Origin: Frankiaceae bacterium
GTDB taxonomy: Bacteria; Actinomycetota; Actinomycetes; Mycobacteriales; SCTD01
NCBI GenBank assembly: GCA_947479995.1
Contig: CANKBT010000001.1
Span: 25,313-89,312, forward strand
Direction of reading: 5' to 3'
DNA: 64,000 nt
The stretch's first letter is position 1, and each line of letters begins with the position of its first letter. This document shows positions 1-64,000 of this stretch, one piece after another. The notes below the pieces were generated by a model. It worked only from the letters and a program-made list of their open reading frames with translations, did no database searches and had not been told where the DNA came from. The position numbers were made by a program, and so were the translations under genes.

Positions 1-281
1 TCAGCGTGGTGCTGCAGGACGGCAGTGCCGGCTCCTACTTCTCGGGCTTCGCCGCGCTCGCGCAGTCCGCCGACCTCTACGTCGGCGCCTTCAAGGCAGC
101 GCTGTTCGGACTGCTCGCCGGTGTGGTGGCCTCGTACAAGGGGCTCACGGCCAAAGGCGGCGCGCAGGGCGTGGGCGACGCGGTCAACGCCAGCGTCGTG
201 CTCACGTTCCTGCTGCTGTTCGCCGTGAACTTCCTCGTCACGGTCGTGTACGTCGAGCTCGTCCCGCCGCGGGGCGGCTGA
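1..281 (+). CDS. MlaE/YrbE-family ABC permease, C-terminal end (5' part lies outside the window)
   Basis: The frame of ORF 6..281 is open to the window edge. It has a hydrophobic C-terminus (VVLTFLLLFAVNFLVTVVYVEL). It sits 1 nt before a second YrbE-like permease and six Mce genes, which is the canonical order. Confidence 0.75.
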   Translation, partial: SVVLQDGSAGSYFSGFAALAQSADLYVGAFKAALFGLLAGVVASYKGLTAKGGAQGVGDAVNASVVLTFLLLFAVNFLVTVVYVELVPPRGG

Positions 282-282
282 C

Positions 283-1146
283 GTGGCCACCGTCGTCATC
301 CCCGGCGGCCGCAAGGCTGCCGACACGCTCGCCCGCCGCGGCCGGGACCTGCGCCTGTTCCTCGACGACCTCGGCCGCCAGATGGCCTTCTACGCAGCGG
401 CGCTGGCCTGGATGCCGCGCGCGGTCACCCGGTACAGGGGCGAGACGTTCCGGCTGCTCGGCGAGGTGGCGCTCGGTCGGGGCGCGCTGGCCACCTTCGG
501 CGGCAGCTTCGGCGTGGTGGTCGCCATGTCGTTCTTCACCGGCATCGAGGTGGGCCTGCAGGGCTACGAGGGGCTGGACCAGATCGGCGCCTCCGCCCTC
601 ACCGGGTTCATCTCGGCCTACTTCAACACGCGCGAGATCTCGCCCCTGGTCGCAGGGGTGGCGCTGTCGGCGACCGTCGGCTGCGGCTTCACCGCGCAGC
701 TGGGTGCCATGCGGATCTCCGAGGAGATCGACGCGCTGCAGGTCATGGCCGTCCGGCCGATCCCGTTCCTCGTCGCCTCGCGCGTCCTCGCCGGCCTGGT
801 GGCGGTGGTGCCGCTCTACTTCGTCGGGCTGCTCGCGTCCTACCTGAGCACGCGCACGGTCGTGACCACCGTCTTCGGGCAGTCGGCCGGCACCTACGAC
901 CACTACTTCCACCTGTTCCTGCCACCGGGCGACATCGGGTGGTCGGTCTTCAAGGTGCTCGTCTTCGCGACGCTGGTGATCCTCATCCACTGCTGGTACG
1001 GCTACAGCGCCCGCGGCGGGCCCGCGGGGGTGGGGGTGGCCGTGGGCCGTGCCGTCCGGTTGGCGATCGTCGTGGTCGTCGTCGTGGACTTCCTGCTCAG
1101 CATGGCCATCTGGGGCTCCACCACCACGGTGCGGGTGGCCGGATGA
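283..1146 (+). CDS. MlaE/YrbE-family ABC permease (second permease of the Mce transporter)
   Basis: 287-aa polytopic protein (ALTGFISAYFNTREISPLVAGVALSATVGCGFTAQLGAMRISEEIDAL). It has a GTG start, and its stop overlaps the mceA ATG by 4 nt. Confidence 0.85.
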   Translation: MATVVIPGGRKAADTLARRGRDLRLFLDDLGRQMAFYAAALAWMPRAVTRYRGETFRLLGEVALGRGALATFGGSFGVVVAMSFFTGIEVGLQGYEGLDQIGASALTGFISAYFNTREISPLVAGVALSATVGCGFTAQLGAMRISEEIDALQVMAVRPIPFLVASRVLAGLVAVVPLYFVGLLASYLSTRTVVTTVFGQSAGTYDHYFHLFLPPGDIGWSVFKVLVFATLVILIHCWYGYSARGGPAGVGVAVGRAVRLAIVVVVVVDFLLSMAIWGSTTTVRVAG

Positions 1147-2570
1147 GCGCGTCGTGGCTGTCCCGTATCGGCTACCCGCTGCTGGGCGTGGCGGCGCTGG
1201 CGGCCGTGGTGGCCGGCGTCGGGCTGACCTACGCGGTGTACGGCAAGGCCTTCACCGAGACGGCGTCGGTGACCGTCGTCGTCGAGGAGCTCGGCGAGCT
1301 GCTCGGCGTCCCGGCGGACGTCAAGGTGCGGGGTGTGCGGGTGGGGGAGGTCCGGCGCTCCACCCCGGACGACTCCGGCCGCGTGCTGCTGGACCTCGCG
1401 CTGGAGCCGGCCGCGCTTGCCGACATCCCGGCCGACGTGACGGCGCGGATCCTGCCCAAGACGCTGTTCGGGGAGCGGTACGTCGAGCTGATGTCGGCCT
1501 CCCCCGCCGGCTCCACGGGCCGGCTGCAGGAGGGCGCTGTCATCGCGCAGGACCTCAGCGAGCGGTCGGTCCAGCTGCAGGAGGTCTTCGACGAGCTGGC
1601 ACCGCTGCTGCGCACCGTTCAGCCGGCGCAGCTCAACGCGACGCTGTCCAGCCTCGCCGACGCCCTCGTCGGCCGAGGAGAGCAGCTCGGTGGCACGCTG
1701 GACCGCCTCGGGGCGTACACCGCTGAGCTCCGCACGCTCGTGCCGCAGCTGCAGACCGACCTGGTGCTGCTGGCCGATGTCACGGCCCGCTACGGCGAGG
1801 CGGCGCCGGCGCTGCTGGCCAGCGCGCGCAACACGAGCACGACGGCCCGGACGCTGGAGGATCGCGAGCAGGTGCTGGCCGCCGTGCTCGAGGACACCTG
1901 GGCCGTCTCCGACCGCACGGCGACGCTGCTCGCCGACAACGAGGAGCGGCTCGTCCAGCTGTCGAAGACGCTGCGCCCGACCCTCGAGCTCCTCGCCGAG
2001 TACGCGCCGGAGTACGACTGCGTCTTCAACGGCGCCAAGCTGGCGATCCAGCGCATCTACGACGTCTTCGGCGGGGACGACGGGCCGTTCAAGATCAAGG
2101 GGCGGCTGCGGCTCGGGCAGTCCCGCGGCGTGTACAGCCCGTCCCTGCGGCCGGACGGCGAGCTGGCCCAGGAGCTGGTCGCTCAGCTGGAGGACTACGG
2201 ACCGTCCTGCCCGCAGATCACCACCGCTCCGGTCGGCGGTGTGCCCGGCCCGGACGTCCCGGACCCGGCCAAGGTCCTCATCGGCCGCTACCGCGGCCCT
2301 CTCGGGCTGCCCGTGCCCGGGCTCGACACCGGACGCCAGCAGGAGCAGGAGCTCGCCGCCGACCCGCCCGCGGCCGGCTCGGCGCTGCCGGCGCTGCCGC
2401 CCGTGCCGGTCCCGGTCCTCGGAGACCCCACCGGGTCCCTGGCGGAGCGGCAGGCGATCGAGGACGCCGCCGCCGCCGCGCTCGGCCGGCTGGACGCCCC
2501 GGTGAACCCGGTCGTCAGCCTCCTGCTCGGCCCGATGCTGCGCGGCATGGTCGTCGAGGAGGCCCCGTGA
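1143..2570 (+). CDS. mceA: Mce-family substrate-binding protein A
   Basis: The in-frame ATG at 1143 (MSASWLSRIGYPLLGVAALAAV) gives an N-terminal TM helix followed by an MlaD/MCE domain (DVKVRGVRVGEVRRS). The upstream part of ORF 939..2570 is Arg/Gly junk that overlaps the permease. Confidence 0.85.
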   Translation: MSASWLSRIGYPLLGVAALAAVVAGVGLTYAVYGKAFTETASVTVVVEELGELLGVPADVKVRGVRVGEVRRSTPDDSGRVLLDLALEPAALADIPADVTARILPKTLFGERYVELMSASPAGSTGRLQEGAVIAQDLSERSVQLQEVFDELAPLLRTVQPAQLNATLSSLADALVGRGEQLGGTLDRLGAYTAELRTLVPQLQTDLVLLADVTARYGEAAPALLASARNTSTTARTLEDREQVLAAVLEDTWAVSDRTATLLADNEERLVQLSKTLRPTLELLAEYAPEYDCVFNGAKLAIQRIYDVFGGDDGPFKIKGRLRLGQSRGVYSPSLRPDGELAQELVAQLEDYGPSCPQITTAPVGGVPGPDVPDPAKVLIGRYRGPLGLPVPGLDTGRQQEQELAADPPAAGSALPALPPVPVPVLGDPTGSLAERQAIEDAAAAALGRLDAPVNPVVSLLLGPMLRGMVVEEAP

Positions 2571-3610
2571 GCGCCCGACGGCTCCGCCGGCCGTCCGGAG
2601 CGGTCGTCGGCATGGCCGCGTTCCTCGCCGTCACCGTCGGCTCCACGTCGGTCCTGTTCAGCACGATCGCCGGCTCGTCCCCGGACGACCCGGTCAGCTA
2701 CTCGGCGGTCTTCACCGACGCCACCCGGGTGGTCGAGGGCGACGAGGTCCGCATCGCCGGCGTCCGCGTCGGGCGCGTCGAGGGGGTCGAGCTCACCGAC
2801 GACGAGCACGCGCTGGTGCGCTTCTCGACCCGGCGGTCTCTGCAGCTGCCGGCCAGCGTGACCGCCCGCATCCGCTACCGCGACCTGGTCGGCAGCCGCT
2901 ACCTCAGCCTGGTCGACGACCCCCGTGAGCCGGCTCCGGGCACCCTCGAGCCCGGTGCCACCATCCCGGTCGAGCGCACCGTCCCGGCGCTCGACCTGAC
3001 CGTGCTGCTCGACGGCTTCCAGCCGCTGTTCAGCGTCCTGGAACCCGACCAGGTCAACCAGCTCGCCGCGTCGCTGGTGCGCACCCTGCAGGGCGAGGGG
3101 GGCACGCTGGCCTCCCTGCTGTCGAGCACGAGCTCGCTGACCGGCGCGCTCGCGGACCGGGACGCGGTCATCGGGCGCGTCGTGGACAACCTCAACGCCG
3201 TCCTCGCGACGGTCGACGAGCGCGACGCGCAGCTCGCCGACCTGGTCGACCAGCTGGCCCGGCTGTCCTCCGGCCTGGCGGCGGACGGCGAGGCGATCGG
3301 GCGGGCGGTCGACGGCATCGACAGCCTGACGGTGTCGACCGCCGGGCTGCTGCGCGACGTCCGGCCGCCGCTCGTCCGCGACGTCGCGTCGTTGCGAGTC
3401 GCCAGCCAGGAGTTCGCCAGGACCAAGGACGACCTGCAGTCCCTGCTCGACACCCTCCCGGTCAAGCTCAACGCCTTCAACCGGGCCGGCAGCTACGGGG
3501 GCTACCTCAACTTCTTCGTCTGCGACCTGGACGTGACGCTCACCCTGCCCGGGCTGCCGCCGGTGACCGCCCCCGGGCTGAACAACAACGAGGAGCTCTG
3601 CCAGGAGTGA
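2567..3610 (+). CDS. mceB: Mce-family protein B
   Basis: N-terminal TM helix plus MCE domain (YSAVFTDATRVVEGDEVRIAGVRVGRVEGVEL). It has a 4-nt overlap with mceA. Confidence 0.85.
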   Translation: MSARRLRRPSGAVVGMAAFLAVTVGSTSVLFSTIAGSSPDDPVSYSAVFTDATRVVEGDEVRIAGVRVGRVEGVELTDDEHALVRFSTRRSLQLPASVTARIRYRDLVGSRYLSLVDDPREPAPGTLEPGATIPVERTVPALDLTVLLDGFQPLFSVLEPDQVNQLAASLVRTLQGEGGTLASLLSSTSSLTGALADRDAVIGRVVDNLNAVLATVDERDAQLADLVDQLARLSSGLAADGEAIGRAVDGIDSLTVSTAGLLRDVRPPLVRDVASLRVASQEFARTKDDLQSLLDTLPVKLNAFNRAGSYGGYLNFFVCDLDVTLTLPGLPPVTAPGLNNNEELCQE

Positions 3611-4584
3611 GGGAGCGCAAGCGGGTCCTCAGCGGCGCCGTCGGCCTCACCGTCGTCGGCGGCATGCTGCTCGCCGGCCTGTCGGTCAACCAGCTGGTCG
3701 GCCTGCTCGGCAAGGCGGACTACGAGGTGGAGTTCGCGCACGCCGCCGGCCTCAAGGAGGGCGACCCGGTCCGGGTCTCCGGCGTCAAGGTCGGCTCGGT
3801 CGAGAGGATCAGGCTGGACGGCACGGTCGTCGCCGTCACGGTGCAGCTCGACGACGACGTGCGGCTCGGCGACAGCACCACCGCCGCGCTGAGGGTCGAG
3901 ACCCTGCTCGGCACCGAGTACGTGTCGCTGGACAGCGCCGGCGACGACCGGCTGCCCGAGGGCGGACGGGTGCCGGTCGAGCGCACCACCACGCCTTTCA
4001 GCCTGCAGGAGGCGGTGGGTGGCCTGGCCGAGCGGGTCGAGGCCATCGACACCGCCAGGCTCGCGGAGTCCTTCCGGGTCGTCTCGCAGGCGCTGGACGC
4101 GGCCGGCCCCGAGCTCCGGCCGGCCGTCGACGGCGTGGCGCGGCTGTCGACGAGCATCGCCAGCCGCGACGCACAGCTGCGCGAGCTGCTCGTCCACTCC
4201 CGCGAGGTGACCGGGGTCCTGGCCGACCGGTCCGAGCGCCTGGTGCAGCTGGTGCGGGACGCCGGCACGTTCCTGGCCGTCCTCGAGGCGCGTCGCCAGG
4301 CCCTCGAGACGCTCCTGGTGAGCAGCCAGCAGCTCGCCGACGAGCTGATCGCCACCGTGCAGCAGACCCGCGGCGACCTCGCGCCGGCCCTGGAGTCGCT
4401 GCAGACCACCGTCGCGACGCTGCGGCAGAACAAGGGAGACCTGGAGGAGAGCATGCGGCTGTACGCGCCGCTGCTGCGCTACTACACCACCGTCCTCGGT
4501 CACGGCCGCTGGTTCGACGCCGGGCTGTTCGGCCTGACCCCCCAGCTGCTGCCGCCGCCCGGCGCCGCGGGGGGCGACCGATGA
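3607..4584 (+). CDS. mceC: Mce-family protein C
   Basis: TM helix plus MCE domain (YEVEFAHAAGLKEGDPVRVSGVKVGSVERIRL). It has 4-nt overlaps on both sides. Confidence 0.85.
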   Translation: MRERKRVLSGAVGLTVVGGMLLAGLSVNQLVGLLGKADYEVEFAHAAGLKEGDPVRVSGVKVGSVERIRLDGTVVAVTVQLDDDVRLGDSTTAALRVETLLGTEYVSLDSAGDDRLPEGGRVPVERTTTPFSLQEAVGGLAERVEAIDTARLAESFRVVSQALDAAGPELRPAVDGVARLSTSIASRDAQLRELLVHSREVTGVLADRSERLVQLVRDAGTFLAVLEARRQALETLLVSSQQLADELIATVQQTRGDLAPALESLQTTVATLRQNKGDLEESMRLYAPLLRYYTTVLGHGRWFDAGLFGLTPQLLPPPGAAGGDR

Positions 4585-5711
4585 CCCGGTCCCGCCGGCT
4601 CGCCGTCGCTGCGGGGGCCGCCACCGCCGCGGTGCTGGCCGCCGTGGGCGCTCCGGCCGCCGCCGCGAGCGGCGAGGAGTACCGCGCGGAGCTCAGCCGG
4701 GCCGTCGGTCTCTACGTCGGGTCGGACGTGCGCGTCCTGGGCGTGCGGGTCGGGGAGGTCACCGGTCTGGAGGCCCGCGGCGAGCTGGTCCAGGCCACCT
4801 TCGAGATCGAGGACGACGTGCGGGTGCCGGCGAGCGCGCAGGCCGTCGTCGTGGCGCCGACGCTGGTCAGCGACCGGCACCTGGAGCTCACGCCGCCGTA
4901 CGACGGCGGACCGGAGCTGGCCCCCGGCAGCCTGATCCCCCTGGCGCGCACCGCCGTGCCGGTCGAGGTCGACCAGGTGTTCGCCGCGGTCGGCGAGTTG
5001 GCGACCGCGCTGGGGCCGCAGGGGGCCAACCGCGACGGTGCGCTGGACCAGCTGGTGCGCACCGGCGCCACCGCGCTCGACGGCAACGGCGTCGCGATCC
5101 GCACCGCCGTGGAGCAGCTCAGCGCCGCCGTCGCCACCGTCGACGGCGGCGGCGAGGACCTCGCCGCGACGCTGGAGCAGCTGGCGACCCTGACCGCGGC
5201 GCTGGCCGCGGCCGACGAGCCCGTCCGCGAGCTCAGCGGCACCCTCACCGCGGTGGCGGACAGCCTCGCCGCCCAGCGGGGCGCGCTGGCCGGGTCGATC
5301 GACGGCCTGGGCACGGCGCTCGCCGAGATCCGCGCCCTGGTGCAGGACAGCGGTCCCGGGCTCACCGAGGACGTCGCCGGGCTGCTCGACGTGACCCGCA
5401 CGGTACTCAGCCAGGAGCAGGCGCTGCGCGAGACGCTCAACCTCGCTCCGGTCACCCTCCAGAACTTCATCGGCACCTTCGACCCGCAGACCTCCACGCT
5501 GTCCGCCCGCCCCGCCGTCAACGGCACCCTGACCGACGACCCGAGCCTGGTGCTCTGCCAGCTCATCGCGAGCAACGGCCTGGGGTCGCTGTGCCCGGCG
5601 GTCGACGCCGTCGTCGACCCGCTGGAGCCGCTGCTGGGCTCGCTGCCCCAGCCGCTCGGTGACGGCCCGGAGTTCTCCACCTTCCCGCCGGCGCCGGAGG
5701 GCTCACGATGA
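4581..5711 (+). CDS. mceD: Mce-family protein D
   Basis: Signal/TM segment plus MCE domain (YRAELSRAVGLYVGSDVRVLGVRVGEVTGLE). It is followed by a long Ala/Leu-rich helical region. Confidence 0.85.
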   Translation: MTRSRRLAVAAGAATAAVLAAVGAPAAAASGEEYRAELSRAVGLYVGSDVRVLGVRVGEVTGLEARGELVQATFEIEDDVRVPASAQAVVVAPTLVSDRHLELTPPYDGGPELAPGSLIPLARTAVPVEVDQVFAAVGELATALGPQGANRDGALDQLVRTGATALDGNGVAIRTAVEQLSAAVATVDGGGEDLAATLEQLATLTAALAAADEPVRELSGTLTAVADSLAAQRGALAGSIDGLGTALAEIRALVQDSGPGLTEDVAGLLDVTRTVLSQEQALRETLNLAPVTLQNFIGTFDPQTSTLSARPAVNGTLTDDPSLVLCQLIASNGLGSLCPAVDAVVDPLEPLLGSLPQPLGDGPEFSTFPPAPEGSR

Positions 5712-6868
5712 CCGGGCGCGGTCCGGCGGTCGCCGCGCTCGCCGTGGCGGTGGCGGCCCTGACCGGGTGCACGAGCGCGCCTGCGCTCCAGGAGCTGGGA
5801 CTGCCGGGGTCGAGCGTCGACGGCTACGAGGTGCGGGTGCGGTTCACCGACGCCCTCGACCTCGTCCCGCTGGCGACCGTCAAGCTCGACGGCGTCGACG
5901 TCGGCGTCGTCCGTGAGGTCGACCTGACCGACGGTCTGGTCGCCGAGGTCACCGTCCAGGTCGAGCAGGACGTGGCCCTCCCCGGTGACGTGAGCGCGCG
6001 GATCTCCCAGACGAGCCTGCTCGGCGAGAAGTACGTCGAGCTCATCTCCCCGTCCGGCAGCACCGCTGCGCCGCTGGCTGCCGGCGGGCTCATCCCGCTG
6101 GAGCGCACCGGCGCGGGCGTCGAGGTCGAGGAGCTGCTCGGCGCTGCGTCGGCCCTGCTCAACGGCGGTGGCATCGGGCACCTGCAGACCGTCACCTCGG
6201 AGCTCAACACCGCACTGGCCGGCCGTGAGGACCAGGTGCGCGTCCTGCTCGACGACCTGGCCGGGCTGCTGGCGGCCATCGACGCCCGGCGCGACGACAT
6301 CGTGCGGGCCCTGGACGGCGTCGACCGGCTCGCCGGCACGCTCGCCGCCCAGCGCGACACGATCGAGGTGGCGCTCGAGGCGCTGCCCGGGGGCGTCGCC
6401 GCCCTGGCCGACCAGCAGCGTCAGCTCACCCGCGCGCTGACCTCGCTGTCGGAGTTCGGCACGGTCGCCGAGCGGGTCATCGCCGCCAGCAAGGACGACC
6501 TGGTGACCAACCTGGAGCTGCTCGACCCGATCCTGACCGAGATCGCCCGGGCCGCCCCGTCGTTCTTCTCGACCGTCGACACACTGCTCACCTATCCCTT
6601 CGCCCGCAACATCTACGGCGGGATCGCGGGCGACTACGTCCAGCTCGAAGGAGAGCTCGAGGTCGACCTGGACAGCTTCACGCGCGACACCTTCGTCCCA
6701 GGCCCGTCCTACGAGGACCCGCCGACGCAGATCGCCTGCGGCGAGTACGGCCCGAACTGCCGGCCGGGCCCGACGACCCCGGCTGCCGCGTCGGCTGCTG
6801 CGCCGGCGCCGACCGCGCCCGCGCTGGGCCCGGCGCTGCTCGACGCGCTCGCCGGGGCGGGCCGGTGA
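5708..6868 (+). CDS. mceE: Mce-family lipoprotein E
   Basis: Lipobox (AVAALTGC) followed by an MCE domain (YEVRVRFTDALDLVPLATVKLDGVDVGVVREVDL). In mycobacterial mce operons the lipoprotein is the fifth Mce gene, as here. Confidence 0.85.
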   Translation: MTGRGPAVAALAVAVAALTGCTSAPALQELGLPGSSVDGYEVRVRFTDALDLVPLATVKLDGVDVGVVREVDLTDGLVAEVTVQVEQDVALPGDVSARISQTSLLGEKYVELISPSGSTAAPLAAGGLIPLERTGAGVEVEELLGAASALLNGGGIGHLQTVTSELNTALAGREDQVRVLLDDLAGLLAAIDARRDDIVRALDGVDRLAGTLAAQRDTIEVALEALPGGVAALADQQRQLTRALTSLSEFGTVAERVIAASKDDLVTNLELLDPILTEIARAAPSFFSTVDTLLTYPFARNIYGGIAGDYVQLEGELEVDLDSFTRDTFVPGPSYEDPPTQIACGEYGPNCRPGPTTPAAASAAAPAPTAPALGPALLDALAGAGR

Positions 6869-8280
6869 TCACCGGCGCCACCCGGCTCCGGCTGGCGGCG
6901 TTCCTCGGGCTCGCGGCGCTCGGGACGACCGTCGTGGGCGGTCAGTACGTCGGGCTGGACCGCATGCTGTGGAGCCAGCCGTACACGGTCACGCTGCAGA
7001 TGCCGTCCTCCGGGGGCATCTTCGAGAACGCCGAGGTCACCTACCGCGGCCTCGCCGTCGGACGCGTCCGCGAGCTGCGCCTGACCGACGACGGGATGGC
7101 GGTCGACCTGGCCATCGAGCGGGGGGAGCGCGTGCCGGCCGACGTGCGCGCCGTCGTGGCCAACCGGTCGGCGATCGGCGAGCAGTTCGTCGACCTCCAG
7201 CCCGCGGCCGACGGTCCGCCGTGGCTGGCGGGCGGCGACGTCATCCCGGCCGACCGCACGGCGGTGCCGCCGCGGCTGGAGGACGTGCTGCTGCAGGTGC
7301 AGGAGCTCACCGAGTCGGTCGACCGGCCCGCGCTCCAGACGCTGGTCCGCGAGCTCGGCGACGGCTTCGCCGGCACGGGGCCGGAGCTCGAGACGCTCCT
7401 GGACCGGGGCGACAGCCTGCTCACCACCCTTCTCGAGGCGCTGCCGGCCACCCGCACCCTGCTCACTGACGGGCAGACCGTCCTGACCACGCAGCGGGAC
7501 ACCTCCGACGAGCTGCTCAGCTGGAGCCGCGACCTGCAGGACCTCACCGGCACGCTCCAGGGCTCCGACACCCAGCTGCGCACGCTGCTCGACGAGGCCC
7601 AGCGCACGCTGCCGGAGGTCGAGGAGCTCGTCCTCGCCAACGACCAGCAGCTGCCGCTGCTCATGCAGGACCTCGTGACGGTCGGCGACATCGTCCGCGC
7701 CCGCCTGCCGGGCATCCGCGTCTTCCTCGTCGCCTTCCCCCGGCTGATCCAGGGGACCTTCAACGTCGTGCAGGGCGACGGCTTCGTGCACTTCAACCTG
7801 GTGCTGGACTACTCCTCCGGCGTCTGCACCTCCGACGGGTATGCCGGCACCTCGAAGGCGCCGCAGGCCAAGCCGGTGCCCGAGCTCGGCAACCCGAGTC
7901 GGCGCGCCAACCTCAACGCCTACTGCGCCGAGGAGCCGGACAGCATCACCGCGGCGCGCGGGTCGCAGAACGTCCCGAAGCTGCCCGGCGACACCTACGA
8001 CGCCGCGACGCAGAAGGTCGACAACCCGCGCTTGGGCCGGCGCGGCCCAGACGACGTCCCGCCCGTCTCGTACGAGACCGACGAGCCGCCGGCCGCGCCG
8101 CCGTCGCCGACGGTCCAGCCGGCCGCGTACGACGCGCGGACGGGGGTGGTCAGCACCGCCGAGGGCCCGATCGCCGTCGTGGGCTCCGACGGCGGCCAGG
8201 CGGCGCAGTTCGGCGCCGAGGCCTGGAAGTGGCTGATCGTGGGGCCGGTGCTGTCCGGCACGAACCCGGGGTCACGATGA
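6865..8280 (+). CDS. mceF: Mce-family protein F
   Basis: TM helix plus MCE domain (YTVTLQMPSSGGIFENAEVTYRGLAVGRVRELRL). It has a Pro-rich C-terminal tail. Confidence 0.85.
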   Translation: MITGATRLRLAAFLGLAALGTTVVGGQYVGLDRMLWSQPYTVTLQMPSSGGIFENAEVTYRGLAVGRVRELRLTDDGMAVDLAIERGERVPADVRAVVANRSAIGEQFVDLQPAADGPPWLAGGDVIPADRTAVPPRLEDVLLQVQELTESVDRPALQTLVRELGDGFAGTGPELETLLDRGDSLLTTLLEALPATRTLLTDGQTVLTTQRDTSDELLSWSRDLQDLTGTLQGSDTQLRTLLDEAQRTLPEVEELVLANDQQLPLLMQDLVTVGDIVRARLPGIRVFLVAFPRLIQGTFNVVQGDGFVHFNLVLDYSSGVCTSDGYAGTSKAPQAKPVPELGNPSRRANLNAYCAEEPDSITAARGSQNVPKLPGDTYDAATQKVDNPRLGRRGPDDVPPVSYETDEPPAAPPSPTVQPAAYDARTGVVSTAEGPIAVVGSDGGQAAQFGAEAWKWLIVGPVLSGTNPGSR

Positions 8281-8798
8281 CGTCGCCGGCCGTCACGACG
8301 AGCACCGGTCCCCGGCGCCGCCGTCGGCCGGCGGCCCTCGTCGCGGTCCTGGTGCTCGCCGCGGTCGCCGTGCTCGCCGTCTCGGCGCTCCAGCTGCGCG
8401 GGGTGAGCAGTCGTGAGGAGGACCGGGACGAGCTCCTCGGGACGGCGCGGCAGGCGGCGGTCGCGTTCACCAGCTACGACCACGCCGACCTCGACAGCAG
8501 CTTCGACGCCGTGCTGGCGCTCGCGACCGACCAGTTCTCCCAGCAGTTCACCGCCGCCAGCGCTCAGCTGCGCCCGATCATCACGGAGAAGAAGGCCACC
8601 GCGCGGGGCGAGGTGCTCGGAGTCGGGGTCGAGCGCTACGAGCACGACGAGGACACCGCCAGCGTGCTGGTGGCGACGGACGCCACCGTCACGAACACCG
8701 AGTTCCCCGACGGCGCGCTGCAGCGGTTCAGACTGCGCGTGACGCTCGAGCGTGGCAGCGCGGGCTGGCGCGTCGACGAGATCACCCCGGTCGTGTGA
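8277..8798 (+). CDS. Mce-associated membrane protein
   Basis: The ATG at 8277 overlaps the mceF stop (ATGA). The protein has one TM helix (ALVAVLVLAAVAVLAVSAL) and then a small ecto-domain. Position and architecture match Mas/Mam proteins. Confidence 0.6.
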   Translation: MTSPAVTTSTGPRRRRRPAALVAVLVLAAVAVLAVSALQLRGVSSREEDRDELLGTARQAAVAFTSYDHADLDSSFDAVLALATDQFSQQFTAASAQLRPIITEKKATARGEVLGVGVERYEHDEDTASVLVATDATVTNTEFPDGALQRFRLRVTLERGSAGWRVDEITPVV

Positions 8799-8805
8799 GG
8801 CGGAG

Positions 8806-9414
8806 ATGACCACGGACCCCCGTGCCCTGGACGAGCACGCACCGGCAGCGGGCACCGAGGAGCCCGAGCAGCTCGCCGAGCGCGACCAGCCGGATGCTGC
8901 CGTCGAGCCCCGGAACCCACCGGCCGCGCCCCCGCGGCGCGGCCGTGCCCGTCGGCTGGCGGTGGCCGTGGCCGTGGTCCTGCTTCTCGCGGCCGCCGGC
9001 CTGCTGGCCTGGCGGTCGTGGACGGCTGCCCAGGACGAGCGGGCCGGCCGGGAGGCGGTGGAGGTCGCCGAGAAGGCCCTGCCGGACGTCCTCAGCTACG
9101 ACTTCGCCGATCTCGACGACGACATCGCCCGGGCGAGGGGCCGGCTGACCGACGCGTTCGCCGCGGAGTACGACGAGCTTGCCGCCAAGACGATCCGCCC
9201 GACGGCCGAGCAGTACAAGGCGGTGGTGTCGGCCGAGGTGCTGGCGTCGTCGCTGGAGAGCGCTGACCGCGACGAGGCGTCGGTCCTGCTGTTCGCCAAC
9301 CAGACCACCGTGACCACCGAGCTGCCGGCCCCGCGGGTGGACCAGAGCAGGGTCCGGATGCGCCTGGAGCACACCGCGTCCGGCTGGAAGGTCGCCGCGA
9401 TCGAACCCCTGTGA
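8806..9414 (+). CDS. Mce-associated membrane protein (paralogue)
   Basis: Internal ATG at 8806 (MTTDPRAL). It has the same architecture as the preceding gene: an acidic N-terminus, one TM helix (LAVAVAVVLLLAAAGLLAW), and an ecto-domain with SYDFADLDDDIARARGRLT. Confidence 0.6.
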   Translation: MTTDPRALDEHAPAAGTEEPEQLAERDQPDAAVEPRNPPAAPPRRGRARRLAVAVAVVLLLAAAGLLAWRSWTAAQDERAGREAVEVAEKALPDVLSYDFADLDDDIARARGRLTDAFAAEYDELAAKTIRPTAEQYKAVVSAEVLASSLESADRDEASVLLFANQTTVTTELPAPRVDQSRVRMRLEHTASGWKVAAIEPL

Positions 9415-9453
9415 CGCGCGCGCAGCAGGACGCGGAGCGAGGGGGGTGGGCTC

Positions 9454-9459
9454 TAGGAT
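9454..9459 (+). promoter_or_regulatory. Candidate -10 hexamer TAGGAT for a leaderless merR-family transcript
   Basis: TAGGAT fits TANNNT. Only 6 nt separate it from the GTG start at 9466, and no SD-like purine tract lies between them. Confidence 0.3.
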
Positions 9460-9465
9460 GGCCTG

Positions 9466-10236
9466 GTGACTCAGCCGACCGATCTGCTCACGATCGACCA
9501 GCTGGCGCTGCAGTCCGGGATGACCGTGCGCACGTTGCGCTCGCACGCCTCGCGCGGCTTGCTGCAGCCGCCCATCATCCGGGGCCGGACCGGGTACTAC
9601 GGTCCGGCGCACCTGGCCCGGCTCGGGTTCATCCGCGACATGCAGGACGCCGGCTTCAGCCTCGCCAGCATCGAGCAGATCCTGGCCGGAGTGCCGGCGG
9701 ACGCCGGCGAGGCCGCGCTCAGCGTCATCCGCGGCCTGCTCGCCCCCTGGCGCAGCGAGCCGCCGGTGGTGTACGAGATCGAGGAGCTGCTCGGGCTGTT
9801 CGGGCCGCAGGCCGGGCCGGAGCACCTGGACGCGCTGATCGAGATGGGCGGTGCGGAGCTCACGCCGGACGGCCAGGTCCGGGTGGTGAGCCCCGGACTG
9901 CTCGCCGCCGGTGCCGAGGGCGCTCAAGCCGGCCTGCCCCTGGAGGGGATCCTGGAAGCCGGGCGGCTGGTCGCGACGTCGGCCCAGGAGGTGGCCGAGA
10001 GCTTCGTGGCGCTGTTCCGCGACAGCGTCTGGAAGGACTTCATCGACGCCGGCACGCCGGAGCAGGAGTGGGTGCGGATCACCGGCGTCCACGCGCGGCT
10101 CCAGCCGCTGGCGGTGCAGGCGTTCCTCAGCGCCTTCCAGCGCGCGATGAGCACGTCGGTGAGCTCGGCGCTCGGGCAGGAGCTCGGCGGGCAGGCCCAG
10201 GAGGCGCTCGACCGCCTGCTCGGCAAGACGGGCTGA
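9466..10236 (+). CDS. MerR-family transcriptional regulator
   Basis: N-terminal MerR HTH (LTIDQLALQSGMTVRTLRSHASRGLLQPP...GYYGPAHLARLGFIRDMQDAGFSLASI). Confidence 0.8.
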   Translation: MTQPTDLLTIDQLALQSGMTVRTLRSHASRGLLQPPIIRGRTGYYGPAHLARLGFIRDMQDAGFSLASIEQILAGVPADAGEAALSVIRGLLAPWRSEPPVVYEIEELLGLFGPQAGPEHLDALIEMGGAELTPDGQVRVVSPGLLAAGAEGAQAGLPLEGILEAGRLVATSAQEVAESFVALFRDSVWKDFIDAGTPEQEWVRITGVHARLQPLAVQAFLSAFQRAMSTSVSSALGQELGGQAQEALDRLLGKTG

Positions 10237-10255
10237 CGGTCCGTCGAGGCCCGGC

Positions 10256-11917
10256 TCAGCCGGGCACCCTGGCCCGCGCGGAGCGCTGACCGCCCAGGGC
10301 CGCCAGCTCGGTGGCCTCGGTCACCTTGACCCGGGGCCGCCCCGAGGCCTGACCGCGGCTGCGCTCGACCGCGTCGATGCGCCGCCAGCCGTCGACGTCG
10401 GTGGCGTGCGGGCAGCGCTCGCGCACCAGCCGGTCGAACTCCGTCGCGGTTCTCGCGGGGTGCCCCACACGTCCGGCGTTGACGTCGTCGAGCAGCCGGT
10501 TGACGGTGTCGCGCGCGCAGCTCTTGTTGGTCCCGATGAACCCGGTGGGCCCGCGCTTGATCCAGCCGACGACGTACGTGCGGTCCCGGCCGAGCACGCG
10601 CCCGTCGTCGTTGGGGACGACGCCGCGGACGTCGTCGAAGGGCAGGTCGGGGACCGGAACCCCCCGGTACCCGATCGACCGCAGGACCAGGCCGGTCGGC
10701 AGCTCCTCGGTCGCGCCGGTCGGCACGGCCACCGGCCTGCCGTCGGCTCCGGCCGTCAGCTCGTTCTGCGCCAGGACCGCCGCTGTCACGCGGTCGGCGC
10801 CCAGCAGGGCCACCGGCGAGGTGAGGAAGCGCAGGACGATCCGCCGCCGCGCGCCCCGCGGCTGCTCGGCGGGAGGCAACGCCCGCACCGCTTCGACCTT
10901 CTGGGCCACCGCGTCGTCCGGCCCGGTGTAGGGCGCGGGAGGGGGACCGTGCCGGACGACCTCCAGGTCCGGGCGGGACAGCAGGCCGAGCAGCTCGGGC
11001 AGCGTGAAAGCGGCCTCCGCAGGGCTCCGTCGAGCCAGGACCACGACCTCGCGAACCTGACTGGCGCGCAGCGCCTGCAGCGCGACGTCGCTGATGTCCG
11101 TGGCGGCCAGTCGGTCCGGGTCGGTGGCGAGGATGCGGGCCACGTCGAGTGCGACGTTGCCGTTGCCGACCACCACGGCGCGCTCGGAGGTCAGGTCGTA
11201 GCTGTGGTCGGCGTGGTCGGGGTGGCCGTTGTACCAGGCGACGAAGCGTGTCGCGGTGTCGCTGCCGGTCAGGTCCTCGCCCGCGATGCCCAGCCGACGG
11301 TCGTGCGCGGCCCCGGTCGCGTAGACGACGGCCGAGTGACAGGACAGCAGCTCGTCGTGCGTGACGTCGCGGCCGACGTCGACGCCGAGCAGGTAGCGGA
11401 ACCCTGGGCGGTTCTCGATCTGCCAGAACAGCGAGGTGATCTTCTTGGTGTCGGGGTGGTCGGGGGCGACGCCGGAGCGCACCAGGCCGTACGGCGTCGG
11501 CAGCCGCTCCAGCACCGTCACCTCGACACCGCGCTGCTTGAGCAGCTCGTCCGCGGCGTAGAGCGCGGCCGGGCCCGACCCGACGACCGCGACCCGAAGC
11601 GGGAGCCGCTCGGGGTCGAGCCGGACGAGCCGGGGGACCGGCGCCTGCGCCGGCCGGCGCTCGGGGTAGCCGCTGTAGCGGGCGTTGACGTCCACGAAGG
11701 GGAGCTGCTCCGGGCGCAGCTTGCCGGCCGGGACGATCGCTCCGACGGGGCAGGCGTCGACGCACGCCCCGCAGTCCACGCACGCCACCGGGTCGATGTA
11801 GAGCATCTCGGCCGTGGCGAAAGCGGGGTCGTGCGGGTTGGGGTGGATCGCGTTGACCGGGCACGCGAACACGCAGGAGGCGTCGCTGCAGCAGGACTGC
11901 GTGATGACGTGCGGCAT
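10256..11917 (-). CDS. Ferredoxin-fused NADPH:ferredoxin oxidoreductase (FprB-like)
   Basis: The N-terminus has two Fe-S Cys clusters (CVFACPVNAI; CVDCGACVDACPVGAI). This is followed by an FprA-type flavoprotein (VAVVGSGPAALYAADEL; VVVGNGNVALDVARIL). Confidence 0.85.
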   Translation of the reverse strand: MPHVITQSCCSDASCVFACPVNAIHPNPHDPAFATAEMLYIDPVACVDCGACVDACPVGAIVPAGKLRPEQLPFVDVNARYSGYPERRPAQAPVPRLVRLDPERLPLRVAVVGSGPAALYAADELLKQRGVEVTVLERLPTPYGLVRSGVAPDHPDTKKITSLFWQIENRPGFRYLLGVDVGRDVTHDELLSCHSAVVYATGAAHDRRLGIAGEDLTGSDTATRFVAWYNGHPDHADHSYDLTSERAVVVGNGNVALDVARILATDPDRLAATDISDVALQALRASQVREVVVLARRSPAEAAFTLPELLGLLSRPDLEVVRHGPPPAPYTGPDDAVAQKVEAVRALPPAEQPRGARRRIVLRFLTSPVALLGADRVTAAVLAQNELTAGADGRPVAVPTGATEELPTGLVLRSIGYRGVPVPDLPFDDVRGVVPNDDGRVLGRDRTYVVGWIKRGPTGFIGTNKSCARDTVNRLLDDVNAGRVGHPARTATEFDRLVRERCPHATDVDGWRRIDAVERSRGQASGRPRVKVTEATELAALGGQRSARARVPG

Positions 11918-11921
11918 GCGG

Positions 11922-12983
11922 TCAGGCCGCGCTGAGGAAGGCCGGCGGCGGCTCGCTGCGGTACCGGCTGGCCGGCCCGTCGATCTTGCACTTGCGCCAC
12001 AGCTTGCGCGAGGCGCGGGTCATCAGGTTCGACTGCTCGGCGAGCATGCGGACGTCCCCGAACAGGTTCTGCAGCCGCTCCTGCGACTGCGGGGAGTCCC
12101 AGAACAGGTCGTTCTTGACCTCCTCCGGGATGTCGAACCGCTCCCAGAACTCGCGCGGCGGCACCATGATGGCGTCGCAGAGGTAGCGCATCAGCAGCGG
12201 GAGCACGAGAGCCGTCAGGTGGCGGCTGATCGGCTTGAGGTGCGGCGCGCGCAGCTTGACGGCTTCGTGCGCGAAGGAGATGTGCCGCGCCTCCTCGGCG
12301 ATGTGGATCGCCATGACGCGCGCCAGGACCGGCGGCAGGTTCTCGGCTGCCCGCAGGATCTCCTTCTGCGTGTGGTCGATCGGTTCCTCCCCGGCGAGGA
12401 TCCCCAGGAAGAAGATCACCGGGACGCTGTTGACGAGCATCGGGAGCACGGGGGCCAGGGCCCGCAGCGCCCGCGGCATGCCGGGCACGTCGGCCCCGAT
12501 ACGGTTCACCGCCTCCTGGAACATCTGGGTGTGGTGGCACTCCTCCGTCGCCTCGTGCGACAGGTAGCGGTACTCGGGCGAGCCGTTGGGCAGCGCGAAG
12601 ACGTACTGCATGATCGCGCGGATCAGGACGTTCTCGAACTGCAGCCCCACCTTCAGGACGTTGGCCTGCCGCCAGAGGCCGATCTCGATCTGCCGCTCCA
12701 GCGGCAGCGCCTGGTACCAGGGGTGGGCCCCGATGGGATCGGCGTGGGCCGGCAGGACCCACCGCGGGTCGTCCTTGCGCACCTGGAAGTCCGGGTCGTC
12801 CCACGGCACGTCGACGAACGCGTCGAAGTGCCGGGCGACCGAGGCCTCGGAGAGCTGGCGCAGCACCTGCTCGTACTCCGCACGCGTGCGGATGACGACG
12901 CGCTGTGCGGTCGGCGGCTCCGCGGCGCGCTCTGCGCGGGCACGGGAGGTCGCGGGGGAGGGGGCGGTCGCGAGGGGGGACAT
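11922..12983 (-). CDS. AurF-like ferritin-fold diiron oxygenase
   Basis: Two E..H diiron motifs (SHEATEECHHTQMF; HIAEEARHISFAHE). The start was chosen at ATG 12983 behind GGAGGA. The ORF-track start at 13079 lies in a lower-GC promoter region. The stop is 4 nt from the fprB-like start. Confidence 0.7.
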   Translation of the reverse strand: MSPLATAPSPATSRARAERAAEPPTAQRVVIRTRAEYEQVLRQLSEASVARHFDAFVDVPWDDPDFQVRKDDPRWVLPAHADPIGAHPWYQALPLERQIEIGLWRQANVLKVGLQFENVLIRAIMQYVFALPNGSPEYRYLSHEATEECHHTQMFQEAVNRIGADVPGMPRALRALAPVLPMLVNSVPVIFFLGILAGEEPIDHTQKEILRAAENLPPVLARVMAIHIAEEARHISFAHEAVKLRAPHLKPISRHLTALVLPLLMRYLCDAIMVPPREFWERFDIPEEVKNDLFWDSPQSQERLQNLFGDVRMLAEQSNLMTRASRKLWRKCKIDGPASRYRSEPPPAFLSAA

Positions 12984-13035
12984 CGGTCCTCCAGAGGGGT
13001 GGTCGCTCACGGGGGTCGAGAGAGTGTCTGTCTTT

Positions 13036-13085
13036 GATACGCCGAAAACCGTGACGTCAAACTCTGTCACGTCGAACATGTCTCG
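13036..13085. promoter_or_regulatory. Phased pentamer operator, copy 1 (GATAC-N10-GTGAC-N10-GTCAC-N10-tctcg)
   Basis: The core 20-bp palindrome GTGAC-N10-GTCAC lies at 13051-13070, 55-100 nt upstream of the AurF-like start. It shares its architecture with the sites at 15557 and 19132. Confidence 0.55.
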
Positions 13086-13095
13086 TCCAGTCCGG

Positions 13096-13920
13096 TCAGC
13101 GGTGCCGACGCACGTAGCGCATCTCCAGCCGCCCGACCGCGCTGCTCAGGCCCGGGGCTAGGCGGATGGCCCGCCAGGCGACCCGGGCGCTGCGCGGCGC
13201 GACGACGAGCGCCTTGTTCCGGTCCATCCCGCGCAGGATGTCGACGGCCAGCAGGTCGGCGTCGTAGAGGTGCCGCTGCGCCTTGGTGGCCAGGTCGCGC
13301 CCGCGCTCGGCGAGGGCCGGCTTGGGCAGGTCCTCGGGACCGGCCTTGTCGAGGATGGGTGTGTCGGTGAAGCCGGGGCAGACCGCGGTGACGCGGATCC
13401 CGTGGCTGGCCGCCTCGGGGCGCAGCGCCAGGGACAGCCCCACGACGGCATGCTTGGTCATCACGTAGGGCGTCAGCAGCGCTGCCGGGACCAGGCCGGC
13501 CAGCGAGGCGGTGTTGACGATGTGCCCGCTGCGCTGACGGACCATGACGGGGAACGCGGCGTGGACGCCGTGGACGACGCCGCGCAGGTTGACGTCGATG
13601 GCGCGGTCCCAGTGCGCGAGGGACAGCTCTGCCATCTCCCCGCCGACGCCGATCCCGGCGTTGTTGACCATGACGTCGAGCCGGCCCTCGGCCTGCACCA
13701 CGCGGTCCACGAGGTCCTGCACGGCGGTGGCGTCGCGGACGTCGAGGGGCGCGGCCCAGGCGCGTCCCGGCCCGGTCTCGTTGAGCTGCTTGGCGTGCAG
13801 CTCGGCGCCCTCGGCGTCGATGTCGGCGACCACGATGGTGTCGCCCCGGGCGACCATCGCGCGGGACAGGGCGGCACCGATGCCCGAGGCCCCCCCGGTG
13901 ATGATGGCAGTGCTGGTCAT
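13096..13920 (-). CDS. Short-chain dehydrogenase/reductase (SDR)
   Basis: TGGASGIGAA cofactor motif, NNAG, and catalytic YVMTKHAV (YxxxK). Confidence 0.85.
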   Translation of the reverse strand: MTSTAIITGGASGIGAALSRAMVARGDTIVVADIDAEGAELHAKQLNETGPGRAWAAPLDVRDATAVQDLVDRVVQAEGRLDVMVNNAGIGVGGEMAELSLAHWDRAIDVNLRGVVHGVHAAFPVMVRQRSGHIVNTASLAGLVPAALLTPYVMTKHAVVGLSLALRPEAASHGIRVTAVCPGFTDTPILDKAGPEDLPKPALAERGRDLATKAQRHLYDADLLAVDILRGMDRNKALVVAPRSARVAWRAIRLAPGLSSAVGRLEMRYVRRHR

Positions 13921-13970
13921 GGCAGTCCTTCAGGAGGCGGGCAGGGGCCCGGCGGGAGGAGGGGAGGCGG

Positions 13971-15497
13971 TCAGGCAGCGACCGGCACCGGCGCGGTGCG
14001 GGCCTCGTAGCGGGACAGGTCGATGCGCCGGGTGCGCCAGCGCAGCTCGAAGCTGAAGCCGGGCCACAGGGTCGTGTTGCGGCCGTTCTCGTCGAGGTAC
14101 CAGGAACCGCAGCCGCCGGAGGTCCACACCGTGCCCTCCATGCGCTCCTGGACCTCGTCGTTGAAGGCGTCCTGCGCGTCCTGGCGCACGTCGAGGCTGA
14201 TCACCCCGCGCTCGTCCATCGCGCGCAGTGCGTCGAGCACGTACGCGACCTGCGACTCGACGAAGAAGATGACCGAGGTGTGGCCGGGCCCGGTGTTCGG
14301 GCCGACCAGCAGGAACAGGTTCGGGAAGCCGGCCACGCTCGTGCCGAGGTAGGCCTGCGGGCTTCCCTTCCACCGCTCGGCGAGCGTCTCGCCGTGTCGG
14401 CCGCGGACGCGGTCGGCGATGGCGATGTCCGTGACGTGGAACCCCGTCCCGAAGATGATCGTGTCGACCTCGCGCTGCCGCCCGTCGGCGGTCGTGACCC
14501 CCTTCGGGGTGATGGCGGTGATGCGGTCGGTGACGACCTCGACGTTGGGCTGACTCACGGCCGGGTAGAACCCGTTGGCGATGAGGATGCGCTTGCAGCC
14601 CAGCTTGTAGTCCGGCGTGAGCTTGGCCCGCAGGACAGGGTCCTTCACCGTCCAGCGCAGGTGCGCCCGAGCCAGCTTCTCCACGCCCTTCATCAGCTCG
14701 GGCTTGTGCACCAGGCCTGGCAGCATGGCCTCCTGACGCCAGTACACGCCGGCGCGGACGGCCTTCTGCAAAGCCGGGACCGCGGCGTACAGGCGCTGCT
14801 GCGCGGCGGGGATCCGCCGGTCCGGTCGGGGCAGGATCCACGGCGGCGTCCGCTGGAACAGGTGCACCTGGGCGGCGGCGCGCTGCACGTGCGGGACGAA
14901 CTGCACCGCGGAGGCGCCGGTGCCCACGACGGCGACGCGGTCGCCGGTGAGGTCGTGGTCGTGGTCCCAGGTGGCGCTGTGGAAGGTAGTGCCCTCGAAG
15001 GTCTCGATCCCGGGGATGCTGGGGTAGGCAGGGTCGCTCAGGGGGCCGGCTGCGGACACGAGCACGCGAGCGCGCACGGTGCCCCTGGGCGTCTGCACCT
15101 GCCACTCCTGGTCGGCCTCGACCCAGTGGGCCTGCGTGACCTCCGCGGAGAAGACGATGTGCGGCAGGAGGCCGAACTCCTGGGCGGTGCGCCGCAAGTA
15201 GGCATGGATCTCGGCCTGCGGCGAGAAGGCGCGCGACCAGTAGGGGTTGAGCGCGAAGGAGAAGGAGTACAGGTTCGACGGGACGTCGCAGGCGCAGCCC
15301 GGGTAGCTGTTGTCGCGCCAGGTGCCGCCGAGGTCGGCGGCGCGCTCGAGCACGACGAAGTCGTGCTCGCCGGACTGCTTGAGCCGGACGGCCATGGCCA
15401 GGCCGGCGAAGCCGCTGCCGATGATGGCGACGCGGACACCTGCCGGCGGCGTCGACGCGGACGGCAGGGACACCTCGGACATAGTGGGTGCGGACAC
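13971..15497 (-). CDS. Baeyer-Villiger / flavin-containing monooxygenase
   Basis: FAD motif IIGSGFAGLA, BVMO fingerprint FEGTTFHSATWD (FxGxxxHxxxW), and NADP motif VVGTGASAVQ. The start was chosen at GTG 15497, which follows GAGGGAG plus 5 nt. ATG 15482 is the alternative. Confidence 0.8.
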   Translation of the reverse strand: MSAPTMSEVSLPSASTPPAGVRVAIIGSGFAGLAMAVRLKQSGEHDFVVLERAADLGGTWRDNSYPGCACDVPSNLYSFSFALNPYWSRAFSPQAEIHAYLRRTAQEFGLLPHIVFSAEVTQAHWVEADQEWQVQTPRGTVRARVLVSAAGPLSDPAYPSIPGIETFEGTTFHSATWDHDHDLTGDRVAVVGTGASAVQFVPHVQRAAAQVHLFQRTPPWILPRPDRRIPAAQQRLYAAVPALQKAVRAGVYWRQEAMLPGLVHKPELMKGVEKLARAHLRWTVKDPVLRAKLTPDYKLGCKRILIANGFYPAVSQPNVEVVTDRITAITPKGVTTADGRQREVDTIIFGTGFHVTDIAIADRVRGRHGETLAERWKGSPQAYLGTSVAGFPNLFLLVGPNTGPGHTSVIFFVESQVAYVLDALRAMDERGVISLDVRQDAQDAFNDEVQERMEGTVWTSGGCGSWYLDENGRNTTLWPGFSFELRWRTRRIDLSRYEARTAPVPVAA

Positions 15498-15556
15498 GTG
15501 GGCTCCCTCGTCGGACGTCGGCTGGCTCGTGGCAGAGGCATCTCTCCGCCCAAGTC

Positions 15557-15606
15557 GTGACATCTCCAATCGTAACGTCATTCAGCGTCACGCACAAGGG
15601 CGTCAT
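15557..15606. promoter_or_regulatory. Phased pentamer operator, copy 2 (GTGAC-N10-GTAAC-N10-GTCAC-N10-GTCAT)
   Basis: The core lies at 15572-15591, 60-110 nt upstream of the BVMO start, and overlaps the stop of the small upstream ORF. Confidence 0.55.
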
Positions 15607-16057
15607 CGTCCACCTCGTGGTCGGCCGCCTGCGCGCGCCGGGCCAGCGCGCCGCGCACACGCGCCAGCCGGGCGGCGCCCGGCAGCGCGACCAGCTCCTG
15701 CGCGACGAGGTCCACACGGGACAGCAGCGACTCCAGACCGGCGCGGACCACCGTGACGTCGTGCTGCGTCTGCGCCAGGCCGGCCAGCACCGGCAGGACG
15801 TCGTCCGACAGGCGGGGGAGCACCTCGGGCAGGGTCGCGTCCACCTGGGCCAGGACCCGTCGGGACGTCGCGAGGACGTCCTCGGCCTCGTCCAGCAGGC
15901 GATGGCACCGGGCCGGCAACTGCACGGTGAGCGTCACGGCGGCTGCCGCGGCGGCCGCCGTGCCGGCCGCCCCGGTGAGGGTGCCGCGCACGGCCGCGAG
16001 AGCACCGGTCAGCACGGCTGCCGGGCCGCCCGCCGCTGGCGGGGCGGCGGCCGTCAC
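15578..16057 (-). CDS. Hypothetical Ala/Leu-rich helical protein coupled to the MMPL gene
   Basis: The GTG at 16057 overlaps the MMPL stop (GTGA). This is the in-frame tail of track ORF 15578..19156 and reads as ordinary protein (LLDEAEDVLATSRRVLAQVDATLPEVLPRLSDDVLPVLAGL). No family was recognised. Confidence 0.45.
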   Translation of the reverse strand: MTAAAPPAAGGPAAVLTGALAAVRGTLTGAAGTAAAAAAAVTLTVQLPARCHRLLDEAEDVLATSRRVLAQVDATLPEVLPRLSDDVLPVLAGLAQTQHDVTVVRAGLESLLSRVDLVAQELVALPGAARLARVRGALARRAQAADHEVDDDALVRDAE

Positions 16058-19000
16058 GACGGTCCGCCGAGCACGACGGCCACCTGTCGCCGCAGGGCCG
16101 CGACGCGGCCGGGCAGCTCGCTGATCCGGCGCCAGGGGTCGGTGCCGCTGGGCCACCAGTTGTACCGGCCGAGCAGGGCCGCCAGCGCCGGGACGAGCAG
16201 GGTGCGGACCAGGAAGGTGTCCAGCAGCAGCCCGGCCGCGATGGCGAACCCGTTCTGAGCCAGGGCGTCGATCCCGGTGAACAGCATGGCCACGAAGCTG
16301 CCGGCGAAGATGACGCCGGCGGCCGTGATGACGCCGCCGGTGCTCGCCACCGCCCGGGCGATGCCGGCGCGGTCCGCGGACGGCGCCTCCTCCCGGATGC
16401 GGGACACCAGCAGGATGTTGTAGTCGACGCCCACCGCGACCAGCAGCACGAACGACAGGACCGGCACCGTCCAGTCGACGGTCTGCCCCAGCAGCCCCTG
16501 CCACACCGCGACCGTCAGCCCGAGCGCCGCGACGTAGTTGAGGAGAACGGTGGCCAGCAGGTACACCGGCGCCACCAGGCTGCGCAGCAGCAGGACGAGC
16601 GTCAGGAACACCACGGACAGGACCGACACCAGCATGAGCGCCAGGTCGCCGGCCGAGAGCTCGCGCAGGTCGCGCGTGGCGGCGGCCGGGCCGGTCGCGA
16701 GGATCTGGGTGGTCGCCAACGGCGTGCCGTGCAGCGCGTTGCGAGCCGCGGCCTGCGCGGCGTCCAGCCGGGCCTCCGCCGCGGCCTCGCCGGCCGGTTC
16801 CCCGTAGACGAGCAGGCGAGCGGTGCGGCCGTCGGGCGACAGGTAGAAGTCCCTGGCCAGCGCGAAGCTCGCGTCCTGGAAGGCGGCCGGGGGCAGGTAG
16901 AACGCCGAGACCCCGGCCGTCGTGGCCTGCTGCGAGGTCTGGGTCAGGGCGTCCGCGGCCTGTCCCAGGCCGGACTCCAGCTCCTGCGTCGCGCCGGTCA
17001 GCGCGTCGACGCCGCCGGCAAGCTGACCCGCTCCGCCGGACAGCGCCTCGGCGCCGGACACCAGCTCGTCCAGGCGGGCCGCGAACTGCTGCGCGCCCGT
17101 GGACGCCTGACCGATGCCGGCCTCGAGCTGGCCGATCCCCCCGTCGAGCCGGGCCAGGCCGCCCCGGAGCTCGGTCGCGCCCTCGGCCAGCCGGCTCGCG
17201 CCGTCCCCCGCCGTCTGCAGGCCCGGCAGGAGCTGGTCCCGCTGGCCGACGTAGATCTGCTCCAGCCCGTCGCGGGCCTCGCGGCAGACCGGGTCCACGG
17301 AGCACCAGCGGGTCGTTGCGCAGGGCCTCGGAGATCCGGCCGAGCCCGTCGACGGCCGGTGCCACCTGCTCCCGTGCGGCCCGCAGTCCCGCGTCCAGCT
17401 CGGCCAGCCCGTCGGCGAGCTGGCCGCTGCCCTGCAGTGCCGCCCGGGACCCGGCGCGCAGCTGGGCGACCCCGCCGCCGGCCTCGGCGATGCCGCTGGC
17501 CAGCCGGTCCGCCGCCCGGTCGCCCTCGACCGTGCCCGCGACCAGCTCGCGCAGCCCCTGGGCGAGCTGGTCGGCGCCGCTCTGCAGCCGGTCGGCGTCG
17601 TCGGAGCCTCCCGCCAGCTGCTGCTCGGCCTGGCGCAGGCGGTCCCCGACCAGCCCGACCTGGGCGGGCAGCTGGGCCTGGTCGATGGGCTCGCCCTGCG
17701 GCCGCGTGACGCCGCGGACGGAGGCGACGCCGGGGACGCGGGCCACCGCCTCGGTCGCGGCCTCGAGGGCGACGAGGCCTTCGGCGGTGCGCAGGTCCTG
17801 GTCGGCGGCCAGCACGACGTAGTCGGCGCGCAGCTCGTCGGACGGGAAGTGCCGGCCCAGCGCCCGCTCGCCGGCGGCGCTGTCCGATGCAGCCGGCTGG
17901 AGGGCGCGGACGTCGTAGGCGCGATCGATCGCCGGCAGCCCGGCCGACAGCGCCAGCAGCAGCAGGAGCCCCACGCCGAGGACCGCGGCCGGGCGCCGGA
18001 CGACCGCGCCGCCGACGGCCGACCACCACCGGGAGGGCCCGGCCGCCAGCGACCGAGGTGCCGCCCGCAGCCCGGCCAGGGCGGTCAGCGCCGGGGTGAG
18101 CGTGAGGCTCACCGCGAGCGTCACCAGCACCGACACGGCCAGCGACGGCCCTGTGGTGCGGAACAGCGCCAGCTCGGTGAACGCCATGCACGCCGTGCCG
18201 ACCGCCACGGTCGCAGCCGAGGCCAGCAGGACGGTCCCGACCTTGGCCGCGGCGACCCGCGTCGCCACGAGGGCCGGGTCGCCCGCGCGCAGCCGCTCGT
18301 GGTACCGGGCGATGAGGAAGATGCCGTAGTCGGTCCCCGCCCCCAGGACCAGGGCGGTGAGGAAGGCGGCGGTGTACGTCGAGACCGGCAGCCCGTGGCC
18401 GCCGAGGAAGGCGACCGCTCCCCGTGCCGCCAGGAGGGCCACGGCGATGCTGCCGAGCGGGATGAGCACGGTGACGACCCGGCGGTAGATCAGTGCCAGC
18501 AGGCCCACGATGATCAGGACGCTGAGCACCGTGACGAAGGCGACCTCCGCATCGAGCTCCTCGTTGATGTCCACGAGGGTGGCCGGGTCGCCCGTCACCG
18601 CCGTCTGGACGCCGGGCGGGTGCGCGCCGGCATGCTCGCGCAGGAAGGCGATGTCCTCGGCCGCCTCCGGGCTGCCGAGCGGGTGGCGGATCGCGACCGG
18701 CAGGTAGGCGGCCTGGCGGTCGGGGCTGACGAGCGCCTGCTCGAGACTGGGTTGGGAGACCGGGTCCTGCACGTCCGCCACGTGTTCGGCGCCGGCGCGC
18801 AGCCGGTTCGCCAGCTGCCCGAGCCAGGCGACGTCGGCTGGCTCCAGCGGGCGGTCCCGCTCGACGACGACGAAGGCGACGGACGCCGCCTCACCGCTGC
18901 CGAACGCCTCGTCCATCACCTTGAAGCCGCGGGCCGCCGGTGTGTCCGCCGGCACGAAGGCCGTGGCGTCGCGGGCCACGACGGTCTCCAGCTGCGGGAC

Positions 19001-19141
19001 GGCGAGGTTCAGGATGCCCGCCACGGCCAGCCAGGCGAGCACCGTCAGCCAGGGCCGGCGGGTGCTCAGGCGCCCCAGCCAGCCGAACGCACGCTCGCCT
19101 CGGTCGCTCGACGCCACGCTCACCCCCGACAGTGACGCCAT
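16054..19141 (-). pseudogene. MMPL/RND-family transporter with a central X-X-X-Leu-X-X-Gly heptad-repeat insert; interrupted by one frameshift near 17305
   Basis: The N-terminal half is in the frame of ORF 15578..19156 (RRPWLTVLAWL; GTDYGIFLIARYHERL) up to ...RISEALRNDPL. The C-terminal half is in the frame of ORF 16054..17298 (CSVDPVCREARDGLEQ...; VGVDYNILLVSRIREE). The total length is 3n+1. The start (ATG 19141, TTG 19156 or GTG 19117) is uncertain. Confidence 0.8.
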
Positions 19142-19181
19142 CGCGTGTGACGCCAACCGGCGTCACGGTAACAGGCGTCGT
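19132..19181. promoter_or_regulatory. Phased pentamer operator, copy 3 (GTGAC-N10-GTGAC-N10-GTCAC-N10-GTCGT)
   Basis: The core is GTGACGCCAACCGGCGTCAC at 19147-19166 (perfect 8-bp arms). It overlaps the 5' end of the MMPL gene. Confidence 0.55.
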
Positions 19182-19223
19182 GCAGGCTGTGCGCTCCCCC
19201 GAGGTGAGGTCGGCGGCTCGAGG

Positions 19224-19637
19224 TCAGCCGGCCAGCGCCCGGACCTCGGCCCGGTGCGCCAGCCCGGCAAGGAAGAGGTCCGCGGCGGGACGCAGCCGGG
19301 GCTCGAGGTCGTCGGGGCAGGACAGCTGCAGGCGCAGGCGCGTCCCCGACCGTCCCTGAGGCGACACGCGGAGCACGGCGCTGCCCGGGGTCGCCCCGGG
19401 CAGCGCCGTCCAGCGCGCCACCGCCTCGTAGGAGGTGCGCAGCCGGCGCGGCGGTCCGACGGGCAGCAGCGCCGAGCCGCCGTCGAGGCCGGCTGCCCCG
19501 GGCCACAGGTCGAGGACGTCGGAGCAGGCCAGGAGCAGGGCGACGGAGGCCGGAGCGGCCTGCACGTGCCGCTCCGCGCTCACGACGACCTCCGGCCGGC
19601 GGGCGACGCGCGCAGGACCGCTGGTCGGCCGGCTCAC
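19224..19637 (-). CDS. Hypothetical protein, possibly SRPBCC/START-like
   Basis: The GTG at 19637 overlaps the plsC-like stop (GTGA). The N-terminus VVVSAERHVQAAPASVALLLACSDVLDLWPG resembles SRPBCC openings. The family call is weak. Confidence 0.4.
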   Translation of the reverse strand: MSRPTSGPARVARRPEVVVSAERHVQAAPASVALLLACSDVLDLWPGAAGLDGGSALLPVGPPRRLRTSYEAVARWTALPGATPGSAVLRVSPQGRSGTRLRLQLSCPDDLEPRLRPAADLFLAGLAHRAEVRALAG

Positions 19638-20374
19638 GCGCGCCCCTCCACCTGGAGGCCCCGAGCGTCGGTGTCGGTGTACTCCTGCTCCGACAGCTGC
19701 TGGATGAGCGACATGAGCTCGTCCGTGCGCTGCCGCAAGACCGTGCCCTCCGGCGCGCCGTCCTGCGCCGCGACCGGCCAGGTCAGCGGTGGGCCGAACC
19801 GGACGGCTATCCGGCGGCGGGACAGCCGGGGCAGGACACGGCCGGTGGGGGCGACGTCGAACAGCCCGATGGTCGCGCACGGGACGACCGGCGCCCCGCT
19901 GGCCATGGCCATCCGGACGACCCCTGTGCGACCGCGGTGCAGCCTGCCGTCCGGGGACCGCGTGCCCTCCGGGAAGACGCCCAGCAGGTGGCCCTCGTCG
20001 AGCAGCCGCAGTGCGGTGCGCAGGGCTGCCTCGCCGGCCCCGCCGCCCGAGCGGTCGACCGGTACCTGTCCGCAGGCGGTGAAGAAGTAGCGCCGCAGCC
20101 TGCCCCGGAGGCCGGCGCCGGTGAAGTACGAGCTCTTGGCCAGGAAGATGATCCGCCGTCGGCGGACCACCAGCGGCAGGACGAGCCAGTCGTAGAACGA
20201 GGTGTGGTTGGAGGCCAGGATCGCCGGTCCGGACGCCGGGACGTGGTGCAGGCCCTCGACCTTGGGCCGCAGCACGAGCACCAGCGGGATCGTCAGCACC
20301 AGCTTGGTGACCCAGTACAGGTAGCCGTTGCGCTGGACGGGCGCCTCTGCAGGGGCGGTCACGCGGCCGCCCAT
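19634..20374 (-). CDS. Lysophospholipid / 1-acylglycerol-3-phosphate acyltransferase (PlsC family)
   Basis: HX4D motif (NHTSFYD) and FPEGTRS. The start is ATG 20374 (MGGRVTAP...), which overlaps the upstream gene by 16 nt. Confidence 0.8.
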   Translation of the reverse strand: MGGRVTAPAEAPVQRNGYLYWVTKLVLTIPLVLVLRPKVEGLHHVPASGPAILASNHTSFYDWLVLPLVVRRRRIIFLAKSSYFTGAGLRGRLRRYFFTACGQVPVDRSGGGAGEAALRTALRLLDEGHLLGVFPEGTRSPDGRLHRGRTGVVRMAMASGAPVVPCATIGLFDVAPTGRVLPRLSRRRIAVRFGPPLTWPVAAQDGAPEGTVLRQRTDELMSLIQQLSEQEYTDTDARGLQVEGRA

Positions 20375-21405
20375 CGCCACGGAGTGCCGCTGCGGCGCAC
20401 CGAGCCCCGGGACTCCAGCAGCAGCAGGTGCGCGAGCGTCTCCGCCACCGCGGCCCGCCGCATGAAGCCCGACACCTGGTCCCACGGCCGCGACCAGCTC
20501 AGCGCGGCCGTCAGCTCCCACGTCGTACGGCCCAGCGCGGCCGCCCGGACCTCGTCCAGCCGGTGCTCGTGGTGGCCGAGCAGCTGCTCGACGCGGGCCG
20601 CGATGCCGGCGAAGCGGTACTCGTGCGCGGGCAGCACCTCGTCGACGTGGGGGTCGAGCGCGCCTACCCGGGCCAGGGACTCGACGAACTCCGCCAGCGG
20701 GTTGCCGGCGGACTGCGCGTGCACACCGACGTTCGGGGTGATGCGCGGCAGCACGTGGTCACCGGACAGCAGCACGCGCCGGCCGGGGTCGTGGAAGCAC
20801 AGGTGGCCGGGGGAGTGGCCGGGGGTGTGCACCGCCCGCAGGTCCCAGCCGGGCAGCGGCAGCCGGTCGCCGTCCTCGATCATCCGGTCGGGCAGCACCT
20901 GCCGGACGTAGTCGATGAGCGGCAGCGAGGCGTCGGCGAGCACGCCCAGCTCCTGCTCCGGGACCGCGCAGGTGCGCAGCAGGTCGTGCATCTCGCGCAG
21001 CAGGTCCGGGACGCCCGCGCCGTAGCGGGCCGGCAGCAGGGCGGCGTCGTCCGGGTGCAGGCCGACCCACGCGCCCGACGCCTCCCGGACCTTGCCCGCC
21101 AGGCCGTAGTGGTCCGGGTGGATGTGCGTCACGAGCACCGCGCGCACGTCGGAGACGCTGCCGCCTGCGGCCGCCAGTCCTTCGGTGAGGGCCGTCCACG
21201 CCTCCTCGGTGTCCCAGCCGGCGTCGACCAGCGCCACGCCGTCGTCGAGCTCGAGGACGTAGACGAGCACGTACCGCAGCGGGTTGTTCGGGATCGGCAC
21301 CGGGATCGACCACAGGCCGTCCTGCACCTTCTCGACCGGCGGCAGGACGCGGTCGGCCCACGCCTGCTGCTGCAGCAGGCCGGTCACCCGGAAGGGCTGG
21401 GTCAC
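20359..21405 (-). CDS. MBL-fold metallo-hydrolase
   Basis: THIHPDHYG (HxHxDH) plus downstream HTPGHSPGH. The GTG at 21405 overlaps the ACAD stop (GTGA). The upstream 376 codons of track ORF 20359..22533 are off-frame junk lying over the ACAD gene. Confidence 0.8.
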   Translation of the reverse strand: MTQPFRVTGLLQQQAWADRVLPPVEKVQDGLWSIPVPIPNNPLRYVLVYVLELDDGVALVDAGWDTEEAWTALTEGLAAAGGSVSDVRAVLVTHIHPDHYGLAGKVREASGAWVGLHPDDAALLPARYGAGVPDLLREMHDLLRTCAVPEQELGVLADASLPLIDYVRQVLPDRMIEDGDRLPLPGWDLRAVHTPGHSPGHLCFHDPGRRVLLSGDHVLPRITPNVGVHAQSAGNPLAEFVESLARVGALDPHVDEVLPAHEYRFAGIAARVEQLLGHHEHRLDEVRAAALGRTTWELTAALSWSRPWDQVSGFMRRAAVAETLAHLLLLESRGSVRRSGTPWRWAAA

Positions 21406-22556
21406 AGGCCCATGCGCTTGCTGATGATCTCGTTCATGATCTCGTTGGTGCCGCCGCCGATGCCCAGGATGCGGGCGTCCCGGTAGTGCCGCTCGACCTC
21501 GGACTCGCGCATGTAGCCCATGCCGCCGAAGATCTGCACCGCCTCGTTCGTGACGTGGTCGCAGGCGTAGACGGCGGTGTTCTTGGCCATCGACACCTCC
21601 GTCACGACGTCCTCGCCGGCCAGGTAGCGGACCATGACGGCCCGCGTGTACGTGCGGGCGACGTCGACCTGGCGCGCCATCTCGGCCAGCTTGTGCCGGA
21701 TGACCTGGCGGGACGCCAGCGGCCGGCCGAAGGTCTCCCGGTCCCGGGCCCACGCCGTCGCGAGGTCCAGGCACCGGGCGGCAGTGGCGTACGCCTGCAC
21801 CGCCAGGCCCAGGCGCTCGCTCTGGAAGTTCTGCATGATCTGCAGGAACCCGGTGTTCTCCGCGCCGACCAGGTTCGCGGCGGGCACGCGGACGTCGTGG
21901 AAGGACAGCTCGGCGGTGTCGCTGCACCGCCAGCCCATCTTGTCCAGCCTGCGCGACACCTCGAAGCCGGGCGTGCCCTTGTCGATGACCAGCAGCGAGA
22001 CGCCGCCGTAGCCGGCGTCCCCGGTGCGGACGGCAGTCGTCACGAAGTCGGCCCGCACCCCGCTGGTGATGTAGGTCTTGGCGCCGTTGACGACGTAGCT
22101 GGCGCCGTCGCGCACGGCGCGGGTGCGCAGGTTGGCGACGTCGGAGCCCGCACCCGGCTCGGTCACGCCCAGCGAGCCGATCAGCTCGCCTGCCAGGGTG
22201 GGTCGTACGTAGCGGTCGACGAGCTCGGCCGAGCCGTTCGTGGCGATGTGCGGCACGGCGATGCCGTGGGTGAAAAGCGACGCGCACACCCCGGTCGACC
22301 CGCCGCCGAGCAGGATCTCCTCGGTGACGATGGCCGAGTCGAGCGCGTCGCCACCGCTGCCCCCGACCTCCTCCGGGAAGCCGACGCCGAGCAGGCCGAC
22401 CTCCGCGGCCCGCCGGTGCAGCTCCCGCGGCAGCTCGCCCTCCTGCTCCCATGCGGGCATCGACGGGGCGATCTCCTTCGCGACGAAGTCGCGGGCCAGC
22501 TGCCGCAGTGCCTGCCGCTCCGGCGTCGTCCACGGGTCGGCGGTGAGGGCCTCCAC
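21402..22556 (-). CDS. Acyl-CoA dehydrogenase
   Basis: VTEPGAGSDVANLRTRAVRDG...YITSG and IFGGMGYMRESEVERHYRDARILGIGGGTNEIM. The GTG start at 22556 is 5 nt after the FadD stop. Confidence 0.85.
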   Translation of the reverse strand: MEALTADPWTTPERQALRQLARDFVAKEIAPSMPAWEQEGELPRELHRRAAEVGLLGVGFPEEVGGSGGDALDSAIVTEEILLGGGSTGVCASLFTHGIAVPHIATNGSAELVDRYVRPTLAGELIGSLGVTEPGAGSDVANLRTRAVRDGASYVVNGAKTYITSGVRADFVTTAVRTGDAGYGGVSLLVIDKGTPGFEVSRRLDKMGWRCSDTAELSFHDVRVPAANLVGAENTGFLQIMQNFQSERLGLAVQAYATAARCLDLATAWARDRETFGRPLASRQVIRHKLAEMARQVDVARTYTRAVMVRYLAGEDVVTEVSMAKNTAVYACDHVTNEAVQIFGGMGYMRESEVERHYRDARILGIGGGTNEIMNEIISKRMGL

Positions 22557-22561
22557 GGGGA

Positions 22562-24328
22562 TCAACCGCTGACGGGCGCGGACGCCGGCTCGGCGGCGCG
22601 GTCGGGGGCCTGCTGGGCGAGCCGGTCGCGCAGCTCGCGCTTGAGCACCTTCCCGGCGGCGGACACCGGGATGCTGTCGACGAACTCCATGCGGCGCACC
22701 CGCTTGTAGGGGGTCACGCGCTCGCCGACGTGCGCCATGAGCTCCTCGGCGGTGGCCTGCGCACCGGGCGCCAGCACCACGAAGGCGACGGGCAGCTCGC
22801 CGACGGCCGGGTCGGGCTGGCCGACCACGGCGCAGCTGGACACCGCCGGATGGGCGAACAGGATCTCCTCGAGCTCGCGCGGGTACACGTTGTAGCCCTT
22901 GTAGAGCAGCATGTCCTTCTTGCGGTCGACGATCGACAGGTAGCCGTCCTGGTCCAGGACGCCGACGTCGCCCGTGCGCAGCCAGCCGTCGACGAGCACC
23001 TCCGCGGTGGCGTCGGGCCGGCCGTGGTAGCCGCGCATCACCTGCGGGCCGCGCAGGCACACCTCGCCCGGCTCCCCGGCGGGCAGCTCGCGCAGCGCGG
23101 CCTCGTCGGGCGCCACGACCATCACCTCGGTGTCGGGGACGGGCAGGCCGACGCTGCCGACCTTGCGGACCTGGGAGCGACCGGACGGGTTGCTGACCGC
23201 GCCCATCGTCACCTCGGTCAGCCCGTAGCCCTCACCGACGACGGCGTCCGGGAACACCTGCGCCAGCTGCTCGATGAGCTCGACGGCCAGCGGCGCCGCC
23301 CCGGACGCGAGCGAGCGGACGCTGTCCAGGTCGCGCCCGCGCAACCCCGGGACCTGCAGCAGGGCGTGGAAGACGGGCGGGGCGCCGCCGATGGTCGTGA
23401 CGCGGTAGCGCTCGGCGTCGGCGACGTACGCGACCGGGTCGAACCGCTGGTGGATCACCGTCGTGGAGCCGGTCAGCACGGGGAGGTTCAGGTACCCGAC
23501 CGTGCCCATCGCGTGGAACCACGGGGTCAGGTTGACGGCGATGCCGGTGCCCAGGCGCACCGGGAAGTCGTCGGCCAGCTCCTCGAGCTGGCGCAGCGTG
23601 AGGTCGCCCTCGTCGTCCAGCGCCGGGACCGAGCCGGTGCCCCAGCAGGCGAACTGCAGGGTGTTGACCACGACGTTGCGGTGCGGCAGCTCGACGCCCT
23701 TCGAGCGCCCGGTGGTTCCGCCGGTGTAGGCCAGGTGGGCCAGGCGCTCGGCGGGGCCGACCTCGACCCGCGGGTCGTCGGCGGACGCCTGGGAGGTGGC
23801 CGCGAGCAGGTCCTCCCACCCGCCCGGCAGGCCCGACAGGTCGACCCGCGCGGCGGCGTCGGCCTCCTGCGCGGCGTCGGTCACCAGCACGGTCCGGACC
23901 GCGGTGCGCTCGAGCACGGAGGCGAGCAGCGGCGCCACCGGGCCGTAGGTGACGACGGCGGCCGCCGAGCAGTCGGCGAGCTGGTGCGCCAGGTCGTCCG
24001 GCGGGAGCAGCGGGTTGGTGGGCGAGAAGGTCGCGCCGGCCATCAGCACCCCGTAGTAGACCGCCGGGTACTGCAGGCAGTTGGGCAGGTGCACAGCCAC
24101 CACGTCGCCAGGAGCGATCCCCCGTGCGGCGAGCGCGTTGGCGGTGCGGCAGGCGTCGGCCAGCACCTCGGCGAAGGTCAGGCTGCGCCCGCCCTGGACG
24201 AAGGCCGTCCGCTCGCCGTAGCGCCGGGCCGCGGCACGCAGGACGGACGGCACAGGAACAGCCGGGTAGTCCAGCGAGCGTGGGATGCCTGCGGGCCAGG
24301 CGGTGGACGTTGCGGACGACGACGGCAT
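22562..24328 (-). CDS. Acyl-CoA synthetase (AMP-forming)
   Basis: AMP-binding motifs YTGGTTGRSKG, GYGLTE and TGDVGVLDQDGYLSIVDRKKDML. The start is ATG 24328 (MPSSSATSTAWPAGIPRSLDYP). Confidence 0.85.
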   Translation of the reverse strand: MPSSSATSTAWPAGIPRSLDYPAVPVPSVLRAAARRYGERTAFVQGGRSLTFAEVLADACRTANALAARGIAPGDVVAVHLPNCLQYPAVYYGVLMAGATFSPTNPLLPPDDLAHQLADCSAAAVVTYGPVAPLLASVLERTAVRTVLVTDAAQEADAAARVDLSGLPGGWEDLLAATSQASADDPRVEVGPAERLAHLAYTGGTTGRSKGVELPHRNVVVNTLQFACWGTGSVPALDDEGDLTLRQLEELADDFPVRLGTGIAVNLTPWFHAMGTVGYLNLPVLTGSTTVIHQRFDPVAYVADAERYRVTTIGGAPPVFHALLQVPGLRGRDLDSVRSLASGAAPLAVELIEQLAQVFPDAVVGEGYGLTEVTMGAVSNPSGRSQVRKVGSVGLPVPDTEVMVVAPDEAALRELPAGEPGEVCLRGPQVMRGYHGRPDATAEVLVDGWLRTGDVGVLDQDGYLSIVDRKKDMLLYKGYNVYPRELEEILFAHPAVSSCAVVGQPDPAVGELPVAFVVLAPGAQATAEELMAHVGERVTPYKRVRRMEFVDSIPVSAAGKVLKRELRDRLAQQAPDRAAEPASAPVSG

Positions 24329-24488
24329 GACGGCTCCGGTGGTGAGGCAGGTCGCGACCCAACCACGGCCGCCGCCCGACGCGCAACGAACATGCCGTCT
24401 TGACTGTTTGTACGGCACGGGGCAGGCTGCGCGGACGTCCCGGCCCCCGCTGGGCAGCCCGCCATGTCCATCTGTTCGAGGGGATCCC

Positions 24489-25634
24489 GTGCGCAAGACG
24501 CTCTACGAGCCCGAGCACGAGGCCTTCCGCGCCTCCGTGCGCTCCTTCGTCGAGAAGGAGGTGGTGCCGCACCACGCCGAGTGGGAGAAGGCAGGCCTGG
24601 TCGACCGCTCGCTGTGGACGGAGGCCGGCAAGCAGGGCTTCCTCGGCATGGACGTCCCCGAGCAGTACGGCGGCGGCGGGGTCAAGGACTTCCGCTACAA
24701 CGCGGTCCTGGACGAGGAGATCGTCCGCGTCGGTGCCAGCGGCGTCGGCTGGGGCCTGCACAACGACGTCGTCGCGCCGTACCTGCTGGAGTTGGCCACC
24801 GAGGAGCAGAAGTCCCGCTGGCTGCCCGGCTTCTGCAGCGGCGAGATCATCACGGCCATCGCGATGACCGAGCCCGCTGCCGGCTCGGACCTGCAGGGCA
24901 TCCGCACCACCGCGCGGCGCGACGGCGACGACTGGGTCCTGAACGGATCCAAGACGTTCATCACCAACGGCATCCACGCCGACCTCGTGATCGTCGTCGC
25001 GCGGACCAACCCCGACGCCAAGGCCAGCGCCGGCACCACGCTGCTGGTCGTCGAGCGCGGCATGAAGGGCTTCGAGCGCGGCCGCAACCTGGAGAAGGTC
25101 GGCCTCAAGGCGCAGGACACCGCCGAGCTGTTCTTCGACGACGTCCGCGTCCCGGCGCAGAACGTCCTCGGCCAGGTCGACGCCGGCTTCCTGCACCTGA
25201 TGCAGATGCTGCCGCAGGAGCGGCTGTCCATCGCCGTCGTCGCGGTGGCCGCGAGCCGGTTCGTCTTCGACACCACGCTGGAGTACTGCCAGAGCCGGCA
25301 GGCCTTCGGCCGCCCGATCGGCGCGTTCCAGCACAACCGGTTCGTGCTGGCCGAGATGGCCACCGAGATCGAGATCGCCGAGACCTACCTGGAGAAGGCG
25401 GTCCTCGAGCACAACGAGGGCCGCTTCACCGTGCAGGACGCCGCCATGAGCAAGTGGTGGACCACCGAGCTGCAGAAGCGAGTCGTCGACTCGTGCGTGC
25501 AGCTGCACGGCGGGTACGGCTACATGCTCGAGTACCCGGTCGCGAAGGCGTACCTCGACTCGCGCATCCAGACCATCTACGGCGGGACGACCGAGATCAT
25601 GAAGGAGATCATCGGTCGCTCCCTCGGCGTCTGA
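24489..25634 (+). CDS. Acyl-CoA dehydrogenase (FadE-type)
   Basis: MTEPAAGSDLQGIRTTARRDGDDWVLNGSKTFITNG and LHGGYGYMLEYPVAKAYLDSRIQTIYGGTTEIM. The start is GTG 24489, behind GAGGGG. Confidence 0.85.
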   Translation: MRKTLYEPEHEAFRASVRSFVEKEVVPHHAEWEKAGLVDRSLWTEAGKQGFLGMDVPEQYGGGGVKDFRYNAVLDEEIVRVGASGVGWGLHNDVVAPYLLELATEEQKSRWLPGFCSGEIITAIAMTEPAAGSDLQGIRTTARRDGDDWVLNGSKTFITNGIHADLVIVVARTNPDAKASAGTTLLVVERGMKGFERGRNLEKVGLKAQDTAELFFDDVRVPAQNVLGQVDAGFLHLMQMLPQERLSIAVVAVAASRFVFDTTLEYCQSRQAFGRPIGAFQHNRFVLAEMATEIEIAETYLEKAVLEHNEGRFTVQDAAMSKWWTTELQKRVVDSCVQLHGGYGYMLEYPVAKAYLDSRIQTIYGGTTEIMKEIIGRSLGV

Positions 25635-25643
25635 GGGGACGAC

Positions 25644-26855
25644 ATGGGCGAGGCGTTCCTGTACGACGCGATCCGCACCCCGCGCGGCAAGGGCAAGCGC
25701 CGCGGTGGCCTGCACTCGGTCAAGCCGGTGTCCCTGGTCGTCGGCCTGGTCGACGAGCTGCGCCGCCGGCACCCCGACCTCGACCCAGCCGGCGTCGACG
25801 ACGTCGTGCTGGGGGTCGTGTCGCCGGTGGGGGAGCAGGGAGCCGACATCGCCAAGACGGCCGCCCTGGCGGCGGGCCTGCCCGACACGGTCGCCGGCGT
25901 GCAGCTCAACCGCTTCTGCGCCAGCGGCCTGGAGGCCGTGAACGTCGCCGCGCAGAAGGTGCGCAGCGGCTGGGAGGACCTCGTCCTGGCCGGCGGGGTC
26001 GAGTCCATGTCGCACGTCCCGATGGGCAGCGACGGCGGCGCCTGGGCGATGGACCCCGAGACGGCGTACGGCACCGGCTTCGTGCCGCAGGGCATCGGCG
26101 CCGACCTGATCGCCACGCTGGAGGGCTGGACGCGGGAGGACGTCGACGCCTACGCCGCCGAGTCGCAATCCCGTGCGGCCAAGGCCTGGGCCAACGGCTA
26201 CTTCGAGCGGTCGGTCGTCCCCGTCGTCGACCGCAACGGCACGGTGGTCCTCGACACCGACGAGCTGGTGCGCCCGAGCACCACCGTCGAGTCGCTGGGC
26301 GCACTCCAGCCGGCCTTCGCCGGCATCGGCGACCTGGGCGGCTTCGACGCCGTGGCGCTGCAGAAGTACCACTGGGTCGAGCGCATCGACCACGTGCACA
26401 CCGCCGGCAACTCCTCCGGCATCGTCGACGGCGCCGCGCTGGTCGTCGTCGGCTCCGAGGAGGCCGGCCGCCGGCACGGGCTGGCCCCCCGCGCGCGCGT
26501 GGTGGCGACCGCGCTGTCCGGCGCCGACCCGACGATCATGCTGACCGGGCCGGCGCCGGCGGCGCGCAAGGCGCTGGACAAGGCCGAGCTGACCGTCGAC
26601 GACATCGACCTGGTCGAGCTCAACGAGGCGTTCGCCGCGGTCGTGATGCGCTTCATGAAGGACACCGGCTTCGCGCACGAGCAGGTGAACGTCAACGGCG
26701 GGGCCATCGCGATGGGGCACCCGCTGGGAGCCACCGGGGCGATGGTCCTGGGCACCCTGGTCGACGAGCTCGAGCGGCGCGACCTGCGCTACGGGTTGGC
26801 GTCGCTGTGCGTGGGTGGCGGCATGGGCATCGCGACGATCGTGGAGCGGGTGTGA
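25644..26855 (+). CDS. fadA: Acetyl-CoA C-acyltransferase (thiolase)
   Basis: Active-site [28 protein letters not shown] and CVGGGMG. Confidence 0.9.
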
Positions 26856-29035
26856 CGACGACCAGCACGAGCACCGGCACGGTCCGGTACGAGCGCGACG
26901 ACGCGGGTGTCGTCACGCTCGTGCTGGACGACCCGGCAGCCCGGGCCAACACCATGAGCGAGGCGTTCGTGCGCTCGTTCGGCGAGGCGCTGGACCGCCT
27001 CGAGGCCGAGCGCGCCGACGGCACGCTGCGCGGCGTGGTCGTCACCAGCGCGAAGAAGACCTTCTTCGCCGGCGGCAACCTCGACGAGCTGCTCGCGGCC
27101 GAGGACCGGCAGCAGATGCTCGCCGATACCACGCACATCAAGAGCTTGCTGCGCCGTCTCGAGACCCTCGGCGTGCCGGTCGTCGCAGCGATCGCCGGCA
27201 GCGCCCTCGGCGGCGGCATGGAGCTCACCCTCGCCTGCCACCACCGCGTCGTGCTCGACGACCCCTCGGTGCGCCTGGGCTTCCCCGAGGCGACGCTCGG
27301 GCTGCTGCCCGGCGCCGGCGGCGTCGTGCGCACGGTGCGGATGCTGGGCCTCGCGACCGCGCTGACCGAGCTGCTGCTCCAGGGCCAGCAGGTGCGGCCG
27401 GACCAGGCGCTGCGCCTCGGGCTCGTCGACGAGATCGCCACCGACCGGGAGGACCTGCTGGTCAAGGCGCGCGCCTTCGTCGACGCCCACCCGGAGTCGG
27501 TCCAGCGCTTCGACGCGAAGGGCTGGAAGGTGCCGGGTGGCACGCCGTCCTCGCCGTCGCTGGCGGCGGTCCTGCCCAGCTTCCCGGCCAACCTCGTCAA
27601 GCAGCTCAAGGGCGCGCACTACCCGGCCCAGCACCACATCCTGTGCGCGGCGGTGGAGAGCCTGAACGTCGACCTCGACACGGCGTTCACCATCGAGGGG
27701 CGCTACTTCGTCGACCTCGTCGTGGGGCAGACGGCCAGGAACATGGTCCAGGCGTTCTGGTTCGACCTCAACGCCGTCAACGGCGGCAGGTCCCGTCCGG
27801 CCGACGTGCCGGCGTTGCAGGCCACCCGGGTCGGCGTGCTCGGTGCCGGGATGATGGGCGCGGGCATCGCCTACGCCTTCGCCAAGGCCGGCGTCGACGT
27901 CGTCCTCAAGGATGTCAGCGCCGAGGGTGCCGAGAAGGGCAAGGACGTCTCCCGCCAGCTCGTGGGCAAGGCCGTCGCGAAGGGCCGGCTGTCGCAGGAG
28001 CAGGCCGACGCGCTGCTCGCCCGCATCACGCCGACCGGCGAGGCGGCCGACCTGGCGGGCTGCGACCTCGTGGTCGAGGCCGTGTTCGAGGACGTCGCGC
28101 TCAAGCACCGCGTCCTCGCCGAGGCCGAGGGGGCCGCTGCCGGCGACGCCCTGCTGGCCAGCAACACCTCCACGCTGCCGATCACCGACCTCGCCCGCGG
28201 CGTGCAGCGCTCGTCCGACGTCGTCGGCATGCACTTCTTCTCGCCGGTCGACAGGATGCCGCTGGTCGAGCTCATCGTCGGGGAGCGGACCTCGCCCGAG
28301 GCGCTGGCGCGCGCCTACGACGCCGTGCGACAGATCGGCAAGACGCCGATCGTCGTCAACGACAGCCGCGGCTTCTTCACCTCGCGCGTGTTCGGGACCC
28401 TGGTGCTCGAGGGCGCGGCGCTGCTGGCCGAGGGGCTGCCTCCGATGTCGGTGGAGCGCGCCGCGCTGCAGGCCGGCTTCCCGGCCGGCCCGCTCACCCT
28501 GCTCGACGAGGTCACCCTCAGCCTGCCCCTGAAGATCGAGGAGCAGGCCCGTGCGGACGCGCAGGCGGCGGGGGCGGACCTGCCGCCGGAGCACCCGGGC
28601 CTCGGTGTCGTGCGCCGGCTCGTGGAGCGCGGCCGTACCGGCAAGGCGGCCGGGCAGGGCTTCTTCGACTGGGAGCCCGACAAGCGGGTCTGGCCGGGGC
28701 TCGCCGACGAGTTCGGGCTGCGGCCCGACGCGGTGCCGCTGCGCGACGCGCAGGAGCGGATGCTGTTCGCGATGGCGGTCGAGACGGCGCGCTGCGTCGA
28801 GCAGGGCGTGCTCGCCTCGGTCGCCGACGCCAACATCGGCTCCGTTCTGGGCATCGGCTTCCCGCCGCTGTACGGCGGCGTGCTGCAGTACGTCGACCAG
28901 TACGACGGCGGAGTGGCCGGGTTCGTGCGGCGCGCGGACGAGCTGGCCGACGCCTACGGCGAGCGGTTCCGGCCGCCCGCGCTGCTGCGCGACGCGGCCG
29001 GCAGCGGGACGCTCCGGGCGGCCCTGGCCGGCTGA
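26852..29035 (+). CDS. fadB: Bifunctional enoyl-CoA hydratase / 3-hydroxyacyl-CoA dehydrogenase
   Basis: The GTG at 26852 overlaps the thiolase stop. The protein has a crotonase part ([13 protein letters not shown]; [18 protein letters not shown]) and a 3HCDH part ([21 protein letters not shown]). Only the last 727 codons of track ORF 24464..29035 are real. Confidence 0.9.
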
Positions 29036-29148
29036 CCGCGCCGCGCGCGCGGCGTGACCAACGGCACGCGGGTTCGCGGTGCGGCGCGAGGGCCCCGGGC
29101 ACACCATCGGGCGGATCCCTGCCGTCTCGACACCCCGAGGACCGCGCC

Positions 29149-30711
29149 ATGAACCCGCGCCGCCCGTCCCTGCTCGCGCTGCTCGTGCTCATGTGCACGG
29201 CTCTCGCGCTCGTCATCGGCGCGAACAGCTCCCTGTCGGTCGCCCTGCCCGACGTCGCCGCCGACCTGGGTGCCAGCCAGACCGAGCTGTCGTACGTCGT
29301 CAACGCCTACGCCCTGGTGTTCGCAGCGCTGCTCCTGCCCGTCGGGCTGGCGGCCGACCGGTACGGCCGGCGCCCGTTCCTCGTCGCCGGCCTGCTGCTG
29401 TTCGGCGGCGCCAGCCTGGCCAGCGCCTTCGCCCCCGACCCGACCACGCTCATCCTGCTCCGCGGCCTGGCCGGCGTCGGTGCCGCGGCGGTGATGCCGG
29501 CGACGCTCTCGGTCCTCGTCGACGCCTACCCGCCCGAGCGGCGGGCCTTCGCCGTCTCCATCTGGGCCGGCGTGTCCGGCGCCGGGGCGATGCTCGGCGT
29601 GCTGCTGTCCGGTCTGCTGCTCGAGCTGTTCTGGTGGGGCAGCGTGCAGCTCGCCTACGGGGTCGCGGCGGTCGCCGTCGCCGCCGCGGCCGCCCGTGTC
29701 GTGGCGCCCAGCCGCAACCCCGCCCTGGCCGTGGACCTGCGCGGCGGCCTGCTGGCCCTCGTCGGCCTGTCCGGGCTGGTGCTGGGGCTGCTGGAGGGAC
29801 CGGAGCGCGGCTGGACGGCGCCGGTGACCCTGGCCGCCCTGGCGCTCGGCGCTTCCGGGCTGGCCGCCTTCGTCGGGCACGAGCTCGAGACCGCCCAGCC
29901 GATGCTCGACGTCCGGCTGTTCCGCAGCCGCGGGCTGTCCGCCGGCAGCGCCCTGGTGTTCCTGCAGTTCTTCGCCGCGTTCGGCTTCTTCTTCCTCGCC
30001 CCGCAGTTCCTGCAGTTCGTCCAGGGTCACGACGCCCTCGGGGCGGCCCTGCGCCTGCTGCCGCTGGTCGGCGGCATCGCCCCTGCCAGCATCCTGGGCC
30101 CCCGCCTGCTCGAGCGGTTCGGCAGCCGGGTGCTGGGCAGCGCCGGCATGGCGGTCATGGCCGGGGCCTTCGTGCTGCTGGCGGTCGTCGGCGACGGCCC
30201 GTTCTGGCAGTTCGCCGCAGCGCTCGCGCTGCTCGGCCTCGGCTTCGGGACGGCCATCACCCCCGGGACGCAGCTCATCATCGACGGGCTGCCGGCCGAC
30301 CGGCGGACGCTGTCGGCCGCGGTCAACGACGTGACCCGCGAGGTCGGCGGCGCCCTCGGCGGCGCGGTGGCGGCCAGCGTGCTCGTCGCGGTGTACGGGC
30401 GCGACCTGGTCACGACCGGACTGCCGCCGGAGGCCGCGGAGCAGGCGGAGGAGGGGGTCGCCGCGGCGGTCGGCATCGCCGCCCAGCTCGGTCCGCAGGG
30501 CGCTGCCCTGGCCGCCAGCGCCCGCGAGGCGTTCACCGCCGGCTACCAGACGGCGGTGCTGGCGGCGGCGGCTGCACTGGCCCTGGGGGCTGTGGTGGCC
30601 GCCGTCGTCGCGCCCGGCCGGCGGGACGAGGCCGCGGCGCGGGAGCTGGCCGAGCCGTACCCCGACGAGCCGCGCCGCGTGGCGGCCGAGTCCGCCCCCG
30701 CCCTCGGCTGA
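29149..30711 (+). CDS. MFS transporter (drug:H+ antiporter-like, about 14 TMS)
   Basis: ATG 29149 (MNPRRPSLLALLVLMC). MFS motif LLPVGLAADRYGRRPFLVAG. Confidence 0.85.
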   Translation: MNPRRPSLLALLVLMCTALALVIGANSSLSVALPDVAADLGASQTELSYVVNAYALVFAALLLPVGLAADRYGRRPFLVAGLLLFGGASLASAFAPDPTTLILLRGLAGVGAAAVMPATLSVLVDAYPPERRAFAVSIWAGVSGAGAMLGVLLSGLLLELFWWGSVQLAYGVAAVAVAAAAARVVAPSRNPALAVDLRGGLLALVGLSGLVLGLLEGPERGWTAPVTLAALALGASGLAAFVGHELETAQPMLDVRLFRSRGLSAGSALVFLQFFAAFGFFFLAPQFLQFVQGHDALGAALRLLPLVGGIAPASILGPRLLERFGSRVLGSAGMAVMAGAFVLLAVVGDGPFWQFAAALALLGLGFGTAITPGTQLIIDGLPADRRTLSAAVNDVTREVGGALGGAVAASVLVAVYGRDLVTTGLPPEAAEQAEEGVAAAVGIAAQLGPQGAALAASAREAFTAGYQTAVLAAAAALALGAVVAAVVAPGRRDEAAARELAEPYPDEPRRVAAESAPALG

Positions 30712-30717
30712 CCGGCT

Positions 30718-30755
30718 CGGTCGGGACGCGCGCCGTGCGGCGCGCGTCCCGACCG
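30718..30755. terminator. Bidirectional hairpin between convergent MFS and MMPL genes
   Basis: Perfect 16-bp inverted repeat GGTCGGGACGCGCGCC/GGCGCGCGTCCCGACC with loop GTGC. It lies between the stops at 30711 and 30762. There is no U-tract. Confidence 0.55.
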
Positions 30756-30761
30756 GCGCCG

Positions 30762-32963
30762 TCAGACCCGGCTGGCCTCCGGCCGGGGCGCGTCCTCCTC
30801 GACACGCAGCGTGCTGCCCTCGACGTCGACGTCGGGCACCACCCGGTCCAGCCACCGCGGCAGCCACCAGGCCCGCTCGCGGAGCAGCGCGAGGACCGCC
30901 GGCACCAGCGTCATCCGCACCACGAACGCGTCGACGGCGATGCCGAAGGCGAACGCGAAGCCCAGCGACCGGGTGATGGGGTCGGGCGCCAGCATGAACG
31001 CGGCGAAGACGCTGATCATGATCAGGGCCGCTGCCGTGACCACGCGGGCACCGTGCCGGAAGCCCAGGATGATCGCGTCGTGCGCCGCCTCGCCGTGCAC
31101 GTGCTCCTCGCGGATGCGGGTCACGAGGAACACCTCGTAGTCCATGGCCAGACCGAAGATGATGCCGATCATGAAGATCGGCAGGATCGTCAGGATCGGC
31201 GCCGGCTGGTCGACGCCGAAGACGTCCGACAGCCAGCCCCACTGGAAGATGGCGACGACCGCGCCGAAGGTCGCCAGGACGGTGAGCAGGAAGCCCAGCA
31301 CGGCCTTCAGCGGCACCAGGACCGACCGGAACACGATGGTCAGCAGGACCATGGCCAGGCCGACCACGACCAGCAGGTAGATGGGCAGTGCCTCGCCGAG
31401 GCGCTCGTCGACGTCGACGGTGAGCGCCGTGGCGCCCGTCACCGCCAGCTGTGTGCCGGTCTGCTCCTCCAGGGCGCCGGACCGGGCACGGAGACCGTCG
31501 ACGAGCTGCTGGGTGGCGGTGTCGGACGGGCCGCTGGCCGGGATGACGGTGATGAGGTTCGTGTCGCCGGCGGCGTTCGGCATCGGCGGCGTGACCGCCA
31601 CGACGCCCTCCGTCCCCTGGAGCTCGGCGGTGATCGTCTGCAGGGCCGCGGCTGGGTCGGCCGCCCCCTGCGTGTCCGCCACGACCACCAGCGGTCCGTT
31701 CGCGCCCGGGCCGAAGCTCTGCGTGATGAGGTCGTACGCCTTGCGCTGCGTCATCTCCTCGGACAGCTGCCCCTCGTCCGGGAGGGCCGTCTCGAGCGAC
31801 GCAGTCGGGATGGCGACGACTCCAAGGGCGGCCACCGCGGCGAGCAGGACCGGCACCTTGCGGCGGACGACGAACCGGGCCCACCGCTCACCGGCCGGCG
31901 GCTTCTGCCCCGGCGCGAGGTCGCCCTCGACGTCGGCCGCCGCCCGGCCCCTGCGGCCGAGCACCTTCGCCCCGGCGAACCCGAGCACCGCCGGCAGGAC
32001 GGTCAGGGCCACCAGCACCGCCACGGCCACGGTGCCGGCCGCCGCGAGACCCATGATGGTCAGGAACGGGATGTTGACGGTGAACAGCCCGACCAGGGCG
32101 ATGACGACCGTCAGGCCGGCGAACACCACGGCGCTGCCGGCGGTCGCGACCGCGCGCCCCGCGGCCTCCTCGCCGTCCCGGCCGGTGATGAGCTCGTGCC
32201 GGTAGCGCGAGGTGACGAACAGCGCGTAGTCGATGCCCACGGCCAGGCCCAGCATCAGGGCGAGGACGGGCGCGGTCTCGCTCAGCTCGAGGAAGCCGGT
32301 CAGCGCGGTGATGCCCGCGACCCCGATCCCGACGGCGAGGAAGGCCACGAGCAGAGGCAGGCCGGCAGCCACGACCGAGCCGAACGTCCCGAGCAGCACG
32401 AGCGCGGCAACGGCCACGCCGATGAGCTCGGCGGCGCCGGCCGGCGGCTCGGACTCAATGGCGGCGGTCCCGGAGAACTCGACCTGCAGTCCGGCGTCCC
32501 GCCCGACCTCCGCCGTCTCGAAGAGCGCCTCGCGGTCCTCAGGAGTGACCTCGAGCGGCTCGAGGTCGTAGGTCGCGGTGGCGCGCGCGACCCGTCCGTC
32601 CGGGCTCACCGCCTGGGTGGCGAACGGGTCGGTCACGTTGATGACCCCCTCGAGCCCGCGGACCTCGTCGAGGACCTGCGCGACGGCATCGCGGAACTGC
32701 GGGTCGTCGACGCGCTCACCCGGCGGTGCGGCGAGCACGACGTTGGCCGAGCCCAGCTCGAGCCCCGCCTCGGGGAAGCGCTCCTCGAGCAGGTCGAGCG
32801 CCTCCTGCGACTCGGTGCCGGGGATGGAGAACTCGTTGGAGAACTGCCCGGACAGGGTGCTGGCCGCTGCGCCGAGCGCGACGAGCACTGCCAGCCACAC
32901 GGCCAGCACGAGCCGGCGCCGGCGGAAGGTGAACCGGCCGAGCCGGTACAGGACAGAGGCCAT
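30762..32963 (-). CDS. MMPL/RND-family transporter
   Basis: ATG 32963 (MASVLYRLGRFTFRRRRLVLAVWL). It has GIDYALFVTSRYRHEL and LAMDYEVFLVTRIREE. It is intact. Confidence 0.85.
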   Translation of the reverse strand: MASVLYRLGRFTFRRRRLVLAVWLAVLVALGAAASTLSGQFSNEFSIPGTESQEALDLLEERFPEAGLELGSANVVLAAPPGERVDDPQFRDAVAQVLDEVRGLEGVINVTDPFATQAVSPDGRVARATATYDLEPLEVTPEDREALFETAEVGRDAGLQVEFSGTAAIESEPPAGAAELIGVAVAALVLLGTFGSVVAAGLPLLVAFLAVGIGVAGITALTGFLELSETAPVLALMLGLAVGIDYALFVTSRYRHELITGRDGEEAAGRAVATAGSAVVFAGLTVVIALVGLFTVNIPFLTIMGLAAAGTVAVAVLVALTVLPAVLGFAGAKVLGRRGRAAADVEGDLAPGQKPPAGERWARFVVRRKVPVLLAAVAALGVVAIPTASLETALPDEGQLSEEMTQRKAYDLITQSFGPGANGPLVVVADTQGAADPAAALQTITAELQGTEGVVAVTPPMPNAAGDTNLITVIPASGPSDTATQQLVDGLRARSGALEEQTGTQLAVTGATALTVDVDERLGEALPIYLLVVVGLAMVLLTIVFRSVLVPLKAVLGFLLTVLATFGAVVAIFQWGWLSDVFGVDQPAPILTILPIFMIGIIFGLAMDYEVFLVTRIREEHVHGEAAHDAIILGFRHGARVVTAAALIMISVFAAFMLAPDPITRSLGFAFAFGIAVDAFVVRMTLVPAVLALLRERAWWLPRWLDRVVPDVDVEGSTLRVEEDAPRPEASRV

Positions 32964-32994
32964 CGAGGAGCTCCAGGGTCGGGGGTGGGGCGGT

Positions 32995-33612
32995 TCAGGA
33001 CCGGACCGGCGACGCAGCCGACCGGTCGGCGAGCGGGACGAAGGCGGGAGCGAGCACGTCGAAGCACTCGCCGAGGACCTGCTCGAAGTCGCTGTCCGCG
33101 GCTGCGAGCCAGACCTCCACCGCGGCACGGAGGGCGGCGATCACCGCGTTGGCGAGCAGGTGGGGCAGCGCGCGCTCTCCTGTCCCGACCCGCCGGCGCA
33201 GCTCGTGCACCAGCTGCCGCTCGAGGGGGTCGAACGTCGATAGGACGTGCGCGAGCACCTCGGGGCTGCTACGCAGCAGCTGCTGCTTGAGCAGCTCTTC
33301 CTCACGGGGCTGGGCGCTCGCGCCGAACGCCTCGAGGGCCGCGGCACGCAGCAGCGGCCAGACCGGCGCGGACTCGGCAGCCGCCGTGACGAGCTCGACG
33401 AAGTGCCGGCCGCGCTCGAGGTCGTCGGCGACGAAGGCCTGCTCGCGGGAGGAGAAGTAGTTGAAGTACGTGCGGGGGGAGACGTCGGCGGCCGCGGCGA
33501 TGTCGGCGACCGTGACCTGCTCGACGCCTCGCTCGACGGCCAGGCGCAGGGCGGCCCGCTGCAGCAGCGCGCGCGTGCGCTCCTTCTTGCGCTCGCGCAA
33601 CCCGCCTGCCAC
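32995..33612 (-). CDS. TetR-family regulator, upstream of and co-oriented with the MMPL gene
   Basis: HTH motif VTVADIAAAADVSPRTYFNYFSSREQAF. The start was moved to GTG 33612 because the track start at 33708 lies inside the upstream terminator hairpin. Confidence 0.75.
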   Translation of the reverse strand: MAGGLRERKKERTRALLQRAALRLAVERGVEQVTVADIAAAADVSPRTYFNYFSSREQAFVADDLERGRHFVELVTAAAESAPVWPLLRAAALEAFGASAQPREEELLKQQLLRSSPEVLAHVLSTFDPLERQLVHELRRRVGTGERALPHLLANAVIAALRAAVEVWLAAADSDFEQVLGECFDVLAPAFVPLADRSAASPVRS

Positions 33613-33693
33613 GACGCCAGGGTGCCAGCGGTCTGCGTGCGCTGCAAATCTGCGCGGCGTGCAACAGGTCACGGCCGGGCCGGAGACGCACAC

Positions 33694-33731
33694 GCCGGGG
33701 GAGACCACGCAGCCGCGTGGTCTCCCCCGGC
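33694..33731 (-). terminator. Hairpin terminator after the S15 peptidase gene
   Basis: Perfect 17-bp stem GCCGGGGGAGACCACGC/GCGTGGTCTCCCCCGGC with a 4-nt loop, 15 nt after the TAG at 33746. There is no U-tract. Confidence 0.6.
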
Positions 33732-33745
33732 GTGGGTCCTCCTCG

Positions 33746-36076
33746 CTACGGGAGCGGGAGGTGCCTGCCCTGCACGTCGGACACCTGCGCCGTGGCCGTG
33801 CCGCCGGCCACCCCTGCCGTGTCGTAGAACGTCAGCTCCAGCGTGGCGGTGGTCGCGACCCCGAGCCAGTTGACGACGAGCACGCGGTACTCGCCCGGCT
33901 CCAGCCGGCCGGCGGCGAGCGTCTCGCCGGTCGTGCTGCCCGAGGCCCCCTCGGCCAGATCCTCGCTCCAGCCGCCGTCGTCGTTTCTGCGCTGCAGGTA
34001 CAGGTCGAGGTCGGCCGGCGTGTCCGGGGTCGCGAGGACCTCCAGCTCGGCGTTGTCGAAGCCCTCCTGCGCCGTGAACTCGTACCCGGCCGCCGTGACG
34101 CCCTCGACGCGCTCGCCGACGGCGCCGACCGGGACGAGCACGCTGCCGCTCTCACCGGGCTGGGCCACGCCCGCCGGCGCCGGCGCCGGCGCGTCGCCGT
34201 CGCCGTCGGAGGCCTCGCGGAGCGGGACGTCGTCGTGCAGGACGGCGTCCGGCGCGGTTGGCAGCGCGTACCGGCTGGCGTCGGGGCCGGTGAACACGGT
34301 GATCTGCGGGTCACTGGCGAAGCTGGCGTGGTGCTGCGTCCGGGTCGAGATCTCCAGCACGAGCGACTGCCCCGCCTGGACCCAGTGCGCGGCCGTGAAG
34401 CACTGCATCGGCAGGTCCATCGCCTCGCCGGGCACGACCGGCGCGATCGTCGCCACGCCGTACCGCAGCATCGGCTGAATGGCGCAGACGTTGGCCAGCT
34501 CGCGGTCCTCGCCGTCGACCCGGTAGAGCGACGCCGTCAGGTGGTTGACCTGCGCCACCGACTGCGAGGCGCGCAGCACCAGTTCCGGCAGGCCCAGGAA
34601 GACGGTGTCCTTCGCGAACGGCTCGGAGGTGAAGACCGCCTTGCCGTTGTTCACACCCAGCAGCAGGGCGTTGACGCCGCCGTCGAAGGACGTGCTGGCG
34701 GACTCGGTCGGCGGGGTGAGCCGCAGGCTGCCGTCCGTGGCGTCCGGGTAGAGCGTGAGCCGCGACGTCGGGCGCGACCACGCGTCGTCGGTGACGACCT
34801 TGGTGCCCCAGGTCGCCGGGTCGCTGACGGCGGTGACGTCGACCGGGCGCTCGCCGTTGAGGAACGCCTCGACGGCCGGGCCGGTGGAGACGTCCATGTC
34901 CTTGAGGTGCTTGTCGAACCAGGCGTGGATCGCGTACTGCATCTGGTCGAAGCGGCAGGTCGGGTGCAGGGCGCGTGCGCCGGACTCGTCGCCGCAGCGG
35001 CCGTTGGTCGAGCCGTGGTCCCACTGGCCGACCCAGACCTTGTCCTGCGCGCGATCGAAGCGACCGCCGAAGAACCACTCGGCGGCCGGGATCCGCGCGG
35101 CGTTGTCGTTCGCGCCGTGGATCATGAAGATGGGGATGTCGGCTTCCTGCGCGCCCCGGGAGGAGTCCCGCTTGGCGTGCCAGGCCTCGTACTGCCCGGT
35201 GACCTGGCCGGTGCCGGCGAAGATCGCGGAGTTCGGGAGGCCGCAGCCGGTCTGCGGGTTGGGCCCGTTCTCGTCGAAGTTGTCGCCGTTGGGCCCGCCG
35301 AGGACCGGCATCGGCGGCAGGAAGCCCGGCAGGTCACGGGACAGCGCCAGACCCTCGTAGGCGACCATCGGCCCGATGTACTGCAGCAACCACGGCACGC
35401 CCTTGTTGAACTGGTGGTCGTACATGGACGCCAGGCCGGCGCTCGGCACGATGGTGGCCAGGCCGCGGGGGTTCTGCGCCGCGGCGGCGCTGGGCGTGGA
35501 CCCCACGTAGGAGTGGCCGGTCATGCCGACCTTGCCGGTGGACCACTCGGCGTCGGCCAGGTGCTCGACGACGGTCTTGAGGTCCTTCTGGTCGTGGGGA
35601 CCCAGGTGGTCCAGGCAGCCCGTGGAACGCCCGGTGCCGCGCAGGTCCATCATCGCAACGGCGTAGCCGCGCTGCGCGAAGTAGCCGGTCAGCCCCTCCT
35701 TGTTGCCCTCGGCGTCCGTCGGGTCCGGGAACATGCGCGTGCCCTGCCGGTCGGCGACGGTGCCGTGGTACGGGCTCGCCTCGAGGATGACCGGGAAGTC
35801 CTCGCCGTAGGTCTCGGGGTCGGGTCGCGTCACCTCCATGTACAGCTGCTCGCCGTCGTGCGCCGGGATGGTGAACACCTCGGTGATCAGATCGGTGTAC
35901 GTCGGCTGGCTGAGCGCCGGCGCCTGGGAGATGTAGTCGAAGGGAGGGGTCGCCACCTGGCGCTTGGCCACGCCTGACGCGACGTCGGGCAGGGACGGTC
36001 CGGCCAGCGCCGGGATGGCGGCGGCTGCCAGCGTCAGCGCGGTGAGCGGCACCAGCAGTCGGACGGGTGTACGCAT
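33746..36076 (-). CDS. Secreted CocE/NonD (X-Pro dipeptidyl-peptidase S15) family hydrolase with a C-terminal PPC-like domain
   Basis: ATG 36076 gives a signal peptide (MRTPVRLLVPLTALTLAAAAIPALAG). It also has MMDLRGTGRSTG, the nucleophile elbow GHSYVG, and a C-terminal LDLYLQRRNDDGGW...YRVLVVNW. Confidence 0.8.
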   Translation of the reverse strand: MRTPVRLLVPLTALTLAAAAIPALAGPSLPDVASGVAKRQVATPPFDYISQAPALSQPTYTDLITEVFTIPAHDGEQLYMEVTRPDPETYGEDFPVILEASPYHGTVADRQGTRMFPDPTDAEGNKEGLTGYFAQRGYAVAMMDLRGTGRSTGCLDHLGPHDQKDLKTVVEHLADAEWSTGKVGMTGHSYVGSTPSAAAAQNPRGLATIVPSAGLASMYDHQFNKGVPWLLQYIGPMVAYEGLALSRDLPGFLPPMPVLGGPNGDNFDENGPNPQTGCGLPNSAIFAGTGQVTGQYEAWHAKRDSSRGAQEADIPIFMIHGANDNAARIPAAEWFFGGRFDRAQDKVWVGQWDHGSTNGRCGDESGARALHPTCRFDQMQYAIHAWFDKHLKDMDVSTGPAVEAFLNGERPVDVTAVSDPATWGTKVVTDDAWSRPTSRLTLYPDATDGSLRLTPPTESASTSFDGGVNALLLGVNNGKAVFTSEPFAKDTVFLGLPELVLRASQSVAQVNHLTASLYRVDGEDRELANVCAIQPMLRYGVATIAPVVPGEAMDLPMQCFTAAHWVQAGQSLVLEISTRTQHHASFASDPQITVFTGPDASRYALPTAPDAVLHDDVPLREASDGDGDAPAPAPAGVAQPGESGSVLVPVGAVGERVEGVTAAGYEFTAQEGFDNAELEVLATPDTPADLDLYLQRRNDDGGWSEDLAEGASGSTTGETLAAGRLEPGEYRVLVVNWLGVATTATLELTFYDTAGVAGGTATAQVSDVQGRHLPLP

Positions 36077-36324
36077 GCAGAGCTCCAGCAGTCGCAGGGG
36101 CGGTCCCCAGCATGTCCGCCGCGCGGAGCCGTTCTCCTGCCGAGCGTCGTCACCGTGACCCGCGGCACCCTGTGCTCGGTCCCTCGCCCGGCGGCCCGGG
36201 CAGGTGCCGGCAGGGGGACCCCTCGCCGGGCGCCGTCCTCCGGCAGGAGTCGGCCCCGTCGTCGCGAAGACCTCCTGCCTGGGCCGACCCGCCGGCCCCG
36301 CCCGAGTCTGCCCCGGAGCCGACG

Positions 36325-39231
36325 ATGGACCCTCTTCGACGTCCCGCGCTGCGCGCGCTGCTGGCCGTGTCCGCCCTGGGCCTGACGGCCGCGGGCACCG
36401 GCGCGGTCGCCGCCGCCACGCCTGCACCGGACCCGGTCACGCCGGCTCGCACGGTGCCCCACGCGCTCGTCCAGGACCGGGACGTGGACGACCGCCTCGC
36501 GCAGCCCGAGGACCGCTACGCGGTCGCCGGTGGCTGCTACACCCTCGAGGCGCCCGGGCAGGGGTACGTCACCCGCGCCGGAGCTGATCTGGCGCTGAGC
36601 CCGGACGCGGCCGCCGCGGTGCCGCTGCACTTCCAGGCCACCCGCCTCGGCGAGTACCTGCTGGCCACCAACGAAGGCCGGGACACCGCGCACGAGGGGG
36701 CGTGGTGGGACGTGCGCAACTACGTCGCCGCCGGAGCGCTCGGCGGCGCCGCCATCGGCCTCTCCCAGGCGCCCAGCGAGGACGCCGAGTGGCGCCTGGT
36801 GGCCGCCGCGGAGGACCCGGACGCCAGGACCAAGGGCAACGGCACCCAGAGGTACGTCCTGTCGGTCCCCTCGCGAGACCAGGCGCTGGCCGCGCAGGGG
36901 GGCGACGTGGTCCTCGTCGACGGCGCCGCCGGTACCCCGCTGGTGGTGCGACACGTGCCGGACGACGACCCGTCCGACACCGACCGCAACGGCACGGCCT
37001 GCGCCACCTGGCCGGAGATCGAGACCGGTGCGTCCGGCAAGCCGCAGCCGGTCAAGGGCAGCCCGGCCCAGCGTGTGCAGGGCTTCTTCGAGGCGCACGT
37101 GCACGGCATGGCCTTCGAGTTCCTCGGCGGCGAACTGCGCTGCGGCCGGCCGTGGCACGAGTACGGCGTGGAGCACGCGCTCGGCAACTGCTTCGCGGAG
37201 AAGAACCTGCTCAACGGCGTCCTCGAGGTGCCGCTGGGCGGCCAGGACCCTGCCTACGCGCTCGAGTACGACCCGCAGGGCTGGCCGACCTTCGCCAGCT
37301 GGCCGCGCAACCGGACGCTGACCCACGAGCAGTTCTACTGGCGCTGGCTCGAGCGCGCGCACGCCGGCGGCCTGCGTCTCATGACGAACCTGCTGGTGGA
37401 GAACACCGCCCTGTGTGCCGTCTACCCCGTCAAGCGCAACTCCTGCAACGAGATGGACGGCGTGCGCCTGCAGGCGCAGCGGCTGTTCGAGCTGCAGGAC
37501 TACGTCGACGCCCAGAACGGCGGACCCGGCGAAGGCTGGTTCCGCATCGTCACCTCCCCGGCGCAGGCCCGCGAGACGATCAACGCCGGCCGGCTCGCCG
37601 TCGTGCTCGGCATCGAGAACTCCGAGCTGTTCGACTGCCGGGAGGTGCTCGACCAGCCGCAGTGCACCCCGGAGCAGATCGACGAGCGGCTGCAGGAGGT
37701 CGTCGACATGGGCGTGCGGCAGCTGCAGATCGTCAACAAGTTCGACAACGCCCTGACCGGCGTCACGGGTGACAACGGCGTCACCGGCATCATCGTCAAC
37801 GCGGGCAACAAGCTGATCACGCAGCACTTCTGGGACATGCGCTCCTGCGAGGAGGACGGTCACAGCCACGAGCACGGGGTGCCGGGCGACGAGCACGACC
37901 GCACCCAGCCCAGCCCGCTGGAGCCGGCGCCGGAGGGCGTCGACGCCCTCGCCGGTCGCGTGCTCGACCAGTTCGGCGGCCTGACGAGCACCGCCCTGCC
38001 CGTCTACGGCCCGGGCCCGCACTGCAACGAGCGAGGGCTCACCCCGCTCGGTGAGCACGTGATCCGGGCGGCCATCGACAAGGGTCTCATCTTCGACCCC
38101 GACCACATGAGCGCCCGGGCGCAGCGGGAGGCCATGGACCTCATCGAGAAGCAGATCGTCCCGCAGGAGCGGGAGCAGGCCGCGGCCGAGGGGCGAGCGC
38201 CCGTGCAGCCGTCGGTGATCTCCAGCCACAGCTGGGCCAACGACGTGGTCTACCAGCGCATCTACAGGCTGGACGGCGTCGTCGCACCCCGCACCCAGGA
38301 CGCCGGGGCGTTCGTCGACAGCTGGGCCCAGCACCGGGACTTCGCCGCCCGCAACGCCCCGGAGGGCTACGACTTCGGTCTGGGCTACGGCGCCGACACC
38401 AACGGTCTGGGCGGCCAGCCCGGCCCGCGTGCCGAGGCGGCGACCCGGGTCGACTACAGCAGGCCGTTCGCCGCGCCCATCGGTGGGGTGACCCTGAGCC
38501 AGCAGCGCAGCGGCCTGCGGACGTTCGACGTCAACACCGAGGGTGTCAGCCACTACGGCCTGTTCGCCGACTGGTTCCACGAGCTGACCCTGGCCGCCGA
38601 CGAGCGGCAGCCCGCGCTCGGCGGCGGCGACGCGATCCTGGCGGACATGCTCGACGGGGCCGAGACGTACCTGCAGATGTGGGAGCGGCTGGTCTACGGC
38701 GGCAACGACTGCGTCAACGACCTGTCGACCTTCCAGCTGGAGGACCTGAACGCGCTGCTGGGGCTGAACGTGGAGGGCTTCCTGAAGGCCATCGGGTCGC
38801 CGGTCTCGCGAGAGGGCGACGCGTACGTCTACTGCGTGCAGGGCGAGGGCGGCGAGCCCGAGCAGGTCGAGGTGGTCTTCGGCGACGACGGCAGCGCCGA
38901 GGAGGTCCGCGACCGCGAGACCCTCACCGGCGCCGCGCCGAGCAGCGCCGCGCCGTCGGACGTGCAGGGGCGTGCGGCAGCCGACGGACCGGGCGCGGCG
39001 CCGGGAGCCCTGGCGCGCGGCGGCGTCGACGAGCCGCACCGGCACACCGGCGACGAGCCGGCAGGTCACCACGACACGGCCGGGCCGGGCCGGGCCCTCG
39101 CCAGCCCCGCCGGTGCGTCCTCGTTCGGCACGCCGGCAGGCGTCGCGATCGGCCTGCTGGCCGTCCTGGCCGCCGCGCTGCTGGCGGCCAACACCGTGGT
39201 CGGGCGTCGTCGGGAGCAGTCCCGCTCCTGA
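36325..39231 (+). CDS. Large secreted amidohydrolase-fold (membrane-dipeptidase-like) protein with a C-terminal TM anchor
   Basis: ATG 36325 gives a signal peptide (LRALLAVSALGLTAAGTGAVAAA). It has an HxH motif (FFEAHVHGMAF), VVLGIENSELF, MGVRQLQIVNKFDNAL, IFDPDHMS and VISSHSW. The C-terminal GVAIGLLAVLAAALLAANTVVGRRREQ has no LPXTG. The family assignment is tentative. Confidence 0.55.
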   Translation: MDPLRRPALRALLAVSALGLTAAGTGAVAAATPAPDPVTPARTVPHALVQDRDVDDRLAQPEDRYAVAGGCYTLEAPGQGYVTRAGADLALSPDAAAAVPLHFQATRLGEYLLATNEGRDTAHEGAWWDVRNYVAAGALGGAAIGLSQAPSEDAEWRLVAAAEDPDARTKGNGTQRYVLSVPSRDQALAAQGGDVVLVDGAAGTPLVVRHVPDDDPSDTDRNGTACATWPEIETGASGKPQPVKGSPAQRVQGFFEAHVHGMAFEFLGGELRCGRPWHEYGVEHALGNCFAEKNLLNGVLEVPLGGQDPAYALEYDPQGWPTFASWPRNRTLTHEQFYWRWLERAHAGGLRLMTNLLVENTALCAVYPVKRNSCNEMDGVRLQAQRLFELQDYVDAQNGGPGEGWFRIVTSPAQARETINAGRLAVVLGIENSELFDCREVLDQPQCTPEQIDERLQEVVDMGVRQLQIVNKFDNALTGVTGDNGVTGIIVNAGNKLITQHFWDMRSCEEDGHSHEHGVPGDEHDRTQPSPLEPAPEGVDALAGRVLDQFGGLTSTALPVYGPGPHCNERGLTPLGEHVIRAAIDKGLIFDPDHMSARAQREAMDLIEKQIVPQEREQAAAEGRAPVQPSVISSHSWANDVVYQRIYRLDGVVAPRTQDAGAFVDSWAQHRDFAARNAPEGYDFGLGYGADTNGLGGQPGPRAEAATRVDYSRPFAAPIGGVTLSQQRSGLRTFDVNTEGVSHYGLFADWFHELTLAADERQPALGGGDAILADMLDGAETYLQMWERLVYGGNDCVNDLSTFQLEDLNALLGLNVEGFLKAIGSPVSREGDAYVYCVQGEGGEPEQVEVVFGDDGSAEEVRDRETLTGAAPSSAAPSDVQGRAAADGPGAAPGALARGGVDEPHRHTGDEPAGHHDTAGPGRALASPAGASSFGTPAGVAIGLLAVLAAALLAANTVVGRRREQSRS

Positions 39232-40857
39232 TCAGTCGGGCCGCCCCGTCGACCGCCAGCGCAGCACTCCCGCGGTCGCCAGCAGTGCCAGGGCGGTCAG
39301 GCCGGACGCCGTCGCCGCACCGGTGGCGGGCAGGTTGCGGGCCCGTGCCCCCGCCAGGGCGGGCCGCCCGTCGTCCGGTGCACCGGGTCGGACCTCGGGG
39401 CCGCCCGCCGGCGGGCCGGCCGCGGGCGGTGCAGCGGGCCCGGCGGCCGGCGGTGCCGGCGACGAGCCGAACACGCCGTTGGTGAGCCGCACGACGTGGA
39501 ACCCCGACTCCTGGCCGCTGATCCACAGCTCCGACCGCTCGGGCACGAACGCCACGGTCGACCCGGTGTGCAGGCAGGGCTTCGGTCCGGCGCCCGCGAC
39601 CAGGCAGTCCTGCGCGGCCGGCGGGCTGAAGTACGCGACCTCACGCGGGGCGACCGGATCGGTGATGTCGAAGACGCGCACGCCCGAGCGGAGCATCGCG
39701 CAGGCGACGATACCGGGCTCGACCAGGCGCGGGACGCTGCAGAAGTGCCCGCTGTACGGACCGCCGATCAGCGCCGGCGTGTCGCCGGCGACGACCTCGG
39801 CGTTCTCGGGCTCGTGGACCTGCAGCCGCAGGTTGCTCACCACCCGTGGCGCCTGCTCGTCGCTGATGTCGATGATGCGCGACGCCCCGATCGTGCTGCC
39901 GGAGCTGAACTCGTCGCTCTCGATGACGTAGGGCCGGCCGCCGATGGTCACGGGGATGGTCGACTGCGGGATGCTGATCTCCGGCCAGCTCACGCGGCTG
40001 ACGACCTCGAAGCCGGCGCCGGGCTCGCGGGCCTGGATCCCGCTGACGTCGTAGATGATCATCCCGGCGTCCGGGCCGCTCGTGACGGTGTCGTACAGCC
40101 GGTTGCCGTCCGCGCTGACCGACAGCCCGTGCGAGCTGACCTGCTCGACGGCGATCGGCACGGGCAGCCGGGGATCGCTGATGTCGACCGCGGTCAGCGT
40201 GCCGCCGCCGGTGCTGCCGACGTAGTAGGTGTTGCCGTCCGGCGACAAGCCGCCCTCGTGCCCGAGGATGCCGCCCAGGTTAAGCGAGCTGAGGAGTCGG
40301 GGGCTGCGGCAGTCCGTCGCGACGTCGTACACGTCGACGATGCCCGGCAGGGTCGCGAGGTTGCCGGTGACCGCGACGAGCAGGCCGCGGGCCTGGCTCA
40401 GGCTCATCGACTCGTGCGGCGTGGCCATCGCCGGCGAGCGCAGGAAGGCCGTCTCCACCGGGTTCCCGGGATCGCTGACGTCCATGACGTAGGTCCCGGC
40501 CCGCAGCGGGTCGGTGGCCAGGAACAGCGGCGCGCCGCCGGGCTCGCCGTTGTAGTAGGCGCAGTCCCCGTAGCGCTCGACCCGCCAGCCGGCGCTGCTG
40601 GGGAAGAAGCCCACCTCCTCGGCGTTACAGGTGTAGCCCTGCGCGGCGCGGCCGCTGGCGACGTCCTCCGGCGGGATCCGGCCCTGCAGCCCGGTCTCGG
40701 GTCGTGAGCCCGGGCCGCACACCGCGGTCGGGACCGCGCCGCTGCGTGGGCCTTCTTCCGCGCTCGCCGAGGCCAGCATGCCGGTCGCTGCGGCGACGAG
40801 CGCCAGGGCGGCGCTGACGAGCAGCAACGGGCTGCGGTCCGGCCAGGTGCGTGTCAT
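39232..40857 (-). CDS. LVIVD-repeat beta-propeller surface protein with an LPXTG sortase signal
   Basis: Signal peptide (LLLVSAALALVAAATGMLASASA). Repeated hydrophobic-DxSDPxxP units (YVMDVSDPGNP, LTAVDISDPRLP, SRIIDISDEQAP, VRVFDITDPVAP). A Pro/Ala linker is followed by LPATG, a hydrophobic stretch, and RWRSTGRPD. Confidence 0.7.
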   Translation of the reverse strand: MTRTWPDRSPLLLVSAALALVAAATGMLASASAEEGPRSGAVPTAVCGPGSRPETGLQGRIPPEDVASGRAAQGYTCNAEEVGFFPSSAGWRVERYGDCAYYNGEPGGAPLFLATDPLRAGTYVMDVSDPGNPVETAFLRSPAMATPHESMSLSQARGLLVAVTGNLATLPGIVDVYDVATDCRSPRLLSSLNLGGILGHEGGLSPDGNTYYVGSTGGGTLTAVDISDPRLPVPIAVEQVSSHGLSVSADGNRLYDTVTSGPDAGMIIYDVSGIQAREPGAGFEVVSRVSWPEISIPQSTIPVTIGGRPYVIESDEFSSGSTIGASRIIDISDEQAPRVVSNLRLQVHEPENAEVVAGDTPALIGGPYSGHFCSVPRLVEPGIVACAMLRSGVRVFDITDPVAPREVAYFSPPAAQDCLVAGAGPKPCLHTGSTVAFVPERSELWISGQESGFHVVRLTNGVFGSSPAPPAAGPAAPPAAGPPAGGPEVRPGAPDDGRPALAGARARNLPATGAATASGLTALALLATAGVLRWRSTGRPD

Positions 40858-41102
40858 GGGGACTCCCCGGTGTGCAGTGCCGTGCGCCAGCCGGACCGGC
40901 GCCTGATCAGGGCAGTCTGCCGTGCCCGGCTCCGGCAGTCCCTCGTCCCCCGTGCAGCGGTCGAGGCGGACCCAGCACTGCCGGCGGTGGGACGTGGTCC
41001 CGGCCGCCCGCCGGCGGTCGTCCCGGCCGCGTCGTGCGGCGGCCTGAGCGCGGTCACGCAGCTCGCTCTCGCGCCGACAGGTGGCGGCGAGCGGCCGACG
41101 GC

Positions 41103-41507
41103 TCAGCGCATCCCGGGTCGCCGCCGCCTGGACGCGACGCCGACCGCAAGGGCGAGTGCGGCGCCTGCGCCGATCAGGAGGGACCACCGTGGACCGCCCT
41201 CCGCGCCCTGACGCGGCGCAGCCGGACCAGGGGTCCAGCGGGTCGCTCCCGCCAGGACGACCGCTCGCCCGTCGACCTCGAGCGGGACCTCCCAGCGGGA
41301 CAGCTCGCGCTCCTGCCGGGAGGTGAGCACCTCCTCCGGCAGGTCCAGGGGCGCCCGTGCCCGAGGTTCCGCCCACGCGAACGACGGGGTGCCCGAGACG
41401 ACCTGCCACTCGACGCCGCCGGCCGGCCGGGCGGCGTCCAGGCCGGTGCTGCCCCGGGCGAGCTCGTGGACGACCTCTTCCCTGACGACCCGCCGGCACC
41501 GGCCCAC
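41103..41507 (-). CDS. Hypothetical small tail-anchored protein
   Basis: Codon third positions are mostly G/C. The C-terminus has a hydrophobic segment and basic tail (WSLLIGAGAALALAVGVASRRRRPGMR). There is no signal peptide and no LPXTG. The start (GTG 41507 or TTG 41567) is uncertain. Confidence 0.3.
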   Translation of the reverse strand: MGRCRRVVREEVVHELARGSTGLDAARPAGGVEWQVVSGTPSFAWAEPRARAPLDLPEEVLTSRQERELSRWEVPLEVDGRAVVLAGATRWTPGPAAPRQGAEGGPRWSLLIGAGAALALAVGVASRRRRPGMR

Positions 41508-41542
41508 ACCTCTCGCCCCGTCACCGCCGAACTGGAGACCCC

Positions 41543-43144
41543 GTGACCACGGACACCACCACGCCAAGCGCAGAGGTGAGCAAGCAGGAGCTACGCGGCG
41601 TGCTCGCCGGCGTCATGCTCGGCATGCTCGTCGCCGCACTGGCGCAGACCATCGTCGCGACCGCGCTGCCCACGATGGTCGGCGAGCTCGGCGGTCAGGA
41701 CCAGCTGTCCTGGGTGGTCAGCGCGACGCTGCTCGCGGCGACCGCCTCCACACCGCTGTGGGGCAAGCTGTCGGACGTCTACGGGCGCAAGCGGCTGTTC
41801 CAGCTCGCCCTCGGCATCTTCGTGGTCGGCTCGGCCCTCGCCGGCCTCAGCCAGGACATGCTGCAGCTGGTCGCGTTCCGGGCTCTGCAGGGGCTCGGTG
41901 TCGGCGGCCTCATGGCGCTGTCGCAGGCCATCATCGGCGATGTCGTGCCGCCGCGGGAACGTGGCCGGTACCAGGGCCTGATCGGGTCCTCCTTCGGTGT
42001 GGCCACGATCGGCGGCCCGCTGCTGGGCGGCTTCCTGGTGGACAGCGCCTCCTGGCGCTGGTGCTTCTTCATCAGCGTGCCGATCGGCCTGCTGGCCATG
42101 GGCGTCGTCCAGCGGTCTCTGCACCTGCGCCTCGAGCGGCAGCGGCACGCCATCGACTGGACCGGCGCGACCCTGCTCGTCGCCGGGACGTCCGCCCTGC
42201 TGCTGCTGGCGTCCCTGGGGGGCAAGGAGTTCGCCTGGACGTCGAGCACGTCGATCGGGCTGGCTGTCGCCGCCGCGCTGCTGCTCGCGGCCACCGTGTG
42301 GCAGGAGCACCGGGCCGCCGAGCCCATCCTCCCGCCGGCCCTGCTCCGCATCCGCACCGTGGCGCTCGCCTCGGCGGCGAGCTTCTTCGTCGGTGTCGCG
42401 ATGTTCGGCGCCATCATCTACCTGCCGCTGTACCTGCAGATCGTTCAGGGGGAGAGCCCCACGGCGTCCGGCCTGCTGACGCTGCCGCTGGTGGCCGGCC
42501 TGCTGACCACCTCGATCATCTCGGGTCGGCGGATCAGCCACACCGGGCGGTACCGCGCCTGGCCGATCGCCGGCATGGTCATCGCGAGCGTCGGCTTCGC
42601 GCTGCTGTCGCTCGTCGAGACCGACACCTCGCTGGTCGAGCTCGGCGTCTACCAGGCCGTCGTCGGCGCCGGCATCGGCATGGTGATGCAGGTGATGGTG
42701 CTCATCTCCCAGAACGCCGTCCCCGTCCGCATGCTCGGCGTCGCCACCTCCACCGTGACGTTCTTCCGCTCCCTGGGCGGCGCGATGGGCGTCGCGATCC
42801 TCGGCGCGGTCCTGTCCAACCGGCTCACCGTCGAGATCGGCGAGCGCCTGCGCCCGCTCGGTCCCGAGGCGGCGACGGCCGCGGGCGGCGGCACGCTCGG
42901 GACGCCCGACGCCGTCCAGGCGCTGCCCGGGCCGGTTCGCGACGCCGTGATCGAGGGCTTCGCCGCGTCGCTGCACACCGTCTTCCTCGTGGCGGTGCCG
43001 TTCTCGGTGGTCGGACTGCTGCTCGTGCTGCTGCTCCAGGAGGTCCCGCTGCGCACCACGACCTCGGACGACGCGGGCGAGCCCGAGGTGCTCGACGTGC
43101 CGTTCGAGGAGTCGGGGCTCGGGACCGGCTCGGCTCGGCCCTGA
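41543..43144 (+). CDS. MFS transporter, DHA2 (EmrB/QacA) type
   Basis: GTG start. It has WGKLSDVYGRKRLFQLALGIFVVGSALAG and LQGLGVGGLMALSQAIIGDVVPPRERG. It is about 14 TMS. Confidence 0.85.
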   Translation: MTTDTTTPSAEVSKQELRGVLAGVMLGMLVAALAQTIVATALPTMVGELGGQDQLSWVVSATLLAATASTPLWGKLSDVYGRKRLFQLALGIFVVGSALAGLSQDMLQLVAFRALQGLGVGGLMALSQAIIGDVVPPRERGRYQGLIGSSFGVATIGGPLLGGFLVDSASWRWCFFISVPIGLLAMGVVQRSLHLRLERQRHAIDWTGATLLVAGTSALLLLASLGGKEFAWTSSTSIGLAVAAALLLAATVWQEHRAAEPILPPALLRIRTVALASAASFFVGVAMFGAIIYLPLYLQIVQGESPTASGLLTLPLVAGLLTTSIISGRRISHTGRYRAWPIAGMVIASVGFALLSLVETDTSLVELGVYQAVVGAGIGMVMQVMVLISQNAVPVRMLGVATSTVTFFRSLGGAMGVAILGAVLSNRLTVEIGERLRPLGPEAATAAGGGTLGTPDAVQALPGPVRDAVIEGFAASLHTVFLVAVPFSVVGLLLVLLLQEVPLRTTTSDDAGEPEVLDVPFEESGLGTGSARP

Positions 43145-43172
43145 CGCTCGCCCCCTGACCCGTGAGTCCCCC

Positions 43173-43563
43173 ATGCAGTCCCGCACCCTCGGCAGACTTC
43201 CCGTCTCACGCTCGGCCTCGGCTGCATGGGCATGAGCGAGTTCTACGGACCAGGCGACGAGCAGGAGCCGCTCGCGACCATCGCCGCGACACGATCCGGC
43301 GCGCCCCCGCGGTGCACCCGTCACCGCCGGGCACACCGGGTGGTGGCTGTGGTCGGGGCGTCGAGGACGGGATCCTGCCGACGGTGCGCGAGCTCGGCAT
43401 CGGCTTCGTGCCGTACAGCCCGCTCGGCCGCGGGCTTCCTGACCGGCCAGGCGCGCTCGACGTGGAGCTCTCCGACGGGGACCTCGCGCGGCTGGACGAG
43501 CTGGCGCCGGTCGGCGTGGCGGCGGGCGACCGCTATCCCGACATGAGCAGCGTCAACCGGTGA
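43173..43563 (+). pseudogene. Aldo/keto reductase relic (multiple frameshifts and large internal deletions)
   Basis: AKR segments are scattered over three frames: [12 protein letters not shown] / [26 protein letters not shown] / IRRAPAVHP / [25 protein letters not shown] / FLTGQ / [25 protein letters not shown]. About 390 bp remain, where roughly 1 kb is expected. Confidence 0.7.
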
Positions 43564-43575
43564 GCGAGGACCGCG

Positions 43576-43972
43576 GTGGCCGGTGACCCCGGCGGCGATC
43601 CGACTGCTGCTGCCGTGCCCGCGTCGGCCGTCGATGGCCCAACGCCCCCCGCCGCGGCGCGCGGCCTGGCCGCCCGGCGGCTGCTGCGGCGGCTCGCGGT
43701 CGCCGTCGTCGGCTCGGCAGTCGTCGTCGTCGGACTGGTACTCGTCCCGCTGCCCGGCCCCGGCTGGGCCGTCGTCTTCACCGGCGTCGCCCTGCTGGGC
43801 ACCGAGTTCAGCTGGGCGGAACGGCTGCTGCACGGGGTCCGCCGCCGGCTGGCGCCAGTGACGGCGGCATGGGAACGGGTGCCGCGGGTCGTGCGCCGGG
43901 TCGTTGGGGGGGCTGGGCATCGCGGTCGCGGTCACGTCGGTCGCCGTCTCCCTGGTCGTGGTGGCTCGTTGA
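43576..43972 (+). pseudogene. PGPGW-motif small membrane protein with a frameshift in a G7 run
   Basis: VPLPGPGWAVVFTGVALLGTEFSWA. After GGGGGGG at 43906-43912 the annotated frame turns Arg/Gly-rich. With one G fewer it reads GGLGIAVAVTSVAVSLVVVAR-stop (TGA 43970-43972), a plausible final TM helix. Confidence 0.6.
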
Positions 43973-44105
43973 GCGCCGTGGCGCGGGTGCGGGCCGTGGC
44001 CCGGCCCCGCGCCGCGTACCGAGGCGCTCGTGGCGCCCGAGCCTGTCCACCAGTTCTCACCTGACCGACGCGTCCCTCTCGACATCGTCGTCGAGGACCC
44101 TCCGC

Positions 44106-44570
44106 TCACTCCGCCCGCAGCACGAAGCAGGAGGCGCGCCGTTCCAGCGCCCGGCCAGGGCAGAGGTGCAGCCGGGTGCGGTGCCCTCTGTACGGACAGG
44201 CGCTCACCACGATGGCCCGGGCTGCCAGCTCGACGGCGAGCCTGGTGAGCTCGCGCACGGGAGGGCCGTCCGTGGCGCGGACGGTGCCAGGGACACCTCG
44301 CTCCCGCAGGATCTCGGCGGCGGTCGCCAACGACTGCTCCTGCAACTGGGCAGCCCACAATGCCGCCACCCCGCTCGCGCTGGCGTCGATCCCGGCCGCC
44401 AGCGAGTGACGCGGGACGTGGAGCACGAGCACAGCGGCGGCGAGTTCCTCGGCGACGTCGGCCGCCAGCCGCACGGTCGGGTCGTGGTTGGTGCGTCCGT
44501 CCGTGCCGCACACCACGATCGGGCGACCGCCGCCGGTGACGACGGCGTGGTCCTCGAGCCTCACGTCCAC
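44106..44570 (-). CDS. Universal stress protein (UspA family)
   Basis: 154 aa. RPIVVCGTDGRTNHDPTVRLAADVAEELAAAVLVLHV ... ARAIVVSA matches the Usp alpha/beta layout. The family call is by eye. Confidence 0.65.
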   Translation of the reverse strand: MDVRLEDHAVVTGGGRPIVVCGTDGRTNHDPTVRLAADVAEELAAAVLVLHVPRHSLAAGIDASASGVAALWAAQLQEQSLATAAEILRERGVPGTVRATDGPPVRELTRLAVELAARAIVVSACPYRGHRTRLHLCPGRALERRASCFVLRAE

Positions 44571-44698
44571 GTGCCCTCCCTGCCCTCACGCAGCCGATCC
44601 TGCCTGTGCGACGGCCTGTCGGGAAGAGCTGCGCGAGCGCTCTCCTCGCCGTGGATGCGGTTCGACCGTCACCTGAGCGGGCGGAGCAGCCGAGGCGG

Positions 44699-46333
<1,635 letters not shown>

Positions 46334-46352
46334 GGGGTGCTCCTTCGGGGGA

Positions 46353-47141
46353 TCAGGGAATGGGGACGGTGGTCTCGGGGGCCCACGAGGGCCGGCGCTG
46401 CTCGAGCAGGGCGGAGATCCCTTCCCGCGCCTCGTCGGAGCCGAACCGCTCGAGCGAGAGCTGCCCCATGCGCCGCAGGTCGTCGGCCACGCTGTCGCCG
46501 GGCAGCTCGCGCAGCAGCGCCTTCGTGGCGGCCAACGCGCCGGGAGCGCCGAGGGCGAGCTGCTCGACGAGCTCGTCGACCGTGCGGTCGAGCTCGTCGG
46601 GAGCGACTGCGCGGTCCAGCAGGCCCACGTCGCGGGCACGGGTGCCGTCGAACGGAGCGCCGGTGAGGAACAGCTCGCGCGCGGCCTGCCGGTCCATCCG
46701 GCGCAGGCAGGTGACCGCGATGATCGCCGGCGCCACGCCGAGGCGCACCTCGCTGAACCCGAAGGTGGCGTCGGCGAGGCCGACGGCGAGGTCGCAGGCG
46801 GCGATCAGGCCGAGGCCCCCCGCGCGGGCAACGCCGTTGACCCGGGCCACGACCGGCAGCGGCGACTCCAGGATCGTGGTGAGGACGTCCGGGAAGCCGA
46901 CGACGGGTGGCGGGCCGCCCGCGCGCTGCTCCTTGAAGTCGGCGCCGGAGCAGAAGGCCGGACCCTCCCCGGTGAGCACGACGACGCGCACGTCGTCGTC
47001 GGCGGCCGCCCCCAGCAGTGCCGCGTGCAGCTGGGCCAGCAGGGCGCGGGACAGTGCGTTGCGGTTGTGCGGGCTGTCCAGGGTGAGGACGGCGGCGGGC
47101 CCGCGCCGGGAGACCTGGACCAGCCGGCCCTCGTCAGCCAC
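46353..47141 (-). CDS. Enoyl-CoA hydratase/isomerase (crotonase family)
   Basis: VVVLTGEGPAFCSGADFKE and ARVNGVARAGGLGLIAACDLAV. Confidence 0.85.
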   Translation of the reverse strand: MADEGRLVQVSRRGPAAVLTLDSPHNRNALSRALLAQLHAALLGAAADDDVRVVVLTGEGPAFCSGADFKEQRAGGPPPVVGFPDVLTTILESPLPVVARVNGVARAGGLGLIAACDLAVGLADATFGFSEVRLGVAPAIIAVTCLRRMDRQAARELFLTGAPFDGTRARDVGLLDRAVAPDELDRTVDELVEQLALGAPGALAATKALLRELPGDSVADDLRRMGQLSLERFGSDEAREGISALLEQRRPSWAPETTVPIP

Positions 47142-48738
47142 GGAACTGCACCCGGAGGTCGGCCTTCTGGATCTTGCCGGTGGCGGTCTTGGGCAGCGAC
47201 TGCACGACGTGCACCGACTTGGGGACCTGGAACCCGCCGAGGGTCGACCGGCAGTGCGCGACCAGCCGCTCGGCCAGCGCCGCGGCGTCGGCCTGCGGGT
47301 CGGCCGCGACGACGACGGCGGTGACCGCCTCGCCCCAGCGGTCGTCGGGCACGCCGATGACGGCGGCCTCGGTGATCTCCGACGAGCTGAGCAGTGCTCG
47401 CTCGACCTCGACGGAGGAGACGTTCTCGCCGCCGGTCTTGACCATGTCCTTGACGCGGTCGGTGAACCAGACGACGCCCTCGTCGTCGAGGTGCCCCACG
47501 TCGCCGCTGTGCAGCCAGCCGTGCGCGAACGCGGCGGTGTTGGCGGCCGGATTGTTCCAGTAGCCGCTCATGACGTGCGGTCCGCGGTAGACGATCTCGC
47601 CGGTCTCCCCGGCCGGCAGGAGGTGCCCGGCCGGGTCCATGATCCGGGTGTCGACGGTGACGACCGACGGCCCCCAGGAGGCGGCCTTGGTCTCCTGGTG
47701 CGACGGCCACTGGAACACGGTGGCGGGCACGCACTCGGTCTGGCCGGAGCCGAGCAGCACCTTGGCGCTCGGGAAGGCCTGCGCGATGGCCGAGATCCGC
47801 TCGGGCGGCATCGGGGCCATCGCGTAGATGCACAGGCGGACCGACGACAGGTTGCGCTGTGGCAGCGACGGCGCCGCGAGCACGGCGGCGTACATCATCG
47901 GCAGCAGCATGATGTGCGTCGCCCGGCGCTGCTCGACGACATCGAGGAACGCCTCGGGCTCGAAGCCGGCGGGCAGGACCGCCGTCCCACCGGTCATCAG
48001 CAGCGGCAGCAGCAGCGTGTCGAGGGCGGTGGTGTGGAAGAGCGGCAGGACGATCGGGCTGATCGAGAACTCCTCGCCCCGGGAGTGGCCTACCTGCAGT
48101 GAGCTGCTTAGCGCGCCGACGTGCACCGACAGGTGGCTGGTCAGCACGCCCTTCGGGCGGGCGGTGGTGCCGGAGGTGTACAGGCAGTGCAGCGTGTCGC
48201 GGTCCTCGACGAGCACCCGCAACGGCGTGGAGTCGGCAGCGAGCTCGTCCCAGGCGGTCACTGGCCGGCCGGCGACCTCGGCGGGCGCGCCGTCGCCGGT
48301 CACGACGACCCTCTCCACGGCCGGGACCTCGGGAAGCACCTGCTCCAGGAGCGGCAGGAACGCCTGGTCCGCCACGACCGTCCGGGTGCCGGAGTCGGTG
48401 AGGATCCAGGCGATGTCGTCCGGCGCCAGCATGAGGTTGACCGGCAGCGCGACGATGCCCGCCTTGGCGCAGCCGAAGAACGTGGCGGCGAAGCGCCAGG
48501 TGTTGCCCAGCAGGAACGCCACCGGCTCCTGGCGCTCCACGCCGGCGCCCAGCAGCCCTCGGCCGCAGGCCTCCGCGGCGGCGTCGAGGTCGGCGTAGGT
48601 GACCTCGCGGCCCGACGGGTCGACGATGGCGGTGCGGGCGCCGAACAGTTGCGCCGAGCGCGTGAGCATGTCGCCGACGCTGAACCGGGTGGCGAGGTTG
48701 AGCTCCAGCGGGTCGACGCCGGACAGGTCAGGACGCAT
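47134..48738 (-). CDS. Acyl-CoA synthetase (AMP-forming)
   Basis: LYTSGTTARPKGVLTSH, GQTECVP and HSGDVGHLDDEGVVWFTDRVKDMVKTGGENVSS. Confidence 0.85.
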   Translation of the reverse strand: MRPDLSGVDPLELNLATRFSVGDMLTRSAQLFGARTAIVDPSGREVTYADLDAAAEACGRGLLGAGVERQEPVAFLLGNTWRFAATFFGCAKAGIVALPVNLMLAPDDIAWILTDSGTRTVVADQAFLPLLEQVLPEVPAVERVVVTGDGAPAEVAGRPVTAWDELAADSTPLRVLVEDRDTLHCLYTSGTTARPKGVLTSHLSVHVGALSSSLQVGHSRGEEFSISPIVLPLFHTTALDTLLLPLLMTGGTAVLPAGFEPEAFLDVVEQRRATHIMLLPMMYAAVLAAPSLPQRNLSSVRLCIYAMAPMPPERISAIAQAFPSAKVLLGSGQTECVPATVFQWPSHQETKAASWGPSVVTVDTRIMDPAGHLLPAGETGEIVYRGPHVMSGYWNNPAANTAAFAHGWLHSGDVGHLDDEGVVWFTDRVKDMVKTGGENVSSVEVERALLSSSEITEAAVIGVPDDRWGEAVTAVVVAADPQADAAALAERLVAHCRSTLGGFQVPKSVHVVQSLPKTATGKIQKADLRVQFRG

Positions 48739-50769
48739 CGGGGGCTCCTTCGGGTGCTGCTTCGACGACGGCGAGTGCCGTGCCGGTCTCCACCTGCTGG
48801 CCGACCTCGACGTGCAGCGCCGTGACGACGCCTTCCGTCGGGGCCGTCAGCGGGTGCTCCATCTTCATCGCCTCGAGGACGACGACGAGCTGGCCCGCGG
48901 TGACCTCGTCGCCTTCGGCGACGGCGACGCGGGTGACCGTCCCCGGCATGCTGGCCGTGAGCGATCCGGGCGCCAGCGCGCTGCCCGGCGTCGGGAAGCG
49001 CGGTTGCTCAACGAACGTGCTCGAGCCGAAGGCGCTGTCGCTGAAGCTGCGGTCACCGACGACGCGGACGTCGACCGGCACGGCGACGCCGGCGGAGCGC
49101 AGGACGACCCGCACCCGGTCGGGCGCCAGCACCTCGGTCGACACCAGCTCGGCGTCGACCGCCTCGTCGTCGATCGAGCCGACCAGGCCGTCGGGTCCCA
49201 CGGCGTACGACACCGTGGCGGTGTCGAAGACGGTGCGCTGCGGCTGCGTCGGGTTGTTCCGCCAGCCGCTCGGCAGGTCGCCGAGGACCTGTGCGCCCTG
49301 CCGGCGCAGCGCCGCACCGGCCAGCGCCGAGGCGAGCGCGTGCAGCCTGCTGTGCTCCGGACCGGCCAGCGGCGCGGCGAGGCGGTCCAGCCCGTGCCGG
49401 TCCAGGAACGCGGTGTCGGTCTCGCCGGCGAGGAACTCGGGGGAGCGCAGCACCCGGACCAGCAGGTCGCGGTTGGTGGTCAGGCCGTGCACCCGGGCGC
49501 CGGCGAGCGCGCCGGCCAGCGCCTGCGCGGCGGCGGTGCGGGTGGGTGCCCAGGCGATGACCTTGGCCAGCATCGGGTCGTAGTGGACACCGATCTCGTC
49601 GCCGCTGCGCACTCCGCTGTCCAGCCGCACACCGGGGCCGGTCAGCGCTCCGAATGCCGTGTCAGCGGCCAGCTCGAAGGTCTCGAGGCGACCGGACTGC
49701 GGCAGCCAGCCGCGCGCCGGGTCCTCGGCGTAGAGGCGGACCTCGATCGCTCCGCCGTGCAGCCGCGGCTGCAGCGCCTCGGCGGGCAGCGGGAGCCCGG
49801 CCGCGACGACGAGCTGCAGGCGCACCAGGTCCAGTCCGCTGACGGCCTCGGTGACGGGGTGCTCGACCTGCAGGCGGGTGTTGACCTCCAGGAAGTAGAA
49901 CTCGCCGCTGTCGTCGAGCAGGAACTCGACCGTGCCCGCGCCGACGTAGTCCAGCGCCCGGGCGGCGGCGACGGCCGCGTCCTGCAGGCGGGTGCGCAGC
50001 GCCTCGTCGACGGCCGGGGAGGGGGCCTCCTCGACGACCTTCTGGTGGCGGCGCTGGATCGAGCACTCGCGCTCGAACAGCGCCACGACGTTGCCGTGCG
50101 TGTCGCCGAAGACCTGCACCTCGACGTGCCGCGGCCGCTCGACGAGCCGCTCCAGGAAGACGGTGCCGTTGCCGAACGCCGACGCCGCCTCGCGCTCGGC
50201 GCTCTGCACGGCCTGGTCGAGATCTGCCGGGGCGAAGACCTCGCGCATGCCGCGGCCGCCGCCGCCGAAGGAGGCCTTGACGAGCAGCGGGTAGCCCACC
50301 TGCCGCTCCGCCGCGTCCTGCAGCGCGGCACCGGACAGGCCGGTCGCGTCGATGCTCGGCAGGACCGGGACCCCAGCCTTCGCCATCAGCTCCTTGGCGG
50401 CCAGCTTGCTGCCCATGGCGTCGATCGCCTCGGGACTCGGGCCGACGAAGACCAGACCCGCCTCCTGGACGGCGCGCGCGAAGTCGGCGTTCTCCGACAG
50501 GAAGCCGTAGCCGGGGTGCACGCAGTCGGCCCCGGTCGCCAGCGCGGCCTGCACGACGAGGTCGCCGCGCAGGTACGTCTCGGCCGGGGTGCTGCCGGGC
50601 AGGCGCACCGCCAGGTCGGCCTCGGCCACGAACGGCGCACCGGCGTCGGCGTCGGAGTGGACGGCGACGGTGCGGAGCCCCATGGCTCGGGCGGTCGCGA
50701 ACACCCGCCGGGCGATCTCGCCGCGGTTGGCCACGAGCACGCAGCTCAGCGGTCCCTGCTTCGCGGCCG

Positions 50770-50773
<4 letters not shown>
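48728..50773 (-). CDS. Acyl-CoA carboxylase alpha subunit (biotin carboxylase + BCCP)
   Basis: The GTG at 50773 overlaps the carboxyltransferase stop. It has VLVANRGEIARRV and an ATP-grasp core. The C-terminal biotinyl motif is LEAMKMEH. Confidence 0.9.
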
Positions 50774-52349
<1,576 letters not shown>

Positions 52350-52353
<4 letters not shown>

Positions 52354-54116
52354 CGGTCCCCTTCCGGGATCAGGGCGGCGGGGACGTCGACGACGCGGGC
52401 CCGCAGCCACTCGCCGAGCGCCTTGGCCTGCGGGTCGAAGCGGGTGGCCGCGGCGACGCCGTCGCCGAGCAGGCCGCGGACCTGGAACAGCACGGCCCGC
52501 AGCCCCGGCAGGACCTCCCGGTCGAGCGCGAGGTCGGCGGTCTCGGGCAGCAGCTCGCGCAGCCGGTCGGCGGTGAGGAACGCCGCCAGCCAGCGGTAGC
52601 CGTCGTCGCTGCGGGCGTAGACGCCGAGGGTGGCGTCGCCGCCCTTGTCGCCGCTGCGCGTGCCCGCGACGCGGCCGAGCGGGACGCGGACGGTGGGCCC
52701 GTCCGGGAGCGCGCTCGCGTCCAGCTCGGGGGCGGTGCGGCGATCGTGACCGCCTCCGGGGGCTGCGGTCGCGGAGGCGACCTGCTCGACGTTGCCGTCC
52801 GGCAGCGTGACGACCTGCGGGACCAGGTCGCCGCGCACCCAGGCCGGGGCGTACACGCCGTACGGCGACGGCGTCGGTGGGGCGGCAGTGGTGTGGAAGC
52901 CCGGCACGCTGGCCAGCGCGAGCTCGATGAGCGCAGCCGTGAAGGCCTTGCCGACCCTCTCGCGGTCGGCGTCCTTGACCGTGACGTGCAGCAGCGCCGC
53001 CGCCTCCTCCTGCGTCTCGGGGTCCGGACGGTCGGTGCGGGCCAGCGTGACGCGGACCTCCTCGACGCCGGCGAGCACGGGGGCGAGCTGCCGCTCGAGC
53101 AGGGCGGCCTTGCGTTCGACGTCCGGACCCGTCAGCGGGATCGTCACCGCGTTGCGGAAGCCGCCGAGGCGGTTCGTCGCCACCTTGAGCCAGCCCGACG
53201 GCGGCTCGCCGGTCGCGCCGGTGACCGCCACCCGGTCCGGGGCCTGCTGGGTCAGCCGGAGCGTGTCGAAGCGGGTGACGACGTCGGGCCCGCCGTACGA
53301 GGCGCCGGTGCACTCGTAGAGCAGCTGCTCGGTGACCGTCTCGACGGTCACCGCGCCGCCGGTGCCGGGGTGTTTGGTGACGACGGTGCTGCCGTCGGCG
53401 GCGATCTCGGCCAGCGGGAAGCCAGGGCGGTCCAGCGCTGCGGGGTCGCGCTCCAGCAGCTCGGCGAAGAAGCTGAAGTTGCCGCCGGTGGCCTGCGTGC
53501 CGCACTCCAGCACGTGCCCGGCGACGGTGGCGCCGGCCAGCGCGTCGAGGTCTGCCGGCGACCAGCCGTGGTGCCAGGCCGCGGCACCGACGACCAGGCT
53601 GGCGTCGGTGACCCGGCCGGTGACGACGACGTCGGCGCTGGCCTGCAGCGCGCGGACGATGCCGAAGCAGCCGAGGTAGGCGTTCGCCGTGAGCGCCCCC
53701 TCGACCGGGACGTCGCCGGGCGGACGCAGTCCGCTGCGGACGTCCAGCTCGCCCAGGCGGGGCAGCAGGTCGTCGCCGGCGACGGTCGCGACCCGCACCG
53801 GCACGCCGAGCCGCTGCCCGAGGTCTCTCACGGCAGCGGCGAGCCCGCCGGGGTTGAGCCCGCCGGCATTCGCGACGATCCGCACCCCGCCCTCGAGCGC
53901 CCGGCCCAGGCACTCCTCGACCTGGGTCAGGAAGGTGCGGGCCCAGCCGGCGTCGGCGTCCTTCATCCGCTGCCGACCCAGGATGAGCATGGTGAGCTCG
54001 GCCAGGTAGTCGCCGGTGATGACGTCGACGGGACCGCCGTCCAGCACCTCGCGCATCGCCGACAGGCGGTCGCCGTAGAACCCCGAGCAGTTGGCGACGA
54101 TCAGCGGGTCGGTCAC
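52350..54116 (-). CDS. AtuA-family (acyclic terpene utilisation, DUF1446) protein
   Basis: The GTG at 54116 overlaps the upstream stop. It has VANCSGFYGDRLSAMREVLDGGPVDVITGDYLAELTM. 588 aa. Confidence 0.8.
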
Positions 54117-54921
54117 CGCTGCGACTCCCGTCCGCTCCCGGGTGGGCCGGCGAACCCCTGCGCGATGCCCATCCACTCGTCGGCGAGCGGCCCGCGCGCC
54201 TCCAGCGCGAGGTCGTCGCGGTGCCGCCGCTGCGTGACCAGCAGGCAGAAGTCCAGTGCGGGTCCCCGCACGACGTCGGCGGCGTCCGGTGGTCCCCAGG
54301 ACCAGGCCTCGCCGTTCGGGCCGGTCAGCTCCACGCGCACCGGCGCGACCGGCGTCGGGCGGGCGTGGGCGGCGTAGGAGTACGGACGGGCGCGTACGCC
54401 GATCTCCGCGACCGAGCGCAGGCGGGCCGTCGCGGGCCGCGACTGGCCGAGCGCGGCGGCGACGTCCTGTCCGTGCGCCCAGGTCTCCATCAGCCGGGCG
54501 GTGACGAAGGAGGCCGGGCTCATGGGCGGTCCGAACCAGGGGACGCGGACCGCTGGGTCAGCAGCCCACAGCGCCTCCTGCAGCGCGTCGCGGCCGGCGC
54601 GCCATCCCGCCAGCACCTGCGCGGGAGACAGGGCCCTGCGCTGCGCGACCAGCCCCTCGACGTGCTCCTCCGCCCCGCCAGCAGCCGCCCGAGCAGGGCG
54701 TCGAAGCCCGCCCGGTCGGTGAGGGCGAGCAGCGCGTCCGCGTCCGTCGCAGCGAGGTGGTTGATCGTGTCGCGCACGTCCCAGCCGGCGGCCGGCGTCG
54801 GCGTCGACCAGCCCGCTTCGTCCAGTACGGCGACCCTCGTGTCGAGGTCCGCAGACTCAGCCGCCAGGTCGACCAGCAGCGCGTGCAGCAGCGCCCGCTT
54901 GTCGGTCGTCGGCGTCGTCAC
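54113..54921 (-). pseudogene. TIGR03084 / mycothiol-dependent DinB-fold protein, split by a single-base frameshift
   Basis: The N-terminal part is in ORF 54520..54921 (WDVRDTINHLAATDADALLALTDRAGFDALLG). The C-terminal part is in ORF 54113..54616, whose frame already reads AEEHVEGLVAQRRALSPAQVLAGW upstream of the listed start (LMETWAHGQDVA). The length is 3n-1. The junction is at about 54670-54700, most simply the CCCC run at 54673-54676. Confidence 0.7.
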
Positions 54922-56066
54922 GCGTCGAAGCCGTCGAGCTTGGCCAGCACCTGCAGCATCACCTCGTCGGCGCCGCCGCCGATGGACAGCAGCCGGCTGT
55001 CCCGGAAGAAGCGCGAGGTCCAGGTCTCCTCCATGTAGCCCACGCCACCGTGGAACTGCAGGCAGGTGTCAGCCACCTCGCGGACGAGCCGGCCGGACAC
55101 CAGCTTGGCGACCGTCGCCAGGCGGGTGGTGTCCTCACCGGCCATGTACGCCTCGGCGCACCGGTAGTTCTGCGCCTCCAGCAGGTCGGCCTGGGCGGAC
55201 AGCTCGGCCAGGCGGAAGGCGATGTACTGACTGGTCATCAGCGACTTGCCGAAGACCTCCCGCTGCTTGAGATAGTCGCTGGTGCGCCGCAGGGCCCTGC
55301 GCACGGAGGCGGGCACACCGTAGGCGGCGAACATGCGCTCCACGACGAACTGCGCCATCTGCTGCTGGAAGCCCCTGCCCTCGGTGCCGATCGTGTTCGC
55401 GACCGGGACCCGGACGTCCACGAACGACAGCTCCGCGGTGTCGGAGGAGCGGTTGCCCAGCTTGTCCAGCTTGCGAGACACCGTGAGGCCGGGGGAGGAG
55501 GTCTCCACCACGATCTGCGACATCCCGCGGTAGCCGCCGTCGTCGGAGGTGCGCGCCAGCAGGCACAGCCAATCGGCCTGGGTGCCGTTGGTGATGTAGA
55601 GCTTGCTGCCGTTGATGACCCACTCGTCGCCGTCGCGGACGGCCCGCGTGCGAATCGAGGCGACGTCGGAGCCCGCGCCGGCCTCTGTCACCGCGATGGA
55701 GCAGACCTGCGTACCGGCGATGGCGGGGGCCAGGTACCGCCGCTTGAGGTCGTCGCTGCCGAACTCGTGCAAAGACGGGGTCGCCATGCAGGTCTGCACG
55801 CCGATCGCCATCGGGATGCCGGCGGCTCCGGCGCGGGTGAGCTCCTCGCACAGGATCACCATGTACAGGTGGTCGGCGCCCTGGCCGCCGTATTCCGGGT
55901 CGTACTCGAGCCCCAACAACCCCAGCTCGCCGAGCTTGGGGAACAGCTCGTGGGCCGGGAACGTGCCCGCACGCTCCCAGTCGTCGACGTGCGGGGCGAT
56001 CTCCTGCTCCACGACATCGCGCACGACCTTGCGAAAGGCGCTGTGGTCGTCGGAGAAGCGCACCAC
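54918..56066 (-). CDS. Acyl-CoA dehydrogenase (first gene of the Atu/Liu-like operon)
   Basis: GTG 56066 behind ACAGGAG. It has VTEAGAGSDVASIRTRAVRDGDEWVINGSKLYITNG and FHGGVGYMEETWTSRFFRDSRLLSIGGGADEVM. Confidence 0.85.
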   Translation of the reverse strand: MVRFSDDHSAFRKVVRDVVEQEIAPHVDDWERAGTFPAHELFPKLGELGLLGLEYDPEYGGQGADHLYMVILCEELTRAGAAGIPMAIGVQTCMATPSLHEFGSDDLKRRYLAPAIAGTQVCSIAVTEAGAGSDVASIRTRAVRDGDEWVINGSKLYITNGTQADWLCLLARTSDDGGYRGMSQIVVETSSPGLTVSRKLDKLGNRSSDTAELSFVDVRVPVANTIGTEGRGFQQQMAQFVVERMFAAYGVPASVRRALRRTSDYLKQREVFGKSLMTSQYIAFRLAELSAQADLLEAQNYRCAEAYMAGEDTTRLATVAKLVSGRLVREVADTCLQFHGGVGYMEETWTSRFFRDSRLLSIGGGADEVMLQVLAKLDGFDA

Positions 56067-56155
56067 GAGGGGCTCCTGTCGTCGCGGCCATCGGTGTGAC
56101 GCCGCAACATAGCGCGAAGCGAGCCGGATGCATGCGGTCGTGACTGTATGTTCAA

Positions 56156-56749
56156 GTGGTGACCCTGAAGACGGCGAGGCGCACGCAGGCGGAGCGCTCG
56201 GCGACGACGCAGCGCCTGCTGCTCGACGCGACCGTGGCCTGCCTGGTGGAGCTCGGCTACGGCGGCACGACCACCTCCGCGGTCGCGGAGCGTGCCGGGG
56301 TCTCCCGCGGTGCCCAGCTGCACCACTACGGCACCCGGCAGCGGCTCATGGGCGCGGCGGTCGAGCACCTGGCGGCGCGCCGCCTGGAGTGGGTGCGCGA
56401 GAAGGCATCCCGGCTCCCGGACGACGACAGCCGCCCCCGCCGCGCGCTGGACCTGCTGGCCGAGGCGCTGTCGGGGCCGCTGTACGCTGCGACGCTGGAG
56501 CTGTACGTGGCGGCACGCGTGGACCGCCAGCTGCACGAGGCGCTCGTGCCGGTCGAGCAGCAGCTGACGCGGGAGCTGCGGCGGCTGTGCCGGGAGTACG
56601 TCACCGCCGACGCGGTGCTGGTGCAGCTGACGCTGGACCTGCTGCTCGGTAGAGGCGTCGGCTCGCTGCTCAGCCCGGTCCGACCCGGGCGGCAGCGACA
56701 GCTGCTCGATGCGTGGGCCGAGATCGTCGCGGCCGGTGCCGACCGATGA
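56156..56749 (+). CDS. TetR-family regulator, divergent from the Atu/Liu-like operon
   Basis: HTH motif TTSAVAERAGVSRGAQLHHYGTRQRL. GTG start. Confidence 0.85.
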   Translation: MVTLKTARRTQAERSATTQRLLLDATVACLVELGYGGTTTSAVAERAGVSRGAQLHHYGTRQRLMGAAVEHLAARRLEWVREKASRLPDDDSRPRRALDLLAEALSGPLYAATLELYVAARVDRQLHEALVPVEQQLTRELRRLCREYVTADAVLVQLTLDLLLGRGVGSLLSPVRPGRQRQLLDAWAEIVAAGADR

Positions 56750-57246
56750 GCATGTCGGACCCGGTCATCACCCGCTGGGCACAGGGGTTCTCGACCTCCG
56801 CTGGCCTGCCGTCGCACGAGGACGGGCTGCCGGCGCACCACCCGCAGTGCCTCGGCTGCGGCCCGGACAACCCGCACGGCCACCACCTGCAGGTGTGGCG
56901 GGATGGGGACCGGGTCAGGACGCGACACGTCTTCGACGCCCGGCACGTCGGCGCTCCCGGCATCGCCCACGGCGGCGCCGTGGCGACCGTGCTAGACGAC
57001 CTGTTCGGCTTCGTGCTCTACGTCGTCGGCGACCTCGCCGTCACCCGGCACCTGGAGGTGGGCTACCGGGCGCCGGTGCTGCTCGGAGTGCCGTACCTGC
57101 TCGAGGCCGGGCTGGACCGCCGCGAGGGCCGGAAGCTGTTCGTCTCCGCGCGCGGCGTCGACGAGGACGGCGCGCTGGTGGTCGAGGCGCAGGCGGTCTT
57201 CATCGTGGTGGAGCTGCAGCACTTCTCGAGAGGAAGCCGAAGATGA
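56746..57246 (+). CDS. PaaI/hotdog-fold thioesterase
   Basis: The ATG at 56746 overlaps the TetR stop (ATGA). It has HHPQCLGCGPDNPHG and the hotdog core GIAHGGAVATVLDDLFG. Confidence 0.75.
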   Translation: MSMSDPVITRWAQGFSTSAGLPSHEDGLPAHHPQCLGCGPDNPHGHHLQVWRDGDRVRTRHVFDARHVGAPGIAHGGAVATVLDDLFGFVLYVVGDLAVTRHLEVGYRAPVLLGVPYLLEAGLDRREGRKLFVSARGVDEDGALVVEAQAVFIVVELQHFSRGSRR

Positions 57247-58307
57247 GCCGGGTGCTGCTGGACTACCCGCACCGGGGCGCCGGCCACTGTGGATCCGGTG
57301 CGCTGCGCGACCTGCTGGACTGGGCTGGCCTGGGCTGGGACGGCCCGCCGGACGAGGGCCTGGTGTTCGGCCTGGGCGGCGGGCTCGGCTTCGCCTACCT
57401 GCGGGTGCCCGGGCTCGTGCCGCCGGTCTACCTGGTCGGCCGCGGAGGGGACCTGGAGGTCGACCTGCTCGCCCGCCTGGGCGCGACGGTCGACCTGCGC
57501 CGCACCGACGACCCGGTGCTCGGATGGCAGTGGGTCCGGGACGAGCTCGACGCCGGCCGGCCGGTGATGGTCTGGGCCGACATCGCCGAGCTGCCCTACC
57601 TGCGGGTGCGCCTGCAGATGAGTCGGCACGACATCGTGGTGATCGGCTACGACGACGACGAGCAGGTCGCCTACGTCGTCGACAACGACCGTGAGGACGT
57701 GCAGCGGGTGCCGTACGACGCGCTCGCCCGGGCACGCAGCTCGCGATCCTTTCCGGAGCCGACCCGGCACGCCACGTTCGCCACGGCCTGGCCCCCGCAA
57801 CTGCCGGACCTCGCTGCCGTGGCCGCCGACGCCTTCGCCGCCTCGGCAGCGAGCATGCGGACGGGTGGCGCGGACCTGGTCGACCGGTCGCTGCTGCCGG
57901 CGGGCTCGATCAGCGGCACCGGGCTGGCCGGCGTGCAGGCGCTGGCCGACGACGTCGCGACGTGGGCGGACGTGCTGGACGAGGCGCCCCTGGAGTCGGC
58001 GCTGCGCGCGCTGCCGGTGTTCGTCGAGAAGGCCGGCACCGGCGGGGGGCTGTTCCGACGGCTGCAGGTTGCCTGCTGCCGCGACGTCGCCAGTCGCACC
58101 GGCAGTGCGGCCAGCCGGGCCGCAGGGGAGGCGTACGACCTGTGCGCGCAGGCGTGGAGCGCGCTCGGCGCAGCCGCGGTGTCGGACCGGCCGCTGGCCG
58201 ACCGTGCACGGAACTCCGCGGCCGCGGCGCGGTCGCTGCCGACGCTCGAGCAGAACGCCGCCGAGGCCCTGCAGGCGGCGGCGGACGAGCTCCGACACCC
58301 TCGGTGA
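57243..58307 (+). CDS. BtrH N-terminal domain / DUF4872-like protein
   Basis: The ATG at 57243 overlaps the thioesterase stop (ATGA). It has HRGAGHCGSGALRDLLDW...GRPVMVWADIAELPYL...HDIVVIGYDD, a papain-like Cys/His layout as in BtrH_N. The family call is by eye. Confidence 0.55.
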   Translation: MSRVLLDYPHRGAGHCGSGALRDLLDWAGLGWDGPPDEGLVFGLGGGLGFAYLRVPGLVPPVYLVGRGGDLEVDLLARLGATVDLRRTDDPVLGWQWVRDELDAGRPVMVWADIAELPYLRVRLQMSRHDIVVIGYDDDEQVAYVVDNDREDVQRVPYDALARARSSRSFPEPTRHATFATAWPPQLPDLAAVAADAFAASAASMRTGGADLVDRSLLPAGSISGTGLAGVQALADDVATWADVLDEAPLESALRALPVFVEKAGTGGGLFRRLQVACCRDVASRTGSAASRAAGEAYDLCAQAWSALGAAAVSDRPLADRARNSAAAARSLPTLEQNAAEALQAAADELRHPR

Positions 58308-60547
58308 GCGCGCTCGAGCGGCTGGGCCGCTGGTGCGCCGCGCACGGCTGGCCGGTGGTCCTGGTCTGGGTGCAGGTGCTGCTGCTGGTCCTCGGGCTCG
58401 CGGTGGCCGGGGCTCGAGCACGAGCGACGACTTCACCGTGCCGGGCTCGGGCAGCAGGCAGGCGCTGGACCTGCTCAACGAGCGCTTCCCCGCCCGAGCG
58501 GGGGTGCAGGGCCTGCTGGTCGTCAAAGTCGAGGACGGCGACCTGCAGGCGCCGGGCCCCCGGGCCGCCGTCGGCGCCGTTGCGGAACGGCTCGCGGCGG
58601 AGCCCGGTGTCAGCTCGGTCGTCCTGCCCGAGGACCAGCGCGCCGGCGGCAGGATCAGCGCCGACGGCAAGACGGGGGTGCTCGTCTTCGCCCTGGACAA
58701 GGCGCCGGGCGAGGCAGCGCCAGGTGACGTCGAGCGGGTCCTGCGGGCGGCGGCGCCCGCGCGCGCGGCGGGCCTGCAGACGGAGGTCGGCGGAGCGGTC
58801 GCCGTCGCGGCCAGCCGCCCGGAGACCGGCGCGGCAGAGCTGGTCGGGCTGACCGCCGCCGCCCTGATCCTGCTCGTCGCGTTCGGCTCCGCCGTGGCGA
58901 TGTCGCTGCCGCTCGTCACGGCGCTCGTCGGGCTCGGCATCGGCCTGGCGGCGCTCAGCGCGCTGGGTTCGGCGCTGGACATCCCGGCGGTCGCCCCCAG
59001 CCTCGCCACGATGATCGGGCTCGGTGTGGGCATCGACTACGCCCTGTTCGTGGTCACGCGCTACCGGACGCAACTGGCAGCGGGGATGCCGGTGCCGGAC
59101 GCAAGCGCCCGCGCCACGGCGACCTCCGGGGCCGGCTGTCGTCTTCGCCGGCGTCACCGTCATGATCGCCATCTGCGGCCTGGCGATCGCGGGGGTGCCC
59201 CTGATCGCCGCGCTCGGCTACGCCACCAGCCTCGTCGTCGCCCTGGCCGTGCTCGCCGCGATCACCCTGCTGCCCGCCCTGCTGGGCCTGCTGGGCCCGC
59301 GCATCGACCGGCTGAGGCTCCCGGGAACCGGTCGCGGCAACCGCAACGGGTGGCAGCGGTGGTCGCAGAAGATCGCCCGCCACCCTTGGGCGGCCGTCGG
59401 GCTGAGCCTGGCTGTCCTGCTCGCGCTGGCCGCGCCGGCACTGAGCCTGCGCCTCGGGCAGCCGGACAGCGGCAGCGCCTCGACCGGCACCACCGAGCGA
59501 CGGGCGTACGACCTGCTGGCGGCGGGCTTCGGGCCGGGCACCAACGGCCCGCTGCTGCTCGCGGTCGAGCTGGCTGAGCCGGCCCGCCCCGGTGCGGCGT
59601 CGGGAGCGGACAGGACGCCGTCTGCCGACCTTAGGGGCAGCGATCCGCGCCTGGTCCGGCTCGTCACCGGGCTCGGCGAGTTGCCCGGCGTGGCAGACGT
59701 GGCGCCGCCGGTGGTCGGACCCGACGGGCGGGCTGTGGTGATCGCGCTCGTCCCGACGACCTCGCCGCAGGACCCCCGTACCGCCACGCTGATCGACCGG
59801 CTGCGCGAGGACGTCCTGCCCGTTCTCGCTGCGCCGGGCGACCGCGTCTACGTCGGCGGCCAGACCGCCATCTTCGTCGATCTCGCCGACCGCGTCGCCC
59901 AGCGGCTGCCCTGGTTCATCGGCGCGGTCGTCCTGCTCTCCTGTCTTCTGCTGACCCTGGTCTTCCGGTCCCTGCTCATCCCACTGCAGGCCGCCGTCAT
60001 GAACGTGCTCTCGATCGGCGCCGCTCTCGGCGTTGTCGTGGCGGTGTTCCAGCAGGGCGTGGGGCTGGGCCTGGTCGGACTCGAGGAGACCGTCCCGATC
60101 ATCAGCTTCGTCCCGCTGATGATGTTCGCCATCCTGTTCGGCCTGTCCATGGACTACCAGGTCTTCCTGCTCTCCTCCGTACGGGAGGCGTGGCTGGACA
60201 GCGACGACAACCAGGAAGCCGTCACCACCGGACTGGCCGCGACCGGCCGGGTGATCACCTCAGCAGCGCTGATCATGATGGCGGTCTTCGGCAGCTTCGT
60301 CCTCAGCGACGACCCGTTGTTGAAGATCTTCGGGCTGGGGCTGACCGTCGCGATCCTGCTCGACGCGACAGTCGTGCGGTGCGTGCTCGTCCCGGCGGTG
60401 ATGGTGCTGTGTGGACGGGCGAACTGGTGGTTGCCGTCGACGCTCGGCCGGCGCCTCCCGCGGTTCGACCTCGAGTCCGCGGGAGCCGCCACGCGCGATC
60501 CCGCTCCGTCCACGACGGCGATCAGTGCCATGCCGGAGAACCCCTGA
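58304..60547 (+). pseudogene. MMPL/RND-family transporter carrying two compensating single-base frameshifts
   Basis: The GTG at 58304 overlaps the upstream stop (GTGA). Segment 1 (VSALERLGRWCAAHGWPVVLVWV...LAVAG) runs to the GGGG at 58409-58412. Segment 2 is in another frame (SSTSDDFTVPGSGSRQALDLLNERFP...GIDYALFVVTRYRTQL) and runs to the GGGG at 59128-59131. Segment 3 returns to the first frame (AVVFAGVTVMIAICGL...LSMDYQVFLLSSVREA). Confidence 0.8.
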
Positions 60548-60721
60548 CCTGACCCACCGGCGGCTGGGTAGTGGCTGGAATCGCTGCGGGACGGGATCCG
60601 CACCGCGTCGCGTGGTGCCAGCGTGGTGGCCAGCTGCAGCCGTCCAGCGCCATTCGTCGTCGTCCGCCGGAGTCGCCATACCTCCCCTGACCTGCGGTTA
60701 TGTACTTCGGCGGACCAGCCC

Positions 60722-60784
60722 GGACAGACCTTGATCACGCTGGCAGTGTGGGGGTCAGGGGTTCGAGTCCCCTCAGCTCCACCC
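60722..60784 (+). ncRNA. ssrA: Orphan 3'-terminal fragment of tmRNA (ssrA): T-arm, acceptor 3' strand and ACC
   Basis: AGGGG-TTCGAGT-CCCCT (60757-60773), then CAGCTCC-A-CC (60774-60783). This is the tmRNA-type acceptor end (it pairs with 5'-GGGGCUG). No matching 5' strand, tag ORF or pseudoknot region is evident upstream. The left boundary is uncertain. Confidence 0.5.
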
Positions 60785-60790
60785 GCGACA

Positions 60791-60818
60791 GGGCCTCCGA
60801 CCACACGGTCGGGGGCCC
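60791..60818 (+). terminator. Hairpin immediately after the tmRNA-like 3' end
   Basis: 12-bp stem GGGCCTCCGACC/GGTCGGGGGCCC (one G-U pair) with loop ACAC, starting 7 nt after the ACC. Confidence 0.45.
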
Positions 60819-61171
60819 TCGTGCGTGGCGGCGCCGGTGCGGCACCGGCACAGGAGTGCCTCACGAGCCTCTTGCTGCGGCGCCGGGCGTTGGCAGCGGC
60901 GGGCCTGCCCCGACGGCGACCGTCCCCATGCCCTGTCGGGGCAGCGCGACAACGCCGCAATCGCGATCAGGCTGTCCACAGACTGCGTGCGTGAGGCACT
61001 CCCCATGCTGCGCTTGAGTCGTCTCACAAGCGAGCTTGACGAAATGGCGCGAGAACGACTCTCAGTGGACTTCACAGTGAGGAGGAGCTCTCGGCCGCAG
61101 GATCGGCCGCCTCGCGCGTCCTGCCTCGCGAAGCTGCCACACATGCCAGTAGTGGTCGATAGCGTCACCCC

Positions 61172-64000
61172 GTGTCCCTCGCCGCCGATCTCCGCCCGGT
61201 CGCCGACCTCCCCTCCGTCGGTCAACTCGTCAGCGTGAGAGCCCGCAACTGGGTCGTGACCGACGTCCAGCCCAGCGCTCTGCCGTACGACGTCGCGGGC
61301 ATCGGTCAGGCGGAGGGGGCGACCTTCGTCAGCCTCAGCAGCGTCGAGGACGACGGGCTGGGGGAGGAGCTGCGCGTCCTGTGGGAGCTGGAGTCGGGGC
61401 GGCGGGTCCTGAACCGCGCCACCCTCCCGGACGTGGGCGAGGGGCGCTTCGACGACCCGGCCCAGCTCGGCGCCTTCCTCGACGCACTCCGCTGGGGCGC
61501 GGTCACCAGCGCCGAGACCACCGTCCTGCAGGCGCCGTTCCGGGCGGGCATCGCGGTCGAGGACTACCAGCTCGAGCCGGCCATCCGTGCCTTGCGCCTG
61601 CCCCGCGTCAACCTGCTGGTCGCTGATGACGTCGGTCTGGGCAAGACGATCGAGGCCGGCCTGGTCGTCCAGGAGCTCCTGCTCCGCAGCCGGGTCCGCC
61701 GGGTCATGGTGGTCTGCCCCGCGCACCTGACAGACAAGTGGCACGACGAGATGCTCGACCGGTTCGGCCTGGACTTCACGGTCGTCAACAGCGACACCGT
61801 CAGTCAGGTCCGTCGCGAGCGAGGTCTGCACGCCAACCCGTTCAAGGTCTACCCCTACACGATCGTGAGCCTGGCGTGGCTGCGCGGGCCCAAGGCGGGC
61901 CGTCTGCTCGACGAGGTGCTGTCGCACGGCGGTCCCGGGCGTGCCCGGCCGCTCGACCTGCTCATCGTCGACGAGGCGCACCACGTCGCGCCGCCCGGCA
62001 AGGGCCAGTACGCCGTCGACAGCCAGCAGACCAAGGTTGTCAAGCGGCTCGCCGACCAGGCCGAGCACCGGCTGTTCATGTCCGCGACGCCGCACAACGG
62101 CTACGCCGAGTCCTTCACCGCCCTGCTGGCGATGCTCGACCCGCAGCGCTTCGCCCGGGGGGTCGTGCCGGACCCGGCGGCGCTCAAGCAGATCCTCGTC
62201 CGCCGGCTGAAGACCGAGATCACCAACGCCGACGGCAGCCCGCGCTACCCGGCACGTGAGGCCAAGGACATCACCGTCACCTACCCCGAGGTCGAGCTGC
62301 AGGTCCAGCAGCTGCTCGCCGACTACACGCGAGCGCGCTCCGCCAAGGCCGCAGCCGCCCGCGCCAAGGCGAAGAAGGCAGGCATCGACCTGCTCGGCCT
62401 GCTGCTGAAGAAGCGCTACTTCAGCAGCCCAGCGGCGTTCAGCAGCACGATCCTGCAGGTCCGCGAGAACACGTTGCGCCCCGACCTGCAGTGGCCCAGC
62501 GACGACTACGCCATCGAGATCGACACCGATTACGCCCACGGCCTCGACGAGGACCGCCAGCAGCTGCTCGACGGCGACTTCTACGACGATGACGCCGTCG
62601 ACGCCGCCGAGCAGGAGGCACTCGCCAAGGCCCAACGCGCGGCAGGCGAGGCGGACGAGCGGGAGGCAGAGCTGCTGCAGCAGCTCTGCGCCTGGGCCGA
62701 GCAGCACGGACACGAGACGGACGCCAAGGCCCGCGCCCTGCTCGACTTCCTGCGCGCCACCTGCCTGACCGACGGCGCCTGGAACGACGAGCGCGTCGTC
62801 GTCTTCACCGAGTACCGCGACACCCAGACCTGGCTGCTCGACCTGCTCGAGCGCCACGGCCTCGCGGAGCCCGGCCGGGTCGAGCTGCTGTACGGCGGCA
62901 TGGACGACGACAAGCGCGCCGCCGTCATGCGCGCCTTCCAGCGCGACCCCGAGCAGCACGCGCTGCGCATCATCCTGGCCACCGACACCGCCAGCGAGGG
63001 CGTCGACCTGCAAACCTACTGCCACCGGCTGGTCAACTACGATCTGCCGTTCAACCCGAACCGCATGGAGCAGCGCGCCGGCCGCATCGACCGGTACGGG
63101 CAGAAGCACGTGCCGCTCGTCTACCACTTTGCCGGCAGCGACTGGCAGACCGCGAGCCAGGACAGCCTGCAGGGCGACCTGCAGTTCCTCATCATCATCG
63201 CGCGCAAGATCGCCACGGCGCGCGAGGACCTCGGGAGCGTCAACCCCGTCATCAGCGACGCCGTGGAGCGCCGCATGCTCGGCCGGCCTGCCCGTGACTT
63301 CGACGTCGACCGGACCCTCGCGAAGGCCAAGGCCGACCCCGCGCTCAAGGTGGAGCGGCAGCTGCGCGAGGAGACCGCCCGGCTCGCCGCCACCCTCGAC
63401 GACAGCCGGCGCCAGCTGCACTGCTCACCGGCTGACATCGAGCGCGTCGTCCGCACCGGCCTGGCACTCGGTCGCCAGCCCGACCTCACGCCCGAGGACC
63501 GCGACGGCCACACCGTCTTCCACGTCGGCACCCTCACCGGCTCCTGGGCGCGCAGCGTCACCGACCTCACCGACCCCGACTACGGCCAGCGCCCCATCTC
63601 CTTCGACCCGGCGTACGCCGCTACCCGCCCCGACGTCGTCCTCGCCCACCTCAACCACCGCCTGGTCGCGATGGCGACCCGCCTGCTCCGCGCCGAGGTC
63701 TGGGGCAGCGACCGCAGCAGCCTCGCCCGAGTGGCCAGCATCCGGGTCGAGGGTCTGCAGACCGAGGTCCTCGCGGCCTACAGCCGCCTCGTCCTCATCG
63801 GCGCCGACGGCCAGCGACTGCACGAGGAGCTCGTCCCTGCCGGCGGCCTGCTGCGCGACGGCTCCTTCAACCGCCTGGGCGTCGGAGACCTCGCCGCCAG
63901 CCTCGACGCCGCCCTCGGCCCGGACGCTCGCCCCGCCGCAGCCGGGGAACAGGCCCGCCAGGCGCTCGTCGCTGCCTGGCCGAGGGTCAGCGGCAACCTG
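61172..64000 (+). CDS. SNF2-family helicase, DrmD-like (3' end lies outside the window)
   Basis: This is not in the ORF track because it has no stop. An in-frame TAG lies at 61160-61162 and the first start is GTG 61172. The frame then stays open for 943 codons to position 64000. Motifs: VADDVGLGKTIEAG (I), LLIVDEAHHV (II), MSATPHNG (III), ILATDTASEGVDLQ (V) and NPNRMEQRAGRIDRYGQ (VI). It has an N-terminal domain of about 150 aa (GQLVSVRARNWVVTDV...LRVLWELE...ALRWGAVTSA) and a long C-terminal extension. The confidence value is for the SNF2 call; the DrmD assignment is about 0.45. Confidence 0.8.
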   Translation, partial: MSLAADLRPVADLPSVGQLVSVRARNWVVTDVQPSALPYDVAGIGQAEGATFVSLSSVEDDGLGEELRVLWELESGRRVLNRATLPDVGEGRFDDPAQLGAFLDALRWGAVTSAETTVLQAPFRAGIAVEDYQLEPAIRALRLPRVNLLVADDVGLGKTIEAGLVVQELLLRSRVRRVMVVCPAHLTDKWHDEMLDRFGLDFTVVNSDTVSQVRRERGLHANPFKVYPYTIVSLAWLRGPKAGRLLDEVLSHGGPGRARPLDLLIVDEAHHVAPPGKGQYAVDSQQTKVVKRLADQAEHRLFMSATPHNGYAESFTALLAMLDPQRFARGVVPDPAALKQILVRRLKTEITNADGSPRYPAREAKDITVTYPEVELQVQQLLADYTRARSAKAAAARAKAKKAGIDLLGLLLKKRYFSSPAAFSSTILQVRENTLRPDLQWPSDDYAIEIDTDYAHGLDEDRQQLLDGDFYDDDAVDAAEQEALAKAQRAAGEADEREAELLQQLCAWAEQHGHETDAKARALLDFLRATCLTDGAWNDERVVVFTEYRDTQTWLLDLLERHGLAEPGRVELLYGGMDDDKRAAVMRAFQRDPEQHALRIILATDTASEGVDLQTYCHRLVNYDLPFNPNRMEQRAGRIDRYGQKHVPLVYHFAGSDWQTASQDSLQGDLQFLIIIARKIATAREDLGSVNPVISDAVERRMLGRPARDFDVDRTLAKAKADPALKVERQLREETARLAATLDDSRRQLHCSPADIERVVRTGLALGRQPDLTPEDRDGHTVFHVGTLTGSWARSVTDLTDPDYGQRPISFDPAYAATRPDVVLAHLNHRLVAMATRLLRAEVWGSDRSSLARVASIRVEGLQTEVLAAYSRLVLIGADGQRLHEELVPAGGLLRDGSFNRLGVGDLAASLDAALGPDARPAAAGEQARQALVAAWPRVSGNL

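What the first reader, a model, noticed from the sequence alone, without database searches (positions are those of the whole stretch)
13036..19181. Recurrent 50-bp operator architecture (four GTGAC-type pentamers on a strict 15-bp period) in front of three neighbouring operons
Three non-coding or 5' regions align without gaps. Site 1 at 13036 is GATAC-gccgaaaacc-GTGAC-gtcaaactct-GTCAC-gtcgaacatg-tctcg. Site 2 at 15557 is GTGAC-atctccaatc-GTAAC-gtcattcagc-GTCAC-gcacaagggc-GTCAT. Site 3 at 19132 is GTGAC-gccatcgcgt-GTGAC-gccaaccggc-GTCAC-ggtaacaggc-GTCGT. Each has a central 20-bp palindrome GTGAC-N10-GTCAC (extended half-site GTGACGYC). Each is flanked by one further half-site exactly 15 bp out on each side, in a direct-direct-inverted-inverted arrangement. 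An exact GTGAC-N10-GTCAC is expected well under once by chance in 64 kb of this composition (rough estimate from assumed base frequencies, not a formal statistic). Here two exact copies and one 9/10 copy all lie in the only sizeable lower-GC upstream regions of three consecutive minus-strand units: the AurF-like/FprB pair, the BVMO/SDR pair and the MMPL/small-ORF pair. I do not recognise this as a described regulator motif. The 15-bp phasing suggests a dimer-of-dimers or a cooperative array.
Basis: seen in the sequence. Interest (0 to 1): 0.6.

Follow-up and report, generated by a model that had tools for sequence, protein, structure and literature searches.

The report
Conserved 15-bp-phased promoter-operator array
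Three promoter regions in a lipid-uptake and lipid-oxidation gene cluster share a control sequence of GTGAC-like elements spaced 15 bp apart, which is conserved in related bacteria and is probably the binding site of a neighbouring, uncharacterised MerR-type regulator.

Summary
Exact GTGAC-N10-GTCAC occurs 3 times against 0.16 expected. Three-pentamer arrays peak sharply at a 15-bp period.

A 46-nt matrix built only from related organisms ranks these three sites first in the whole window (48, 28 and 24 bits; next unrelated hit 3.4). A second matrix (window sites included) hit only promoter regions of aurF-fprB, hydrolase-mce and BVMO-SDR across 2.25 Mb of related loci, and never coding sequence.

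Some details need revising. Three elements are conserved, not four. Each array overlaps a likely sigma-A-type promoter: P1 lies upstream of a TTGAC-like -35, P2 directly after it, and P3 on the -10. The direct/inverted pattern is ambiguous because GTNAC is its own reverse complement apart from the middle base. I found no evidence for an RNA element.

The best candidate binder is the MerR at 9466-10236. It is a paralogue of FtsR/Rv1828. Its C-terminal domain weakly resembles the Rv1264 adenylyl-cyclase regulatory domain, whose structure holds bound oleic acid. It stays linked to aurF-fprB in every relative that has the array, including a 30%-identical lineage. Binding is untested.

Verdict: a real, undescribed operator motif of an ordinary kind. 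Interest is moderate.

The parts
13033..13078 (-). Site 1, a promoter-operator array upstream of aurF-like/fprB-like. On the gene strand it reads P1 GTGAC (13070-13066), TTTGAC -35-like (13061-13056), P2 GTCAC (13055-13051), P3 GTATC (13040-13036) and a weak -10-like TATCAA (13039-13034). P3 lies 52 nt upstream of the ATG at 12983.
   Evidence: It scores 28.4 bits with the relatives-only matrix. The TTGACGTCACG and GGCGTATCA blocks are invariant in L092 (89% AurF identity) and L085 (88%).
15554..15599 (-). Site 2, the array upstream of BVMO/SDR. It reads P1 GTGAC (15591-15587), AATGAC -35-like (15582-15577), P2 GTTAC (15576-15572) and P3 GTCAC (15561-15557). Its distal part overlaps the stop codon of the small ORF (15578-15580). 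P3 lies about 59 nt upstream of the GTG at 15497.
   Evidence: It is the top hit in the window with the relatives-only matrix, at 47.7 bits. The same architecture sits upstream of the BVMO in L090, L094, L095 and L097.
19129..19174 (-). Site 3, the array upstream of MMPL. It reads P1 GTGAC (19166-19162), TTGGC -35-like (19156-19152), P2 GTCAC (19151-19147) and P3 GTCAC (19136-19132). P1-P2 form a perfect 20-bp palindrome, GTGACGCCGGTTGGCGTCAC. P3 lies 14 nt upstream of the GTG at 19117.
   Evidence: It scores 21.8 bits on the gene strand and 24.1 on the other strand with the relatives-only matrix. No orthologous MMPL promoter was available for comparison.
9466..10236 (+). Candidate regulator: a 256-aa MerR-family protein. 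It has an N-terminal MerR winged helix-turn-helix and a C-terminal domain of the Rv1828_C type. It is the last gene on the mce strand and converges on fprB.
   Evidence: Pfam finds the MerR_1 domain. Most homologues at about 35-45% identity carry PF28507, named Rv1828_C. The family profile matches the Rv1264 N-terminal regulatory domain at E = 0.002-0.003, and Foldseek gives TM-scores of 0.37-0.50. The AF2 model has a mean pLDDT of 89.9. Orthologues are linked to aurF-fprB in 11 loci.
10256..12983 (-). Target unit 1: AurF-like diiron oxygenase (11922-12983) and FprB-like ferredoxin/FAD reductase (10256-11917).
   Evidence: The pair is conserved in nearly all of the 170 loci.
13096..15497 (-). 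Target unit 2: flavin (Baeyer-Villiger-type) monooxygenase (13971-15497) and short-chain dehydrogenase (13096-13920).
15578..19117 (-). Target unit 3: an MMPL transporter read in two frames (17300-19117 and 16054-17298), plus a conserved small ORF (15578 to about 15940).

Best explanation
Each site is a promoter with a built-in operator. Three G(T)NAC elements sit exactly 15 bp apart. P1 lies just upstream of a TTGAC-like -35, P2 directly after it, and P3 on the -10. Together they mark the start of three transcription units inside one co-directional cluster: aurF-fprB, BVMO-SDR and MMPL-small ORF. In relatives the same module also heads the hydrolase-mce lipid-uptake operon. That makes it the signature of one regulon for lipid import and oxidation.

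The most likely binder is the linked MerR-family protein at 9466-10236, a paralogue of FtsR/Rv1828. A relative in that family, FtsR, binds a 25-bp inverted repeat. The protein's C-terminal domain resembles the Rv1264 regulatory domain, whose structure holds bound oleic acid.

Inferred mechanism: without ligand the protein covers the region from about -45 to -10 and blocks RNA polymerase. A fatty-acid-like ligand then releases it or remodels the complex, in the usual MerR manner.

Shown: the motif, its specificity, its conservation and the gene linkage. Inferred: the promoter assignment, the identity of the binder, the ligand and the sign of regulation.
For: Statistics.

Cross-validation: a matrix built from nine relatives' sites alone ranks the three window sites first on both strands. 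They score 47.7, 28.4 and 24.1/21.8 bits. The next unrelated hit scores 3.4, and the background is -58.6 +/- 13.1.

Specificity: the full matrix (12 sites, window's three included) gives no hit of 18 bits or more in coding sequence, and none in the Mycobacterium, Rhodococcus, Gordonia or Dietzia loci, across 2.25 Mb.

Conservation: the gapless stack of nine aurF promoters gives the consensus TTg..cGTGACa..atTTgaCG.tACGgTc...g.cGTca, and the flanks diverge. The conserved blocks include spacer positions (CG.TACGGT) and the region upstream of the -35 (TTGTGCGTGACA). I would not expect (my own knowledge) a sigma factor alone to hold these constant.

Promoter geometry: in L097-L099 and L094, P3 lies only 25-26 nt from the start codon, so the core promoter must overlap the array. 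TTTGAC-17 nt-CAAGAT fits in L098 and L099.

Linkage to the MerR:
- Orthologues (55-98% identity) are adjacent to aurF-fprB in the window, L082-084, L090, L091, L093-097 and L100. A homologue (P0130) has a longest contig of 31,950 nt, the length of L087's contig.
- Every MerR-bearing locus with upstream sequence available has the array. No locus without an adjacent MerR and outside this clade has one.
- The MerR sits at the 3' end of an array-headed operon. In L090, L094, L095 and L097 this is BVMO-SDR-MerR. In the window, L082 and L093 it is the last gene on the mce strand. Both arrangements allow autoregulation.
- L001 provides an independent lineage. A 30%-identical full-length homologue (hhalign probability 99.9%, E = 7e-34) is transcribed divergently from aurF, and an exact GTGAC-N10-GTCAC lies in the 110-bp gap.

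Precedent: FtsR binds a 25-bp inverted repeat (PMC6683498). By my count its core half-sites lie about 18 bp apart, centre to centre.

Ligand lead: the C-terminal domain matches Rv1264N by profile (E = 0.002) and by fold. The Rv1264 structure holds bound oleic acid (PMC12505454).
Against: - No binding or expression data exist.
- No canonical sigma-70 promoter is found in 12900-19300 by the strict scan. The -10-like hexamers of the three window sites are weak (TATCAA, CACGAC, CACTGT).
- The geometry is not that of classical MerR promoters. The best promoter assignment has a 17-nt spacer, not 19-20 nt, and the P1-P2 dyad straddles the -35.
- P3 (GTCA) could be no more than an extended -10.
- The co-occurrence of MerR and array is confounded by phylogeny, because nearly all cases belong to one clade.
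- In L086 the P1-P2 module is inverted relative to aurF, and in L087 the mce array scores best on the opposite strand. This fits poorly with a fixed -35 role for TTGAC.
- The Aeromicrobium and Nocardioides genome loci carry a 14-bp-period variant upstream of the -35 with no MerR nearby.
- FtsR's motif (AACCCT...AGGGT) is unrelated in sequence.
- The similarity to Rv1264N is weak.
Confidence: 0.5

Rival explanations
1. The array is a real operator, but a different, unlinked regulator binds it and the MerR is a bystander. One possibility is a winged-helix response regulator of the GlnR/AfsQ1/MtrA type, which recognises GTnAC-like pentamers. Another is a TetR- or IclR-type oligomer that covers about 45 bp.
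For: The GTnAC pentamer is the half-site I recall for AfsQ1 (GTnAC-n6-GTnAC) and for the GlnR a-site; this is from memory and was not checked here. The Aeromicrobium and Nocardioides genome loci have the related 14-bp-period motif with no MerR within 10 kb. TetR genes flank aurF in L082 and L087.
Against: The period is 15 bp (14 bp in the variant). It is not the 11 bp I recall (not checked here) for tandem OmpR-family sites. The intergenic region beside the L087 TetR gene holds a different repeated sequence, GGAATnnnGATTACAA, seen at its own divergent promoter and upstream of mce (my reading of the sequence). The window holds no homologue of the L082 TetR. The window's TetR at 56156 is unrelated to the L087 TetR. 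The MerR linkage holds in two lineages that are only 30% identical.
Confidence: 0.25
2. There is no dedicated repressor or activator. The shared sequence is a common promoter type (-35, extended -10 and an upstream element), perhaps read by an alternative sigma factor, and paralogous or orthologous promoters simply look alike.
For: TTGAC-like and CAnnnT-like hexamers sit at fixed places inside the array with a 17-nt spacer. The G of P3 falls at -14, where an extended -10 would be (my reading). P1 as GTGACA is 5/6 identical to TTGACA.
Against: Conserved positions lie where I would not expect sigma-A contacts: CG.TACGGT in the spacer and TTGTGCGTGAC upstream of the -35. ECF-type geometry does not fit. 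There are only 14 nt between the GAC of P1 and the CGG that follows P2, against the 16-17 nt I recall for ECF promoters. Site 3 is a perfect 20-bp palindrome, which a promoter does not need. The module occurs in both orientations in L086 and L087.
Confidence: 0.15
3. The sites act in the mRNA. The arrangement could form an interrupted hairpin in the intercistronic transcript and control processing, stability or translation.
For: Site 3 can form an 8-bp stem with a tetraloop, extended by an outer helix, on either strand.
Against: No Rfam family matches at E up to 1. On the gene strand the fold z-scores are +2.6 (site 1), -3.5 (site 2, from an unrelated downstream hairpin) and -0.7 (site 3). P2 varies to GATAC or GGTAC in relatives without any compensating change in P1, so pairing is not kept. 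The outer pentamer pairs would be C-A mismatches in the gene-strand RNA.
Confidence: 0.03
4. The resemblance is a coincidence of GC-poor intergenic sequence.
For: One exact palindrome also occurs in coding sequence, at 53332.
Against: See, and the conservation in about 20 related loci.
Confidence: 0.01

Closest known systems
FtsR/Rv1828-type MerR regulators and their 25-bp inverted-repeat site (C. glutamicum ftsZ promoter; PMC6683498)
   Same: The candidate regulator belongs to the same protein family. It has a MerR winged helix-turn-helix plus an Rv1828_C-type C-terminal domain. FtsR binds a long, 25-bp inverted repeat, with core half-sites about 18 bp apart by my count, compared with 15 bp here. 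In M. tuberculosis the FtsR motif lies between the -35 and the -10.
   Different: The motif sequence is unrelated (AACCCT...AGGGT against GTGAC...GTCAC). There are three phased elements here rather than one dyad. The targets are lipid uptake and oxidation genes, not ftsZ. The window protein is a 35-45% identical paralogue, not the FtsR orthologue; homologues at about 40% identity (likely FtsR-type) sit in a different, conserved neighbourhood.
Classical MerR-family promoters (merT, copA, soxS)
   Same: A MerR-family protein is encoded next to its presumed targets. The operator lies inside the core promoter.
   Different: Classical sites are a single dyad centred in an overlong 19-20-bp spacer (my own knowledge, not checked here). 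Here the best assignment gives a 17-nt spacer, the dyad straddles the -35, and a third element sits on the -10. The predicted protein lacks the long canonical dimerisation helix directly after the wing.
CarH/LitR and BldC, MerR-like proteins that bind tandem direct repeats (from memory, not checked here)
   Same: These are precedents for MerR-type DNA-binding domains that occupy three or more repeats over a promoter as oligomers. CarH appeared as a weak structural hit, 5c8d.
   Different: As I recall, the repeat period there is about 11 bp and the effector domains differ (B12-binding in CarH, none in BldC). No sequence relationship exists beyond the DNA-binding domain.
GTnAC direct-repeat sites of actinobacterial OmpR-family regulators (AfsQ1, GlnR a-site; from memory)
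   Same: The pentamer core is the same: GTnAC.
   Different: The period is 11 bp there and 15 bp here. No response-regulator gene is linked.
CRP (Rv3676) site upstream of the M. tuberculosis orthologues Rv0885-Rv0886 (PMC2724278)
   Same: The same aurF-like/fprB gene pair is listed in that computational regulon transfer with a predicted GlxR/CRP-type palindromic TGTGA-type site upstream.
   Different: The CRP motif is TGTGA-N6-TCACA, 16 bp long. It does not match the sites here.

Membership tests
Transcription-factor operator embedded in a promoter (generic) | Non-random and confined to intergenic 5' regions | tested here: met
   Matrix hits fall only in promoter regions across the window and 2.25 Mb of related loci.
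Transcription-factor operator embedded in a promoter (generic) | Conserved in orthologous promoters while the flanks diverge | tested here: met
Transcription-factor operator embedded in a promoter (generic) | A protein binds it and changes transcription | not testable with these tools
   This needs EMSA, footprinting and reporter assays.
Classical MerR-type promoter | Dyad operator centred within a 19-20-bp -35/-10 spacer | tested here: not met
   The best -35/-10 assignment gives a 17-nt spacer, and the P1-P2 dyad straddles the -35. The promoter assignment is itself inferred, and no TSS data exist.
Classical MerR-type promoter | MerR-family regulator encoded nearby | tested here: met
FtsR/Rv1828-type regulator and site | Regulator with a MerR winged helix-turn-helix plus an Rv1828_C domain | tested here: met
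   Most homologues at about 35-45% identity carry PF28507, named Rv1828_C. The family profile aligns to the Rv1828 C-terminal domain structure 5ydc only weakly (E = 0.1) and to Rv1264N at E = 0.002. PF28507 did not appear in the local Pfam scans, even for homologues precomputed as carrying it, so the window protein itself was not scored against it.
FtsR/Rv1828-type regulator and site | A 25-bp inverted repeat of AACCCT...AGGGT type | tested here: not met
   The sequence is unrelated. Only the length of the inverted repeat is comparable.
OmpR-family GTnAC tandem sites (AfsQ1/GlnR-like) | Direct repeats at a period of about 11 bp | tested here: not met
   The period is 15 bp in this clade and 14 bp in the Aeromicrobium variant. 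Period 11 gives no arrays.
CRP/GlxR site | TGTGA-N6-TCACA | tested here: not met
   I read against the motif given and found no match.
Cis-regulatory RNA | Match to a known family, or a stable structure kept by covariation | tested here: not met

The most novel reading that the evidence does not exclude
An FtsR-paralogous MerR protein with an Rv1264N-like lipid-binding domain is the master switch of an mce-centred lipid import and oxidation regulon in Nocardioidaceae-like actinobacteria. It reads DNA in a way not described for the family: three half-sites phased 1.5 helical turns apart that interleave with the -35 and -10 of the promoter. If so, it would be the first dedicated mce regulator of this type, and a new MerR binding geometry.
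Probability: 0.3. Interest if true: 0.6.

Novelty: new member of a known kind. Interest (0 to 1): 0.42.

Why it matters
Mce transporters import lipids and sterols in actinobacteria. The regulators I know of (Mce1R, Mce2R, Mce3R, KstR; from memory, not checked here) were all described in mycobacteria.

This motif defines a compact, testable regulon: hydrolase-mce, aurF-fprB, BVMO-SDR and an MMPL exporter. It also points to a specific uncharacterised regulator with a plausible fatty-acid-sensing domain. That gives a direct route, by EMSA or DAP-seq with and without fatty acids, to learn what the widespread AurF-like/FprB pair does and how lipid uptake is switched on.

The strict 15-bp (1.5-turn) phasing is unusual. 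If one oligomer reads all three elements, it would be informative about the DNA-binding modes of MerR-family proteins.

Tried and rejected
- **RNA element.** Rfam gave no hit at E up to 1, and the fold z-scores were inconsistent.
- **Canonical sigma-70 promoter or terminator scan.** Nothing was found in 12900-19300.
- **ECF-type promoter reading** (P1 as -35, CGGT as -10). Rejected on spacing, which is 14 nt against the 16-17 nt I recall for ECF promoters.
- **TetR as the binder.** The window has no homologue of the L082 TetR. The L087 TetR region holds a different repeated sequence. The window's TetR at 56156, with its adjacent 4HBT gene, is unrelated to the L087 TetR.
- **Fourth site at 53332.** It is an exact palindrome but lies inside AtuA and does not fit the extended matrix.
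- **Other intergenic regions of the window.** These include the divergent promoter at 24330-24488 and the gap before the MerR gene. None scores above 4.1 bits with the full matrix or 3.4 with the relatives-only matrix.
- **Literature search for the motif strings.** It returned 0 papers. The 'mce operon + MerR' and 'AurF + fprB' searches found nothing relevant.
- **Mobile or repeat element.** The three sites share only the phased elements, and they sit at orthologous positions in diverged relatives.

Full report
**What is in the window.**
The window has 73.7% G+C. A GC3 frame plot and Pfam define one long minus-strand gene run. In transcription order it holds:
- acyl-CoA synthetase (22562-24328)
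- acyl-CoA dehydrogenase
- metallo-beta-lactamase-fold protein
- acyltransferase
- an unknown ORF (19224-19637)
- [site 3]
- MMPL (19117-16054)
- a small ORF (about 15940-15578)
- [site 2]
- flavin/BVMO-type monooxygenase (15497-13971)
- SDR (13920-13096)
- [site 1]
- AurF-like diiron oxygenase (12983-11922)
- FprB-like reductase (11917-10256)

On the other strand, an mce operon (1-8280) is followed by two Mce-associated ORFs and a MerR-family gene (9466-10236).

**Is it more than chance?**
- Exact GTGAC-N10-GTCAC occurs 3 times against 0.16 expected; 0 of 100 shuffles reach 3.
- Allowing one mismatch gives 13 matches against 4.4 expected.
- Distances between GTNAC pentamers peak at 15 bp (6 pairs) and 30 bp (4 pairs). 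Other multiples of three, which coding periodicity favours, give 0-3 pairs.
- A three-pentamer score of at least 13/15 is reached at 10 positions for period 15. Every other period from 9 to 24 gives 0-5, and a first-order Markov model gives a mean of 1.2.
- One extra exact palindrome, at 53332, lies inside an AtuA gene. It does not fit the extended motif, so I treat it as unrelated.

**Related sequences.**
The AurF-like protein has thousands of homologues. The closest are from Nocardioides, Aeromicrobium and uncultured Propionibacteriales. I collected 170 loci anchored on this gene from genomes and metagenomes.

The aurF-fprB pair is almost universal in them. The other window genes are syntenic only in the clade with at least 67% AurF identity. 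Within that clade a module recurs in shuffled order: alpha/beta-hydrolase plus mce operon, aurF-fprB, BVMO-SDR, MMPL and the MerR gene.

**Phylogenetic footprint.**
Read on the gene strand and stacked without gaps, nine aurF promoters give this consensus:

TTg..cGTGACa..atTTgaCG.tACGgTc...g.cGTca

The nine loci are the window, L092, L085, L093, L097, L098, L099, L094 and L087.
- P1 (GTGAC) is invariant in eight of the nine (GCAAC in L085).
- P2 is G(T/A/G)(C/T)AC.
- P3 is GTCA(A/T/C) or GTATC.

Window sites 2 and 3 fit the same frame, down to the TTG..c block before P1. In the closest relatives (88-89% AurF identity) the longest invariant blocks of the intergenic region are TTGACGTCACG and GGCGTATCA.

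The same 15-bp array heads two other operons in relatives:
- the divergent hydrolase-mce operon in L087/088, L090 and L094-096 by the matrix, with a pentamer-only triple in L081 and weak hits in L097 and L098;
- the BVMO in L090, L094, L095 and L097, as GTGACgttgttttgtGGTACgttgtctcgcGTCAT.

Across all 2.25 Mb of loci, three-pentamer arrays scoring at least 14/15 number 17 at period 15 and 10 at period 14. Every other period gives 0-6.

The period-14 class is a variant found in Aeromicrobium and Nocardioides genome loci. It reads GTGACA-N8-(AT)GTSACAT-N6-TTGACA and lies upstream of a clear -35/-10 pair and a leaderless start.

**Cross-validation.**
I built a 46-nt matrix from nine relatives' sites only and scanned both strands of the window. 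The three sites came out on top at 47.7 bits (site 2), 28.4 (site 1) and 24.1/21.8 (site 3). The next unrelated position scored 3.4, against a background of -58.6 +/- 13.1.

The full matrix hits only promoter regions of this clade. It never hits coding sequence, and never the Mycobacterium, Rhodococcus, Gordonia or Dietzia loci. Those lineages carry other palindromes upstream of aurF. For M. tuberculosis, a computational regulon transfer lists a predicted CRP/GlxR-type site there (PMC2724278).

**Anatomy and likely promoter.**
Between P1 and P2 there is always a TTGAC-like hexamer: TTTGAC, TTTGGC, TTTAGC, AATGAC or GTTGGC. Seventeen nucleotides after it, starting inside P3, there is a CAnnnT-like hexamer. 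Examples are CAAGAT in L098 and L099, CACGTT on the L094 mce side, and CACTGT in window site 3.

In L094 and L097-L099, P3 lies only 25-26 nt from the start codon and a Shine-Dalgarno sequence follows it. The core promoter must therefore overlap the array. That places P1 at about -44/-40, P2 at -29/-25 and P3 at -14/-10.

This assignment is inference. The strict sigma-70 scan finds nothing in the window region, and the window's own -10-like hexamers are weak.

Conservation extends to positions where I would not expect sigma-A contacts (my own knowledge): CG.TACGGT in the spacer and TTGTGCGTGAC upstream of the -35. This argues for a bound protein.

On orientation, P1 and P3 are consistently inverted relative to each other. 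Their middle bases are G and C in 92% of the 12 sites. P2 is ambiguous.

In window site 1 the three units also read as direct repeats: TTCGACGTGAC, TTTGACGTCAC and TTCGGCGTATC. A three-element, 15-bp-phased array can.

**Who binds it?**
The MerR gene is the only regulator that travels with the module.
- Orthologues (55-98% identity) are adjacent to aurF-fprB in the window, L082-084, L090, L091, L093-097 and L100.
- A homologue (P0130) has a longest contig of 31,950 nt, the length of L087's contig, so it is probably on it.
- The gene always lies at the 3' end of a co-directional unit that an array heads, or is likely to head. This is BVMO-SDR-MerR in L090, L094, L095 and L097, and mce-...-MerR in the window, L082 and L093.
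- In L001 (an Aeromicrobium MAG), a 30%-identical but full-length homologue (hhalign probability 99.9%, E = 7e-34) is transcribed divergently from aurF. An exact GTGAC-N10-GTCAC lies in the 110-bp gap.

The protein family combines a MerR winged helix-turn-helix with an Rv1828_C domain. It is therefore a paralogue of FtsR/Rv1828. Homologues at about 40% identity, likely FtsR-type, sit in a different, conserved neighbourhood.

FtsR binds a 25-bp inverted repeat. In M. tuberculosis that repeat lies between the -35 and the -10 (PMC6683498). This is a precedent for a long inverted-repeat site in this family.

The AF2 model (pLDDT 89.9) lacks the long canonical MerR coiled coil and ends in two helices of 36 and 40 residues. 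The C-terminal region matches the N-terminal regulatory domain of adenylyl cyclase Rv1264 by profile (E = 0.002-0.003) and by fold (TM 0.37-0.50). The Rv1264 structure holds tightly bound oleic acid (PMC12505454). The similarity is weak, so this is a lead and not a result.

TetR genes next to aurF in L082 and L087 are poor candidates. The window has no homologue of the L082 TetR, and the L087 TetR region holds a different repeated sequence.

**Alternatives.**
- An RNA element is not supported.
- A pure promoter or alternative-sigma reading explains the TTGAC and CAnnnT hexamers. It does not explain the conserved spacer and upstream blocks, the perfect palindrome of site 3, or the inverted copies in L086 and L087.
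- An unlinked regulator remains possible. The period-14 variant occurs without a nearby MerR.

**Verdict.**
This is a real, conserved and previously undescribed promoter-operator module. It marks a small mce-linked lipid regulon. It is most likely read by the neighbouring FtsR-like MerR paralogue, but no binding evidence exists.

It is a new member of a familiar kind (a transcription-factor operator), with an unusual 1.5-turn phasing. Interest is moderate.

Noticed in passing
window 17290-17320 (minus strand): The MMPL gene is read in two frames (17300-19117, then 16054-17298). Compared with L085, the window has 10 nt where L085 has 9, between the conserved codons ...GACCCGCTG and GACCCGGTCTGC.... 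This is a +1 frameshift, so the gene is either a pseudogene or carries an assembly error.
   Followed up: partly
window 53332-53381: A perfect 20-bp palindrome, GTGACCGTCTCGACGGTCAC, lies inside an AtuA-family gene. A further GTGAC follows 45 bp downstream. It matches the pentamer pattern but not the extended motif, and is probably coincidental.
   Followed up: partly
window 24393-24417: The divergent promoter region between the acyl-CoA synthetase run and the ACAD-thiolase operon holds a different inverted repeat, TGCCGT-N13-ACGGCA. It is likely the operator of another regulator.
   Followed up: no
window 15517-15545: A stable hairpin (GGGCGGAGAG...CCUCUGCC on the gene strand) lies in the BVMO 5' leader, downstream of site 2. 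It accounts for the z-score of -3.5 for that region.
   Followed up: no
L002, L003, L006-L008, L013, L014, about 60-30 nt upstream of aurF: The Aeromicrobium genome loci carry a 14-bp-period variant of the motif. In addition, a perfect palindrome, CATACC-N3-GGTATG, lies inside the -35/-10 spacer. This suggests a second regulator.
   Followed up: no
L004, L010, L012 (Dietzia/Rhodococcus), upstream of aurF: A co-directional TetR-like gene ends just upstream. A 12-bp-arm palindrome, GTACAAAGAGAC-N7-GTCACTCTGTAC, lies downstream of a TTGACA-N17-TAGCCT promoter. This lineage appears to use a different local repressor for the same gene pair.
   Followed up: no
L033, L035, L040-L064 (Mycobacterium), about 150 nt upstream of aurF: A conserved sequence, (A/G)TGACCAC(C/T)GGTCAGG(T/C)CAC, contains a TGACC-N3-GGTCA palindrome. 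It is another lineage-specific site.
   Followed up: no
L087 8640-8700 and 15700-15760: The sequence GGAATnnnGATTACAA occurs both in the TetR/MMPL divergent region and upstream of hydrolase-mce. It is the probable operator of the L087 TetR. The mce promoter there would then carry two different operators.
   Followed up: partly
L086 328-347: In this 81%-identical relative the P1-TTTGAC-P2 module is nearly identical to window site 1, but it is inverted relative to aurF. This is not explained by the promoter model.
   Followed up: partly
L087 9950-9985: A strong inverted repeat (aagtttgaggccg...cggcctcaaactt) lies between the array and the aurF ribosome-binding site.
   Followed up: no
L026 13818-13850: GGGACtaaagTCCC resembles a DosR/DevR box as I recall that motif. 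It is unrelated to this finding.
   Followed up: no

What the first reader, a model, noticed from the sequence alone, without database searches (positions are those of the whole stretch)
60548..60818. Orphan tmRNA 3' end plus hairpin in a 620-bp non-coding gap: a candidate genomic-island junction (att site)
Positions 60757-60784 fold as a T-arm (AGGGG/TTCGAGT/CCCCT) followed by CAGCTCC-A-CC. This is the acceptor 3' strand typical of tmRNA, which pairs with 5'-GGGGCUG including the G-U pair. A 12-bp hairpin follows 7 nt later. The required 5' strand (GGGGCTG or GGAGCTG) is absent within 400 nt upstream. No tag reading frame ending in ..AA-stop is visible, and the MMPL gene ends only 237 nt upstream. 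So this is a fragment, not a gene. Duplicated 3' ends of ssrA are the standard scar left by integrases that target tmRNA. By the usual geometry a displaced 3' fragment marks the distal (attR) end of an element that lies to its left. Yet it is the gene to the right that looks island-like. Tandem islands or a rearrangement are therefore possible, and the direction is unresolved.
Basis: partly seen in the sequence, partly recalled or inferred. Interest (0 to 1): 0.6.

Follow-up and report, generated by a model that had tools for sequence, protein, structure and literature searches.

The report
Orphan tRNA-Ala fragment bounding defence island
The "tmRNA end" is really the last two-thirds of an alanine tRNA gene, left behind by integrating mobile DNA. 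It marks the left edge of a 21-kb anti-phage defence island, which is a familiar kind of scar with one unusual feature: no intact tRNA gene or integrase is nearby.

Summary
The sequence features are real: T arm, CAGCTCC-A-CC, a 13-bp hairpin, no 5' acceptor strand, and a 624-nt gap. The fragment is not tmRNA. Bases 60740-60783 are 44/44 identical to nt 32-75 of tRNA-Ala(GGC), with anticodon GGC at 60742-44. That gene was found intact 78 times in soil metagenomes.

It is an att-type repeat. A second copy (1 mismatch, same orientation) lies about 21.3 kb to the right, beyond the window. Between the copies is an integrase-less defence island carrying complete DISARM class 1, GmrSD, DUF559, HEC-07 and a PDC-M09A-like gene.

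Left of the block, 60613-60734 is a P arm from another element. It is 85% identical to an arm in an unrelated contig and starts with integrase-arm-type direct repeats. Further left there are 70 kb of ordinary lipid-metabolism chromosome, with no tRNA and no integrase.

Six independent contigs are identical up to 60787. They then show at least three, and probably four, different right flanks, so the block is the exact breakpoint of strain variation.

Best reading: this is a tandem-array junction. The orphan block still serves as a recombination site for a CIME-like island, with the integrase supplied in trans.

It is a new member of a known kind, of modest interest.

The parts
59162..60547 (+). 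C-terminal half of an MMPL transporter gene, the last chromosomal gene on the left. The gene is frameshifted; its N-terminal half is in another frame at 58438-59577.
   Evidence: Pfam MMPL. The 461-aa product is identical on 8 contigs. The gene is in a single frame in the relative L011.
60613..60636 (+). Direct repeats TGGTGCCAGCG / TGGTGGCCAGCTG. These are candidate integrase arm-type binding sites at the outer edge of the P arm.
   Evidence: The same motif lies between the tRNA hairpin and the integrase stop codon in L124, L109, L072, L103 and L051. Homology to L069 and L066 begins exactly here.
60613..60734 (+). P arm, the scar of an earlier integrative element. It includes TGACCTGCGG (60688-97) and CGGAC repeats (60711-15 and 60721-25).
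   Evidence: 85% identical over 122 nt to L069 4408-4529, which sits in a different context (AbiEii toxin and IS21, no MMPL). 76% identical to L066, and similar to the arm in viral contig L016.
60735..60751 (+). Anticodon-arm remnant TCACG/CTGGCAG/TGTGG, with anticodon GGC at 60742-60744. The 5' strand differs from the real tRNA (CCACA).
   Evidence: Read directly from the sequence. Aligned to the intact gene.
60740..60783 (+). Block 1: 44 nt identical to tRNA-Ala(GGC) nt 32-75. It covers the anticodon loop, variable loop, T arm 60757-73, acceptor 3' strand 60774-80, discriminator A and CC. It is the left direct repeat of the island.
   Evidence: Exact match to 78 intact tRNA-Ala(GGC) genes. 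The second copy is at L142 491-448.
60784..60787 (+). CGCG: the last bases shared by all contigs that read past the block (window, L003, L008) and by block 2. L002 differs at its final base, 60785. Strain sequences diverge after 60787.
60790..60819 (+). 13-bp G+C-rich hairpin with no T run. It is of the tRNA-terminator type and is homologous to the hairpin after block 2.
   Evidence: Fold. The block-plus-hairpin alignment is 78/93 identical to the block 2 region. No canonical terminator was scored.
60820..61171 (+). Non-coding leader of the island. It holds no integrase and no integrase remnant.
   Evidence: tblastn with 6 integrases finds nothing. No ORF with coding composition.
61172..64000 (+). 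drmD (SNF2 helicase, 1061 aa; it runs off the window). This is the first gene of a DISARM class 1 system and of the 21.3-kb island, which ends at window-equivalent ~82068.
   Evidence: Pfam SNF2/Helicase_C. PADLOC DrmD 1279 bits. DrmMI, DrmA, DrmB and DrmC follow.

Best explanation
The fragment is the 3' two-thirds of a tRNA-Ala(GGC) gene (nt 32-75). This is the 'identity block' that anticodon-loop-targeting tyrosine integrases duplicate when an element integrates into a tRNA gene.

In this genome it is the left member of a pair of direct repeats. The pair encloses a 21.3-kb defence island with no integrase: DISARM class 1, GmrSD, DUF559, HEC-07 and a PDC-M09A-like gene.

The ~125 nt just left of the block are the P arm of a different, earlier element. 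The site is therefore an internal junction of a former tandem array: [P arm of element X][block][hairpin and DNA of island Y]. Element X and the intact tRNA gene that once stood to its left are gone from this locus, by deletion or rearrangement.

**Inferred step.** The orphan block keeps the whole core (anticodon stem-loop), so it still works as an attachment site. Integrases supplied in trans by related elements insert, remove or replace DNA at its 3' side. That would explain why strains with an identical left flank carry different DNA immediately after 60787. On this reading the island behaves like a cis-mobilizable element (CIME).
For: **Identity**
- 44/44 nt match 78 intact tRNA-Ala(GGC) genes, with anticodon GGC in a proper 7-nt loop.
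- ARAGORN calls such a gene tRNA-Ala(ggc) in L118.

**Second copy**
- Same orientation, 1 mismatch (G68 to A), followed by a homologous hairpin.
- It lies 21,329 bp downstream on a contig that carries the same island proteins.

**Island content**
- Defence genes only (PADLOC).
- No Phage_integrase domain in the island genes (part re-scanned in 64) and no tblastn remnant.
- G+C about 0.70, with a dip to 0.59, against 0.737 for the window.

**Left side is chromosome**
- Mce operon, FadE/A/B/D, MMPLs, P450 and AtuA/carboxylase, with no tRNA or integrase over 70 kb.
- Synteny with the Frankiales and Mycobacteriales MAGs.

**P arm**
- Homology to L069, L066 and L016 starts at arm-type repeats that elsewhere sit next to integrase genes.

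**Breakpoint**
- Six contigs from five or more samples are 100% identical up to 60787.
- Window, L003 and L008 then differ at once, L002 differs in its last base, and three contigs end inside or at the block.

**Canonical comparators in the same data**
- L118: tRNA, a 5.3-kb element, then an orphan block.
- 17 intact genes with an integrase on the opposite strand within 500 nt.
- Orphan blocks with an integrase on either side.

**Literature**
- Displaced tDNA fragments mark island ends; crossover subsites include the anticodon loop; tandem arrays occur (PMC4383910).
- CIME definition and accretion model (PMC5704250).
- Rearrangements can separate partial and full tRNA copies (PMC9897764).
Against: - No intact tRNA-Ala(GGC) gene and no integrase were found anywhere on the ~93 kb examined, so neither the 'former tandem array' nor the trans-acting integrase has been seen.
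- Block 2 was read on a contig from a different assembly (ERZ27277814, k141_2560798). It carries identical island proteins, but block 2 was not read on the window's own scaffold, which should end about 220 nt after it.
- The L003, L008 and L002 flanks are only 1-230 nt long, so what they lead into is unknown.
- No empty site and no circular junction was observed.
- Homologous recombination, rather than site-specific recombination, could in principle spread one left junction among strains.
- The arm-type-site assignment rests on motif recurrence only.
Confidence: 0.75

Rival explanations
1. It is a displaced 3' end of the tmRNA gene (ssrA), left by an ssrA-targeting integrase.
For: - The acceptor strand CAGCTCC-A-CC and the T arm are also typical of tmRNA.
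- The best Rfam clan hit is the tmRNA model (19.9 bits, E = 6e-06 on 801 nt).
Against: - The score is far below the gathering score of 47 and covers only the T arm and acceptor.
- The upstream 25 nt form a tRNA variable loop and an anticodon arm with GGC.
- The whole 44 nt is identical to 78 intact tRNA-Ala(GGC) genes.
- No tag reading frame or pseudoknot is present.
- ARAGORN finds no tmRNA.
Confidence: 0.02
2. It is a plain attR. The element that made the fragment is a very large island (more than 82 kb) lying to the left and including the MMPL, FadE and Mce genes. The differing right flanks are the chromosomes of different hosts, or different tRNA-Ala loci.
For: - Standard geometry puts the element to the left of a + strand 3' fragment.
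- The left side is 100% identical in all contigs while the right side differs.
- The hairpin after the block resembles hairpins that follow intact tRNA-Ala genes (L133, L080).
Against: - 70 kb to the left contain no integrase, transfer, replication or phage gene and no tRNA.
- The gene order FadE-TetR-4HBT-BtrH-MMPL is conserved in MAGs at 79-94% identity, as expected for chromosome.
- Homology to other elements' arms stops 66 nt after the MMPL stop codon.
- The right side is bounded by a second block and consists purely of defence cargo.
Confidence: 0.05
3. It is a fossil only. The island integrated long ago at an intact tRNA, a later deletion or inversion removed the tRNA and the proximal element, and both blocks are now inert. 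The right-flank differences between contigs come from ordinary recombination or from different species sharing a recently swept left region.
For: - There is no integrase in the island or the window.
- Block 2 carries a mutation that would mispair the acceptor stem.
- The Frankiales MAG L011 may hold a further-decayed remnant at the same place.
Against: - The junction shared by all contigs is the orphan junction, so the right-flank variants most simply arose after it formed and exactly at the block.
- A 44-nt patch is a poor substrate for homologous recombination.
- tRNA-Ala(GGC)-targeting integrases are abundant in these communities.
Confidence: 0.18

Closest known systems
Displaced tDNA 3' fragment at the end of a genomic island (Reiter 1989; Williams 2002; Islander, PMC4383910), anticodon-loop ('A') crossover class
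   Same: - The identity block runs from the anticodon loop to the 3' end of the tRNA gene.
- It occurs as a direct repeat at both ends of an island and is followed by a terminator-like hairpin.
- The same block sits next to tyrosine integrases in many related loci.
   Different: The proximal copy is not an intact, regenerated tRNA gene but another orphan fragment. The island carries no integrase gene, so Islander's filters would reject it.
CIME (cis-mobilizable element) and tandem accretion (Pavlovic 2004; Bellanger 2011; reviewed in PMC5704250). An actinobacterial precedent is cited there: Zhang & Loria 2017, Streptomyces pathogenicity islands.
   Same: The island is flanked by att-type repeats, lacks integration and transfer genes, and has a junction carrying the arm of another element, as expected after accretion.
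   Different: Mobility is not shown. The target gene itself is absent from the array, and the cargo is a defence island.
DISARM class 1 defence system (Ofir et al. 2018; from my own knowledge, not read here)
   Same: drmD, drmMI, drmA, drmB (DUF1998/MZB) and drmC (PLD) all match PADLOC models strongly and are in the usual order.
   Different: A low-G+C FRG-domain gene (PDC-S15) is inserted between drmMI and drmA. This concerns the cargo, not the finding itself.
tmRNA (ssrA) 3' fragments at islands
   Same: They share the Ala-type acceptor strand (G3:U70 partner) and a T arm.
   Different: The upstream sequence is a tRNA anticodon arm and variable loop. This is not tmRNA.

Membership tests
tmRNA gene fragment | Sequence upstream of the T arm is tmRNA-specific (no anticodon arm), and the covariance model reaches its threshold. 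| tested here: not met
   Rfam tmRNA scores 19.9 bits against a gathering score of 47, on the T arm and acceptor only. An anticodon arm with GGC lies at 60735-51.
tRNA-Ala(GGC) 3' identity block (att repeat) | Identical to the 3' part of a real tRNA gene. | tested here: met
   44/44 nt match 78 intact genes. ARAGORN calls L118 48-122 tRNA-Ala(ggc).
tRNA-Ala(GGC) 3' identity block (att repeat) | Identity starts at a known crossover subsite (anticodon loop, T loop or T/acceptor junction). | tested here: met
   Identity starts at C32, the first base of the anticodon loop, in the window, block 2, L016, L069 and L118. Subsites as listed in PMC4383910.
tRNA-Ala(GGC) 3' identity block (att repeat) | A second copy in direct orientation bounds an island. 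| tested here: met
   L142 491-448 (the + strand in window orientation), 1 mismatch, 21,329 bp downstream. It was read on a sister contig, not on the window's own scaffold.
Canonical tRNA-integrated genomic island (Islander definition) | An intact, regenerated tRNA gene at the proximal end. | tested here: not met
   No tRNA in the window, L005, L140 or L142. The proximal copy lacks nt 1-27.
Canonical tRNA-integrated genomic island (Islander definition) | An integrase gene inside the island. | tested here: not met
   No Phage_integrase domain in any island gene. tblastn with six integrases finds nothing.
CIME (cis-mobilizable element) | att sites retained at both ends, with integration and transfer genes lost. 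| tested here: met
   Two blocks with hairpins and no integrase or transfer genes.
CIME (cis-mobilizable element) | Excision or mobilization by an integrase supplied by another element. | not testable with these tools
   Only indirect evidence: at least three, and probably four, right-flank variants at one identical left junction.
Tandem-array junction | The P arm of another element lies directly upstream of the internal repeat. | tested here: met
   60613-60734 is 85% identical to the L069 arm, 76% to L066 and similar to L016. It carries the arm-type repeat motif shared with the integrase-adjacent P' arms of L124, L109 and L072.
DISARM class 1 (cargo) | drmD, drmMI, drmA, drmB and drmC all present. 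| tested here: met
   PADLOC scores: DrmD 1279, DrmMI 1499, DrmA 932, DrmB 227 and DrmC 164 bits.

The most novel reading that the evidence does not exclude
An orphan tRNA-Ala 3' block, no longer attached to any tRNA gene, persists as a stand-alone landing pad. Integrases supplied in trans by the many tRNA-Ala(GGC)-targeting elements of soil Actinobacteria repeatedly swap whole defence islands at it. This would be cassette-like exchange of integrase-less islands, decoupled from the tRNA gene that normally defines the site.
Probability: 0.35. Interest if true: 0.5.

Novelty: new member of a known kind. Interest (0 to 1): 0.3.

Why it matters
- **A labelling trap.** Ala-type acceptor ends are shared by tRNA-Ala and tmRNA, and Rfam's best clan hit here is the wrong one.
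- **Island mapping.** It gives base-level boundaries for a complete DISARM-plus-GmrSD defence island in an uncultured actinobacterium. Standard island finders would miss it, because they require an intact tRNA gene and an integrase.
- **A testable idea.** If the orphan block is still used, fragments of tRNA genes can outlive the gene at a locus and keep acting as hot spots for defence-gene turnover. Metagenomic reads or a simple integration assay could test this.

Tried and rejected
- **tmRNA or permuted tmRNA.** Rejected.
- **A hidden 5' half or decayed tRNA in the 190 nt upstream, or in the arms of L069, L066, L016 and arm 2.** Local alignment to the full tRNA scores at chance level.
- **Integrase pseudogene next to the block.** A 54-aa tblastn match at 60574-60732 on the minus strand has E = 8.5. 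It has no support from five other integrases, so I treat it as noise.
- **Homology of the window's right flank (60785-61171) to other loci, or to arm 2.** None beyond the hairpin; no shared 9-mers.
- **Intact tRNA at the orthologous place in relatives.** None in the Mycobacteriales, Frankiales or Blastococcus loci. L011 has only a 15-nt possible remnant.
- **Extending the L003 and L008 right flanks in viral contigs.** No match.
- **The search for homologous proteins with the partial DrmA.** It did not return the scaffold's own protein. Ids from the listing of cluster members were accepted and gave the right-hand end.
- **The related DISARM contig L139.** It has no tRNA-Ala block, so the DISARM cargo is not tied to this att site.
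- **OYE-like right-flank gene.** Not found beside any other block.

Full report
**1. Observation**

The window is part of a 104-kb metagenome scaffold (ENA ERZ28612979, scaffold_1651). Window coordinate equals record coordinate minus 21,726.

- T arm at 60757-73, CAGCTCC at 60774-80, A at 60781, CC at 60782-83.
- A 13-bp G+C hairpin, 60790-60802 pairing with 60807-60819.
- No 5' acceptor strand.
- A 624-nt gap between an MMPL gene (stop at 60547) and the next gene (start at 61172).

ARAGORN finds no tRNA or tmRNA in the window, and no Rfam family reaches its threshold. The 24-mer is unique in the window, with 0 expected by chance.

**2. What the fragment is**

With relaxed thresholds, the only notable Rfam hit is tmRNA at 19.9 bits against a gathering score of 47. 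It covers only the T arm and acceptor strand.

GGGTC (60752-56) is a class-I variable loop. TCACG/CTGGCAG/TGTGG (60735-51) is an anticodon arm whose 7-nt loop carries GGC.

- 78 of the 122 occurrences are intact genes reading GGGGCTGTGGCGCAGCTGGTAGCGCACCACACTGGCAGTGTGGGGGTCAGGGGTTCGAGTCCCCTCAGCTCCACC.
- ARAGORN calls one of these (L118 48-122) tRNA-Ala(ggc).
- Window 60740-60783 is 44/44 identical to nt 32-75 of this gene.
- Identity starts at the first base of the anticodon loop.

So this is a tRNA-Ala(GGC) fragment. tmRNA and tRNA-Ala share the alanine acceptor identity, which explains the confusion.

**3. Surroundings**

*Left.* All 60 kb of the window, plus 10 kb further left, is ordinary actinobacterial lipid metabolism.
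- Genes include a YrbE/Mce operon, FadE, FadA, FadB, FadD, several MMPLs, P450, and AtuA with acyl-CoA carboxylase.
- There is no integrase, no transfer or phage gene, and no tRNA.
- The order FadE-TetR-thioesterase-BtrH_N-MMPL is conserved in a Mycobacteriales MAG (93%) and a Frankiales MAG (79-94%).

*Right.* The genes are, in order:
- drmD (SNF2, 1061 aa)
- drmMI (1375 aa)
- an FRG/PDC-S15 gene
- drmA (1277 aa)
- drmB
- drmC
- GmrSD
- DUF559
- HEC-07
- a 142-aa ORF
- a PDC-M09A-like gene

This is a pure defence island. Its G+C is about 0.70, with a dip to 0.59, against 0.737 for the window. It has no integrase domain or remnant.

*Second copy.* On a sister contig that carries the same island proteins, a second copy of the block follows the last island gene.
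- It reads CTGGCAGTGTGGGGGTCAGGGGTTCGAGTCCCCTCAaCTCCACCCGCG.
- It has the same orientation and one mismatch.
- It is again not preceded by a tRNA 5' half.
- After it come a homologous hairpin and then the 3' end of a minus-strand gene. By eye that gene resembles an OYE-type flavin oxidoreductase; Pfam gave no hit on the 127-aa piece.

Repeat-to-repeat distance is 21,329 bp (window-equivalent 60740 to 82069).

**4. Population evidence**

Six contigs from at least five samples are 100% identical to the window from the left up to 60787 (..CCACCCGCG).
- After 60787, the window, L003 and L008 each continue with a different hairpin and different DNA.
- L002 differs in its last base.
- L002, L007 and L009 end at or inside the block.
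- L144 also ends about where block 2 is predicted, though its terminal sequence was not read.

The block is therefore the exact breakpoint of strain variation, and it is a repeat that breaks assemblies.

**5. The DNA just left of the block is not chromosome**

- Window 60613-60734 is 85% identical to L069 4408-4529. There it lies downstream of an AbiEii toxin gene and IS21, not an MMPL.
- It is 76% identical to L066 and resembles the arm in viral contig L016. In L016 the same block is followed by a hairpin and a 412-aa tyrosine integrase.
- Homology begins at the direct repeats TGGTGCCAGCG TGGTGGCCAGCTG (60613-36).
- In L072 and its relatives, the same motif lies between the tRNA hairpin and the integrase stop codon. 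That is the position expected for arm-type binding sites. This last step is inference.

So 60613-60787 is a P arm plus identity block, that is, an attR-type junction made by an element that is no longer there.

**6. Mechanism**

*Established.* Integration into a + strand tRNA gene leaves the regenerated gene on the left and [P arm + fragment] on the right (PMC4383910; L118 in this data set is the textbook case).
- When a second element enters the regenerated gene, the earlier junction becomes internal.
- That junction reads [P arm of the new element][block][hairpin and DNA of the old element].
- This is the architecture at 60613-60820.

*Inferred.*
- The island between the two blocks is the older member of a tandem array, or it entered the orphan block later.
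- The proximal element and the tRNA gene were then lost from this locus by deletion or rearrangement. Such separations are documented in PMC9897764.

All contigs share the orphan junction but differ after it. The later events therefore most simply happened at the orphan block, which still has the complete core. They would have used integrases supplied in trans.

Integrases that target tRNA-Ala(GGC) are abundant in these communities:
- 17 of the 78 intact genes have one within 500 nt on the opposite strand.
- Orphan blocks occur with integrases on either side.

The island thus fits the definition of a CIME: att sites kept, integration genes lost (PMC5704250). Its mobility is not shown.

The single mismatch in block 2 (G68 to A, opposite C5) fits a copy that is not under selection. 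With only 44 nt, this is weak evidence.

**7. Rivals**

- **tmRNA fragment:** refuted.
- **Plain attR of a giant element on the left:** unlikely, given the gene content, the conserved synteny, and an arm that ends 66 nt after the MMPL stop.
- **Inert fossil:** possible (about 0.18). It does not explain variation exactly at the block.

**8. Comparison and verdict**

This is the well-known tRNA-fragment signature of genomic islands, in a decayed tandem or CIME-like form. The unusual points are:
- Both bounding copies are orphan fragments.
- No tRNA gene or integrase lies within about 93 kb.
- The site still looks active in the population.

It is a new member of a known kind. Interest is modest (0.3). 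The landing-pad reading (probability about 0.35) would raise it to about 0.5.

**9. Dead ends**

These are listed under Tried and rejected. The main ones were:
- searches for a decayed 5' half;
- searches for integrase remnants;
- attempts to extend the alternative flanks;
- one protein search that missed its own target.

Noticed in passing
window 58438-60547: The MMPL gene next to the fragment has its two halves in different frames (N half 58438-59577, C half 59162-60547). The same arrangement appears in six independent metagenome contigs. The ortholog in the Frankiales MAG L011 (6317-8362) is in one frame. This looks like a real frameshift or pseudogene near 59101-59162, not a sequencing error.
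   Followed up: partly
window 15578-19156 (minus strand): A second MMPL gene also shows its N-terminal domain in one ORF (15578-19156) and its C-terminal domain in another frame (16054-17298).
   Followed up: no
L140 8001-11000 (window-equivalent ~66.5-69.5 kb, beyond the window): G+C drops to 0.585-0.63 over the 3' third of drmMI and the FRG-domain (PDC-S15) gene, against 0.70-0.74 around it. This looks like a mosaic insertion inside the DISARM operon, between drmMI and drmA.
   Followed up: no
L011 8886-8906 (Frankiales MAG, ~0.5 kb downstream of the orthologous MMPL): CCTGGCAGTGTGGGGG matches tRNA-Ala(GGC) nt 31-46 and is followed directly by CGCG, as if the T arm and acceptor strand had been deleted. 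The local alignment score is 30, against a maximum of 29 in 200 shuffles. It may be an older remnant of the same att site, or chance.
   Followed up: partly
metagenome loci L019-L138: tRNA-Ala(GGC) is a very busy integration site in soil Actinobacteria. 44 of the 122 sampled occurrences of the 42-mer are orphan blocks. L027, L044, L098 and L118 carry two copies. L111 has an inverted pair about 1 kb apart. L066 has a large serine recombinase, not a tyrosine integrase, right next to an orphan block.
   Followed up: partly
L072, L106, L077, L085, L124, L109 (just downstream of tRNA + hairpin); window 60613-60636: Two or three direct repeats of TGGT(G/T)(G/C)C(C/A)AG sit between the tRNA terminator hairpin and the integrase stop codon. 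These are candidate arm-type sites of one integrase family. In L124 the adjacent integrase appears to lack its C-terminal part.
   Followed up: partly
window 60751-60780: The five G's of the variable-loop region (60751-55) can pair with GCTCC of the acceptor strand, giving a minihelix-like fold. The Rfam tmRNA model uses this for its alignment. It is probably a coincidence of the tRNA sequence, but it inflates tmRNA-like scores for tRNA-Ala fragments.
   Followed up: no

What the first reader, a model, noticed from the sequence alone, without database searches (positions are those of the whole stretch)
61172..64000. Unlisted open-ended SNF2 helicase ORF: probably the first gene of a defence locus (DISARM class-1-like) that runs off the window
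The + strand frame starting at GTG 61172 is open for 943 codons to the last base of the window. The supplied track shows only its 882-aa antisense shadow (60773..63421). The product has all the SNF2 motifs (DDVGLGKTIEAG, DEAHH, SATPHNG, NPNRMEQRAGRIDRYGQ). It also has a distinctive N-terminal domain and a C-terminal extension of more than 250 aa. To my recollection, the block ...LRWGA.TSA....LQAPFRAGI.VEDYQLEP..RAL.LPRVNLLVADDVGLGKTIEAG matches the SNF2-like DrmD helicase of DISARM class 1 rather than a RapA/HepA type. The gene sits next to a tmRNA-end fragment, which is a classic island integration site. It is unrelated in function to the lipid-metabolism genes on its left. If partner genes lie downstream, this is the edge of a multi-gene defence system whose composition cannot be seen here. 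It could be a known DISARM system or a variant.
Basis: partly seen in the sequence, partly recalled or inferred. Interest (0 to 1): 0.7.

Follow-up and report, generated by a model that had tools for sequence, protein, structure and literature searches.

The report
Class 1 DISARM anti-phage operon start
The open-ended gene at the right edge of the window is the first gene (DrmD) of a complete, ordinary class 1 DISARM anti-phage system; its only unusual feature is an extra FRG-domain gene inserted in the middle of the operon.

Summary
GTG 61172 opens a 943-codon frame that runs to the window end (GC3 0.945). The listed 882-aa antisense ORF is its shadow. The product is DrmD: NCBIfam DISARM_DrmD scores 1139.9 bits against a cutoff of 610, while RapA scores 165 against 576.

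I recovered the window's own contig, which is identical over 12,829 overlapping bases. Downstream on the same strand lie DrmD (1061 aa), DrmMI (1375 aa), an FRG-domain protein (305 aa, PADLOC candidate PDC-S15), DrmA, DrmB and DrmC. Most junctions have overlapping stop and start codons. A GmrSD-type restriction gene, a DUF559 gene and a HEC-07-like gene follow on the other strand.

One detail needs correcting. The "tmRNA-end fragment" is the 3' 44 nt of tRNA-Ala(GGC), from anticodon loop to acceptor end, which is an integrase att footprint. Its orientation puts the element that split the tRNA on its left, so it does not delimit the DISARM island.

The only non-standard feature is a low-GC block comprising the C-terminal half of DrmMI plus the FRG gene. 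Gene embedding in DISARM is already described. This is a new member of a known kind, of modest interest.

The parts
61172..64000 (+). drmD, first 943 of 1061 codons. It encodes the SNF2-like helicase of class 1 DISARM. The gene ends 357 nt beyond the window, at window-equivalent position 64357.
   Evidence: The frame is open. NCBIfam DISARM_DrmD scores 1139.9 bits against a cutoff of 610, and PADLOC DrmD scores 1173.7 bits. Pfam finds SNF2-rel_dom and Helicase_C. P0001 is the identical full-length protein, and its gene start was called at the same GTG. GC3 is 0.945.
60740..60783 (+). Orphan 3' half of tRNA-Ala(GGC): anticodon loop CTGGCAG, the 3' anticodon stem, variable loop, T arm and 3' acceptor strand. 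This is an att-type footprint of an integrative element. No 5' half is present anywhere in the window.
   Evidence: Rfam gives only a sub-threshold tmRNA-clan match (19.9 bits, GA 47). The same 27-mer is the 3' end of a tRNA-Ala gene in 28 of 36 metagenome loci scanned, of a tmRNA in 1, and lies outside any called gene in 7. The full gene reads GGGGCTGTGGCGCAGCTGGTAGCGCACCACACTGGCAGTGTGG..., and at least 15 other orphan copies begin at the same CTGGCAG. The window holds no tRNA or tmRNA and no 5' half.
60784..60828 (+). G+C-rich hairpin directly after the tRNA-Ala 3' half. It has no T tail and looks like the terminator of the original tRNA gene.
   Evidence: The 91-nt fold has dG -57 kcal/mol and z -4.3, and 0 of 200 shuffles fold as well. 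Its sequence resembles the downstream flank of an intact tRNA-Ala(GGC) in L065 and of the orphan copy in L113 (by eye). The consensus terminator scan finds nothing, because it requires a T run.
60829..61171 (+). Non-coding leader upstream of drmD. Its DNA is not conserved in the related DISARM loci fetched.
   Evidence: blastn homology to the relatives L015, L002, L147 and L001 begins 15-48 nt inside drmD, not upstream. A blastn of window 59000-61171 against L001-L023 gave no hit. No sigma-70-like promoter was found, but that scan is not suited to actinobacteria.
60773..63421 (-). 882-aa antisense ORF. It is a shadow of drmD, not a gene and not part of the system; it is listed here to settle the point.
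   Evidence: Codon position 1 of this ORF is position 3 of drmD, with GC 0.95/0.43/0.75 over the overlap. It has no Pfam family.

Best explanation
The ORF is drmD, the first gene of a complete class 1 DISARM anti-phage operon. The operon runs off the window and continues on the same contig as drmD-drmMI-[FRG gene]-drmA-drmB-drmC, about 14.8 kb on one strand.

The mechanism below is inferred from the Serratia class 1 system and the DrmAB structures; none of it is shown here. DrmMI places N6-methyladenine on a non-palindromic host motif as a self mark. The DrmA-DrmB helicase complex is held inactive by a loop in DrmA. It loads on single-stranded 5' ends of incoming phage or plasmid DNA and is stimulated more by unmethylated DNA. 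It then blocks replication or recruits a nuclease such as the PLD protein DrmC. DrmD is an SNF2-type dsDNA translocase that works with DrmMI as an accessory module, and its exact role is unknown.

The operon sits in a small defence island together with a GmrSD type IV restriction enzyme, which acts on modified DNA. The island carries one embedded extra gene, an FRG-domain protein. Others have predicted this domain to be an ADP-ribosyltransferase-fold NADase effector. The FRG gene arrived together with a new DrmMI C-terminal half on a low-GC recombination block.
For: - **DrmD identity.** NF038317 scores 1139.9 bits against a cutoff of 610 on the truncated protein. PADLOC DrmD scores 1173.7 bits, or 1278.8 on the full-length protein. 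All helicase motifs are intact and there are no internal stops in 1061 codons.
- **Same contig.** L024 positions 1-12829 equal window 51172-64000 with 0 mismatches.
- **Partner genes.** DrmMI scores 1499.4 bits with PADLOC, hits Pfam Eco57I and MmeI_Mtase, and carries NPPF at residue 900. DrmA scores 1260.7 bits on NF038325 (cutoff 950) and matches the solved Serratia DrmA 7s9v at E 3e-236. DrmB scores 652.7 bits on NF038324 (cutoff 240). DrmC scores 190.8 bits on NF038319 (cutoff 133) and has an HxK(x)4D motif at residue 196.
- **Operon structure.** Stop and start codons overlap at four junctions (ATGA or TGATG), and the FRG-drmA gap is 50 nt.
- **Relatives.** Systems with 73-85% identical DrmD have the same order without the FRG gene.
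- **Horizontal origin.** GC is 0.69-0.72 in drmD against 0.74-0.78 in the genes to the left. Relatives carry the cassette at unrelated chromosomal sites: after coaE in L147/L148, after a tRNA Gly-Cys-Val cluster in L015, and next to phage GP88 and PDC-M09 genes in L002.
- **Neighbouring defence genes.** GmrSD_N plus GmrSD_C, DUF559, and a HEC-07/NsnC-like gene.
- **Mechanism literature.** bioRxiv 10.1101/2021.12.28.474362 and PMC9142583.
Against: - Nothing functional was tested. There are no expression, methylation or phage-resistance data for this metagenome-assembled genome.
- In the one studied class 1 system, single-gene deletions did not abolish protection and DrmC was dispensable. The role of DrmD in particular is not established.
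- NCBIfam has no DrmMI model, so DrmMI membership rests on PADLOC and Pfam.
- DrmMI also scores 731 bits on a PADLOC type IIG restriction-methylase model.
- The last 2.9 kb of the contig could not be read, and no integrase or second att repeat was found, so the island's borders are unknown.
Confidence: 0.93

Rival explanations
1. A housekeeping SNF2 ATPase of the RapA/HepA type, which recycles RNA polymerase, that merely happens to lie at the window edge.
For: RapA chains are the only solved structures that match DrmD by sequence, at about 105 bits over residues 143-327, the SNF2 N-lobe only. The NCBIfam RapA model gives 165 bits.
Against: RapA's 165 bits is far below its cutoff of 576, whereas DrmD scores 1139.9 against 610 across nearly the whole length. 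The downstream genes are DrmMI, DrmA, DrmB and DrmC. The gene is not syntenic among relatives.
Confidence: 0.01
2. The SNF2 helicase belongs to a different methylase-linked defence system, such as BREX (BrxHI/HII), Hma (HmaA), Dpd (DpdE) or a PLD-helicase system, rather than DISARM.
For: PADLOC gives secondary hits to BrxHI (260 bits), BrxHII (255), HmaA (252), DpdE (about 150) and PLD_Helicase (105). These families share the SNF2 core.
Against: These scores are 4-10 times lower than the DrmD score and cover only the helicase core, residues ~115-650. No PglX/PglZ/BrxC, HmaB/C or Dpd genes follow. Instead there is a full DrmMI-DrmA-DrmB-DrmC set.
Confidence: 0.02
3. A decayed or inactive DISARM remnant: the genes are recognisable but the system no longer works, for example because the low-GC block carrying the FRG gene disrupted it.
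For: The block replaced the C-terminal half of DrmMI and separated drmMI from drmA. The neighbouring MMPL gene appears frameshifted, so pseudogenes or assembly errors do occur nearby.
Against: All six ORFs are full length with no internal stops, and their catalytic motifs are intact: GxGKT, DEAH/DELH, NPPF and HxK(x)4D. Translational coupling is preserved across the insertion, with TGATG at the drmMI/FRG junction. Each protein covers its family profile end to end.
Confidence: 0.05

Closest known systems
Class 1 DISARM of Serratia sp. SCBI (drmD-drmMI-drmA-drmB-drmC plus drmMII; Aparicio-Maldonado et al., bioRxiv 10.1101/2021.12.28.474362; DrmAB structures 7S9V/7S9W, PMC9142583)
   Same: The five class 1 genes are the same and in the same order on one strand. 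DrmA matches the solved Serratia DrmA at E 3e-236. DrmD, DrmA, DrmB and DrmC all pass NCBIfam's curated cutoffs.
   Different: No cytosine methylase DrmMII was seen in the part read. An extra FRG-domain gene lies between drmMI and drmA. The host is a high-GC actinobacterium, so the DrmMI target motif is probably different (inference from the divergent C-terminal region).
Class 1 DISARM of close relatives: Jatrophihabitans sp. MAGs (L147/L148, DrmD 85% identical) and Geodermatophilus nigrescens DSM 45408 (L002, 82%). NCBI already names both proteins 'DISARM system SNF2-like helicase DrmD'.
   Same: The cassette is colinear, with 79-86% DNA identity through drmD, the first half or more of drmMI (its first ~2-3.3 kb, depending on the relative), drmA and drmB.
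   Different: The relatives have no gene between drmMI and drmA; the gap there is 90 nt or an overlap. Identity of the DrmMI C-terminal ~400 aa drops to 45-51% against L147 and 16-31% against L002. The chromosomal location differs in each.
Genes embedded in defence systems, and PADLOC candidate PDC-S15 (Payne et al., bioRxiv 10.1101/2024.01.29.577857)
   Same: The FRG protein hits 14 PDC-S15 models, the best at 110.5 bits. [quoted passage not shown] Other class 1 DISARM loci fetched here carry unrelated embedded genes at the same drmMI-drmA junction: RelA_SpoT, a UvrD helicase and a tyrosine recombinase.
   Different: None of the 25 related DISARM loci fetched carries an FRG gene. The nearest FRG homologue is only 61% identical. 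No paper in the library mentions both the FRG domain and DISARM. I found no experimental test of PDC-S15.
GmrSD/BrxU-type type IV restriction enzymes placed beside methylation-based systems
   Same: A 620-aa protein with GmrSD_N and GmrSD_C domains and a DGQQR motif lies directly after drmC, convergently oriented. Pairing a system that attacks unmodified DNA with one that attacks modified DNA is a described theme (discussion of BrxU).
   Different: It lies on the opposite strand and is adjacent rather than embedded. No functional link has been shown.

Membership tests
DISARM class 1 | SNF2-like helicase DrmD (Pfam SNF2-related domain plus Helicase_C; NCBIfam equivalog NF038317) | tested here: met
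   The 943-aa window fragment scores 1139.9 bits against a cutoff of 610, covering profile positions 2-904 of 1021. Pfam SNF2-rel_dom scores 44.9 and Helicase_C 61.2 bits. PADLOC DrmD scores 1278.8 bits on the full protein.
DISARM class 1 | N6-adenine DNA methyltransferase DrmMI directly downstream of drmD | tested here: met
   A 1375-aa ORF overlaps the drmD stop by 4 nt. It scores 1499.4 bits on PADLOC DrmMI, hits Pfam Eco57I and MmeI_Mtase, and has the NPPF catalytic motif at residue 900. NCBIfam has no DrmMI model; only weak PglX hits were returned.
DISARM class 1 | Core helicase DrmA | tested here: met
   NF038325 DISARM_DrmAS scores 1260.7 bits against a cutoff of 950. The protein matches PDB 7s9v DrmA at E 3e-236. 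GGGKT and DELH motifs are present.
DISARM class 1 | DUF1998 (MZB) protein DrmB | tested here: met
   NF038324 DrmB_fam scores 652.7 bits against a cutoff of 240. Pfam MZB is recorded for the protein. A CxxC pair lies at residue 593.
DISARM class 1 | PLD-domain nuclease DrmC | tested here: met
   NF038319 DISARM_DrmC_I scores 190.8 bits against a cutoff of 133. Pfam PLDc_2 is recorded. The motif HAKIAVAD (HxK(x)4D) lies at residue 196.
DISARM class 1 | All genes colinear on one strand as one operon | tested here: met
   The order is drmD-drmMI-FRG-drmA-drmB-drmC, all on the + strand. Stop and start codons overlap at four junctions and there is one 50-nt gap.
DISARM class 1 | Protection against phage or plasmid DNA, and methylation of a host motif | not testable with these tools
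   This requires cloning, phage assays and methylome sequencing.
RapA/HepA housekeeping SNF2 | NCBIfam RapA equivalog (NF003426) at or above its cutoff | tested here: not met
   The score is 165.3 bits against a cutoff of 576, and the match is limited to the helicase lobes.
FRG-domain proteins / PADLOC PDC-S15 (the embedded gene) | Pfam FRG domain (PF08867) with the conserved [FYW]RG motif | tested here: met
   The score is 72 bits against a cutoff of 25, over residues 45-134. W48-R49-G50 is invariant in 45 homologues. The best PDC-S15 model scores 110.5 bits.
FRG-domain proteins / PADLOC PDC-S15 (the embedded gene) | ADP-ribosyltransferase-superfamily fold, as proposed in PMC9503650 | tested here: inconclusive
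tRNA/tmRNA-targeted genomic island | Island flanked by an intact target gene on one side and a direct repeat of its 3' part on the other, with an integrase inside | tested here: not met
   Only one 44-nt tRNA-Ala(GGC) 3' half is present. The window and L025 contain no intact tRNA or tmRNA and no 5' half. No second copy lies within 17.6 kb to the right. No integrase appears among the called genes. The last 2.9 kb of the contig were not seen.

The most novel reading that the evidence does not exclude
The FRG-domain gene (PDC-S15 family) is not a passive passenger. On this reading it is a working second effector wired into the DISARM operon: an ADP-ribosyltransferase-fold NADase or ADP-ribosylating enzyme, translationally coupled to DrmMI. 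It would have been acquired in one recombination event together with a new DrmMI specificity region. It would then add an abortive-infection or back-up layer when phages escape the DrmAB mechanism. The FRG homologue placed directly after an MmeI-type methylase in a PLD-SNF2 system (L151) hints at a recurring methylase-FRG linkage.
Probability: 0.3. Interest if true: 0.45.

Novelty: new member of a known kind. Interest (0 to 1): 0.27.

Why it matters
The finding mainly corrects annotation. An ORF that the gene track missed because it runs off the window is the entry point to a 14.8-kb defence operon and a small defence island in an uncultured high-GC actinobacterium. It adds one more intact class 1 DISARM system, a class for which the role of DrmD is still unknown. 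It also gives a clean natural example of how such operons diversify: a low-GC block swaps the methylase's C-terminal half and brings in an untested candidate defence gene (FRG/PDC-S15) at a junction where other DISARM loci carry other embedded genes. This could guide experiments on embedded genes, but it does not change what is known about DISARM.

Tried and rejected
1. **tmRNA reading of the fragment.** Rfam gives only 19.9 bits against a GA of 47, and ARAGORN finds nothing. An exact-match scan of metagenome contigs followed by ARAGORN showed the same 27-mer is overwhelmingly the 3' end of tRNA-Ala, mostly GGC. The tmRNA reading is rejected.
2. **The fragment as the left border of the DISARM island.** Its orientation and terminator-like hairpin fit the right-hand (attR) repeat of an element to its left. 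No second repeat or integrase was found to the right. This is not supported but not fully excluded, because tandem islands remain possible and 2.9 kb were not read.
3. **Recovering the exact DrmB protein to reach the contig end.** The search with the partial DrmB did not return the contig's own protein. I reached DrmC and beyond through the FRG protein instead.
4. **Conserved DNA upstream of drmD.** No homology was found with relatives, and the simple scans found no sigma-70-like promoter or T-tailed terminator.
5. **FRG inside other DISARM loci.** There is none in the 25 loci examined. One FRG homologue look-up found nothing on record, and one homologue is stand-alone among metabolic genes.
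7. **Antisense 882-aa ORF as a gene.** Rejected.
Full report
**Observation.** Translating window 61172-64000 (+) gives 943 codons with no stop. An in-frame TAG lies at 61160, so GTG 61172 is the first possible start. Codon-position GC is 0.76/0.45/0.945. The ORF lister omits ORFs that run off the window and shows only the antisense ORF 60773..63421 of 882 aa. Codon position 1 of that ORF coincides with position 3 of the sense gene (GC 0.95), and it has no Pfam match. It is a shadow ORF of the kind common in high-GC genomes.

**Identity of the protein.** Pfam finds an SNF2-related domain and Helicase_C. NCBIfam's equivalog model DISARM_DrmD (NF038317) scores 1139.9 bits against a curated cutoff of 610 and covers profile positions 2-904 of 1021, even though the protein is truncated. 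RapA scores 165 bits against a cutoff of 576, and DpdE scores 193 against 500. PADLOC's DrmD model scores 1173.7 bits. The BREX, Hma and Dpd helicase models score 150-260 bits, and only over the helicase core. One PADLOC model labelled DrmA (PDLC02572) scores 1003 bits on this protein; it appears to be mislabelled. No DrmD structure has been solved: the only PDB sequence matches are RapA chains over the N-lobe.

**Finding the rest of the locus.** A protein search returned P0001, which is 1061 aa and 100% identical over all 943 residues. Its encoding contig is a 104,056-bp metagenome scaffold (ENA ERZ28612979, scaffold_1651). This scaffold is identical to the window over the 12,829 overlapping bases, so it is the window's own source. 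A look-up through the FRG protein P0241 extended the view to 17.6 kb beyond the start of drmD.

**Gene order on the + strand.**

| Gene | Length (aa) | Main evidence |
|---|---|---|
| drmD | 1061 | see above |
| drmMI | 1375 | PADLOC DrmMI 1499.4 bits; Pfam Eco57I/MmeI_Mtase; NPPF at residue 900 |
| FRG-domain gene | 305 | Pfam FRG 72 bits; PADLOC PDC-S15 110.5 bits |
| drmA | 1277 | NF038325 1260.7 bits (cutoff 950); E 3e-236 to solved Serratia DrmA 7s9v |
| drmB | 639 | NF038324 652.7 bits (cutoff 240) |
| drmC | 254 | NF038319 190.8 bits (cutoff 133); HxK(x)4D at residue 196 |

All six ORFs are free of internal stops. Four junctions have overlapping stop and start codons, and the FRG-drmA gap is 50 nt. 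Convergent with the operon lie three more genes: a GmrSD-type type IV restriction enzyme (620 aa, both Pfam domains, DGQQR motif), a DUF559 protein, and a gene with weak HEC-07/NsnC similarity.

**Relatives.** The closest DrmD proteins are 82-88% identical. They come from Jatrophihabitans-like MAGs, Geodermatophilus nigrescens and uncultured actinomycetes, and NCBI already names several of them "DISARM system SNF2-like helicase DrmD". Their loci read drmD-drmMI-drmA-drmB(-drmC) with nothing between drmMI and drmA. The cassette sits at a different chromosomal site in each:
- after rpsA/coaE in L147 and L148;
- 230 bp after a tRNA Gly-Cys-Val cluster in L015;
- 5.4 kb after tRNA-Val in L001;
- next to a phage GP88-like gene and PDC-M09 genes in L002.

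DNA homology with all of them starts 15-48 nt inside drmD, not upstream. In the window, GC falls from 0.74-0.78 in the genes to the left to 0.69-0.72 in drmD. Together these points indicate a horizontally moving cassette.

**The "tmRNA" fragment.** Rfam gives a sub-threshold tmRNA-clan hit at 60750-60784 (19.9 bits against a GA of 47). No tRNA or tmRNA gene is found in the window or on the extended contig. I scanned metagenome contigs for the exact 27-mer AGGGGTTCGAGTCCCCTCAGCTCCACC and ran ARAGORN on 36 of the hits. The 27-mer was the 3' end of a tRNA-Ala gene, mostly GGC, in 28 loci. It was the end of a tmRNA in 1 locus, and it lay outside any called gene in 7.

Alignment of the flanks shows that window 60740-60783 equals the 3' 44 nt of the actinobacterial tRNA-Ala(GGC), from the anticodon loop CTGGCAG to the acceptor end. 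At least 15 other orphan copies in metagenomes begin at exactly the same base. That is the expected footprint of integrases that cross over in the anticodon loop. The fragment is followed by a strong hairpin that resembles the native downstream flank of intact tRNA-Ala genes (by eye).

In the standard arrangement, an orphan 3' half followed by native flank is the right-hand repeat of an element that lies to its left. The tRNA 5' half is absent from the window. The genes to the left are lipid-metabolism genes and an apparently frameshifted MMPL gene. The fragment is therefore a real integration scar, but it does not delimit the DISARM island. Tandem insertion at a former tRNA-Ala hotspot remains possible but is not shown.

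**The non-standard feature.** The FRG gene has GC 0.577, against about 0.71 for drmD, drmA, drmB and drmC. The low-GC stretch begins inside drmMI, near residue 700, and ends sharply at drmA. Over the same stretch, DrmMI identity to the Jatrophihabitans protein falls from 85-91% to 45-51%, and DNA homology to relatives is lost until drmA. The simplest reading (inference) is a single recombination that replaced the methylase's C-terminal half, including the target-recognition region, and brought in the FRG gene.

None of the 25 related DISARM loci carries an FRG gene. However, many carry other genes at the same drmMI-drmA junction: RelA/SpoT-like, a UvrD helicase and tyrosine recombinases. One locus (L013) has a DUF3800 gene between drmD and drmMI. 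One FRG homologue (59% identical) directly follows an MmeI-type methylase in a PLD-SNF2 system with overlapping stop and start. Another is stand-alone among metabolic genes.

The literature in the library covers this phenomenon. Payne et al. report that DISARM, BREX, Hma and type I RM systems often contain embedded genes, and that PADLOC's PDC models were built from them. The Aravind group classifies Frg as an ART-superfamily domain and a possible NADase effector. An AlphaFold2 model of the FRG protein is confident (pLDDT 92.4). Its best PDB matches are ADP-ribosylating toxins, but only weakly: TreTu at E 0.02 and CARDS toxin at E 1.8. The ART fold is consistent but not demonstrated. No paper mentions the FRG domain together with DISARM, and I found no experimental test of PDC-S15.

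**Mechanism.** This is inferred from the Serratia class 1 system and the DrmAB structures. DrmMI marks host DNA with m6A at a non-palindromic motif. DrmAB is autoinhibited by a trigger loop and loads on 5' single-stranded ends of invading DNA. Its ATPase is stimulated more by unmethylated DNA. It then blocks replication or recruits a nuclease, and DrmC is dispensable in the systems tested. DrmD and DrmMI act as an accessory module: their joint deletion nearly abolished protection against one phage. DrmD's molecular role is still open. Nothing here tests function.

**Verdict.** The system is a known type, and close relatives are already named as such in public databases. It counts as a new member of a known kind. 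The embedded FRG/PDC-S15 gene on a low-GC swap block is a modest point of interest, and the tmRNA claim is corrected to a tRNA-Ala(GGC) att scar.

Noticed in passing
L025 7974-10968 (window-equivalent ~66454-69448, beyond the window): A low-GC block (0.55-0.66, against ~0.71 in the flanking genes) covers the C-terminal half of drmMI and the whole FRG gene. DrmMI identity to the nearest relative drops from 85-91% to 45-51% across it. It looks like a single recombination that swapped the methylase's specificity region and brought in the embedded gene.
   Followed up: partly
L025 10001-10918 (FRG gene, 305 aa): The AlphaFold2 model is confident (pLDDT 92.4). Its best PDB fold matches are ADP-ribosylating toxins (TreTu, CARDS toxin), but only weakly. 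W48-R49-G50, S60 and E132 are conserved in 45 homologues (W48, R49, G50 and E132 invariant; S60 in at least 90%), which would fit an R-S-E type ART site. That last point is inference only.
   Followed up: partly
L005, L007, L012, L018, L019, L020, L022 (drmMI-drmA junction); L013 (drmD-drmMI junction): Other class 1 DISARM loci carry 1.2-4.8 kb of unrelated genes at the same junction where FRG sits here. These include a RelA/SpoT-like protein (L018), a UvrD-type helicase (L022) and tyrosine recombinases (L012, L020). A DUF3800 gene lies between drmD and drmMI in L013. The drmMI-drmA junction therefore looks like an insertion hotspot.
   Followed up: partly
window 57691-60547 (+): The MMPL transporter gene left of the tRNA fragment is split between two overlapping ORFs in different frames, 57691-59577 and 59024-60547. 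Each carries one MMPL domain. This is either a frameshifted pseudogene or an assembly error. The gene caller annotated only the second half (461 aa).
   Followed up: partly
window 60740-60828 (+) and metagenome loci L027, L033, L036, L051, L070, L073, L076, L095, L102, L113, L115, L120, L122, L132, L138: Many unrelated contigs hold orphan copies of the tRNA-Ala(GGC) 3' half that start at exactly the same anticodon-loop base, each with a different left flank. This implies a widespread set of integrative elements targeting this tRNA in actinobacteria.
   Followed up: partly
L025 17485-20918 (- strand; window-equivalent 75965-79398): Three genes lie convergent with the DISARM operon: a GmrSD-type type IV restriction enzyme (620 aa), a DUF559 (Vsr-like endonuclease fold) protein with a C-terminal extension, and a gene of 530 aa with weak HEC-07/NsnC similarity that runs off the stretch read.
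   Followed up: partly
PADLOC-DB model PDLC02572: This model is named DrmA but scores 1003-1102 bits end to end on DrmD proteins and does not hit the real DrmA here. It seems to be mislabelled and could cause DrmD to be called DrmA in automated runs.
   Followed up: no
L015 1681-2212: In the MAG with the most similar DrmD (88%), drmD starts 230 bp after a tRNA Gly-Cys-Val cluster. ARAGORN reads the Val tRNA with a 4-base anticodon, which is probably an indel error in a long-read assembly. drmD is likewise broken into several ORFs there.
   Followed up: no
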